Shown: one piece after another, positions 1 through 39,701 of the stretch
How positions within the stretch are numbered: position 1 is the first letter of the stretch
Layout of the letters: every line of letters begins with the position of its first letter
Origin: Paraphysomonas bandaiensis
Lineage: Eukaryota; Protista; Chrysophyceae
NCBI GenBank assembly: GCA_965644295.1
Contig: CBFFRP010000644.1
Location: 1-39,701 of the forward strand
Direction: 5' to 3'
DNA length: 39,701 bases
The notes under the pieces: model-generated
What the model saw: the letters and a program-made list of their open reading frames with translations, nothing else
Databases searched by the model: none
What the model was told of the DNA's origin: nothing
Made by a program: the position numbers and the translations under genes

Positions 1-10
1 ACTCCTACAC

Positions 11-2113
11 ATGACTACTACAGCACATACAAGCTTCTCCTTATCACTCCAGTATTATGCTGTATATCAGGTATACGCCCCCCTAGTTACACGCCGACAC
101 CGTTACACTTCACCCTCACCACACCCACCCCTTCACAGAAAACACTACACTCAGCCGTTACTCAGAGGCCCATCCAACACTCACACACACAATACTGTCA
201 TCCTACCCTATCCCCTACACCCACTGCAGGATACTACCAACCACGTCTTCCTGTCGGCCCAAACAACCGTTGCCCACATTGCGCCCACCGCTCATACACA
301 CAGTATACAGCGTACTGTACACGGTGAGCAGCAACCTCTCGCACAACACCTTCGAGTCGCCACCACCTTTCTGCATCATATCACCAATATCACCTATCGT
401 ACACACAACAAAATGCACACACGGTCTCGAGCCAACAAGCCTACTCAACCCCAATCCAAGCGCACCTCTGCCTTCCAGGCCTACAACATACCCTCCCTAC
501 AAGGCTTAGACCTGTCTATCGACAAACAACCACATGCAACGGAGGTGCACATACCTCTCCCCTCTCTCCTCCCGAATTTTCTTTACCAGTGCGAAAGCCT
601 CAAACATAACACTCCTCACTCCATCATCATCAATGGTCTGCGAGTTGGAGACTATGAGCAACTCGCAGGAGTTTGTCATCGGATCAAGCACGACCTCCAC
701 CTTCCCATTGATGAACCATCCACAGCGTTCCTGGAAGATTTCGCGCGCGCCAAGCATGCAGTCAATATATCAACACTTGCCCCAGGAACTTCCAATCGAG
801 CTATACTCCTTTTACCCCTTCACAACGTGCCACCGCACATTGCAACACAATTCCCTGACCACCCTCTTGCAGATCACACCTCAATGCCGAGTAAGATGCC
901 CGTTACATTTGACCTGTCCATCGTCGTCAACCATAGGAACACGGCCCGTGATCTGCAAGTAGACGAGACAAGAACATTCAACATTACCTTCTCCCACTTG
1001 GACCAAGAGACCATCGATGACCTCCAGCAGCAGTCCAAATTCTATGAGCCCATTGTCACGTTTTTCGGACTCCCGGAGGTCCTCCTACAGGCCAAAGCAG
1101 AGACCTACACAAGAATACTTTGTCGGTTGCGCGATCTCCTCCATGACACTGATATCGATGTCGACTCCATCCAGCTTCTCTACAATGACATCTCTCACCA
1201 GAACGAAGCCCGCAAGGACAAAAAGCAACCTTTGCACAAAGTGCTGCACCTATACATCCCGATGGCAAAATCCCCCACTGGCAAGGACCATCGGAAAGAC
1301 ATACTCCACGCCTTGTTTCAAACTTCTGACACGTCTGCCACGCGTACTCTCCAACTTGGATCACACTCCATCTCAATGACAGCCTCTCCGGTGCCGCCGT
1401 TGCGAAAACTCAAGCAGCAGACTCGACATACCCCGTTCACACTGATACACATACTACATGCTCCAGCCCTCCGAAAATCATGGCTGCTGCGCGCGCTCTG
1501 CCACATCGGAGTCCCATCGCATCATGTCCTTGACGCCCTACATACCACCATACCCTTTGCCGACGTACATGACATTGGTAACCTACACACCGCCCTCACC
1601 TTGCTATGCTCTCCAGAGAGCGGTGTCACCATGGCGGCATCCCGCATTACCCTGCAGAACATACTCCGAGTAGCTGCTCACAGTCCCGACCTCCAACTCG
1701 ACGCGAATCTACCTGCACCCGCAGGATGCCCGTACCCTCTTACCGACTTCTCTTCTCTACAGACGCTCCCAACAGTGCCCCCTCAGCCTCCTACCTCTCC
1801 ACCCCCGAGAGCTACTGTCACACGCATACCCCACAAGCGCCTGTACTCCCACTCCAGGGCCTCAACGCCCCCCAACCATCCCTCAGAAGAAACCCTACGG
1901 GATTTATACCAGCAGGCCAACGAACTTAACACCACGCTCTTCCTTGGTAATCCACACATATTCTGCGATTACGCCAGCCACATTGCCCAGGCCGCGCACC
2001 AGGCCATGCAAGACAACTCCCCCTTTGCTCCCCCACCCATCCTCCACGCAGCGCTGGCCGCACGCTCATCGACAGATAGAGACCCCGCCGCGACCCCCGC
2101 GACTCCCCATTGA
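11..2113 (+). CDS. ORF1 of the LINE (gag-equivalent by position, no recognisable domain); true start may be ATG 413 (MHTRSRANKP)
   Basis: 700-codon open frame directly upstream of ORF2 and in the same frame. The first ~134 codons look like low-complexity His/Thr-rich UTR sequence. Confidence 0.7.
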   Translation: MTTTAHTSFSLSLQYYAVYQVYAPLVTRRHRYTSPSPHPPLHRKHYTQPLLRGPSNTHTHNTVILPYPLHPLQDTTNHVFLSAQTTVAHIAPTAHTHSIQRTVHGEQQPLAQHLRVATTFLHHITNITYRTHNKMHTRSRANKPTQPQSKRTSAFQAYNIPSLQGLDLSIDKQPHATEVHIPLPSLLPNFLYQCESLKHNTPHSIIINGLRVGDYEQLAGVCHRIKHDLHLPIDEPSTAFLEDFARAKHAVNISTLAPGTSNRAILLLPLHNVPPHIATQFPDHPLADHTSMPSKMPVTFDLSIVVNHRNTARDLQVDETRTFNITFSHLDQETIDDLQQQSKFYEPIVTFFGLPEVLLQAKAETYTRILCRLRDLLHDTDIDVDSIQLLYNDISHQNEARKDKKQPLHKVLHLYIPMAKSPTGKDHRKDILHALFQTSDTSATRTLQLGSHSISMTASPVPPLRKLKQQTRHTPFTLIHILHAPALRKSWLLRALCHIGVPSHHVLDALHTTIPFADVHDIGNLHTALTLLCSPESGVTMAASRITLQNILRVAAHSPDLQLDANLPAPAGCPYPLTDFSSLQTLPTVPPQPPTSPPPRATVTRIPHKRLYSHSRASTPPNHPSEETLRDLYQQANELNTTLFLGNPHIFCDYASHIAQAAHQAMQDNSPFAPPPILHAALAARSSTDRDPAATPATPH

Positions 2114-2164
2114 CGGTGTTGGGGAAGTTTCATAATACATGCATGCCCCTTCATGAGACTTCCC
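2111..2164 (+). promoter_or_regulatory. Putative stop-codon readthrough signal: UGA-CGG, 8-nt spacer, 12-bp stem-loop
   Basis: TGA at 2111-2113 is followed by CGG. No in-frame stop occurs between 2114 and ORF2. GGGAAGTTTCAT (2122-2133) pairs with ATGAGACTTCCC (2153-2164) with one G-U. Confidence 0.7.
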
Positions 2165-5100
2165 GTGCAACCTACCACGCACCCCCCCACATCAGTTCGA
2201 CAACCGGAGGCACATACGCATCCACTTTTAACAAGGCGCTCGGATCCCTCCCAACACACACGACTCTGTCCCCTCCACACTCTTCCTAACCCTCCCCACC
2301 AAATCTGCAACCTGACAGGTTCGTTGACTGAGGAAAAGCAGTGCAGACTCCACAGCGGTCTGTCCACGGCCCTCGGTCATCACCTGGGCTCCCTACAACC
2401 TCTTATTCCTCGAATCACTGAGGGGACTGCTGTGGACATGCTGTGCGGACCACTTAACAGTCTGTTCACAGCCCATGGCGTCGCCACACTGACTCACCAC
2501 TCCTTCTCACTTCTCCATGTTCACACCCTTACTGCTATTATACACATCACACACCTCCTAAACACTGCGCCAGCACGGCAGTGGACAGTGGAGACGTCAT
2601 GCAGGTTCAGCAAGAACCTGTTCATGGCCCATAGTCCGCCGCTGTATTTGGATCCACCCCACCACCCACAAACCCACCCTCATCACACTCTCCATACCCC
2701 TCCCCACCAAACCTACAACCTGACAGGCAGGTTGACTGAGGCGAAGCCGTGCAGCCTTCACAGAGGTCTGTCCACGACCCTTGGTCCTCACCTGTACTCC
2801 TCACAACCCCGTATTACTCGAATCAATAAGAGGACTGCTGTGGACATGCTGTGCGGACCACTTAACAGTCTGTTCACAGCCCATGGCGTTGTCACACAGA
2901 CTTACCACCTCCTCTCACCTCTCCATGTTCACACCCTCACGGATATTCTACGCATCACACAACTACTCCTCCTCATCACATCCCTCTTACACTTAAATCC
3001 CCCTGCGCAGACGCAGTGGACTGTGGAGATGGCATGCAGGAACAGCATGAACCTGTTCATGGCCCATGGTCTAGCACCGCGAATTGTGCACCCACACACA
3101 CCTCTACCCACCACTAACACTACCCAAATTCACCCCTTATACTCCTCATCGAGTTCACAATACCCGCTCTACTCACACATGACTCATCCCTCTGCCCTCC
3201 GCCAAGGCGTTGGCTTCAGCAGCGACGCCAGCGGCGATGGCCCCAAGCCCAAATCCCAAGAAGTCAAAAGAAAGCAAAACGCCAAAAAGAAGGAACGGCG
3301 TAAACGGCTAAAACGGCTCTTCCTCCAAGGGGAGATCACGGACATCCCGCAGCACCTTAAACGCCGGTGCCTTCGAGATCGGAGGAGGAGGCTTCAACAT
3401 CACAGTCGGGTCTGGGAGGCCCACATCCAACACCACCTTCGTAAGAGAACGGCACCTGGACAAACGATTGCCCCAGCTGTGTTCAACATACTGGATCAAC
3501 GACCTACCCCATGGCTGATGCGAACACGACAGCCACTAAGGCCCACCTCTGAATCCGCACACCCAGACGCAGTCGACTACTATAGAGCACACCCAAACGG
3601 CGACACCCGATTTCAAATCCTCCGCGGATGTCAAAAACCCAATATCACCTGCGACAACTCTCAAAGAGGGGTATGGGCAGTGGAGAACATACCAACTGGC
3701 ACACCACTCTTCCCCTACGTCGGGCACTACATCACCGGCACACCGTCAGCCAGCACATACCTCCTTCAACTCCGCGAGGAAGAGAAATATATACAGGCGG
3801 AACCCGCCATGGTGGACTATGGATACGTCGCATTCCGAAAACCCAGTGACCCACTCCCCAAACGAATCCCTCGCGCATTCGGAGCCTGCTGCAATACCAT
3901 CCCTGTGGAAGACCTCGGCACACGCGTATACAACGCCCGTATTCGTCCCCGGGATGAAAATGACCTCTCAGACTGCATATTCATCGATGCCTGCGCAGAC
4001 ATCCACCCGCAGGAAGAAATCCTTCTGGACTACGGTGACGGCCACCTCATCTCACGCACAAACAAGACACCAGACGAATGTCTTCGCGCCTACAGAGCGT
4101 ACCTCCGCACGGCAGAGGCACCTGACACCCACCCGCCGTCGATTCGACGCTCCCCCCGCCTGCGTACCACCGCCACTGCCACTCACAATCCTCGACACCC
4201 ACAAGGAAGCACCACCACGAAGGCGTCGGCAGTGACCTCCAGAAAACAGCCAAGAGCCCACACTCCTCCCAAGGCAGCATTTGTCGACGACACCACAGAA
4301 CAATGGACCTTCTACTCTCCGTCTGGTCTCATTGCCATGACGCTATACCCCTCAGAGCTACAACGTCTACTTGAACTCTCCAGAGCGTCCGCCACTCGCA
4401 GTACTATCAAAACTCTAGTCGCCACCTGCCTTAAGAAAGGAGAGATATGCACCGCTAGGAAATACACGACAGCTGAGGTTAACACCACCCCTGGTAATGG
4501 TTTCTGTGGGATAGGAGCACTAGGTCCACTCCTCCCGGAATACTCCACCATACACTCAACCCGACCCACTAAGGGACCACTGCTCAACCCTGATGACCCC
4601 ATAGACAACGAATACTTACAGGAGCTGCTCAACTACAGTCAGGCTGTGATTATATCCCTCTCAGACCAAATAATCGAAGAGGTGGGAGACAGGGCAGTTC
4701 TCGACTTCCTACTTGAGTTAATCGACGCTTACCGCATAGCTCTCTCCGCCGACGTGCCTACAAAGACAGGTCTCCCACCTCAATACTGGGCTCAAACGGA
4801 CGCCCTCATGCTCATGGCCGAAACCCACGGTATTCACATCAGGATATGGCAGGACCCAACGCTCCCCACAGAGCCGGTGTTCCTCAATCCAAACTGGGCC
4901 ACATGGGCGAGCCACCATCGTACCTTCCTGCCAGATACCGAGCGCAAGACCCCAAAGGACATATTCTGCTGCAACCAACACTTCTTTCTCGATCTGAGGG
5001 AACCTGCAGAGGCCGAATTACACCGTCTAATGGAACTTCTCCCACACCTCTATGCTGACAGGCTTGCCCCCTCCCTCCCATTAGTCCCAGCTCATACCCA

Positions 5101-8100
5101 TGCTGCCCGAACTCAACAGGGGCCAGAATACGCGTCCGACAGCAGCGGCGACGGCCCGTCCACCCACCCGCATCTCCACAAACACCCACCGACGCAAAAT
5201 CCACCCAGACCACGCCAGTTTGGACCCGGATACAGTAGTGACGACAGCGGCGATGGCCCGCGCAAGCGACGACCACGCAAACCCCCTAACGAGCCTCAAC
5301 CACCCAAAACCCCAGGACACACTCACAAACCCGATGCCCACACCACGACACCCGCTCCAGACACCACACGGCAACCTCCCGGACGGCGTCGTCACAGCCT
5401 GACGCTTGCTGACTACTTTCCGCCCATCCCGCCACCCAAGGCTGACACCCGGAGCACACCCGCGGATCAACCAACACTCTCGCCCACAGAACAAACCTCG
5501 ATCGCCAACACTCTGGACATTCCCCCATCCCAAGACCGGCCAACCCCACGTGTGTCATCATCCCCCCCGCCACTACTACCCCAGCCGGCCCGGCGAGAAG
5601 CGACTCCGTTCACCAGTTCACTTACCAACGCCTGGACCGCGTACGACAACACACACCGAGTTGCAGTCTCCCTACGCGAAGACCTGCTACGCCACATCCA
5701 CAACACCGTCATGGCAGGCACGACTAACTGGAGTCAGCTTCTTCAAATTATACACGACGACGCAAACTACATCCAAGTTGCCAACTTCGACTGGGAGGAT
5801 GACTACAGAGCCACAATAGCACGCGGCCTAGACGCCCTTGCAGCCACATACCAAATCCATACCGCCCCCTCGCCTGGACATTACCCTAACGTGCCCCTAC
5901 AAACTGCTGAAGATGCAAAAGCACTGCATAGGTTCATTGCCCACTTACAACGAATTTGTCTTGCATCAGGACAGGCTCACACAAGCCGACTGCTCCACAC
6001 CCTCCAATGCGCGCACAAGGCTCTAACCACCATGCCCCCGCAGCGATGTGCACTCTCTGCAGATCATCATATGGAGATCACTGACGTCCAGACATTGCTC
6101 CAGCTTCTTCGTACCAACTTCCGACTATGGAGAGAAACCTCAGGCTCCTTATCTAGCGGCTGGGTAATGCTACACAATCACCACAACCACGACCCCAAGG
6201 CTGCGACCACACACAACGTCGCTGTTACCAACAAACATTACTTCCTCCTACGAATACCGGACATCGGATCCAAGCTCGACGAGGCGCACTGCAGAGCCAA
6301 ATCGGCACTCTCTCACTTCATCCATCACGCAGCACAGAGGACCCCACAGCCACACCCTAGAAAGGAGCATCAACCCCAAGCAGCCCTGCCAACGCCCACG
6401 CCACTAACGATATCCGCGGGCCACCTCACCCTTAGCACCACACAGCGGGGTGCCAGAGCCATAACCGCGCGCCTAGTTGAACCGGGCACACGCAACTCCC
6501 CACGAACAGCCATCCAGACAGCTGGGCGTGTGTTACGTGTACACATAACTACCGCGTCCGTCCAGGCAGCTCACCGCATACCCGCAAACGGGTACTGCGC
6601 ATACGGAACACTTTACCGACTGCACACGCTCTGCGTGGGAATGAGACACACAGCCAATCACTGGAATTTGGATCTCCAGAAACCAGAGCATCGACTACAC
6701 TTAGGCCACTGGCTTAGCCAAATTCGGACCGCAGCACTAGACAGTCCACACTGCACGCCAACCATCCTTAGCAAAACTGCGCACGCCATACACTCCCTTA
6801 CAGTCAAGCATTCCCCCACATACGCTACTCCACAAGACATTCAACACTGGCTCTCCGTCCGCGAGCTACACATTCTATCCTCCTACATTGGCCCAGTCAC
6901 CACATGGACAGCAGACGGTGACAACATCACAATCGTCGGAATCCCCGACGCACCAATCACTCACAGCCCCGCCTGGACATCCGACGAACTGAGAGATGCC
7001 ATCACCGACGACCGACCTCATCTTGTTCTGCACGACGCCCACTACTACCACCTTAACCCCAGAGGGCTAGCAGCAGAACTAGACAACGCACTTCTTGATC
7101 TCGAAGCAGCATTTCTGTGCCCACAACTATACCGACCCCCCAGTCCAACAGAACTCAGCACTGGGAACACCGCCCCCCCGGCGCCCCTGCCTCCGAAACA
7201 ACCCCAGCAAAGCATCACCCACAGCACCACACCCTGGCCGCCGACACCAACAAATTGCACGACGCCCAACCTCCCCCGGAGGGGTCCCCACGTCTCCACA
7301 CCCTTGACGTCACCCGGAAAATACTCTCAACACCGCACGTCCACGACAGCGGGCAGTTCCCCACCTGACGCGCCGCCACGCATTCCTCACCTCCGAGATG
7401 TCCCCGGAGCAAGGAGAGCCAAAGGAAAGAAAGCACGGAACCCAACGCCCGTCCCCACGCGAAAACAGCCTGCCCGTACAGCCCGCACCACAAGCTCCTA
7501 CGCAGAAGACCCCGACGAAGTCCAAACACACGCCATATACCGCCCACGGGCTACTTTCAACACACTACTCCAAACGGCCCACCCACCCCTCCCGCTCACC
7601 TGGGACACAACGTTACGATACAAGGTACTAGTGGGCACGGCAGACACAGTTACCAAGGGGAACGCCCTATATGCGGGGGAACCAATCCCTGCCCATACCA
7701 TTATTTCTGAGTACACTGGACACCGCCTACCCATAACAGAAGCCAGGTCCACCGGTTACACTTCCGACTACCTCGTGCAAGACGCGAAAGGTACATTTGC
7801 GATAGACGCAAGGGACAAACGAAGCAAAAGTATACTATGCGCAGCGGGGTACATCAATGATCCGTTACAGGCCAGGGCTGCTAATGTAGAATTCCACACG
7901 AAAAAAGACAAAATCTACATCAGAACCACACGGAACATTGCGACTCACGAGGAACTACTTGTACACTACGGGTACAGATACTGGCAACACCCCAAGTGGC
8001 CGCTTGAGATCCTACTACAAGCGAGAGAGGCATACGCTGACGACGTTGAATTCTGCACGCAGGAGTGGCAAGACCTCATCGCCAGTAAGCAATCACATGC

Positions 8101-11100
8101 ACAGGCGACACCCAAACCCCCAGAGCCGAACCACAGCCTGGTGTCATGTACTACGACCTTCATATTCTCCACATGGAACGTAAACGGTAACCCCTCCAAC
8201 AACCCTGGAAAAATCGAAGCTATCCTACACTACATACGCACACACCAAATAGACTGTCTTTACCTGCTCGACGTCCGCCTGTCACAAAACCAGGCACTAT
8301 ACCTTGCTGACTACATCCAGGACCAGATTCCAGGGGCTCTTGTCTGCAACTTTCTCAACTCAACGCGGAAACAGGGCCCCAACGATCCGCACATGGGAGG
8401 AACTATTGCAGTGATCAGCGAAGCGTGGAAAGGAAGAGTCCGCCACACAGGCTCCGACTGCACTGGATTAGGGCTCATCTCCCGAATCGAATTTCACACC
8501 GGCAGACCTAACAGAGAAGAAAGATTCACTACCATAGGAGTGTACCTCCCCCCCAAGCCTGCGACCGATGGACCCTGCACACTATGGGCATCACTAAAAG
8601 CCTTCGGCAAGAATGCTCACAGGAACGGCGCCACGGGACCCTATGACATCCTCACGAACATCCTGTCCAAATGGATCACCAAAGCCAGGGCAAACAACCA
8701 CACAGTACTAGTTGGCGGAGATTTCAACGCCACCCTAGAGGGACAAACGGGTAAGAGGGACCTCAGAGGTTTAGCAAGATCCCTGCAGCTAACAGCCCCT
8801 CTCATACAAACCCTTGACCAGGAGGCACCATACCACACCTTTTACTGGAAAGACCGCGGCATCTCCAGAATAGACCATATACTACATTCTCCCCTTCCTA
8901 CACACTTTCATAACACTCGCAATGGATGCCACACATCTGATGCCATCGCTGCTGCACCATTTGATCACAGACCGGTCTGGATCCAGGTTGACATTAGCGG
9001 TACAGGACCAACCCTTCCCAAGGAACGGCACCGTCAGATTCCTCCACGGCTCAACATCAACCCTGCCGACCACGACATGGTAGAAGAATTCCAGACCCAC
9101 CTACACAAACATCACCACAAATTGTCCACGCTCCCCACGCACCCCCACCCCGCTGAAAACGCAGCCATAAAACTGGCGCTCCTCCATCGTATCACCTTAG
9201 AAGCGGCCCACGACACCCGCCACGCGGACAGAACCAAGAAAAACGGCATCCACGCAAAATGCCAGCGAAAACGATCCCGGTTCAAGGATGGCTTCTCCGC
9301 CGAAATGAGAGTCCTGCAAATGGCACTCCACCTGATTGTATATCTCAAACGCAAGCTCTTCACCAGATCCGGCCACCTACACCCCCGTGTCACCGACGCA
9401 TACTTATACAGCATCGTCCGGAGAGGAATCTGCAGATGGGAGCGCACCACTGCTGCACTTGACCGCTCATCAGAGGACCACGATCGACCGCCCACAGCCA
9501 TCATCCGGGCCGCGATAGACCCAAGGCAAATACTAACATGGACCACAACTAACGTCACGGGCAAAGCCTTCGACAACCTCCGTGACAGTCTCATGCGAAT
9601 GCTCCACGGGAGAGCCCGAGCTGAAATGAGGAAAAGGATGACCACCAGAACACACGCCCTCCAAGCCCAACTCGAAACACAACAGATACGCAAGATCCTC
9701 CAATCCATCGGACTAAAGCGGAAGCAGACACCAGCGCTCACCCGCCTCACCCTGGAGGACGGGGCCACGATCACCATTCCATCGGAGATACAGGAAGCCC
9801 TGAACAAGCACTTCACGGCACACCACGCATTCCCCAAAGGCATGGACCCCACCGCCCACAGACTACACTACGACGACAACTGGTGGCGCGAACTAACCGC
9901 CGGTGAGAACCTACACAATCCGCTCCACCCAAACTCCGCTATCCCGATACAACATCATTCCGGACTACGCAAACTATGCGAAACAAAGGTCGGCTCATCC
10001 ACCTCAGCAAAGATACAGGAAGCCCTCCGGCAACAAATTTCGATCCATGAGTTCCACTCCACACTTGATAATATGGCCAAGGACAAAGCACCCGGACCGT
10101 CCATGGTCACCACAAACATGATAAAAAGTTGGACCCCACAAGTCAAAATAGAAGTACTCGGTCTCCTACAAACGCTCTGGACTCACCGCCACATCCCACA
10201 CTGGTGGAAAGACAGAGTCATGACCCCTTTACTCAAGAAACCGGGAAACACCTCCCTCAAAAACTTAAGACCGATCGGTTTGCTCGAGGTTCTCCGTAAA
10301 CTGATGACACGCATTATTACCCACCGACTCCTCCAAATCTGGGAAGACGATGATGTCCTACACCCGGCGCAACACGGTTACAGGTGGAGACATGGAACAG
10401 ACACTGCCATTCTTCGTGTACTAGCGGCCACCGAACTGGCAAAGCTCACAGGAAACGCGAAAATATGCACCTTTTGGGACTTTCAAAAAGCTTTCGACTC
10501 CATTGCACCTAACCTCCTCAAACTCGCGTGGGCGAGACTTGGGGTTCCAGAAGACACGATCAGATGGCTCAGCGAACTCGACAGCGAGGGGCGCACCTAC
10601 ATCTGGACACCGCACATGGCTGACCACATCGATCCCAAAACCCTAGAGGAATTAAGTCAATCCGACGGTTCCTTCCTCCAACACCCCGACATGGGCTTCT
10701 CCGCCAACAGAGGCGTTACACAAGGCGGAACAGAGTCCACAGTCGCATGGATCGTCATCTTCGACATGATTCTCTGCTGGTCTGACCTTAAGGACGACAG
10801 TCAGGACAAAGCGTACGCGGACGACCTCTCCCAAATAACCAACTCCATTGCCACCGCGCAGATGAAGGCGGACAGACTCTCATCCTTCTGTGCATTCACG
10901 GGAATGCAGCTCGCCATAGCCAAAACGGAATGCATTGCAATAGGCTCCCCCTTTGAAGTTGAGGCCATGCTAGACACAGAGCCCACCATAACCATTAGAG
11001 ACTGGAACTGGAACCCGCACACCATCCCCATTAGAGCCACCACAGTCCCCACCAAATACCTCGGAGTTCTACTTCCGTTCTCCTCGAAGGACACCGACTC

Positions 11101-13309
11101 GCATGCCTGGTGTGTCGACTACGTCACCACCTCCGCAACACACCTACGCTACAAATGTGCATCCCCAGACTGTAAACTGTTAGTGCTTAACACACAAGTA
11201 CTCCCGACACTACTCTACAAGGCCACCAAAGCCTCCTGGACGTACGACAGATACCTGGACATAGACAAACTCCTTGCACGAGCAGCCAGGAAGGTCCTCC
11301 GACTACCCCCAGGATACCCCACAGCCCTCATCTATCTGCCCACGAAATACAAAGGACTTGGCCTGCGTAAGTTCTCCACATGGGCCCAGACCCAAAAGTG
11401 GCACACACTCCAAAGGGCCATCACCCTGGGGGGGGAACCCAAGCGAGCCGCCATATCCATCTTAAAACGTCACGATCACAATCGCCCAGACATCGACCTG
11501 TACATCACTAGCCTGGTCCAATGGGGACACCAGCTCGGAATTCGACTGCAGCCCCCATCCCCGGCCACGCCCCAATTCCGAGAAACCATCGACAAGGTCC
11601 AAACCCAACTCCAACTACACAACAATCATCCACACGACTTTCAAGCCATCTTCACTGATGGTTCCTTCACTCGCACAAACCTCTCTCCTGCTCATCTCCT
11701 CGGCGACGCTCACGTACAGCACGCAACACACTATGGGGGGGCAGCAATTGTCTGGCTCCCACCCAAAACCAACTGGAGCACAGGAATAACCAAAATCCTT
11801 CGACTTACAGCCCCCGAGCATACCTTACCCGGGATAACCCCATACACCTACGAGACCCTGGCAATGTCAGCAGCCCTCACGTTCTCGAAACTCATATCCC
11901 CCACCGTACCTATGTGCACCGACTGCCAAGCAGTCCAAACACGAACCACGGAAGCTCTCTCTCGTCGGCGGCGGGCCCTCGGCACAAAGCCCCAGGGCAT
12001 CTTTTACGAATGCCTCGCCACAGGAAATCACCGGCAGCGACCAATACGATGGGTCCGCTCCCATCCAGAACGCCGAACACAAGATCGGAACAACTGGACC
12101 TACAACGACTATGGCATTTACATAGCTGACGCTGCCGCCAGTGGAGAGTGGTCGGCGATTGACAAAATATTAGGCGGCACAAACTACAGCGTGGTCACGA
12201 CTGAGATCACACACCTCATCGACGAATTCCTCACTGCCGGCCAATGGCAATGGAGAAGATACGACAAATTCCTCCACACCGACTGTGGTCCCATGCTAGG
12301 GGATGTCACCGAACTCCAACACCAATGGGACCTCCACCAATACATCCTCACGCGTGACGGCACGTACCCCACAAGCGCAAGCCGAGACTCGCAGTACTGG
12401 ACACGCAGCGGCACCAGGCTCCCAAACAAACTCCATCCCCTCAAGCCCAATAATTCGCCCAACTGCTATGTCCCATTCCACGACCGCATCCGCGAAACTG
12501 CATATGTCTGGGACAAATCATACGCGATGGGCAGAAATAGGGCCAAGGGCAAACATGGAGACGAACTCACAACAGCAGCCAAATGCACAGACTGTGACCA
12601 CAACCTGGACAACATGGCGCATATGCTCCTCCACTGTCCACACCCTGAGATCGCCCAACTACGTGAACATGCCTTCCACACACAGCAAACCCAGCTTACA
12701 AAACTCCACGGGCAACGACAACCCATCCCCTGGTTCCAAACCGCCCTACAGAGACTGGCGAGGGCTGCCTGGGATCCCACCACACCCCAGGTTGAGAGAT
12801 ACTGGACCGGACAACTAACAGCCTCGCAACTGGCAAATGCTTTCGGACACAACATCTCCACCACGTTACACGACCACCAGTTCCATAAACTCGAGAAATC
12901 CGTCACCAAAGTCCTGCTCCCCCTCTACAATGGAGGAATAAACATGCTCAAAAACAGAGGATGTCGATTTCACAGTAACGATGCGACAGCAATGACACCA
13001 ACCTCGACTCATGCCAGCTCACAACAATGTCACACAAACCCTACCACCAACCCGACGATCCTCCAGCTACTTAAAGCAACATCCACCCCCAGAGCCGTGC
13101 CCCACACGAGACCCCGCCCCCAGCGCAAGCCTGCCAACCCGCTCCGGAGGCAGACAACACTCATCTCTGACAGAACCGCAACCACAACTAGTACTCCCAA
13201 ACCCTCCGCTAACGCACATCCACAGAATGGCACGTCACCCCCCACACCCCGACTCGCATGCGGATATGGACCACCAGATACACTACCCAAAGGACGACCA
13301 CCAGACTAA
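2153..13309 (+). CDS. ORF2 polyprotein, 3718 aa: SET, OTU-like x3, SET, AP endonuclease, reverse transcriptase, RNase H, CCHC zinc knuckle
   Basis: Uninterrupted ORF; motifs are listed in the domain features below. Confidence 0.95.
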   Translation: MRLPVQPTTHPPTSVRQPEAHTHPLLTRRSDPSQHTRLCPLHTLPNPPHQICNLTGSLTEEKQCRLHSGLSTALGHHLGSLQPLIPRITEGTAVDMLCGPLNSLFTAHGVATLTHHSFSLLHVHTLTAIIHITHLLNTAPARQWTVETSCRFSKNLFMAHSPPLYLDPPHHPQTHPHHTLHTPPHQTYNLTGRLTEAKPCSLHRGLSTTLGPHLYSSQPRITRINKRTAVDMLCGPLNSLFTAHGVVTQTYHLLSPLHVHTLTDILRITQLLLLITSLLHLNPPAQTQWTVEMACRNSMNLFMAHGLAPRIVHPHTPLPTTNTTQIHPLYSSSSSQYPLYSHMTHPSALRQGVGFSSDASGDGPKPKSQEVKRKQNAKKKERRKRLKRLFLQGEITDIPQHLKRRCLRDRRRRLQHHSRVWEAHIQHHLRKRTAPGQTIAPAVFNILDQRPTPWLMRTRQPLRPTSESAHPDAVDYYRAHPNGDTRFQILRGCQKPNITCDNSQRGVWAVENIPTGTPLFPYVGHYITGTPSASTYLLQLREEEKYIQAEPAMVDYGYVAFRKPSDPLPKRIPRAFGACCNTIPVEDLGTRVYNARIRPRDENDLSDCIFIDACADIHPQEEILLDYGDGHLISRTNKTPDECLRAYRAYLRTAEAPDTHPPSIRRSPRLRTTATATHNPRHPQGSTTTKASAVTSRKQPRAHTPPKAAFVDDTTEQWTFYSPSGLIAMTLYPSELQRLLELSRASATRSTIKTLVATCLKKGEICTARKYTTAEVNTTPGNGFCGIGALGPLLPEYSTIHSTRPTKGPLLNPDDPIDNEYLQELLNYSQAVIISLSDQIIEEVGDRAVLDFLLELIDAYRIALSADVPTKTGLPPQYWAQTDALMLMAETHGIHIRIWQDPTLPTEPVFLNPNWATWASHHRTFLPDTERKTPKDIFCCNQHFFLDLREPAEAELHRLMELLPHLYADRLAPSLPLVPAHTHAARTQQGPEYASDSSGDGPSTHPHLHKHPPTQNPPRPRQFGPGYSSDDSGDGPRKRRPRKPPNEPQPPKTPGHTHKPDAHTTTPAPDTTRQPPGRRRHSLTLADYFPPIPPPKADTRSTPADQPTLSPTEQTSIANTLDIPPSQDRPTPRVSSSPPPLLPQPARREATPFTSSLTNAWTAYDNTHRVAVSLREDLLRHIHNTVMAGTTNWSQLLQIIHDDANYIQVANFDWEDDYRATIARGLDALAATYQIHTAPSPGHYPNVPLQTAEDAKALHRFIAHLQRICLASGQAHTSRLLHTLQCAHKALTTMPPQRCALSADHHMEITDVQTLLQLLRTNFRLWRETSGSLSSGWVMLHNHHNHDPKAATTHNVAVTNKHYFLLRIPDIGSKLDEAHCRAKSALSHFIHHAAQRTPQPHPRKEHQPQAALPTPTPLTISAGHLTLSTTQRGARAITARLVEPGTRNSPRTAIQTAGRVLRVHITTASVQAAHRIPANGYCAYGTLYRLHTLCVGMRHTANHWNLDLQKPEHRLHLGHWLSQIRTAALDSPHCTPTILSKTAHAIHSLTVKHSPTYATPQDIQHWLSVRELHILSSYIGPVTTWTADGDNITIVGIPDAPITHSPAWTSDELRDAITDDRPHLVLHDAHYYHLNPRGLAAELDNALLDLEAAFLCPQLYRPPSPTELSTGNTAPPAPLPPKQPQQSITHSTTPWPPTPTNCTTPNLPRRGPHVSTPLTSPGKYSQHRTSTTAGSSPPDAPPRIPHLRDVPGARRAKGKKARNPTPVPTRKQPARTARTTSSYAEDPDEVQTHAIYRPRATFNTLLQTAHPPLPLTWDTTLRYKVLVGTADTVTKGNALYAGEPIPAHTIISEYTGHRLPITEARSTGYTSDYLVQDAKGTFAIDARDKRSKSILCAAGYINDPLQARAANVEFHTKKDKIYIRTTRNIATHEELLVHYGYRYWQHPKWPLEILLQAREAYADDVEFCTQEWQDLIASKQSHAQATPKPPEPNHSLVSCTTTFIFSTWNVNGNPSNNPGKIEAILHYIRTHQIDCLYLLDVRLSQNQALYLADYIQDQIPGALVCNFLNSTRKQGPNDPHMGGTIAVISEAWKGRVRHTGSDCTGLGLISRIEFHTGRPNREERFTTIGVYLPPKPATDGPCTLWASLKAFGKNAHRNGATGPYDILTNILSKWITKARANNHTVLVGGDFNATLEGQTGKRDLRGLARSLQLTAPLIQTLDQEAPYHTFYWKDRGISRIDHILHSPLPTHFHNTRNGCHTSDAIAAAPFDHRPVWIQVDISGTGPTLPKERHRQIPPRLNINPADHDMVEEFQTHLHKHHHKLSTLPTHPHPAENAAIKLALLHRITLEAAHDTRHADRTKKNGIHAKCQRKRSRFKDGFSAEMRVLQMALHLIVYLKRKLFTRSGHLHPRVTDAYLYSIVRRGICRWERTTAALDRSSEDHDRPPTAIIRAAIDPRQILTWTTTNVTGKAFDNLRDSLMRMLHGRARAEMRKRMTTRTHALQAQLETQQIRKILQSIGLKRKQTPALTRLTLEDGATITIPSEIQEALNKHFTAHHAFPKGMDPTAHRLHYDDNWWRELTAGENLHNPLHPNSAIPIQHHSGLRKLCETKVGSSTSAKIQEALRQQISIHEFHSTLDNMAKDKAPGPSMVTTNMIKSWTPQVKIEVLGLLQTLWTHRHIPHWWKDRVMTPLLKKPGNTSLKNLRPIGLLEVLRKLMTRIITHRLLQIWEDDDVLHPAQHGYRWRHGTDTAILRVLAATELAKLTGNAKICTFWDFQKAFDSIAPNLLKLAWARLGVPEDTIRWLSELDSEGRTYIWTPHMADHIDPKTLEELSQSDGSFLQHPDMGFSANRGVTQGGTESTVAWIVIFDMILCWSDLKDDSQDKAYADDLSQITNSIATAQMKADRLSSFCAFTGMQLAIAKTECIAIGSPFEVEAMLDTEPTITIRDWNWNPHTIPIRATTVPTKYLGVLLPFSSKDTDSHAWCVDYVTTSATHLRYKCASPDCKLLVLNTQVLPTLLYKATKASWTYDRYLDIDKLLARAARKVLRLPPGYPTALIYLPTKYKGLGLRKFSTWAQTQKWHTLQRAITLGGEPKRAAISILKRHDHNRPDIDLYITSLVQWGHQLGIRLQPPSPATPQFRETIDKVQTQLQLHNNHPHDFQAIFTDGSFTRTNLSPAHLLGDAHVQHATHYGGAAIVWLPPKTNWSTGITKILRLTAPEHTLPGITPYTYETLAMSAALTFSKLISPTVPMCTDCQAVQTRTTEALSRRRRALGTKPQGIFYECLATGNHRQRPIRWVRSHPERRTQDRNNWTYNDYGIYIADAAASGEWSAIDKILGGTNYSVVTTEITHLIDEFLTAGQWQWRRYDKFLHTDCGPMLGDVTELQHQWDLHQYILTRDGTYPTSASRDSQYWTRSGTRLPNKLHPLKPNNSPNCYVPFHDRIRETAYVWDKSYAMGRNRAKGKHGDELTTAAKCTDCDHNLDNMAHMLLHCPHPEIAQLREHAFHTQQTQLTKLHGQRQPIPWFQTALQRLARAAWDPTTPQVERYWTGQLTASQLANAFGHNISTTLHDHQFHKLEKSVTKVLLPLYNGGINMLKNRGCRFHSNDATAMTPTSTHASSQQCHTNPTTNPTILQLLKATSTPRAVPHTRPRPQRKPANPLRRQTTLISDRTATTTSTPKPSANAHPQNGTSPPTPRLACGYGPPDTLPKGRPPD
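2270..3075 (+). repeat. Imperfect tandem duplication (~408-435 bp period); each unit holds three related stem-loops
   Basis: GGACTGCTGTGGACATGCTGTGCGGACCACTTAACAGTCTGTTCACAGCCCATGGCGT is identical at ~2424 and ~2832. Hairpins lie at 2326-2378, ~2429-2472, 2581-2639, 2734-2786, ~2837-2880 and 3016-3072. Confidence 0.9.
3662..4045 (+). other. SET-like domain 1 within ORF2
   Basis: RGVWAVENIPTGTPLFPYVG ... ACCN ... YNAR ... IFIDACADIHPQEEILLDYG matches the SET motifs GxGxxA, EYxG, NH and EELxxDYG; the NH motif is diverged. Confidence 0.8.
4481..4990 (+). other. OTU-like (papain-fold) cysteine protease domain 1 within ORF2
   Basis: TPGNGFCGIGAL (Cys 4505-4507) ... YWAQ ... IRIW ... NQHFF (His 4979-4981), resembling the OTU PxDGxC / W / H[FY] motifs. 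Confidence 0.7.
5768..6250 (+). other. Degenerate OTU-like domain 2 (His box kept, catalytic Cys motif absent)
   Basis: LSADHHMEITDVQTLLQLLRTNFRLWRE ... VAVTNKHYFLL aligns by eye with LPPQYWAQTDALMLMAETHGIHIRIWQD ... IFCCNQHFFLD of domain 1. Confidence 0.5.
6572..7054 (+). other. OTU-like cysteine protease domain 3 within ORF2
   Basis: IPANGYCAYGTL (Cys 6596-6598) ... HWLS ... HLVLHDAHYY (His 7040-7042). Confidence 0.7.
7655..7984 (+). other. SET domain 2 within ORF2 (compact, no pre-/post-SET Cys clusters)
   Basis: GNALYAGEPIPAHTIISEYTG ... AIDA ... AGYINDP ... ANVEF ... IYIRTTRNIATHEELLVHYGYRYW. Confidence 0.88.
8159..8995 (+). other. Apurinic/apyrimidinic-like endonuclease (EEP fold)
   Basis: TWNVNG, GVYLPP, GGDFNA, TF...SRIDHIL, DHRPV. 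Confidence 0.93.
10078..11075 (+). other. Non-LTR reverse transcriptase domain
   Basis: KAPGP, LRPIGLL, QHGYR, DFQKAFDSI, RGVTQGG, YADD (10814-10825), KYLGV. Confidence 0.97.
11645..12139 (+). other. RNase H domain
   Basis: IFTDGS ... YETLA ... TDCQAV ... WVRSHPE ... IADAAA gives the D-E-D-D set plus His. Confidence 0.88.
12584..12637 (+). other. CCHC zinc knuckle
   Basis: CTDCDHNLDNMAHMLLHC = C-x2-C-x8-H-x4-C. Confidence 0.85.
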
Positions 13310-13324
13310 ACTTAAAACAAGGGA

Positions 13325-13361
13325 TGGTTGCACCAAGGTGCTTGCAGCAATGCACAAGCAG
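13325..13361 (+). promoter_or_regulatory. Conserved 3' UTR stem-loop with GNRA tetraloop (putative RT recognition element)
   Basis: TGGTTGCACCAAGGTGCTTGCAGCAATGCACAAGCAG is 32/37 identical to the reverse complement of 22729-22765, with a compensatory A-U to G-C change. Confidence 0.75.
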
Positions 13362-13459
13362 TCCCGAGATAAAGCATTTCATATTTTGTGTTACACTTTT
13401 AGTCTAAAGTAATAGCTAGATAAATGCAACAAGTTCTCTCATGTAATAATCAGATCTAT

Positions 13460-15403
13460 TTATATGGGTAACTTCCTCAAGTGTTCCCTCATTTCCGGCA
13501 ATACTTTGGCCATCTCCACCTGCTCCTCACACCTCTGCCGCAGCTCCGCTGTGATCTTCTCCACCACCCCTGGCGTCCTCATGCACCATTGGCAGAACTC
13601 CCCATAGCTCTTAGACCTCGCCTTCTCCACCTGCTGACTAGGGTCGACCTCTTCCTTGGCCTCTGCTTCCCTCCCCCTTCTCATGCTAGTGCGAGCCTCT
13701 TCCTCTCTTCCTGTCATACTCTCCTTCTCTACGGTCAACCAAGTCTCCTCATCACTGCTCACCTCGTCTGGATACTCTTCTCCCCATCGATCCATGTTCG
13801 GTCTTCCTTCCCCTCTCATCCACCTAACCTGATCTCTATAGCTTTTCAGAGGCGGTCCTATCTCCCTGAGCTCTCTCAATGCTACCTGAATGACCTCCTT
13901 CTGCTCCTCCAGATACATCAACCTCTCTGCCAACCTATTGCTGGTCGTGAGATAGTCCAGCAGCTCCGGTATCTTGTCCCTCTCCTGGCTCAGTAACTCG
14001 AAATCCATGTCTCGGCGCCCCCTGGTCCTTGCATGTTGGATGATCCCCAGCCACGACACATAGAACTCTCTTTGTATATCTGGTACTCCCTCCTTCACTG
14101 CAGCCATCTTCAGCTCCTCCATCAATCTATCCAATACCCCCCTGTACGTGCCTTCCGTCATCCTCTCTCTCACATTCTGTATCTCTCTCCTCACCAGCCT
14201 CTCACTCTGCCATACATACTTGTCTTGATGTTCTGGTTCCACCGGCTTCACCAGATGTAGCAGCATATTCCTCTGAAGCATGTTCCGGGTCTCCTGTGAT
14301 AGTCCCACGGGTTTCGAGGCTACCTGAATGTCCTCCTGCATCCATCCTCCATCTCGTCTGCTCTCCTCCCCATCTGTTCTCCGTCTACCACTGGACCTAC
14401 TTCCCATACTCCACTCATCCTGTGACAACATCTCCTCTCCTCGTCTTCTTCTCCCGCCCCCTACTCCCATTGCAGCCAACTCCTCCATCACTGGTGTACT
14501 TCGATACTCTTCCCCTATCTCCCTTCTGGCTGGTGTCTTTGGATAGTCGTCCCCTCTTTCTCCTCTATGAGACTGCCAATGCTCTGCTCCTGTGGCCTCC
14601 CTCCTACTCGTCGGTGTCTGCCCCTCTTCCCTCATTATCTTCCCTTCTCTCCGACCTCCTCTATACCAGCATACCCAACACTGTGTAGCATACTTCGGCG
14701 CTGATCCTGCCTTCAGTACTGCCTGGCAGCTCCTACACTTACGATCAAATATGAGAGTCTCTGTCCGTGGATTCCCTCTCATCTCTATCACAGGCTGATC
14801 TCTTGCTTTCTCTGTCGCATACTTCTGACGCACCCACACCCATGATGGAATATCTGCAGGCCTGCTCTCCCTCTCTTCCTGCTCCAATTCCCCTAGCCGC
14901 ATCTTCTCACTAAACAATTTCCTGGTGGTTTCCATACCCCTCTCTCCGGTCTCTCTCGCTCGTACAGGCATTCCTGTTAGTGGGTCTCCCTCGTCTGACT
15001 CTTGATAGTCTGGAGCCCCACTCCAATCTCTGTACAGTCTCTCCATTGTGGCCCCCATCCCTGGCCTGCCCTTGTTGCTGTGTCTACTCCCGTCCCCACG
15101 GTTGTAGACTGGTTCCTCCAATGGGGCCGTCCCTTGGCCGGTCCCGGTATCCCCCCATGCCTCGGAGAGTAATGTGTCCCGTGCACTGTCCACATCGTCC
15201 TCCCATTGCTCTGCCCTTCGCTCTTCCCCCCTTTGGGATCGTTGCCATGAAATTCCGCTGCCCCCTCTTCGTCGTGGCTGATCAAGTCCACTGGTTCGCG
15301 AGGGCAGCCCACGTTGTCCACCACATGAGACGATCGGAGATGTGGGGGTCCTTGGCAGAGGGCTTTGCCTTGTTGATGCATCAGTTGGGTACCTTGTGCT
15401 CAT
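13460..15403 (-). CDS. Orphan 647-aa Arg/Glu/Gly-rich protein with a C-x2-C-x15-C-x2-C motif and a helical C-terminal half; probably mobile-element derived
   Basis: Intronless ORF with a purine-rich sense strand. CRSC...CWVC lies at 14669-14737. The stop codon is 4 nt from the LINE 3' terminal motif. Confidence 0.6.
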   Translation of the reverse strand: MSTRYPTDASTRQSPLPRTPTSPIVSCGGQRGLPSRTSGLDQPRRRGGSGISWQRSQRGEERRAEQWEDDVDSARDTLLSEAWGDTGTGQGTAPLEEPVYNRGDGSRHSNKGRPGMGATMERLYRDWSGAPDYQESDEGDPLTGMPVRARETGERGMETTRKLFSEKMRLGELEQEERESRPADIPSWVWVRQKYATEKARDQPVIEMRGNPRTETLIFDRKCRSCQAVLKAGSAPKYATQCWVCWYRGGRREGKIMREEGQTPTSRREATGAEHWQSHRGERGDDYPKTPARREIGEEYRSTPVMEELAAMGVGGGRRRRGEEMLSQDEWSMGSRSSGRRRTDGEESRRDGGWMQEDIQVASKPVGLSQETRNMLQRNMLLHLVKPVEPEHQDKYVWQSERLVRREIQNVRERMTEGTYRGVLDRLMEELKMAAVKEGVPDIQREFYVSWLGIIQHARTRGRRDMDFELLSQERDKIPELLDYLTTSNRLAERLMYLEEQKEVIQVALRELREIGPPLKSYRDQVRWMRGEGRPNMDRWGEEYPDEVSSDEETWLTVEKESMTGREEEARTSMRRGREAEAKEEVDPSQQVEKARSKSYGEFCQWCMRTPGVVEKITAELRQRCEEQVEMAKVLPEMREHLRKLPI

Positions 15404-15659
15404 ACCCGCGGATAACTTCTTACTACGTGCAATGACGTCTGATCTTACTAGGTGCCTGTTAGATGCTATTAAACAGACCCTTAAGCTCTGATAATCGTAT
15501 AACTATCAATTATTAGAACTATCCTTACTTATGCTCTCATAACCTTAAAGAGTGACTCACATAGCAATCTTGCACTTACAAGCTGGCTCTACACTTAAGC
15601 ACCCATATCATACTCATCACCATCGTATCTCTACAGTTATCGTAATGCTGTCCCTGTAG

Positions 15660-15750
15660 TCGTACTTATCTACTACTCATCGTACCTATCTACTACTCAT
15701 CGTACCTATCCACTACTCATCGTACCTATCTACTACTTATCGTACCTCAT
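15660..15750. repeat. Minisatellite, 20-bp unit CGTACCTATCTACTACTCAT x ~4.5
   Basis: Units start at 15661, 15681, 15701, 15721 and 15741. Confidence 0.92.
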
Positions 15751-16646
15751 ACCCACTTACATACGTACTCACGTACTCAAGTACATACGTACACACCTAC
15801 CTCCACCCAACAGCTACCCTACCACCGTATACTCACTGTAGTCAGGATACACTCACCCCACGATATATGGGACTACATGCGGATTTGTCACAGATGTACT
15901 ATTCACAGTTTACCGTTAAGCGCATATTTCTGTCACCCACTCGAGGGTGGCAACTTCTGATTATCCCGATTGCTATATCCCTGCGATTGATTCATAGATT
16001 AAGTTGTCTCACCAATGCGCCTCAACGACAGCAAGCACATTGAACCAAACTGCCATCGAACCAATCATATGCTTCCAATCCCATTCCTACCTGCTGCTGG
16101 TGATAATTACTATCAGTTACGGTTATTTCCGGTATATCACTGTATAAACCGTATAATAGGAAGTGAAACGTCAAGAAATGGAAGCGTGTCCTCCAATAAG
16201 AAGCGCATGTGGCCTGCTGCTGGATGTATATATCAGTGTGGTCTACAGCAGTGTATTCTACTGCACTATGCGTATGTATGTATGGCACTGCGTATGTATG
16301 GGAATCCCTGTAGAGTATGCTGCTGTTTTATGGACTGCTAGAGAAGGAAGGAATAACATCACTCACATATACGAGCAACTGGAGAGGTCGATCACTGTGC
16401 CACTTGTCAGCCTGCTTCATTATATACTGAAGAGGTATACACATGAAGTGAGATTATTCCTGTCTGTCATCGTATTAAAGGGATTGACTGTCAGTGAACA
16501 GCACATACACTGAGGATGGATATAATGGACATGCTGTAAACTACAATTAACTATTAGTGGCTCTTATCTCTACGCAACAGAGTAATTAAAGAAGAGATTA
16601 TCATATTCTGATTAAGTAGTGAGGGATTAAAGAAACATTTGCAACC

Positions 16647-19600
16647 ATGATGTGGTTTATTAACCCCCACTCCCATTCCCACAATGGTAATCAAGGGGGC
16701 AATGGGAGCTCTGAAAATGTGGGAGGAAGTCGTAAAGATAGGATTCCTTCGCGAACAAGGGAAAAAGATAAGGAAGATCCGAACTCAGCATCGAAGAGTA
16801 TTGATTATTTAATTGACAAGACTAGCGCCAAAGGCGGTGATATACAAGCTGTCTCGAATGCAGAACAATTTCGAGTTAGTACGCAGAAATATTTGGCGTC
16901 GTCATGGATTGGAAGACTGTACACCAACTTTTTCCTTGCATTGAGTGTATTATCGTGCATTCAGTACATATATGAAACTTACTTGCGTGATGATCGTGAT
17001 AGGGTAAGCCGTTCAAATGAGATATTTCTATTGAATTAACAATTTTTTCAGACCATCATACAGAATCTTAGAATTACTGAGCTTTGTCTAGCCGCGATGT
17101 TTGGCTTTGATTGGTTATTTTCACTTTTTCTTGCCGACCATCGTTGGGAGCACTTTTGGAGGTGTGTCGTTATCAGCTTCCTATGCTTGATTTTAATTTT
17201 AATATTAGTTTCTTTGCAATGGTTGATTTTGCTACTGTTATTCCAATATGGGTAACATACATATTCTTTCCTGAAAAAATCGATTACACTGAGATTGAAA
17301 CTTTTGGAGATGTGGTCAACTATACAATGCGAGGTGCTGCGACATTGCGTATATTACGAGCCCTCAGGGTGCATCGGAAGTTGAACTTCATTGACGACGA
17401 AGTGAAACGTTTTCTGTATTCTATGTTACTTTCAGTGATCACAATGATACTGTTCGGTGAGTGTGAATCTCATTGAGTTGAGCTTATATTTCATTTTATT
17501 AATGTCATATAGATTCTGCTATCATTCGATTTCTGGAGCTCCAAGAGCAGCAGTATCAATTCCACACGTGGATGTACTATGTCGTTGTCTCCATCTCTAC
17601 CGTTGGCTACGGAGATATATCTCCCTCAAGTGACCTTGGTCGCTTCGCTGCTATGTGTATTATATGCTTCGCTATTATATTCGTGCCACAACAGACCAAT
17701 GAACTGATAGAGAAGATGGGAATTTTGTCTGTGTATGCACGCCGTCGCTACAAGCCTCGAGCCAACACGCAGCACGTAGTGATTTGTGGGGATCTTCGAA
17801 CCACATTTCTAAATGAATTTTTCAATGAGTTATTTCACGAAGACCACGAGAATATGAATCTTAATGCTGTTATATTGCAACCTGGTAGGTGTGATTGACA
17901 ATGCTATGAAACTATGTGTGCATTTCGGCCAAATGTGATATCTGTAGTGTCCATTCATATGTTGAGAACTTGTCTGATAGTTTGACGTGTATACAGAACC
18001 ACCTTCGAGTGATATGCATGAAGTTTTAAGAGATCCTTTATTTGGAATATTCGTGCATTATCTTGAGGGTAGTCCTCTCAACAACAACGATCTGTACCGT
18101 GCCAAAGTTGAAGAGGCTGTTGCTGTATTTATAATGGGGAACAAATTTAGTGTAAACCCAGATGAGGATGATGCCAAGACTATACTCCAACAGTTCAGTA
18201 TTAAGCGGTATATTGAAGCAAATGAGGTCCAAAGCCCGCTATATTGTCTACAGCTTATTAGACCGGAGAATAGGCGACATCTAGGCACACATGAGGACGA
18301 AAACCCGAATGAAATTGTTGTGTGTTTAAACGAAATGAAAATGGGCTTATTAGCAAAGAACTGTGTGTTTCCTGGCACCAGCACGCTGATATTCAACTTG
18401 CTGACGTCATTTGCTGATAATGGTGACGATGACGAAGAGGAAGGGGCAGTATGTAACAGGTCGCGGTCGAATTCCAAATCATCTCGCCAGAAGTCTCCCA
18501 AGAGTGGTGAAGCTTTTGTTGAAGTTGAAAATGAGAGTGATGACTCCTCTATTGATAGTGAAAAGTCTTCGAACGGTGGACCCTATTGGATGAGTGAGTA
18601 CCAGAAAGGGTGTGACTGGGAAATTTATACCACCGATATGGCCGACGTTTTTGAGGGTGCAAAATTCATTGATGTTGCGAGCAGACTGTACTCGAAACTT
18701 GGCGTTGTACTCTTTGCCCTCCGTGTAACGGACACAGAGTCTGTGCAGGCACGAGTGAGGGTTGTCCTAAACCCTGCGGACTACATCATTCCTAATCAAG
18801 CAAGATATCGTGTGCAGGGCTTTGTGATAGCGAAAAATCAAACGTCTTCTGATCTGTCTTTCCAAGGTGGAGAATCAGTTACTAATTTGATGGGGTCAAT
18901 ACAAAAGGTAACCACAGCTGGAACGAATATGATCAAACGACAATCGTTTTCATTGAGGGGGGAGAGACAGTCGATTATGGTAAAGCGAGCATCGGTATTA
19001 CCGAGTGGTGTGAACAAAACTGTGAGCAGCGGTGGTTGGCAAACTCTGCTGTCCACTCAAGTAGATCATAGAAAGGAGGAGGAAGAGTATCAAACAAAAC
19101 AAGAGCGCATCCAAAAGATGGAAGAAGAATACCTTCATGCGAATTTTTTCATGCGTGATTCTCCAGCGAATTTGGCACAATGTACTGTGAACTCGTCATT
19201 GCAAGATGAGTATCCCTTTATCAAAGATCATATGATTGTAATTGCGAAGGGCTTGAGCAATCTGTACGATTTCATTCGACCATTACGTGCCAAATATCTT
19301 GGAAAGCTTCGTCATATTGTGCTATTGTTTCCCTTCGATATTCCGATTGCGGTATGGAGGCGTATATCAGTGTTTGAAGGAATTCTTTATGTGCGGGGTT
19401 CTCCACTGGAAGAATCAGATATAAAGCGAGCTGGAGTGTTTCGAGCCTCTCAGGTTGTAGTGTTAGCTGACCCGGATGCTAATTCGAATTTAGATTCGAG
19501 TGGAATTGATGCTCTCATTGATGCGGACGCGATTTTTACTTATCATTGTGTGAAACGACTCAACGAGCACGCTCACATTGTTATAGAAATTGTGCGGCAT

Positions 19601-20623
19601 CAGAATGTTGGATATTTGGACATCAGTGCTGACAGCATGGATATAGACTATAAATTTACTCCGAATTTTGCGGCTGGTACACTCTTTACATCCAGCATGT
19701 TGGACTCAGTTGTTTGTCAGGTAATGAACATATATAAATCCGCCTCCCCGTTTACTTTCTATTTTTAGGTGTTCTACAATCCTCAAATCATACGAGTATT
19801 GAACAAGCTAATCAGTGGTACAGACCACATTGAATCCAATGGCAGCGGTGGACCTGATTGCAGGCCTATCCTTGTACAACAAAACTCTCGCAGCATGATG
19901 GGTATGAAGTCTCTGATTGGTAGTTCTCTGTACCAAGTCCCTGTCCCTCCTGAATTCGCAAAGAAGACTTATGGAGAATTGTTCCACCACTTTGCCATGA
20001 AGGACGGATTGTGTATCGGCTTACTTCGTGGGGTTTTCTCAGGACTGACGGTGGGCCCCTGTTCGAATCGTATGGAGTATGTGTTTACAAACCCTAGTCA
20101 AGACACCAAGCTCTTCAAATGCGATCGTGTGTTTGTGCTATCACAACGCGTGTTGACAAGCACCAAGTCAACAGCTAAGGTATTTACTTTTTGGGTGTAT
20201 TACTGTATCTGATATATTCTACAGGAGGTGATGCAGCAATATATGCGTGCAAATTTGAAGAACATAAGAACAACAAGGGATAGTGCATCGGAGTCAGTGG
20301 CTTCAGAGGCCAATCTTGATGGGGTAACAGATGGTCAACGATCTGTGGAGAAAGCTATTGCAGAACTCTCTGCAGATATTGCAAAGAGATTTGATGACAT
20401 CGTATCAATCAAAGAAGATGTAAAATCCATCAAGGAGTCTGCTCTTTCAAAGGTCCCACACCTCAGTGGCCATACTTCAAAATCAAGGGTTCGAATTCAT
20501 GAAGCAATTGAAAAGCGAAAAATGGGGCTTACAAAGGCAAATCCGGATAGACAACAGAGTTTTAACTCGAGAACACTTGCCAATTTTTCAATAAATGGAC
20601 CACCAAGTGAGAATGAGTCATAA
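16647..20623 (+). CDS. BK/Slo-family voltage-gated K+ channel with two RCK domains (about 7 exons)
   Basis: S4 LRILRALRVHRK, pore STVGYGD, RCK1 HVVICG / YLEGSP, RCK2 DHMIV / YVRGSP. GT-AG introns at about 17004-17051, 17162-17208, 17457-17512, 17885-17996, 19721-19768 and 20180-20224. Confidence 0.93.
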
Positions 20624-21421
20624 CTTCGATGGAAATGTGAAGGTGATAATGCAGTGTGTGACTTTTTTTATGACCATGTAGTTTGTTGTTCAATGGTAAG
20701 ACATTGGATGTATTCATACCGTATGGATTCAGTTGGCTGGGATAGCAGTTTGAAGCTATTTGAATCCAATAGGTTTGGTTGTACTATTCATTTTTGTATA
20801 ATAGTTAGCAACTCAGTTGGCATTAGTTTGACTGTTGAGTTATGAATAATCTATGGTATGTGGCTGAAGTACTTATTTCGTAATATAAGCTATGATATGA
20901 AGTGAATTATGTATTGTTGCTCACACAGTAGTAGCATTCCTTTGCAGCGGTCAAATATATATAGACTTCGTAACATTTTTTCCACTATATCCCGGATTCA
21001 CAACATAGATTTCTTAAATACTATATAATCTAGGCATGGGCCGGTGTCCGCTAACGACCCATTAATGAGTGCCAATTAACATTACAAGTAATGGTATTGT
21101 TGTCATCCCCATATAGGAGATTTACTGACATTGGAGTGAAAGCTTGGTGTGATATAGTATACGGATGTATACTACCCTATACAGTTGGTGTATGCTGTGT
21201 GGTGTGGACAGCAAGCTACAGTATGACAGCAGTATACAGTAGTATACTAGTGTACGGGGTATGATGACAATACGGTGCAGTATATGTGCAGTTCAATATG
21301 TATGTTGACAATACAACGTAGTGTATGCACAGTCCAAGATGCACAGTGGATTGGTGTAGGTATATATTGAAAGTCTTATTATTAGCAATAGGCGATAAAA
21401 CCTTCACCAACTTAGTAGCTA

Positions 21422-22630
21422 GTTGAAAATCTGATTATTAAGAAGCGCAAGCTTGTGCGTTGCCGCGACCAACCTAACAACTCGCGCGACACTATGCATA
21501 ACATGACTCTCATCTAGTTACTATTGCATGCACCGACAAGTGCTCAACTATACAACACGATTTAGTTAGCTACATGGGCATACGACGAGTTGCGTGTTTA
21601 AGCCGGATCATACGCTCCTGCCCAATCTACTTGTCCTAACACAAACAACTTGCGGTCGGTGTCTTCGGCATATGTCTCCTGTATATGCGGCAGATCTTTA
21701 GGGCCCTCTTCAAGGTGGTGTTCACAGCAGCAGGTAGTCTGGAAGGGAGAATAAAGTAGCTCTATAGCGCCGGGTCCTCCCACGGTCACGAAGCGGTCTC
21801 ACTGGTGCAATTTTGCACACTGACGCATGAAACAGACATCTACCAAAATCTGTTACAAATTCAAGCTGACTCCAATGTCTTCCCTCCATTGTGTGCACTC
21901 GTCCAGCACATGCATCCACCTTGCACTCTTCTCCCGAGTGACTTACACTAGTAGGAAACCGTGCACCTTCCCCGCTCGGATGAAAACCTACTAAGCAAGA
22001 ATAACATAAAAGCACCACAAATGTACCTGACACTGCTTGGAGAAAACAGTGCCAGAGCCTTGATATAATCTCAATGACCTGGGTCAGGAGAAACCAAGAC
22101 TAGGCAGTAGACGTGTGAGAAGACATGACAGGTCTAATCACATCATTGCCATTGCCATGCATCCATGAGGAAAGTTTGACGCATTACCTCGGTCATTGGC
22201 CACACAGATACCGAATAATGTGAACTCATACTCAGCATCAATCACTCAAAGCAAACGCAGGGAGCAAGCAGAATGTTGATATACCTGACATCTGCTGACT
22301 TCAGGTGTTTTGAGTTCTTAAGGTGAACATCCCGGATGCTTAACTTCAGCAGGCAGCCCAATACCCCGGCTACCCTTCTGGTGGGCCCTGTCCCGGATGC
22401 CCTTGAGGTGGGCCCATTCCCGGATGCCTGTTTATTCGTCAGGGCCCAAAGACGTCTACACAAGTGACACTTATTAGTGTCCCTTGTACCACACAAGCAT
22501 TTGGCTATGAGTGGGCAGAACAATATCTGCTGACTATGTTTGCGGCTCACGTTAGTTTCCCAGAGAGAATCTCTCCGGTACTTATCCCCCAGAACACCAC
22601 GAAAAGGTGCGAGTCCGACTTTGTTGAGGG
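21422..22630 (-). mobile_element. Nested 1.2-kb non-autonomous retroposon with the same head, ~840 bp unknown body and a related tail
   Basis: 13-bp direct repeat AACTTAGTAGCTA at 21409-21421 and 22631-22643 (TSD). GNRA hairpin at 21451-21470. TAATAATCAGAT on the minus strand at 21429-21440. Confidence 0.8.
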
Positions 22631-23099
22631 AACTTAGTAGCTATATGAATGCTAGACATACTAGTTAGACCTCTACCTGTAACTAATCAGTACAAACTCT
22701 ATTATTCTACTATTTAACACTACGAAAGCTGCTTGTGCGTCGCCGCAAGCACCAAGGTGCAACCACTTCCGTTCTGAGTTCTTAAGGTGAACATCCCGGA
22801 TGCTTGACTTCAGCAGGCAGCCCAATACCCCGGTTACCCTTCAGGTGGGCCGTGCCCCGGATGCCCTTGAAGTGGACCCATTCCCGGATGCCTGTTTATT
22901 CGTCAGGGCCCAAAGACGTCTACACAAGTGACACTTATTGGTGTCCCTTGTACCACACAAGCATTCGGCTATGAGTTGGCAGAAGAATACCTGCTGACTA
23001 TATGTTTGCGGCTCACGTTAGTTTCCCAAAGAGAATCTCTCCGGTACTTATCCCCCAGAACACCACGAAAAGGTGCGAGTCCGACTTTGTTGTTGAGGG
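22311..23099. repeat. Two highly similar copies of a ~320-bp head (22311-22630 and 22775-23099)
   Basis: TGAGTTCTTAAGGTGAACATCCCGGATGC ... GAGTCCGACTTTGTTGAGGG occurs twice; each copy has three internal CCCGGATGC sub-repeats. Confidence 0.95.
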
Positions 23100-23614
23100 T
23101 TGGTGTAGGTATAGTCTGTGGTAGTGTTAGTGATACATGTCATTATTATCACAGATATCTTCTGATAAAACAAGTTAATAGCACTATCGTTTACTATCCA
23201 CATATGGCTTGTTATTGCCTTACAACAGGTATATTGTTACAATGACTAACTAGATAATATTGCTCATAATAGATAGTGTGGTGCCACCTTAATTTCTAAT
23301 TAGGTCTTAAACAACAGATTATGAATTGTAAATTCTAGATGACCTATAACTACACACTATACACTGTGTTCTCGCTCGCCACATTGTGTTGAGTTTTGAT
23401 GTTTGTGAGCAATTACAAGCTGTATTTCTAAGGTATTGGAATTATGACCGTTACTTGAAGAATATAGTAGTGGTTAACAGTATTACATGAATCAAAAACT
23501 ACTGCTATGATAGAAACAATAGGAGTGAAACTGAAATATACTGACCGTCTAAAATATAAGATCGTATAAAATTGGTTGGTAGTATATATTATATATACAC
23601 AATGAATTTAGTGG

Positions 23615-23730
23615 TGAAAGTCCTATTATTAGCAATAGACATTTTAGAGTCAGTACTTAACTCTGATACCCTACTATTTAACACTACGAAAGCTGCTTGT
23701 GCGTCACCGCAAGCACCAAGGCGCAACCAC
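23615..23730 (-). mobile_element. Third tail copy of the same retroposon family (5'-truncated or diverged)
   Basis: TGAAAGTCCTATTATTAGCAATAG matches 21368-21391. CTACTATTTAACACTACGAAAGCTGCTTGTGCGTC..GCAACCAC matches 22707-22766. No TSD found. Confidence 0.72.
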
Positions 23731-23976
23731 GTTTGCTCTATCACCCAAAGCAGACGCAGTGAGAATGCAATAATAAGAATACCCGAATAGCTGGCTTATA
23801 CATAATCAACCACAAGATTGATTTCAACGAAACGGATTGCATCTTTACATCAATTTCCAGTGATTTTATTATGACATAATTTTACACCGAAGATACTCTA
23901 CAAACCCTTCAATAACTAACACTAAAATCAGATTATAACTTTTCACATATACGCTAAACTCCAAGAAGGTGATAAT

Positions 23977-25540
23977 TTAATCTTCCCATTTCATGATTAC
24001 CTGAGAATTTGCTAAACCTGCATCTTCGATTTTCATTTCTAGCTTGGAATTCAAACTCGAACGAGGAAATGATGTCAATAAATCGAACGGCTTATTGGAA
24101 CGTTCTTCTGGTAAGATGCTATTCACATAGGCATACATGTTCTTGACAAGGTCTGACTTCATAAATCGGCGAACAGTAACCATACTTCCGGGCTTGGGGG
24201 CATTGGGAGGCGAAAACAGCAGTCGAAATGATACTTTCACTGCCCCATCATCACCTGATATCAGTGTTGTCAATAATAAATATAATCATGGTACACGCAG
24301 ATGCACATATCCCAGAGCACAAATGCAGTGGTCCGTAATATATACTGTACGTGTACACTACATACGAAAAAATTACCACCTTCTTCAGGTTCTGCTGTCA
24401 CATCACCATATTTTGGTTCAGCCGACACTATTTCAATACTTTCGATCAATGATTCACACGGAGAGCTATCATTCGCAGTTTGAGACACCCCAGCCACCTC
24501 GGAAAATTTCGATTCTGCCTCAGAGATCTTGCCGTTGCCGATTTTTTGTCGGTGTACGCTATTCATAAGGCTCTTGCGGACAACTGGGGCTCCAGTGCTT
24601 TCAAGATCGTTGTCATCCAGAAACTCGACAAGCATGAATGTTAAGTCCCCTGAATCAATGACCCCCTACAGTAATATATAGATATTAAATCTATATATAT
24701 CACTATATATTATCAGAAAAATAAGCAACAATTGAATTTAACGCCAATCGAATATAAATTAAACTACTCGAGTCATATCGTACATTTAGAGCAAACAAAA
24801 GTCCTCCTGTTCTGGGATCCATCACTCCTACCATAGGCAAATCCGTAAGCTGATACATCCCAATAAAACTTTGGCCATCTTGAGATGTCGATCCTCTCTG
24901 CCAAAATAAAAAATTCATACGCACTAAAGACACTAAAGTCTCGTTTGTCCACACGTCACGGTTGAGCAAATGAGAACTGAATTCGTTGTGATCTTGAATA
25001 TTAACTAGAATCCATTTCTTGTCCTCCATCGCAGCTTTCTTCGCCTACACATAACATCATACAATTTAAATAATTTGATACGCATGATAGTGAATCTAAT
25101 TAATTAATTTGTATATTAACACAGTTGAGATGGTTGAGTGTAATACCTCGCTCAAGTTGCGAGGAAATGACAAATGGTTCGGGGGAGGAAACATCCAATC
25201 TACATTCGAAGCTTCAACTCTTGATAGTGTCATATCTCTTTCCTGTTGAAAAATACTTCGTTGATCGAGCAAGCGCTCTTGTTTGACAGGATCCGCCGCA
25301 CGAACAGTTGGAGAGGAGGGCTGCTGCCCCTCACTCTCAAGTATTAATGAGTAGGCAATACTGATATCCCAATTAGCCACCTGAATAGAGGATCACAAGG
25401 TTATGAATTGAATCATATGAGTGTATAGTGACCTGAAGGTAGTGCCTAGCTGTGGAGGTATCTAGACCCGTCATATCGACAAATGAACATAACAGGGCAC
25501 TTTCATCTTCACTGCGCTGAGAGTCTGATACAGAATCCAT
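23977..25540 (-). CDS. UBX-domain p97/Cdc48 adaptor, UBXN7/PUX7-like (UBA-like, UAS, UBX; about 5 exons)
   Basis: UBA-like FVDMTGLD..ARHYLQVANWDI, UAS KWILVNIQDHNEFSSHLLNRDVW, UBX RRF...FDLLTSFPR...AGLANS. ATG at 25540-25538; GT-AG introns. Confidence 0.88.
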
Positions 25541-26028
25541 GAGAGAAGGAGGTCAGTATGTAGATCACTGAGTATGTCACTGTGAGTGAGTGTGTGTCTC
25601 TAGGTTGACAGGAGGGACTGTGTGCACAGCAGTCCATAGGAATATAACTAATTAGAGAGAATACAAAGAATTATACGGAGAATATATGCACACGGCTCGA
25701 TATGTACCCCTACTACTGTACCTTTAGACCGATGCTGGAGGTACATGATCTTCACTGCTGCTGTACAATATACAGCAGCATATATATATATATGTAGGAA
25801 TTCCTAGTGACTACAGCGGAATACATAAGCAGCCCCATATGTGTGTGTCCTGTATGGGTATGTATTGTACGCTGTACACAGCAGTATGTATGCGGTATGA
25901 CACGATACAGCTGTACAGTTCCACCATGTATGGATATGTTGCAATTGCAATCAACTGCAACTTCCTCTTATGCCGATGCCACTCAATCGAATACACTCTA
26001 TGCACATTTAACAGACATCACATGAATA

Positions 26029-28347
26029 ATGACTTCTAGAGTTTTAAACGAAGGCGGGGATAGTCATGAGGATGAAGACCGATTGTTCGGCTGGGAAGAG
26101 CACGGGTTTACTAGAAACCATGAGATTGTCCTCGCTGAATACTTACTACTGTTTATCACTATCCTCTGTATAGCTCTTGTCGTACAATTCTATGTGGGGA
26201 AAGTGTGGAAGTGGCATTATCTGCCGGAATCAGGCGCCACTGTTCTTCTAGGAATGCTCATTGGAGGGATAATCAGATCATCAGGAGGGGATACAGCTAA
26301 AGGGGATCGCGGAGAGACACTGCTCGGATTCAACACTACCATATTCTTCGTTGGGTTTTTACCCCCTATTATATTTAATTCTGGGTATCAAATTAATCGT
26401 CGTCTCTTCTTTAAGAATATGGGTGGTATTGTATGCTTAGCTGTTCTGGGAACTGCTCTTGGAACTGCAGTAATAGGCGTAGGGTTATGGGCCCTTGGTG
26501 AGGCTGGTGTGTGTTATAAATTGACGCCAATAGAAACTGTGACATTCGGGTCGTTGATATCTGCAACTGACCCTGTGTCGACACTGGCTGTGTTTTCTGA
26601 ACTGAAAGTCCACCCAACCCTCTTTTATCTAGTGTTCGGTGAATCGGTGTGTTCTGATAGTACATTTTGTTTATATAACATTGTTTTTGTAGGTTCTCAA
26701 TGATGCAGTGGCTATTACTTTATTTAAAACTACTTCAGAATACATTGGTCGCGAAATAACTTACGAAGACGGATTAATCGCTTTTGCTGATTTCATTATT
26801 AAGTGTGCGGGGTCTATATTGATTGGATATGGCCTTGGCGTACTCTTCGCGTGGGTTTTCAAAGTTGTTGACCTAAGCAAACACAGGCTACTGCTCGTGA
26901 GTCTATTTGTGGGAATGGTATACATCCCATTCTTGCTATCTGGTAAAAGTGTCAGCCACCGTGCATCTATATAGATTAATAATTCGTTGGATACAGAGAC
27001 GCTGCAGCTCAGTGGAATATTGACGATTCTTTTTAGTGCTATAACTGCTCGTCGCTACATCAATCATAACATCCCTCCTGAGGTTATCGCGTTGTGTTAT
27101 TGATATCCATCTTTCGTGCTAACGTATGGTTTGCAGGCTCAGCGGGCTTCTGCATTCGTTTTCGAGTTGATGGCTTATCTATGTGAAACTGGTGTGTTTC
27201 TGTATCTCGGTTTCGATGTATTTTCTACGGTAAGCTGTAACTGTATAATGTTAATTTATCGTGATGTAATACTGCGCCAGAATGTTACTGGAGGATACAG
27301 ACTGTCGTTAATGTTGTGGACCCTCCTGTTATGTCTCGTGTCGCGTGCACTGTATGTGTACCCTTTCCTGACACTGGTAAGCAGCTCAATCGCAACTGTT
27401 TCGGATATGATATATTTTGGTATGTCAGATTAACTCGTATCGAAAAAAAGTGGCCAAAGAGAAGGGATCGTCAGATGCTAACCTTATCCCGATGTCCACT
27501 ATACACATGGTTAGTTATCATGATTGGGGTTATAGGTTGATCTGATCCCCTGCTGCAGGTGTTCTTTTCCGGTTTAAGAGGTGCTGTGGCCTATGCGACG
27601 GCAAATATATATCCCGATACAACCGATCATAGGTATCGTGTCGTACTTATCTCATGCGCCTGTAGTCATTTTTCCACCAGGAAGGAAATTGTTGCTACCA
27701 CTACAACCGTAATATTGGTGACCCTTTTTATATGCGGTGGGCTTACTGTACAAATGTGCGAATGGTTGGGAATCGAAACAGGAGTTGATGTGACAGCAAT
27801 AACACAAAAGGTTTATACGCAATTGCAACTGGCGTGGTCATTTTAAGCATTGTGTAGATGCATAAGATAGAGACGAGCGCATTCCTGATATGGGAGCACA
27901 AATATGTGTATCCAATGGTGATAAAGGGGTACAACGACCCAAACTTCACTGACCCTTACAAACCGAAAACTGATGGTGAATATTGCAAGCACAATTTAAG
28001 TTTTAATAGTTGGTGTAGAAATTGATGACGATCTTGGAGGAACACTTCATGTTAGCAGACACAAGAAGAAATCATCTGTACGGGCGGTCGAGAGCCTCAG
28101 TGAAGGCGACGAAGAGCAAGATGATTTAGATGAGTTGGATGTGACTGCTGCACGTGCAGCTTACATGCATTCACACGAACGTAAGTGAAATCAAGTTGTT
28201 ATTTTTACTTTGTTGTGAATAATTTTGTTTTTCATAGCGGCACCTTGGAGATACAATCAGCTGGATACGGACATCATTGAGGCACCTAGAAGTTTCTCTT
28301 TGCCAGCTCTCAACATGGAAATGTTGACTAAACTTAATAATGCATAG
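26029..28347 (+). CDS. CPA1-family Na+/H+ exchanger (NHE8/NHX-like, multi-exon)
   Basis: LPES, FLPPIIFNSGY, FGSLISATDPVSTLAVF, LVFGES/VLNDA, LSGILT, FSGLRGAVAYA. Stop TAG at 28345-28347; C-terminal exon boundaries are approximate. Confidence 0.92.
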
Positions 28348-28999
28348 ACCTCTAATCTTCTTATCTCGTCATTTTCTCTTTAAAAAGTGTAGAATTTTGT
28401 TGTACACTGGCGCAATATATTTTGTCGGCTACTTCATATACAATTATAAATTGCTGGTTCTATGAAAGATGAAAGTACGGTGTTGTTATAATAAATACTT
28501 AGAAAAATCGCTAAACTTAAGTGTCTGTAAGTGGGCATGTGGAAGTTTACTACACATCAGTGAAATTCGAATGTTTTAGTGACGATAGAAAAATATAAGT
28601 ATGGACACAAATGACGCTAAACGTCCATTCCGCAACATTAGCTGTTTAGCAGTAATAGAAGTTACGAGTTAAGTGCACATCGTCAATATATATCGAGTGG
28701 CATACAAAAAGTAATGCATTAGCATTGCCACGATTCGGACTAACCATACCATTGCAATATATAGTTCCCTAGCCAAATAAATTACAGTAACAAATTAAGC
28801 ACTGTTTAATTAACGTAAATGTAGTGAATTGATCTCATTCATTCATGATAATCAAACAGCTTCCACAAAATAGTTGCAAAGACCAAATGAAACTACTCTT
28901 CTGGACAGCACACTCACAAATGAAGGGGCGTCGTGCTGTTTGATGACACTCCAGCTGCTGCTGTCAATGAAATGAACCTCTCCTGCCGGTATGATTAGA

Positions 29000-30246
29000 T
29001 TAATGGGCAACTCCTCTGCGCGTGGACTCAGCCCTCCATTCTGCCTGGCTGGAAAAGATGGGAATGTAATTGGTGATTTGGTCCTTCCTTCTCTGCAAGA
29101 TGCACTCAGATATCCACACTAGATTACGAATTTCCTGTTCCTTCAGTTTCACATAGGCATAAATGCAACCGAAGTGCATTTGGCCCTCAAAAGCGAGTTC
29201 ATACATACGCACTTCCCTTTTATAGAACTCATCGTCAATGGAAAACTCTTCAGGGGACGAGTTGAGGAATTTCTCGAAAATGGCGTGATACATGGGGTAC
29301 GATGATATCGCCTGACCAAGCTTCACATCGTCGTCCACCTTGCAAAGAAGCTCAGTGCCTGCTGGATAAAGTTCTCCAATAGACGGGTACAAGCGTTTGC
29401 GGTCCGTTTCTCTCATAGTGGCATCATTGAGTGGGGTACCAAAGGAGTTTAGTGTGATGTTGATTGCAGCTCGATCAGCTCTGGCACGTAGAAGTTCACA
29501 CATTACATCTGCTGTATCTCCCCCAAGCTTCTCGCAGAATGAATAGAAATCCTCCAAGTAGAGCTTCATAAGAGAGTTCTTGAGAATTTCGATCTGAACC
29601 TCCTCAAGAACGTGGCGGACCTCTGATGCGGCACCAATGGAGGACGAGGACTGCTCCAGGAATGTCTGAAAGTAAGGCCCAACAGGTGTATCCACCAGCA
29701 CAGTCTCGTATAAGTCAGCGTACCCTCGTGGGTTAGCCTCGAAGGTAGGGATGTTTCGCATGGTGGACTCCTTGAACATACCAAGAGGATGGCACTGGGC
29801 CATGAGCTCGTTAACATTCCGCCCACTGAGGGTTCCACGAAGCAGTAACATCACATTGTCAATCATATATTCATACGTAATGTAATCCATGAATTGACCT
29901 AGAGGCTCTACAGCATTGGCGCGAAAATAGAAGAACTCAGTCACTAATTTATTCAAAGCTCTTGCTTCAATAATAGCAGGGGTAACAGTAGAGTCGGCAT
30001 TGAGGAATGTGTCATAATCAGTTTCCTGAAGATTCATTTTGACATCCTGCAAAACAATAACATAAAAATACATCATACAATAACTACAATGAATACCTCC
30101 AATGCATCACACTGAGTCATGTGGTGATAATCTGTGTCCTTCAAAAAACCAGATCGATAACCTCTAACTAAGGCCTCGACGAACCCATGCTGCATATTAA
30201 AAGTGCTCATCCCACCAAGAGTAACATCAGCATTTCCGTAGCTCAT
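29000..30246 (-). CDS. VMA6: V-type ATPase V0 subunit d (2 exons: 30246-30097, 30046-29000)
   Basis: FNMQHGFVEALVRGYRSGFL, YMIDNVMLLLRGTL, CHPLGMF, YVKLKEQEIRNLVWISECI. Confidence 0.96.
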
Positions 30247-30498
30247 ATTTGATATGGAAGCAGTTAAATGACTCCACACTCACACGAATGACTGACTGCT
30301 CATACAATTAGTTGCAATGCTACAACAAACTAACCACTTGTAGGAACGAATGAATACCAGCTGCACGTACTGTCAAAACAAAGACTACAACAAAAAAAAC
30401 TTTTTTGTGTAAGCCAGATACTAATCTTTAAGAGACAAACTGAAAGATTTTAGTCAAAAGGTGGTGTTATCCCTTGCATATGACCAATACATTGGCTG

Positions 30499-30614
30499 GA
30501 TTTGTTCATCGTTTATTTCATTGAAAAATCATCGTTTTTTCATTAAATGTAACTTTTGTTCACTTTTCACTGAAAAAACGATGATTTTTCGATGAAATAA
30601 ACGATGAACAAATC
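30499..30614. repeat. 44-bp inverted repeat (1 mismatch) with a 28-nt spacer
   Basis: 30499-30542 is the reverse complement of 30571-30614; the arms are built from AACGATGA-like sub-repeats. Confidence 0.93.
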
Positions 30615-30907
30615 GATGAAATCGATATGCACAACCACTCCCTGTAGATAAAATATGGACTTCTTTGCAAAATCCTAAACATCGTTCGACTTCAACTTCG
30701 TGGACGATAGTTGGGTGATAATATTTTTTGTGTGCGTCAGGGAAACTATTTCTGTTAGTATCATTCAACCGGTGGGTATATATGGGACTCTATACACCAT
30801 ATATGAACCTCTTACTGTGTATATATTAACAGAGTTGGGAGTTGGAGTAAGAAATCTATCTGACCCATGAACACATAGTTTGTTTGTAATGTTAAAAGTG
30901 AAATATC

Positions 30908-33900
30908 ATGTCTAACACTTTCAATATATCGCACGTTGAATGCTTCGTGTGTTTACTGCTCTTTCTCTTTACATACAGAGCGGATTCCTATTTGGAATGC
31001 AGCAGATGTGATGAGACTAGACTTGAGAATATTGCCCAGTCAAATGAAACTTGTTTGTACGTTGAAATTTTTGACAGTTTCGGTGATGGCTGGGGCAAAG
31101 ACTCACCTACATCTCTATCCGTATCAAGCACTGGACACACCGCAACAGGCTTAAACTACAGATTAAATTGTACATGTTCACGAATGGCTGGCTGTATCCC
31201 GATTACGATGAATCAATCCATTAGTACATTGCACCTACAGGTGACAGGGAATAATGAATTTAGACCGGATTATTTCTGGGAGATTCAGTGGACTGTTCAG
31301 TGTGTTCAAGGTGGGGAGTTAGGGCCAAAGTATTACGGTGGATACAACACCTCGCTAGAAATATCATACCACCAGGACACTAGGAATTATATCTTAGACA
31401 GCTACGAGAACATGTGGACTTACCCTGAGGTATGCTCCACAGACTCCTCAAGCTATTTTGACAACCTGTATCACATGGATGGAAGTGGTCGCCATTTCAG
31501 CTACGCTAATGAGAGTACTGCCTATATTGGATCGGGGCTGTATATCACTCCATTTGAGAGTAGAAATGAAATTAGTTGGCTGCGATCGGGGTCGTGTATA
31601 GACGGTGGCTTTGCGTGCTTGGAGGACGGTCGGTATATCATGCGTTCCACTGGAGTTTGTGGATCAGGAGAGGAAAGCGTTGTATGGGAGGCATGTAACA
31701 TCAGTGGAAGTATGTATGAGCAACTGGTGTTTGATTTTGTTAACGGGACATGTGTATCCTATAATTTGAGTACCCTTGCCGAAGAATGTGGTGAGGAAAT
31801 GCCTACAGAAACGTTGTCACCCAGCATATCACCTTCCCCTGTTGTAAGCTCAAGTCCGTCTGTTTCGGCAAGTGAGCCACCGACTACTTCGCCTAGTACG
31901 TTGCCTACATTGTCACCGTCATTATCCCCGACAACAGCACCAACATTGTGCCCTACATTGTCACCTACTTTTACTCCAAGTAATTCTCCGACATCCGCGC
32001 CTACTAGTTCCCCGTCTATAAACCCCACTTTGTCATCTGCGATGCCATCCAGTGTCGTTTCCACTGTAAAGCCAACCCGAAATGTGAATATTGAGAATTT
32101 TTTGCGATGTGAAGAATGCAATGCAGATATACAAGCCAGTATTGAGGGTGGCAATGAGACGTGTTTGTATGTTGAGCTTGTCGACAGTTTTGGTGATGGT
32201 TGGGGTGAAGATACGAGTTTAGTTTACTGGAAAAGTATCGATGGTATTGCATCTGACATGTACGAGGCCAATGTAAGCTGTAAGTGTCCGAGGATGGTTG
32301 GATGTCTTCCCATTGATGACTCAGGGGTATCCGACGAGTCTTTTTATTTTACAGTAGCGGGTGCACATGTGTCCGAATATTTCTGGGAGATTCAGTGGAC
32401 TGTTCAGTGTGTTCAAGGTGGGGAGTTAGGGCCAAAGTATTACGGTGGATACAACACCTCGCTAGAAATATCATACCACCAGGACACTAGGAATTATATC
32501 TTAGACAGCTACGAGAACATGTGGACTTACCCTGAGGTATGCTCCACAGACTCCTCAAGCTATTTTGACAACCTGTATCACATGGATGGAAGTGGTCGCC
32601 CTTTCAGCTACGCTAATGAGAGTACTGCCTATATTGGATCGGGGCTGTATATCACTCCATTTGAGAGTAGAAATGAAATTAGTTGGCTGCGATCGGGGTC
32701 GTGTATAGACGGTGGCTTTGCGTGCTTGGAGGACGGTCGGTATATCATGCGTTCCACTGGAGTTTGTGGATCAGGAGAGGAAAGCGTTGTATGGGAGGCA
32801 TGTAACATCAGTGGAAGTATGTATGAGCAACTGGTGTTTGATTTTGTTAACGGGACATGTGTATCCTATAATTTGAGTACCCTTGCCGAAGAATGTGGTG
32901 AGGAAATGCCTACAGAAACGTTGTCACCCAGCATATCACCTTCCCCTGTTGTAAGCTCAAGTCCGTCTGTTTCGGCAAGTGAGCCACCGACTACTTCGCC
33001 TAGTACGTTGCCTACATTGTCACCGTCATTATCCCCGACAACAGCACCAACATTGTGCCCTACATTGTCACCTACTTTTACTCCAAGTAATTCTCCGACA
33101 TCCGCGCCTACTAGTTCCCCGTCTATAAACCCCACTTTGTCATCTGCGATGCCATCCAGTGTCGTTTCCACTGTAAAGCCAACCCGAAATGTGAATATTG
33201 AGAATTTTTTGCGATGTGAAGAATGCAATGCAGATATACAAGCCAGTATTGAGGGTGGCAATGAGACGTGTTTGTATGTTGAGCTTGTCGACAGTTTTGG
33301 TGATGGTTGGGGTGAAGATACGAGTTTAGTTTACTGGAAAAGTATCGATGGTATTGCATCTGACATGTACGAGGCCAATGTAAGCTGTAAGTGTCCGAGG
33401 ATGGTTGGATGTCTTCCCATTGATGACTCAGGGGTATCCGACGAGTCTTTTTATTTTACAGTAGCGGGTGCACATGTGTCCGAATATTTCTGGGAGATTC
33501 AGTGGACTGTTCAGTGTGTTCAAGGTGGGGAGTTAGGGCCAAAGTATTACGGTGGATACAACACCTCGCTAGAAATATCATACCACCAGGACACTAGGAA
33601 TTATATCTTAGACAGCTACGAGAACATGTGGACTTACCCTGAGGTATGCTCCACAGACTCCTCAAGCTATTTTGACAACCTGTATCACATGGATGGAAGT
33701 GGTCGCCCTTTCAGCTACGCTAATGAGAGTACTGCCTATATTGGATCGGGGCTGTATATCACTCCATTTGAGAGTAGAAATGAAATTAGTTGGCTGCGAT
33801 CGGGGTCGTGTATAGACGGTGGCTTTGCGTGCTTGGAGGACGGTCGGTATATCATGCGTTCCACTGGAGTTTGTGGATCAGGAGAGGAAAGCGTTGTATG

Positions 33901-36900
33901 GGAGGCATGTAACATCAGTGGAAGTATGTATGAGCAACTGGTGTTTGATTTTGTTAACGGGACATGTGTATCCTATAATTTGAGTACCCTTGCCGAAGAA
34001 TGTGGTGAGGAAATGCCTACAGAAACGTTGTCACCCAGCATATCACCTTCCCCTGTTGTAAGCTCAAGTCCGTCTGTTTCGGCAAGTGAGCCACCGACTA
34101 CTTCGCCTAGTACGTTGCCTACATTGTCACCGTCATTATCCCCGACAACAGCACCAACATTGTGCCCTACATTGTCACCTACTTTTACTCCAAGTAATTC
34201 TCCGACATCCGCGCCTACTAGTTCCCCGTCTATAAACCCCACTTTGTCATCTGCGATGCCATCCAGTGTCGTTTCCACTGTAAAGCCAACCCGAAATGTG
34301 AATATTGAGAATTTTTTGCGATGTGAAGAATGCAATGCAGATATACAAGCCAGTATTGAGGGTGGCAATGAGACGTGTTTGTATGTTGAGCTTGTCGACA
34401 GTTTTGGTGATGGTTGGGGTGAAGATACGAGTTTAGTTTACTGGAAAAGTATCGATGGTATTGCATCTGACATGTACGAGGCCAATGTAAGCTGTAAGTG
34501 TCCGAGGATGGTTGGATGTCTTCCCATTGATGACTCAGGGGTATCCGACGAGTCTTTTTATTTTACAGTAGCGGGTGCACATGTGTCCGAATATTTCTGG
34601 GAGATTCAGTGGACTGTTCAGTGTGTTCAAGGTGGGGAGTTAGGGCCAAAGTATTACGGTGGATACAACACCTCGCTAGAAATATCATACCACCAGGACA
34701 CTAGGAATTATATCTTAGACAGCTACGAGAACATGTGGACTTACCCTGAGGTATGCTCCACAGACTCCTCAAGCTATTTTGACAACCTGTATCACATGGA
34801 TGGAAGTGGTCGCCCTTTCAGCTACGCTAATGAGAGTACTGCCTATATTGGATCGGGGCTGTATATCACTCCATTTGAGAGTAGAAATGAAATTAGTTGG
34901 CTGCGATCGGGGTCGTGTATAGACGGTGGCTTTGCGTGCTTGGAGGACGGTCGGTATATCATGCGTTCCACTGGAGTTTGTGGATCAGGAGAGGAAAGCG
35001 TTGTATGGGAGGCATGTAACATCAGTGGAAGTATGTATGAGCAACTGGTGTTTGATTTTGTTAACGGGACATGTGTATCCTATAATTTGAGTACCCTTGC
35101 CGAAGAATGTGGTGAGGAAATGCCTACAGAAACGTTGTCACCCAGCATATCACCTTCCCCTGTTGTAAGCTCAAGTCCGTCTGTTTCGGCAAGTGAGCCA
35201 CCGACTACTTCGCCTAGTACGTTGCCTACATTGTCACCGTCATTATCCCCGACAACAGCACCAACATTGTGCCCTACATTGTCACCTACTTTTACTCCAA
35301 GTAATTCTCCGACATCCGCGCCTACTAGTTCCCCGTCTATAAACCCCACTTTGTCATCTGCGATGCCATCCAGTGTCGTTTCCACTGTAAAGCCAACCCG
35401 AAATGTGAATATTGAGAATTTTTTGCGATGTGAAGAATGCAATGCAGATATACAAGCCAGTATTGAGGGTGGCAATGAGACGTGTTTGTATGTTGAGCTT
35501 GTCGACAGTTTTGGTGATGGTTGGGGTGAAGATACGAGTTTAGTTTACTGGAAAAGTATCGATGGTATTGCATCTGACATGTACGAGGCCAATGTAAGCT
35601 GTAAGTGTCCGAGGATGGTTGGATGTCTTCCCATTGATGACTCAGGGGTATCCGACGAGTCTTTTTATTTTACAGTAGCGGGTGCACATGTGTCCGAATA
35701 TTTCTGGGAGATTCAGTGGACTGTTCAGTGTGTTCAAGGTGGGGAGTTAGGGCCAAAGTATTACGGTGGATACAACACCTCGCTAGAAATATCATACCAC
35801 CAGGACACTAGGAATTATATCTTAGACAGCTACGAGAACATGTGGACTTACCCTGAGGTATGCTCCACAGACTCCTCAAGCTATTTTGACAACCTGTATC
35901 ACATGGATGGAAGTGGTCGCCCTTTCAGCTACGCTAATGAGAGTACTGCCTATATTGGATCGGGGCTGTATATCACTCCATTTGAGAGTAGAAATGAAAT
36001 TAGTTGGCTGCGATCGGGGTCGTGTATAGACGGTGGCTTTGCGTGCTTGGAGGACGGTCGGTATATCATGCGTTCCACTGGAGTTTGTGGATCAGGAGAG
36101 GAAAGCGTTGTATGGGAGGCATGTAACATCAGTGGAAGTATGTATGAGCAACTGGTGTTTGATTTTGTTAACGGGACATGTGTATCCTATAATTTGAGTA
36201 CCCTTGCCGAAGAATGTGGTGAGGAAATGCCTACAGAAACGTTGTCACCCAGCATATCACCTTCCCCTGTTGTAAGCTCAAGTCCGTCTGTTTCGGCAAG
36301 TGAGCCACCGACTACTTCGCCTAGTACGTTGCCTACATTGTCACCGTCATTATCCCCGACAACAGCACCAACATTGTGCCCTACATTGTCACCTACTTTT
36401 ACTCCAAGTAATTCTCCGACATCCGCGCCTACTAGTTCCCCGTCTATAAACCCCACTTTGTCATCTGCGATGCCATCCAGTGTCGTTTCCACTGTAAAGC
36501 CAACCCGAAATGTGAATATTGAGAATTTTTTGCGATGTGAAGAATGCAATGCAGATATACAAGCCAGTATTGAGGGTGGCAATGAGACGTGTTTGTATGT
36601 TGAGCTTGTCGACAGTTTTGGTGATGGTTGGGGTGAAGATACGAGTTTAGTTTACTGGAAAAGTATCGATGGTATTGCATCTGACATGTACGAGGCCAAT
36701 GTAAGCTGTAAGTGTCCGAGGATGGTTGGATGTCTTCCCATTGATGACTCAGGGGTATCCGACGAGTCTTTTTATTTTACAGTAGCGGGTGCACATGTGT
36801 CCGAATATTTCTGGGAGATTCAGTGGACTGTTCAGTGTGTTCAAGGTGGGGAGTTAGGGCCAAAGTATTACGGTGGATACAACACCTCGCTAGAAATATC

Positions 36901-39028
36901 ATACCACCAGGACACTAGGAATTATATCTTAGACAGCTACGAGAACATGTGGACTTACCCTGAGGTATGCTCCACAGACTCCTCAAGCTATTTTGACAAC
37001 CTGTATCACATGGATGGAAGTGGTCGCCATTTCAGCTACGCTAATGAGAGTACTGCCTATATTGGATCGGGGCTGTATATCACTCCATTTGAGAGTAGAA
37101 ATGAAATTAGTTGGCTGCGATCGGGGTCGTGTATAGACGGTGGCTTTGCGTGCTTGGAGGACGGTCGGTATATCATGCGTTCCACTGGAGTTTGTGGATC
37201 AGGAGAGGAAAGCGTTGTATGGGAGGCATGTAACATCAGTGGAAGTATGTATGAGCAACTGGTGTTTGATTTTGTTAACGGGACATGTGTATCCTATAAT
37301 TTGAGTACCCTTGCCGAAGAATGTGGTGAGGAAATGCCTACAGAAACGTTGTCACCCAGCATATCACCTTCCCCTGTTGTAAGCTCAAGTCCGTCTGTTT
37401 CGGCAAGTGAGCCACCGACTACTTCGCCTAGTACGTTGCCTACATTGTCACCGTCATTATCCCCGACAACAGCACCAACATTGTGCCCTACATTGTCACC
37501 TACTTTTACTCCAAGTAATTCTCCGACATCCGCGCCTACTAGTTCCCCGTCTATAAACCCCACTTTGTCATCTGCGATGCCATCCAGTGTCGTTTCCACT
37601 GTAAAGCCAACCCGAAATGTGAATATTGAGAATTTTTTGCGATGTGAAGAATGCAATGCAGATATACAAGCCAGTATTGAGGGTGGCAATGAGACGTGTT
37701 TGTATGTTGAGCTTGTCGACAGTTTTGGTGATGGTTGGGGTGAAGATACGAGTTTAGTTTACTGGAAAAGTATCGATGGTATTGCATCTGACATGTACGA
37801 GGCCAATGTAAGCTGTAAGTGTCCGAGGATGGTTGGATGTCTTCCCATTGATGACTCAGGGGTATCCGACGAGTCTTTTTATTTTACAGTAGCGGGTGCA
37901 CATGTGTCCGAATATTTCTGGGAGATTCAGTGGACTGTTCAGTGTGTTCAAGGTGGGGAGTTAGGGCCAAAGTATTACGGTGGATACAACACCTCGCTAG
38001 AAATATCATACCACCAGGACACTAGGAATTATATCTTAGACAGCTACGAGAACATGTGGACTTACCCTGAGGTATGCTCCACAGACTCCTCAAGCTATTT
38101 TGACAACCTGTATCACATGGATGGAAGTGGTCGCCCTTTCAGCTACGCTAATGAGAGTACTGCCTATATTGGATCGGGGCTGTATATCACTCCATTTGAG
38201 AGTAGAAATGAAATTAGTTGGCTGCGATCGGGGTCGTGTATAGACGGTGGCTTTGCGTGCTTGGAGGACGGTCGGTATATCATGCGTTCCACTGGAGTTT
38301 GTGGATCAGGAGAGGAAAGCGTTGTATGGGAGGCATGTAACATCAGTGGAAGTATGTATGAGCAACTGGTGTTTGATTTTGTTAACGGGACATGTGTATC
38401 CTATAATTTGAGTACCCTTGCCGAAGAATGTGGTGAGGAAATGCCTACAGAAACGTTGTCACCCAGCATATCACCTTCCCCTGTTGTAAGCTCAAGTCCG
38501 TCTGTTTCGGCAAGTGAGCCACCGACTACTTCGCCTAGTACGTTGCCTACATTGTCACCGTCATTATCCCCGACAACAGCACCAACATTGTGCCCTACAT
38601 TGTCACCTACTTTTACTCCAAGTAATTCTCCGACATCCGCGCCTACTAGTTCCCCGTCTATAAACCCCACTTTGTCATCTGCGATGCCATCCAGTGTCGT
38701 TTCCACTGTAAAGCCAACCCGAAATGTGAATATTGAGAATTTTTTGCGATGTGAAGAATGCAATGCAGATATACAAGCCAGTATTGAGGGTGGCAATGAG
38801 ACGTGTTTGTATGTTGAGCTTGTCGACAGTTTTGGTGATGGTTGGGGTGAAGATACGAGTTTAGTTTACTGGAAAAGTATCGATGGTATTGCATCTGACA
38901 TGTACGAGGCCAATGTAAGCTGTAAGTGTCCGAGGATGGTTGGATGTCTTCCCATTGATGACTCAGGGGTATCCGACGAGTCTTTTTATTTTACAGTAGC
39001 GGGTGCACATGTGTCCGAATATTTCTAG
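30908..39028 (+). CDS. Large secreted or cell-surface glycoprotein of 369-aa repeats (Cys-rich DSFGDGW domain plus Pro/Ser/Thr linker); frame interrupted by TAG in unit 8
   Basis: Hydrophobic N-terminus CFVCLLLFLFTYRA, many N-x-S/T sequons, SPTxxPT linkers. TGG is changed to TAG at 39026-39028 and the repeat continues in frame to the window end. Confidence 0.82.
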   Translation: MSNTFNISHVECFVCLLLFLFTYRADSYLECSRCDETRLENIAQSNETCLYVEIFDSFGDGWGKDSPTSLSVSSTGHTATGLNYRLNCTCSRMAGCIPITMNQSISTLHLQVTGNNEFRPDYFWEIQWTVQCVQGGELGPKYYGGYNTSLEISYHQDTRNYILDSYENMWTYPEVCSTDSSSYFDNLYHMDGSGRHFSYANESTAYIGSGLYITPFESRNEISWLRSGSCIDGGFACLEDGRYIMRSTGVCGSGEESVVWEACNISGSMYEQLVFDFVNGTCVSYNLSTLAEECGEEMPTETLSPSISPSPVVSSSPSVSASEPPTTSPSTLPTLSPSLSPTTAPTLCPTLSPTFTPSNSPTSAPTSSPSINPTLSSAMPSSVVSTVKPTRNVNIENFLRCEECNADIQASIEGGNETCLYVELVDSFGDGWGEDTSLVYWKSIDGIASDMYEANVSCKCPRMVGCLPIDDSGVSDESFYFTVAGAHVSEYFWEIQWTVQCVQGGELGPKYYGGYNTSLEISYHQDTRNYILDSYENMWTYPEVCSTDSSSYFDNLYHMDGSGRPFSYANESTAYIGSGLYITPFESRNEISWLRSGSCIDGGFACLEDGRYIMRSTGVCGSGEESVVWEACNISGSMYEQLVFDFVNGTCVSYNLSTLAEECGEEMPTETLSPSISPSPVVSSSPSVSASEPPTTSPSTLPTLSPSLSPTTAPTLCPTLSPTFTPSNSPTSAPTSSPSINPTLSSAMPSSVVSTVKPTRNVNIENFLRCEECNADIQASIEGGNETCLYVELVDSFGDGWGEDTSLVYWKSIDGIASDMYEANVSCKCPRMVGCLPIDDSGVSDESFYFTVAGAHVSEYFWEIQWTVQCVQGGELGPKYYGGYNTSLEISYHQDTRNYILDSYENMWTYPEVCSTDSSSYFDNLYHMDGSGRPFSYANESTAYIGSGLYITPFESRNEISWLRSGSCIDGGFACLEDGRYIMRSTGVCGSGEESVVWEACNISGSMYEQLVFDFVNGTCVSYNLSTLAEECGEEMPTETLSPSISPSPVVSSSPSVSASEPPTTSPSTLPTLSPSLSPTTAPTLCPTLSPTFTPSNSPTSAPTSSPSINPTLSSAMPSSVVSTVKPTRNVNIENFLRCEECNADIQASIEGGNETCLYVELVDSFGDGWGEDTSLVYWKSIDGIASDMYEANVSCKCPRMVGCLPIDDSGVSDESFYFTVAGAHVSEYFWEIQWTVQCVQGGELGPKYYGGYNTSLEISYHQDTRNYILDSYENMWTYPEVCSTDSSSYFDNLYHMDGSGRPFSYANESTAYIGSGLYITPFESRNEISWLRSGSCIDGGFACLEDGRYIMRSTGVCGSGEESVVWEACNISGSMYEQLVFDFVNGTCVSYNLSTLAEECGEEMPTETLSPSISPSPVVSSSPSVSASEPPTTSPSTLPTLSPSLSPTTAPTLCPTLSPTFTPSNSPTSAPTSSPSINPTLSSAMPSSVVSTVKPTRNVNIENFLRCEECNADIQASIEGGNETCLYVELVDSFGDGWGEDTSLVYWKSIDGIASDMYEANVSCKCPRMVGCLPIDDSGVSDESFYFTVAGAHVSEYFWEIQWTVQCVQGGELGPKYYGGYNTSLEISYHQDTRNYILDSYENMWTYPEVCSTDSSSYFDNLYHMDGSGRPFSYANESTAYIGSGLYITPFESRNEISWLRSGSCIDGGFACLEDGRYIMRSTGVCGSGEESVVWEACNISGSMYEQLVFDFVNGTCVSYNLSTLAEECGEEMPTETLSPSISPSPVVSSSPSVSASEPPTTSPSTLPTLSPSLSPTTAPTLCPTLSPTFTPSNSPTSAPTSSPSINPTLSSAMPSSVVSTVKPTRNVNIENFLRCEECNADIQASIEGGNETCLYVELVDSFGDGWGEDTSLVYWKSIDGIASDMYEANVSCKCPRMVGCLPIDDSGVSDESFYFTVAGAHVSEYFWEIQWTVQCVQGGELGPKYYGGYNTSLEISYHQDTRNYILDSYENMWTYPEVCSTDSSSYFDNLYHMDGSGRHFSYANESTAYIGSGLYITPFESRNEISWLRSGSCIDGGFACLEDGRYIMRSTGVCGSGEESVVWEACNISGSMYEQLVFDFVNGTCVSYNLSTLAEECGEEMPTETLSPSISPSPVVSSSPSVSASEPPTTSPSTLPTLSPSLSPTTAPTLCPTLSPTFTPSNSPTSAPTSSPSINPTLSSAMPSSVVSTVKPTRNVNIENFLRCEECNADIQASIEGGNETCLYVELVDSFGDGWGEDTSLVYWKSIDGIASDMYEANVSCKCPRMVGCLPIDDSGVSDESFYFTVAGAHVSEYFWEIQWTVQCVQGGELGPKYYGGYNTSLEISYHQDTRNYILDSYENMWTYPEVCSTDSSSYFDNLYHMDGSGRPFSYANESTAYIGSGLYITPFESRNEISWLRSGSCIDGGFACLEDGRYIMRSTGVCGSGEESVVWEACNISGSMYEQLVFDFVNGTCVSYNLSTLAEECGEEMPTETLSPSISPSPVVSSSPSVSASEPPTTSPSTLPTLSPSLSPTTAPTLCPTLSPTFTPSNSPTSAPTSSPSINPTLSSAMPSSVVSTVKPTRNVNIENFLRCEECNADIQASIEGGNETCLYVELVDSFGDGWGEDTSLVYWKSIDGIASDMYEANVSCKCPRMVGCLPIDDSGVSDESFYFTVAGAHVSEYF

Positions 39029-39701
39029 GAGATTCAGTGGACTGTTCAGTGTGTTCAAGGTGGGGAGTTAGGGCCAAAGTATTACGGTGGATACAACACC
39101 TCGCTAGAAATATCATACCACCAGGACACTAGGAATTATATCTTAGACAGCTACGAGAACATGTGGACTTACCCTGAGGTATGCTCCACAGACTCCTCAA
39201 GCTATTTTGACAACCTGTATCACATGGATGGAAGTGGTCGCCCTTTCAGCTACGCTAATGAGAGTACTGCCTATATTGGATCGGGGCTGTATATCACTCC
39301 ATTTGAGAGTAGAAATGAAATTAGTTGGCTGCGATCGGGGTCGTGTATAGACGGTGGCTTTGCGTGCTTGGAGGACGGTCGGTATATCATGCGTTCCACT
39401 GGAGTTTGTGGATCAGGAGAGGAAAGCGTTGTATGGGAGGCATGTAACATCAGTGGAAGTATGTATGAGCAACTGGTGTTTGATTTTGTTAACGGGACAT
39501 GTGTATCCTATAATTTGAGTACCCTTGCCGAAGAATGTGGTGAGGAAATGCCTACAGAAACGTTGTCACCCAGCATATCACCTTCCCCTGTTGTAAGCTC
39601 AAGTCCGTCTGTTTCGGCAAGTGAGCCACCGACTACTTCGCCTAGTACGTTGCCTACATTGTCACCGTCATTATCCCCGACAACAGCACCAACATTGTGC
39701 C
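31271..39701 (+). repeat. Tandem array of 1107-bp near-identical units, at least 7.6 copies, running off the window
   Basis: Units start at 31271, 32378, 33485, 34592, 35699, 36806, 37913 and 39020. Confidence 0.98.

Follow-up and report, generated by a model that had tools for sequence, protein, structure and literature searches.

A giant LINE with SET and OTU-like domains N-terminal to its endonuclease and reverse transcriptase

The window, by which we mean the whole 39,701-nt stretch of DNA analysed, carries on its plus strand an uninterrupted open reading frame of 3718 aa (ORF2; 2153..13309), which has no stops in frame where the two alternative frames have 99 and 109, and upstream of it a second frame, ORF1. 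The element is strongly C/A-skewed, the host GC is 42%, and the flanks in the window hold ordinary eukaryotic genes. Exact-sequence look-ups of the window's ORFs returned no match, scans of the window for Rfam families and tRNAs gave none, and positions 1-16000 showed no long direct repeats of terminal type. A preliminary description of this DNA had proposed a giant LINE in which one intact ORF carries SET and OTU modules N-terminal to an AP-endonuclease (APE) and a reverse transcriptase (RT); our analysis agrees on the intact frame and on the order of the modules, with the OTU modules as OTU-like only.

The APE (aa 2007-2249; 8171..8899, +) and the RT core (aa 2695-2972; 10235..11068, +) were recognised in a scan of the whole ORF by Pfam Exo_endo_phos (E 8.8e-12) and RVT_1 (E 4.8e-18), respectively. 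An APE N-terminal to a LINE-type RT in a single ORF is the arrangement of an APE-type LINE, and the solved PDB structures closest to the RT are those of R2 proteins (E 5e-11) and of human L1 ORF2p (8c8j; E 4e-5). Downstream lies an RNase H-like domain (11600..12202, +; TDGS...E...D...HPE...AD), whose D20, E85, D108, H155 and D177 are invariant in an alignment of 13 relatives (A5), a D-E-D-H-D-type pattern as described for LINE RNase H (PMC4640811). Of the RNase H originally proposed after the RT, the catalytic pattern is thus present but not a profile or structure match, as the segment had no match in Pfam and the A5 profile searched against PDB sequences gave chance matches, nothing relevant. 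A C-terminal CCHC motif (CX2CX8HX4C; 12584..12637, +) was read from the translation and has a weak zf-RVT match (E 0.12). It is followed by the stop codon and a short 3' UTR (13307..13450, +), into which copy L034 matches up to 13369, the end of its contig; no tail was recognisable after the stop codon, and no target-site duplications were found in the window. The APE begins at aa 2007, in keeping with the roughly 2000 aa first noted ahead of the endonuclease, but some 340 of these are spacer, and the conserved extra residues number about 1650.

ORF1 (11..2113, +; at least 700 aa) has a C/A-rich skew and an in-frame codon signal and ends in a UGA at 2111-2113. It may extend 5' of the window, since no stop lies upstream within the window, and the 5' end of the element itself lies outside. 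ORF1 had no Pfam match, and neither it nor a 647-aa minus-strand ORF in the window showed similarity to the ORF1s of relatives. ORF1 and ORF2 are in one frame here, separated by the UGA and then CGG, and a 12-bp stem-loop, with a z-score of only -1.9, lies 8 nt downstream of the UGA. The frame then runs through an open spacer (2114..3178, +), which contains the mechanical ORF2 start codon at 2153 and a 408-bp in-frame tandem duplication (2242-2541 / 2650-2949, 83% identical). The spacer has no in-frame stops, while its other frames have 12 and 9 (P about 1e-5); it has no codon-usage signal, and the differences between the repeat copies are spread evenly over codon positions. On these counts the first ~343 codons of ORF2 (2153-3178) are a repeat-containing, unconstrained spacer, apparently kept open deliberately, and not a domain.

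The likely conserved start of ORF2, judged from motif conservation, is Met343, in a segment (3179..3330, +) holding the motif HPS..G.GFSSDxSGDGP (aa 345-364) and a Lys/Arg-rich, NLS-like stretch. This motif and basic tract are also seen near the ORF2 N-terminus of the relatives L005, L010, L013, L014/15 and L017. The motif is not a 2A peptide, as it has no NPGP, nor a beta-TrCP degron, as its DSG is not conserved. In relatives L010, L013, L014, L015 and L017, ORF2 is in the -1 frame and overlaps ORF1, each overlap has a U UUU C site, and in the last four of these there is no in-frame ATG ahead of the motif. The UGA between ORF1 and ORF2 of the window could also be a fresh nonsense mutation.

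Two SET domains had been placed at 3662-4045 and 7655-7984, and both were confirmed above the cut-off (22.4) of Pfam SET (PF00856). SET1 (aa 505-628; 3665..4036, +), scanned alone, scored 25.0 bits (E 2.7e-5), and SET2 (aa 1836-1940; 7658..7972, +), the family-ancestral SET, scored 39.4 bits (E 8.9e-10), with PRDM2_PR at 34.1 bits. The cofactor and catalytic motifs of SET domains are NH(S/x)C and ELxxDY. SET1 has a canonical EEILLDYG and, in place of NHSC, CCNT with the Asn kept, while in SET2 RFINHS is replaced by GYINDP and EELLVHYG keeps the Tyr. SET2 is without the NH dyad throughout, having ND in the near clade and DE (IDE) in the far clade, and because of this loss its methyltransferase activity is not assured and SET2 may bind rather than methylate. 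The two domains are not the tandem pair they had been taken for: SET1 belongs to a different SET subfamily. It is 26–31% identical to stand-alone SET proteins (P0005-P0014) and matches small stand-alone SET proteins at E 1e-13 to 1e-16, as against E 0.003 for SET2, which rules out SET1 as a duplicate of SET2. Orthologues of SET2 are present in 14 loci, and its weak PDB matches are to SET1/MLL/G9a/LegAS4/PRDM9. Comparison with L005, the closest long relative, gave identities of 75% for APE, 72% for RNase H, 71% for SET2, 54% and 38% for the third and second OTU-like domains and 30–43% for linkers, so that by this alignment SET2 is about as conserved as APE.

The three intervals proposed as OTU domains (4481-4990, 5768-6250 and 6572-7054) each enclose a Cys...His pair, with Asp for Cys in the second, 135–158 residues apart. 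OTU-like domain 1 (aa 750-979; 4400..5089, +) has Cys785 (nt 4505) and His943 (nt 4979), as read from an alignment of 12 domains (A4). Domain 3 (6494..7147, +), which adjoins SET2, has Cys1482 (nt 6596) and His1630 (nt 7040) and groups with the B type of the family, and domain 2 (5723..6346, +) groups with the A type. In A4 the Cys is found in 10 of the 12 domains, and the His and two Trp are invariant. Domain 1 matched the A4 profile with a domain E of 7e-54, though its sequence is itself part of A4, and a held-out domain in L001 was found by the same profile at E 5e-22. The three segments are, by alignment, homologous Cys/His domains. The second had been called degenerate, and correctly so: Asp1227 stands for the catalytic Cys, with His1362 kept, while the L005 orthologue retains the Cys, and the 38% identity between the two is at the linker-like level. 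The only other domain of A4 that has lost the Cys is L013_A.

An AlphaFold2 model of domain 3, built on the 12-sequence family alignment, reached a pLDDT of 70.8 and a pTM of 0.69 (a single-sequence model of domain 1, at pLDDT 36, was useless). The best Foldseek matches to the domain 3 model were nearly all OTU deubiquitinases, with a best E of 0.018, TM-scores of 0.3–0.4 and rmsd of 7–8 Å. Each of the top 18 PDB matches was an OTU-family or bacterial deubiquitinase entry, the sources being bacteria, yeast, rice and human; the matches include 6w9o (prob 0.96), 4boz and 3by4, with nairovirus OTUs from rank 30, and a viral library also returned OTU entries. In the model the Cys is at a helix start and the His at a strand start, which is the papain/OTU arrangement. 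The model thus suggests an OTU-like fold for the Cys/His domains.

How far this architecture extends was read from relatives. A metagenome scan with OTU3-SET2 patterns found none, while a scan with RT patterns did. Environmental contigs that are 26–29% identical to the element over APE-RNase H share one order, in which the motif is followed by OTU-like A, OTU-like B and SET and these by APE, RT and RNase H; for L010, L013, L014/15, L016 and L017 the identity is 26–28% over this region and 34–37% in the RT core. As contigs this diverged keep the same order, the OTU-like A, OTU-like B and SET core is ancestral to the LINE lineage. The RT tree supports the SET-LINE clade at 98/99, with OTU-like domains on both sides of its deepest split. 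Among the domains themselves, the A and B types separate with a support of 83/90. The nearest LINEs outside the family, among those fetched, are 22–25% identical. In the literature searched we could not find a LINE with SET, OTU-like and APE-RT domains described; the combination appears to be undescribed for a LINE, and its core of one SET and two OTU-like domains is not peculiar to this element. Taking all parts jointly, our best explanation of the window, which we consider probable, is a copy of an APE-type non-LTR retrotransposon that is intact, was recently active and measures at least 13.4 kb; it lies in the genome of a marine, chrysophyte-like stramenopile protist and belongs to a LINE lineage that we did not find described. 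The host is probably Paraphysomonas-like, to judge from a matching Paraphysomonas transcript, and a diatom host was rejected.

As to how such an element might work, we infer every step, and we favour self-processing of an ORF1-ORF2 polyprotein together with lysine methylation. Recoding would join ORF1 and ORF2 in one polyprotein, through readthrough of the single UGA here and a -1 frameshift in relatives; the OTU-like proteases would cut it at the ...SDxSGDGP motifs, as viral OTU and papain-like proteases do, and may also deubiquitinate chromatin or proteins of the element. By its basic tracts the complex would be brought into the nucleus, where APE, RT and RNase H would carry out target-primed reverse transcription, and the SET domain or domains would methylate a lysine, either of a nucleosome or of some protein in the integration complex. 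OTU deubiquitinases cut at Gly-Gly sites, and the candidate cleavage motif does not end in Gly-Gly. The full version of this scheme, a LINE lineage resembling the replicase of a small RNA virus, with a recoded polyprotein (-1 slip at U UUU C in most members, UGA readthrough in the one here), OTU-like cleavage at ..SDxSGDGP and an active methyltransferase marking chromatin or the complex at the insertion site, is offered tentatively and is, in our estimate, unlikely to hold.

The preliminary description had instead inferred a histone-methylation and deubiquitination toolkit. On that view the domains act on the host, SET writing a histone mark and the OTU-like domains stripping ubiquitin from chromatin or repair factors, so that silencing would be weakened, or insertion sites marked or chosen. 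This reading, which is compatible with the polyprotein model, seems to us possible, though well short of even chances. SET2 is conserved like the catalytic core, the weak matches that it has in PDB are to H3K4/H3K9 histone methyltransferases and to PRDM9, the Foldseek matches of the third OTU-like domain are ubiquitin-cleaving OTUs, and OTU, Ulp1, Josephin and SET domains occur in other transposons, whose authors proposed ubiquitin or chromatin roles. At the same time, the NH motif of SET2 is lost, two OTU-like copies, the one here and the other in L013, have lost the Cys, and the missing ORF2 start codon of relatives and the boundary motif are left unexplained. In terms of primary sequence, the evidence points to polyprotein self-processing at least as strongly as to a histone-methylation and deubiquitination toolkit.

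On a further reading, the Cys/His domains could belong to another papain-like protease family or be a non-catalytic scaffold that resembles OTU in a medium-confidence model, which we regard as unlikely. Pfam scans of the three window segments and of all 12 family members found no OTU (PF02338) and no other family; phmmer searches with domains 1 and 3, and a profile of the Cys/His alignment, gave chance matches only against PDB sequences, and the A4 alignment, searched against 5.8 billion proteins, returned just one 98% copy. Moreover, the TM-scores are low and the rmsd high. The third catalytic residue of OTUs (Asp/Asn) lies at His+2 or Cys-3; A4 shows aromatic residues at His+2, where many OTUs have Asp/Asn, and N/S/T/R at Cys-3, with no acidic/amide third catalytic residue there. 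Against this stand the 18 top PDB matches, OTU-family or bacterial deubiquitinase entries without exception, the agreement of the viral library and the modelled positions of Cys and His. The three OTU domains of the preliminary description therefore survive as homologous Cys/His domains with an OTU-like predicted fold, but not as a sequence-profile match, and it is as OTU-like domains that we compare them with known systems.

The element resembles the I-group clades (I, Tad1, Loa, Ingi) and Ambal in its APE, RT, RNase H, CX2CX8HX4C order and in its separate upstream ORF1, and differs from them, as compared by descriptions, in having SET and OTU-like domains ahead of APE and, at the ORF1-ORF2 junction, putative recoding signals and not a start codon; RNase H has been reported in the I-group clades (PMC4640811). 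Fusion of a ubiquitin/SUMO-type cysteine protease to the RT protein is known from the Dualen/RandI (Josephin-related) and NeSL/Utopia (Ulp1-like) LINEs (PMC9977147; PMC4640811), for which these sources list no SET domain, whereas here the candidate protease has a predicted OTU-like fold, is present in two to three copies and is N-terminal to APE. Neither a restriction-like endonuclease nor a Josephin domain was matched by Pfam in ORF2 or in its last 318 aa, which sets the element apart from Dualen/RandI. Helentrons, a Phytophthora proto-Helentron and Ginger1 also have OTU-like cysteine proteases, the Phytophthora element has a SET-domain ORF as well, and their authors too proposed roles in chromatin or ubiquitin signalling (PMC4067079; PMC2836005). 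These are, however, DNA transposons with Rep/helicase or integrase-like transposase, in them SET and OTU stand as ORFs of their own or are appended at the C-terminus, and their OTUs match PF02338 while those here do not; no Rep or helicase family was matched by Pfam in any ORF of the element, which is therefore not a Helentron. To judge from the SET/OTU parallel with stramenopile and animal Helentrons, mobile elements of unrelated kinds have recruited the same host pathways more than once.

Among viral OTU and papain-like proteases, arterivirus PLP2, tymovirus PRO and nairovirus vOTU both process polyproteins and deubiquitinate. The likeness lies in the nairovirus Foldseek matches and in a protease inside a large recoded replicase polyprotein, here a putative one; the differences are that no sequence similarity is detectable here and that ..SGDGP is not of the Gly-Gly type. 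Some retrotransposons of dinoflagellates and charophytes have captured cytosine methyltransferases, and so likewise carry an epigenetic 'writer' in frame with the replication machinery; here the writer is of the SET lysine methyltransferase type, in a LINE, and lineage-ancestral.

LINEs are usually pictured as minimal machines of ORF1, endonuclease and RT. Here a whole LINE lineage has kept a SET domain at about endonuclease-level constraint, and two or three OTU-like domains, through deep divergence, and the OTU-like fold, if the model is right, would be the third ubiquitin-type protease fold recorded in LINEs, after Ulp1 and Josephin. The lineage is a natural system in which to study two questions: whether retrotransposons can themselves place lysine methylation, or alter ubiquitin, where they integrate, and whether recoding and the processing of polyproteins, as known from viruses, are open to a LINE as well. 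A transposon family is also put on record for heterotrophic chrysophytes, a group on whose mobile elements the literature searched has essentially nothing.

In the subfamily represented here the ancestral ORF2 has been extended at its N-terminus by a module that pairs SET1, an unrelated SET, with a third OTU-like domain. The border between this module and the ancestral ORF2 is the segment 5117..5260 (+), in which copies 2 and 3 of the motif ..[FY]xSDxSGDGP lie at aa 989-1002 and 1023-1036 with a basic tract after them; the ..SDxSGDGP motif is present at both module boundaries. Whether the unusual domains were a one-off chimera, missing from other copies, had been raised at the outset; the core is shared across the lineage, while SET1-OTU1 is seen whole only in this copy. 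We consider it improbable that the module (about 3179-5090) was captured once, by this copy only, or is a chimera of the assembly, and so lies outside the transposing family. No fetched sequence other than the window covers SET1, and L005 begins at aa ~983, but that start is beside an AT-rich flank with stops in all frames. L005 looks 5'-truncated, is uninformative here and cannot be taken as proof that close relatives are without SET1-OTU1. Moreover, L004, which is about 50% diverged, retains the C-terminal end of OTU1 and then the same downstream motif, in their strong C/A skew and their codon usage SET1 and OTU1 agree with the rest of the element and differ from the 42% GC host, and the frame is intact throughout.

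Other copies of the element are fragments, 97–99% identical, from independent metagenomes, all covering the 3' part. Multiple dispersed copies, including 5'-truncated and decayed ones, are as found for LINEs; L002 has decayed by a 2-bp insertion and a nonsense codon, and L034 by a 1-nt insertion. Between RT and the C-terminus, 21 synonymous and 17 non-synonymous substitutions separate the window from L034, and over OTU2-3 the synonymous to non-synonymous counts against L002 are 3:13. This is a weak comparison, as a different dead copy serves for each region, and not to be read as a per-domain dN/dS. A domesticated host gene or a dead relic in place of a mobile element, a reading that could draw on the single full copy seen and on the lack of an identified tail or target-site duplication, is hardly credible in view of these near-identical copies, some of them with frameshifts or a nonsense codon, the substitution counts against L034, the intact 3718-codon frame and a transcript. 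The last of these is a fragment, 95% identical to the element, in a Paraphysomonas culture transcriptome.

The plus-strand ORF at 2153-13309 (ORF2, to which all amino acid numbers refer) spans 3718 codons without an in-frame stop; the two alternative frames have 99 and 109. It lies within about 15 kb, counted from position 1, of 51–59% G+C and strong C and A richness on the plus strand; the rest of the window has 35–48% G+C and no skew, and holds ordinary eukaryotic gene pieces (Slowpoke/BK channel, Na/H exchanger, V-ATPase subunit d). A Pfam scan of the whole ORF returned RVT_1 (aa 2695-2972, E 4.8e-18), Exo_endo_phos (aa 2007-2249, E 8.8e-12), SET in two stretches and PRDM2_PR. Scanned by segment, SET1 (aa 505-628) and SET2 (aa 1836-1940) scored 25.0 and 39.4 bits against a Pfam SET cut-off of 22.4 bits, and the preliminary description had therefore placed both domains correctly. 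No Pfam or PDB profile matched the region 3’ of the RT, where 13 relatives share an invariant D, E, D, H and D in the pattern TDGS...E...D...HPE...AD, as described for the RNase H of LINEs (PMC4640811). A CX2CX8HX4C motif (12584-12637, plus strand) follows this RNase H-like region.

The three segments read as OTU-like proteases ahead of the endonuclease matched no Pfam family and no PDB sequence; modelling of OTU3 points to a putative OTU-like fold. Each segment has a P-x-x-G-[FYL]-C motif followed 135–158 residues downstream by H-[FY]-[FY], giving the pairs Cys785/His943 in OTU1, Asp1227/His1362 in OTU2 and Cys1482/His1630 in OTU3. Because the second such domain of the related copy L005 still has its Cys (GRGFC), the Asp in the window marks OTU2 as degenerate, in keeping with the first reading. 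An alignment of 12 such domains, drawn from the window and from five related contigs, shows an invariant His and two invariant Trp, near-invariance of the Pro and Gly in the Cys motif, and a Cys in 10 of the domains; a profile made from the alignment picked up the held-out domain of contig L001 with an E of 5e-22. In the AlphaFold2 model built on this alignment with OTU3 as target (pLDDT 70.8, pTM 0.69), the conserved Cys begins a helix and the His begins a strand. The Foldseek matches of this model in the PDB are almost all deubiquitinases and nearly all of the OTU family (Wolbachia OTU 6w9o, probability 0.96, E 0.018; also OTUD2, Legionella deubiquitinase Ceg23, otubains, yeast Otu1 and nairovirus OTUs), with every E at or above 1e-3 and TM-scores of 0.3–0.4; OTU entries of giant viruses and nairoviruses scored similarly in a viral library. 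The third catalytic residue of OTU proteases is acidic or an amide, at His+2 or Cys-3, and the 12-domain alignment has no such residue at either position. Overall, the model lends moderate support to an OTU-like papain fold for the Cys/His domains, and the OTU label is likewise moderately supported.

Several close copies, at 97–99% identity, all span the 3’ part of the element; one (L002) carries a 2-bp insertion and a nonsense codon and another (L034) a 1-nt insertion. L005 is 54–82% identical to the window from aa ~983 to the ORF end and is probably a 5’-truncated copy, because its start adjoins AT-rich DNA in which every frame contains stops. L003 (43% identical) has OTU3, SET2, APE and RT; a stop codon at ~660-930, between its OTU3-like and SET-APE-RT parts, reflects either decay of this copy or a genuine ORF boundary. 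A more distant group (L001, L006, L010-L019) shows 26–32% identity across APE to RNase H and 33–43% in the RT core. Ahead of APE, ORF2 of L010, L014/15 and L016 has a conserved motif (HPS....GK.[FY].S.D.GDGP) and basic tract, Cys/His domain A (the OTU2 type), domain B (the OTU3 type) and SET. L013 and L017 have domain A only, its Cys lost in L013, and in L001 a B-type domain immediately precedes SET. The SET-bearing elements group together in an RT tree (98/99 support), separate from other LINEs, and OTU-like domains lie on either side of the deepest split in this clade. A tree of the domains themselves separates B (OTU3, L005, L001, L010, L014, L016) from A (OTU2, L005, L010, L013, L014, L017) with 83/90 support and places OTU1 on a long branch close to A. 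Two OTU-like domains plus SET are therefore the ancestral core of the lineage, and OTU2 and OTU3 are the orthologues of the ancestral pair. The observed architecture is real and a conserved family trait.

The additional SET1-OTU1 module could in principle be a one-off chimera, and among the protein and contig search matches no second copy spans SET1. The skew and codon usage of SET1 and OTU1 match the rest of the element, however, and the junction of OTU1 with the downstream motif is conserved in L004, which retains the OTU1 C-terminus and that motif; both points disfavour a chimera, which the shared core excludes for the remaining domains. SET1 retains the Asn and the canonical EEILLDYG, and is closer to small stand-alone SET proteins from marine assemblies (26–31% identity, E 1e-13 to 1e-16) than to SET2 (E 0.003 only). 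One such protein (P0040; L033, a Tara marine metagenome contig, 7182-8012) has a 649-aa ORF and an LTR-retrotransposon pol (RT, RNase H, integrase) ~1.2 kb away on the opposite strand; the SET1 subfamily may be carried by other mobile elements as well.

Identity between the window and L005 is 82% in RT, 75% in APE, 72% in RNase H and 71% in SET2, compared with 54% in OTU3, 38% in OTU2 and 30–43% in the linkers. SET2 is therefore held as tightly as the catalytic core; conservation is moderate in OTU3 and minimal in OTU2. SET2 orthologues retain E-[EQ]-x-x-x-x-Y-G, Y-W and K-W-P, but their canonical NH dyad is replaced by ND (near clade) or DE (far clade), so catalysis by SET2 is not to be assumed.

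ORF1 (11-2113, plus strand) ends in a UGA (2111-2113) and, since no stop precedes it inside the window, may extend 5’ beyond it. ORF1 and ORF2 share one frame, split by this single UGA, which is followed by CGG, and together (11-13306) make 4432 codons with one stop. No stop interrupts the 356 codons after the UGA, whereas the two alternative frames have 12 and 9 (P about 1e-5), and these codons carry no codon-usage signal. Between ORF1 and the conserved ORF2 start, this spacer contains a 408-bp in-frame tandem duplication (2242-2541 / 2650-2949, 83% identical; also 2578-2636 / 3013-3071) with copy differences spread evenly over codon positions. The ATG at 2153 lies inside a 12-bp stem-loop that starts 8 nt 3’ of the UGA and has a z-score of only -1.9. 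The UGA could be a site of programmed readthrough or a fresh nonsense mutation.

In five relatives ORF2 is in the -1 frame and overlaps the ORF1 end (L010 3165-3264; L013 862-1231; L014 1126-1393; L015 1555-1822; L017 ~274-380), with no in-frame ATG ahead of the conserved motif in L013, L014, L015 and L017. All five overlaps include NNU UUU C, a candidate -1 frameshift site, which reads CCU UUU C in L017 and GAU UUU C in the others; to our knowledge such sites are unusual for LINEs. The motif, (HPS)....G..[FY].S.D.GDGP followed by a Lys/Arg-rich tract, is conserved lineage-wide near the ORF2 N-terminus (L004, L005, L010, L013, L014, L017). The window has three copies (3185-3244, 5117-5158, 5219-5260) at module boundaries, one after the spacer (aa 345-364) and two after OTU1 (aa 989-1036). 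The ..SGDGP ending was considered as a 2A sequence and rejected, having no NPGP. These observations suggest that ORF1 and ORF2 may be fused by recoding; such a product would need a processing protease, and the ..SDxSGDGP sites would coincide with positions where its cuts would be useful.

Among known LINEs, NeSL/Utopia and Dualen encode a cysteine protease of ubiquitin/SUMO type, which is Ulp1-like in the former (PMC4640811) and Josephin-related in the latter (PMC9977147). OTU proteases are known in Helentrons and Ginger1 DNA transposons, and a SET ORF in a Phytophthora proto-Helentron (PMC4067079; PMC2836005). No LINE of this architecture is mentioned in a review of giant transposons, and the full-text literature searched, outside Repbase Reports, yielded none with SET or OTU domains, which is consistent with the expectation that their combination had not been described.

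The element is transcribed in culture, as judged from a peptide of transcriptome MMETSP1103, which derives from the colourless chrysophyte Paraphysomonas (taxid 36769). The peptide matches aa 3238-3405 at 95% identity and belongs to the 90% cluster of protein entry P0015, itself 98.4% identical to the window. A Paraphysomonas-like host is therefore more probable than a diatom.

Directly 3’ of the LINE and convergent with it, a 647-aa, Glu/Arg/Gly-rich ORF (13460-15403, minus strand) lies in a region that is C/T-rich on the plus strand; it has no Pfam match and no similarity to any family ORF1, and could be a gag-like ORF of another element or an artefact of base skew. The host-like DNA contains an uninterrupted 2706-aa ORF (30908-39028, plus strand) with weak, sub-threshold-style Pfam matches to SH3_6, Mut7-C and a ubiquitin-like domain. 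A tandem array at 15640-15779 (20-nt unit TCGTACCTATCTACTACTCA, about 4.4 copies, 94% matches) borders the skewed region.

Follow-up and report, generated by a model that had tools for sequence, protein, structure and literature searches.

The 3′ untranslated region of a LINE (LINE-A) in a 39,701-nucleotide contig of Paraphysomonas bandaiensis (the window) consists of two conserved modules with a free-to-vary spacer between them. Both modules occur in the same order in at least three LINE lineages of the LINE-A family and in at least two kinds of non-coding retroposons with unrelated bodies, namely the S1/S2/S4 group and S5. Module 1 begins ~12 nt past the stop codon and is a predicted fold of ~47 nt, and module 2 is made up of the terminal motif TAATAATMAGAY and of 10–15 AT-rich bases after it, without poly(A). 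Comparison of the copies suggests that the module and the end motif probably act as recognition tags for the LINE reverse transcriptase (RT), by which the SINEs would be mobilized in trans. The shared tail modules, the conserved fold, and the target-site duplications (TSDs) are what is expected of a stringent LINE that is parasitized by partner elements.

LINE-A ORF2 encodes two SET domains, an AP endonuclease, a reverse transcriptase, and an RNase H-like TDGS motif, with a C-terminal CX2CX9HX4C at aa 3478–3495; the 5′ end of the element falls beyond the contig start. The GNRA hairpins that the initial annotation had placed at one LINE site and three minus-strand sites were all found at those positions (Table 1), as were the four TAATAAT end motifs, none of which is followed by poly(A). 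A covariance model run on the whole window without filters matched three of the four hairpin sites with 83.6, 74.8, and 65.0 bits, and no other match exceeded 13 bits. The fourth site, in S4, shares the GNRA hairpin and the 3′ flank but lacks the first hairpin of the module and scored 13 bits (E 0.06). TAATAAT, described earlier as terminal, lies near the end, but the LINE continues ~10 nt beyond it, to ~13465. The motif at 21384–21373 belongs to S1, whose tail is interrupted by the S4 element nested within it.

Table 1. Coordinates of the LINE-A and retroposon features in the window
Feature	Position	Strand	Remarks
LINE-A ORF2	2153..13309	+	3718 aa without stops; TAA stop at 13307-13309
LINE-A 3′ UTR (tail)	13310..13465	+	~156 nt, no poly(A)
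LINE-A structured module	13320..13366	+	P1, P1b, P2, P3
LINE-A P1	13321-13325 with 13361-13365	+	GGGAU with GUCCC
LINE-A P1b	13327-13329 with 13357-13359	+	
LINE-A P2	13330-13333 with 13338-13341	+	loop CAAG
LINE-A P3	13343/4-13346 with 13351-13353/4	+	loop GCAA at 13347-13350
LINE-A hairpin	13325-13361	+	TGGTTGCACCAAGGTGCTTGCAGCAATGCACAAGCAG
LINE-A terminal module	13438..13465	+	CTCATGTAATAATCAGATCT, then variable AT-rich end
LINE-A end motif	13444-13455	+	TAATAAT[ACGT][AG]GA[CT], as in the other end motifs
S1 5′ part	22631..23099	-	body, module, part of tail; S1 total 514 nt
S1 module	22774-22719	-	84 bits
S1 hairpin	22765-22729	-	GCG-GCGA-CGC, 32/37 identical to LINE-A hairpin
S1 3′ part	21364..21408	-	separated by S4 insertion; ends ...GCTAATAATAAGACTTTCAATAT
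S1 end motif	21384-21373	-	
S1 target-site duplication	23112-23100 (5′ copy) and 21363-21351 (3′ copy)	-	ATACCTACACCAA
S4 retroposon	21422..22630	-	1209 nt, inside S1 tail
S4 hairpin	21470-21451	-	GGTCGCGGCAACGCACAAGC, i.e. GCG-GCAA-CGC
S4 GNRA-hairpin candidate	21466-21451	-	within 7-bp helix 21487-21481 with 21451-21445
S4 end motif	21440-21429	-	
S4 target-site duplications	22643-22631 and 21421-21409	-	TAGCTACTAAGTT, 13 bp
S2 copy, older subfamily	23609..23772	-	5′-truncated; GUGA loop; copies ~83% alike
S2 module	23738-23683	-	75 bits
S2 hairpin	23729-23693	-	GCG-GTGA-CGC, 30/37 identical to LINE-A hairpin
S2 end motif	23631-23620	-	terminus ...TTCACCACTA

The small elements proposed as parasites of the LINE are real non-autonomous retroposons, being non-coding, multi-copy, TSD-flanked, and poly(A)-free, with only the two short tail modules in common with it. 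They are not three independent borrowers, however, since all three belong, as subfamilies, to a single SINE lineage, and one is nested in another. S4 has an S1-type head, its first 320 nt being 96.6% identical to another genomic S1 copy (locus L050); behind the head lie a unique, non-coding stretch of ~830 nt and a short tail, and its 3′ TSD copy is part of the S1 tail sequence. S5 joins another head of ~85 nt to the same tail. Judged by eye, ~20 of 29 S1 copies are flanked by TSDs. These are roughly 10–17 bp long in both the S1 copies and the truncated or tail-only LINE-A copies (13 bp for S1 and S4 of the window), and several overlap the TAT/ATA terminus of the element as microhomology; for the S2 copy in the window, no TSD was resolved. 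When S1 and S4 were compared by BLAST with the 13.4 kb of LINE in window 1–13470, the module and a terminal stretch of 17 nt were the sole matches. As for an origin by internal deletion of the LINE, the bodies are unlike window 1–13470 beyond the tail modules, the LINE 5′ UTR lying off the contig. A canonical Pol III SINE headed by tRNA, 5S, or 7SL was rejected: ARAGORN found no tRNA in 20600–24200, and the Rfam search for small-RNA heads at E≤1 gave one chance-level match only.

In the genome, the motif sites always lie 10–130 nt upstream of poly(A)-free ends (~1500 cases). The sequence GCTTGCNNNNNNGCACAAGC occurs 1494 times in 62.5 Mb versus 0 for the reversed control, and 153 genomic sites join the end of a LINE ORF (PPD-stop) to the module. 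Taken together, the LINE lineages and retroposons with both modules number some 1500 copies or more, at a SINE:LINE ratio of roughly 10:1. The distance from module to end motif is 85 nt in LINE-A, ~110 in LINE-B, 126 in S1, 63 in S2, and 10 in S4. Relatives from other species were searched for, and none was recruited. About 30 LINE-A ends and about 29 S1 ends have ...TTATAT or ...CAATAT(AT) as their last bases, without an A-run and with an AT stretch of varying length; the LINE-A end, set where ~30 genomic copies cease to resemble each other, reads ...CAGATCT(W)TTATAT after TAATAAT, with a variable AT-rich terminus.

LINE-A also left tail-only copies of 148 nt flanked by TSDs. Among the 40 scored LINE-A tail matches, which are the best 40 of 309 candidates and biased to long matches, 8 start at query positions 18–22 (window 13317–13321), at or just before the base of the outer helix P1 of module 1, and none starts in the 17 nt before that 5-nt span. 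Four copies starting at the P1 base were inspected: three have clear 15–17-nt flanking repeats, which get shorter once the part common to the TAT/ATA end of the element is excluded, and the fourth has only a 7-nt match. All four carry 2–6 extra bases at the 5′ junction.

Stringent LINEs encode ORF2 proteins that bind a cognate 3′ stem-loop common to their partner SINEs (PMC4176376, PMC1636434). For the present family, the ORF2 protein would bind module 1 as an RNA tag and thereby choose its template ("stringent" recognition), and module 2 would set the RNA 3′ end on the nicked target. The terminal AUAU would then anneal to TA-rich target DNA, from which reverse transcription would begin. The short elements may be mobilized in trans because they carry both modules.

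The ends of the elements allow another explanation, which we regard as unlikely: that both modules serve transcript 3′-end formation or RNA stability and export instead of RT recognition. TAATAAT would then be a poly(A)-signal-like hexamer with cleavage 11–16 nt downstream, exactly where the element terminates, the folded module would help to stabilize or process the RNA, and SINEs would retain both since a retroposed RNA needs a defined 3′ end. The interval from AATAAT to the element end is indeed 11–16 nt in LINE-A, S1, S2, and S4, the usual gap from a poly(A) signal to its cleavage site. Moreover, contigs of poly(A)-selected metatranscriptomes span the S4 family nearly end to end (21455–22631 in one run, and 21455–22291 without a difference in a second), with no cover of the unique flank 20900–21211, although contigs of RNA libraries cannot reveal ends or strand and may contain DNA. 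Against this, the integrated copies lack any A-tail; if the template were polyadenylated, the RT would still have to begin exactly in front of the A-tail, and this would again amount to specific recognition. The start of the 148-nt tail-only copies at the P1 base is also left unexplained.

RT recognition of a folded tag accords with the architecture of module 1, which is predicted to comprise the outer helix P1 (4–7 bp) and a short P1b around two hairpins, P2 (GCAC-CNNG-GUGC) and P3 ((U)GCR-GNRA-YGC(A)), the latter being the hairpin first noted. Unguided RNAalifold predicted all four helices, and the single-sequence minimum-energy folds of LINE-A, LINE-B, S1a, and S1b show the same architecture. 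The folding energies are ordinary for the composition (z = -0.6 to -1.3; 20–47 of 200 shuffles fold as well). The predicted inner fold of the module is ambiguous, as one long hairpin, GCUUG...CAAGC around CR-GNRA-YG, is 92% paired and fits equally well as P2 plus P3. The change of U28 to C in four lineages costs one pair under either model, and S4 transposed without P2 and has a minimum-energy fold that does not form the GNRA hairpin.

The main covariation sits in P1, which the first reading missed. P1 reads GGGAY/GUCCC in LINE-A and LINE-B, CCGGAAC/GUUCCGG in LINE-C, CGGAAG/CUUYCG in S1 and S5, and CGAAAG/CUUUCG in S2, and these four versions, from three LINE lineages and the SINE subfamilies, all pair in one register. 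With P1 drawn by eye from the test's own sequences before testing, 93% of cells pair across 11 lineage representatives versus 24–42% with the partners slid, and 88% versus 30–53% across 74 copies. Compensatory changes occur at six pairs in the 11 representatives versus 0–3 in the slid controls, among them columns 5/51, where G-C is flipped to C-G, and columns 6/50, with the series A-U, G·U, and G-C; the covarying lineages number only ~4–5, and most changes are transitions. The covariation originally claimed for the hairpin is the A-U to G-C change of its closing pair, which is seen but amounts to a single event between the LINE and SINE lineages and would not be significant alone. At sequence level, every loop stays GNRA in every lineage, as stated (GCAA in LINE-A, LINE-C, and S4; GCGA in LINE-B, S1, and S5; GUGA in S2), and the closing pairs are always Watson-Crick, A-U or G-C; the loop constancy is weak evidence, as the changes are confined to transitions at the second and third loop positions. 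P2 shows no covariation in any lineage.

The lack of covariation in P2 and the weak folding z-scores would also fit a module that is read as primary sequence or merely inherited, with a SINE tail derived from a LINE tail and ~30 invariant bases forming a linear protein-binding site in which the helices are incidental. Of the 56 columns, 22 do not vary in any lineage and a further 7 hardly vary; these include the entire P2 stem and the strand joining P3 to P1 save one position. We consider this explanation rather improbable: the four P1 sequences are unrelated yet keep one pairing register that includes a transversion flip, the slid controls reach no more than 24–42% pairing, and the helix that S4 retains around its hairpin, GCGCGAG/CUUGCGC, has quite another sequence.

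The conservation of the two modules, far above that of their surroundings, is also visible between LINE lineages. Over the last 185 codons, LINE-A and LINE-B share 50% protein and 63% nucleotide identity, and their 74–89-nt spacers are unalignable (~51%, i.e., noise), whereas module 1 is identical at 48 of 52 positions and the first 17 nt of the terminal module, CTCATGTAATAATCAGA, at 17 of 17. The designation of the hairpin as the cis element for this RT family holds in the broad sense only, the SINE 3′ end AAGACTTTCAATAT being nearer to that of the sister LINE lineage, CAGACTTTCCTATAT, than to that of the window's LINE, CAGATCTATTTATAT. On account of this end motif, the abundant sister lineage LINE-B, and not the LINE-A copy of the window, appears to be the likeliest current driver of S1. 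No autonomous LINE carrying SINE-type P1 and P3 turned up in the search; on the view that the helices are recognized by their sequence, the partner would be missing.

A further, doubtful possibility is that the module does not just tag the RNA but forms, with the end motif, a self-sufficient retroposition cassette of ~148 nt with a three-way junction, whose 5′ base would be a preferred end point. Ends at the P1 5′ base might arise from release of the RT at its own bound protein or from an RNA cut. If this were true, the cassette would be the smallest natural template for this RT and could serve as a transferable tag for directing RNAs to a LINE RT. That the module acts mainly as an RNA processing site or RT roadblock, with cutting or release at the P1 5′ base yielding the 148-nt unit, fits the 8 of 40 starts at 18–22 with none at 2–17 but is very improbable, given that this sample (best 40 of 309) is biased to long matches, that the curated Rfam families, self-cleaving ribozymes included, gave 0 matches at the gathering score in the whole window, that by eye the junctions fit no known self-cleaving core, and that the module is internal in SINEs with no sign of cleavage.

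The two modules are a concrete candidate, defined at the sequence level, for the signal by which an unusual LINE family of a marine protist, with SET domains in a giant ORF, would recognize its templates. They account for the 50-nt core that is common to the non-coding repeats of this 62 Mb genome, which number roughly 1500 or more. The natural compensatory variants (four P1 versions and two P3 closing pairs) could serve as a ready set of mutants in assays of binding or retrotransposition, and the covariance model is useful in annotation, flagging the 3′ ends and orientation of elements across the assembly. The general picture of LINE–SINE biology is unchanged, and the elements are a new example of the known stringent LINE–SINE class.

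In the L2 clade, stringent LINEs such as eel UnaL2 (with UnaSINE1) and zebrafish ZfL2-1 and ZfL2-2 encode an ORF2 protein that binds a conserved 3′-tail stem-loop, which their partner SINEs carry as well (PMC1636434, PMC4176376). As in UnaL2 and ZfL2, only the 3′ tail is common to the LINE and its non-autonomous partners, this tail joins a conserved folded element to a brief terminal sequence that lacks poly(A), and variation in the stem is compensatory whereas other positions do not change. In contrast to their single bulged stem-loop at the very end, a three-way junction with one GNRA-looped hairpin is predicted here, right after the stop codon and 85–126 nt from the end. The tandem pentamer repeats of those elements are replaced by the fixed end motif and a short AT-rich run, and the APE-RT-RNase H-CCHC layout, the giant ORF with SET domains, and the marine protist host are likewise different.

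SINEs headed by tRNA, 5S, or 7SL and bearing LINE-derived tails follow the tail-sharing rule of Ohshima and Okada (reviewed in PMC3747384). The present retroposons resemble them in joining an unrelated body to a LINE-type tail, in their high copy number relative to the LINE, and in their TSDs, but have no tRNA or Rfam small-RNA head, and S4 is 1.2 kb long. With the trypanosomatid pairs ingi/RIME and L1Tc/NARTc, they share the non-coding and presumably LINE-dependent character and a head common to several non-autonomous subfamilies. The trypanosomatid LINEs, unlike the present one, terminate in poly(A), and the elements that depend on them are LINE deletion derivatives, whereas the present bodies show no similarity to the 13.4 kb of LINE in the window, a stretch that lacks the LINE 5′ UTR.

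The initial annotation had proposed that a GNRA hairpin in the tail of LINE-A, the giant plus-strand LINE of the window, recurs with covariation in three non-autonomous elements of the minus strand, and that all four carry a TAATAAT terminal motif. The hairpins were recovered with the sequences and loops claimed at three full sites, those of LINE-A and of the non-coding retroposons (SINEs) S1 and S2, and the end motif was found in all four elements. At the fourth site, in the SINE S4, the GNRA hairpin and its 3' flank were confirmed but the full module, a tail RNA fold of about 50 nt, was not. The loops in LINE-A, S1, S2 and S4 are GCAA, GCGA, GUGA and GCAA, and the loop-closing pair is A-U in LINE-A and G-C at all three minus-strand sites. 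A covariance model of the module scored 83.6, 74.8 and 65.0 bits at the full sites and 13 bits in S4, with nothing else above 13 bits in the whole 39.7 kb window, and the 62.5 Mb assembly contains 1494 copies of GCTTGCNNNNNNGCACAAGC versus none of the pattern read backwards; these counts and scores place the hairpin sequence far from chance. In the genome scan, scores were obtained for the best 150 matches, all at 79–88 bits, which is the range of S1 and S2 copies, and no divergent lineages were revealed among them.

Positions of the LINE, the retroposons, their shared motifs and other features (window coordinates unless a contig or locus is named)
Feature	Position	Strand	Remarks
LINE-A ORF2	2153-13309	+	TAA stop 13307-13309
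LINE-A hairpin site	13325-13361	+	TGGTTGCACCAAGGTGCTTGCAGCAATGCACAAGCAG; starts 16 nt past the stop
LINE-A end motif	13444-13455	+	TAATAAT[ACGT][AG]GA[CT]
ORF of 647 aa	13460-15403	minus	no Pfam match; stop 13460-13462
Tandem 20-nt unit	15640-15759		TCGTACCTATCTACTACTCA, five to six copies
S1	23099 to 21364	minus	514 nt; starts CCCTCAACAAAGTCGG, ends ...GCTAATAATAAGACTTTCAATAT
S1 target-site duplication	23112-23100 and 21363-21351		ATACCTACACCAA, 13 bp
S1 hairpin site	22765-22729	minus	32/37 identical to LINE-A site
S4	22630 to 21422	minus	1209 nt; interrupts S1 tail
S4 target-site duplication	22643-22631 and 21421-21409		TAGCTACTAAGTT
S4 hairpin site	21470-21451	minus	only second hairpin and its 3' flank common with LINE-A site
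S2 copy	~23772 to 23609	minus	5'-truncated, older subfamily
S2 hairpin site	23729-23693	minus	30/37 identical to LINE-A site
End motifs of minus-strand elements	21440-21429, 21384-21373, 23631-23620	minus	TAATAAT[ACGT][AG]GA[CT]
Inverted repeat	30499-30614		49-nt arms, 94% complementary, 18 nt apart; just upstream of 2706-aa ORF
ORF of 2706 aa	30908-39028	+	eight head-to-tail repeats (31268-39316) of 1107 bp (369 aa), 99-100% identical; no Pfam match for first 697 aa
LINE-C	C161:29723-29798, C661:19194-19251, C412, C138, C249, C75, C80 (three places)		known from pattern matches alone
Tail-only LINE-A copies	L015, L019, L020, L023 and four more places		~148 nt; four inspected

Alignment and folding models indicate that the hairpin belongs to a more extensive fold with stronger support. 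A total of 74 copies were aligned without gaps over 56 columns (column 1 is window 13316), and lineage representatives were aligned separately. Besides the annotated hairpin, these alignments revealed an outer helix, P1, which reads GGGA(U/C)/GUCCC (5'/3' strand) in LINE-A and its sister lineage LINE-B, CCGGAAC/GUUCCGG in LINE-C, a third LINE lineage found by pattern search, CGGAAG/CUU(U/C)CG or CUUCUG in S1 and the SINE family S5, and CGAAAG/CUUUCG in S2. All versions pair in one register and enclose an invariant core. In 11 lineage representatives, standard pairs filled 93.3% of cells versus 24–42% when the 3' partners were slid by 1–3 columns, and six pairs were changed on both sides versus 0–3 when slid, a comparison that favours P1 since it was first seen by eye in these very sequences. 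Four kinds of pair (G-C, C-G, A-U and G·U) are found at columns 5/51, columns 6/50 form the series A-U (S2), G·U (S1a) and G-C (S1b and the LINEs), and at columns 7/49, 8/48 and 9/47 alike G-C alternates with A-U. At the annotated closing pair (31/36), six rows have G-C and five have A-U. RNAalifold, given the alignment alone, returned P1 (5-10/46-51), a 3-bp P1b (12-14/42-44), P2 (15-18/23-26) and the GNRA hairpin P3 (29-31/36-38), and the minimum-energy folds of the single LINE-A, LINE-B, S1a and S1b sequences showed the same architecture. S4 lacks P2 and surrounds its GNRA region with a helix of quite different sequence, GCGCGAG/CUUGCGC; the GNRA hairpin was not formed in its minimum-energy fold. 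The closing-pair change put forward as covariation is present, but the fuller support lies in P1, which had gone unnoticed, and the constancy of the GNRA loops is weak evidence because only transitions occur at loop positions 2 and 3.

The covarying lineages are few and their changes are mostly transitions. No covariation of P2 was seen in the lineage alignment, and an extended hairpin, GCUUG...CAAGC around CR-GNRA-YG, is 92% paired and fits the lineages equally well, being a rival inner fold that the models neither reject nor prefer; in either version, one pair is lost in the four lineages where column 28 has gone from U to C. The minimum-energy z-scores (-0.6 to -1.3) are unexceptional and give no support alone. 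Individual dead copies among the 74 carry broken and wobble pairs at the rates expected from decay, and their double changes at columns 5/51, for instance, fall on CpG sites and do not exceed the chance frequency. P1 and the core C-R[GNRA]Y-G are the firm parts of the predicted fold.

The LINE-A ORF (3718 aa) contains SET domains at aa ~505-628 and again at ~1836-1940, AP-endonuclease and reverse-transcriptase (RT) domains and, downstream of the RT, an FTDGS motif of RNase H-like type and, at aa 3478-3495, a CX2CX9HX4C knuckle. The closing residues, GPPDTLPKGRPPD, are the same in the LINE-B lineage, whose protein is 50% identical. The contig begins within the element and lacks its 5' end. The LINE-A tail is multi-copy, and 30 copies that were read end ...TAATAATCAGATCT(A/T)TTATAT; their AT-rich end varies slightly and has no poly(A), and this common end places the 3' end of the window copy at ~13465. 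The stop of the 647-aa minus-strand ORF lies within these last bases; the ORF may have received LINE-A into its end, or may owe that end to LINE-A.

The C-terminal 299 aa of LINE-A matched 134 genomic places at 100% to 37% identity. Tails were read from eight copies of 37–71% protein identity, among which the two nearest (70–71%) have the LINE-A-type module and the other six (37–55%) a second type, LINE-B, reading CAAGGGACGGTTGCACCATGGTGCTCGCAGCGATGCACAAGCAGTCCCGAGA ... CTCATGTAATAATCAGACTTTC(C)TATAT. Over the last 185 codons LINE-A and LINE-B share 50% of the protein and 63% of the nucleotides, and their spacers (74 versus 89 nt) are ~51% alike, at noise level, versus 48/52 in the module and 17/17 in the terminal CTCATGTAATAATCAGA. 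Near-identical islands in diverged sequence point to selection on the islands instead of recency or whole-tail recombination, and thus argue for selection acting on the module and the terminal motif. The LINE-C helix is a perfect 7 bp with the junction CAAGUAG, and its tails go on ...GCGCTAACAGATAG...AAATAAAGAAT in a loose pattern search that returned 80 nt per match and was mostly noise.

Among the 40 scored LINE-A tail matches, the best of 309 candidates, eight begin at query 18–22 (window 13317-13321), at or slightly before the 5' base of P1 (GGGATGG), and none starts in the preceding 17 nt. Clear flanking repeats of 15–17 nt, a length that counts a few bases possibly from the element's own TAT/ATA end (microhomology), were found in three of the four tail-only copies inspected, the fourth having a 7-nt match alone; all four show 2–6 extra bases at the 5' junction. 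A ~148-nt unit of module, spacer and terminus thus recurs as a complete insertion.

The S1, S4 and S2 region consists of nested retroposons. The S1 tail is broken after ...TAGCTACTAAGTT (22631) and picks up again at 21408, the interruption being S4, in which an S1-type head (the first 320 nt, 96.6% identical to a genomic S1 copy) is followed by ~830 nt of unique non-coding sequence and a short tail; its longest ORF has 103 aa and a GTG start. S2 joins an S1-type body to an additional ~85-nt linker, and its copies are ~83% alike and end ...TTCACTACTA. Genome-wide, S1 copies are 94–96% alike with a sharp 5' end, and the majority have clear target-site duplications of 10–16 bp. S5 has an ~85-nt head unrelated to that of S1, joined to the same tail. 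Over 20600-24200, ARAGORN found no tRNA-derived SINE head and Rfam at E≤1 gave a single chance-level match, hence no Rfam head in the small elements. BLAST against the window LINE, whose 5' end lies beyond the contig, gave nothing for the SINE bodies as LINE deletion derivatives. Considering the duplications, the sharp ends and the lack of a tRNA or Rfam head, the small elements are deduced to be retroposed and truly non-autonomous, as initially annotated, but they are subfamilies of one lineage and not three independent borrowers. The S1 head (CCCUCAACAAAGUCGGACUCGCACCUUUUCGUGGUGUUCUGGGGGAUAAGUACCGGAGAGAUUCUCUCUGGGAAACUAACGUGAGCCGC, 23099-23010, minus strand), like that of the S1 copies L032-L060, can be drawn by eye as an HDV-like nested double pseudoknot (P1 CCCUCA/UGGGGG, P3 CACC/GGUG, P4 an 8-bp hairpin, P2 CGG(A)CUC/GAGCCG); the HDV-type models of Rfam did not match it at E≤1.

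Public runs containing the window stretch were marine. Contigs from poly(A)-selected metatranscriptomes covered almost the full length of the S4 family, over 21455-22631 in one run and, without a difference, over 21455-22291 in another, and did not cover the unique flank 20900-21211; this is compatible with transcription, given that contigs carry no information on RNA ends, strand or expression level and that DNA can be present in RNA libraries. In these runs, loose ends link the module to the S5 head.

The module lies upstream of the end motif by 85 nt in LINE-A, ~110 nt in LINE-B, 126 nt in S1, 63 nt in S2 and 10 nt in S4. An ORF end of the PPD-stop type with the module pattern occurs at 153 genomic sites, and 99 of the first 100, those listed, have P2 loops of the LINE type, CAAG or CAUG. 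The one CUUG site among them is a chance neighbour, so none of these 100 is an autonomous LINE with a true SINE-type tail. A LINE ORF fragment with a SINE-type module on contig C372 is, from coordinates alone, best read as an S1 copy within the fragment. The SINE terminus TAATAATAAGACTTTCAATAT is nearer to TAATAATCAGACTTTCCTATAT of LINE-B than to TAATAATCAGATCTATTTATAT of LINE-A, and the SINE P1 (CGGAA/UUCCG) resembles that of LINE-C.

Established here are two tail modules and a fold that are conserved, target-site duplications, the lack of poly(A) and unrelated non-coding bodies sharing a tail. Partner SINEs of stringent LINEs copy the cognate 3' stem-loop to which the ORF2 protein of the LINE binds (PMC4176376, PMC1636434). 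By analogy, the module would be a template-recognition tag, the terminal motif and AU-rich end would position the RNA on TA-rich nicked DNA, and the SINEs would be mobilised in trans, a joint reading that we regard as rather probable. That the tail modules instead serve 3'-end formation or stability is unlikely, its attraction being a poly(A)-signal-like AATAAT 11–16 nt from the element end. Recognition of the primary sequence, with incidental helices, is slightly less likely again and has to be set beside the compensated pairs of P1. A processing site or RT roadblock is very improbable.

Rfam gave no match at gathering scores across the whole window, so the module is neither a curated family nor a known ribozyme. 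A protein-pattern scan for the LINE C-terminus in JGI metagenome contigs returned no relative, and a DNA-pattern scan for the module core gave more than 120 stretches; the 80 inspected as loci were all unrelated, mostly bacterial coding sequence, and GGTTGCACC was upstream in none of them. The recognition reading would make this system work like UnaL2/UnaSINE1 and ZfL2, and all membership features open to a sequence test were found here. In contrast to the single bulged stem of UnaL2 and ZfL2, the fold predicted here is a three-way junction that includes a GNRA hairpin, the module lies beside the stop codon and a long way from the terminus, and Pol III-type heads are lacking in the partners. 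The LINE, too, is unusual in comparison, with APE, RT, RNase H-like and CCHC regions in a giant SET-bearing ORF.
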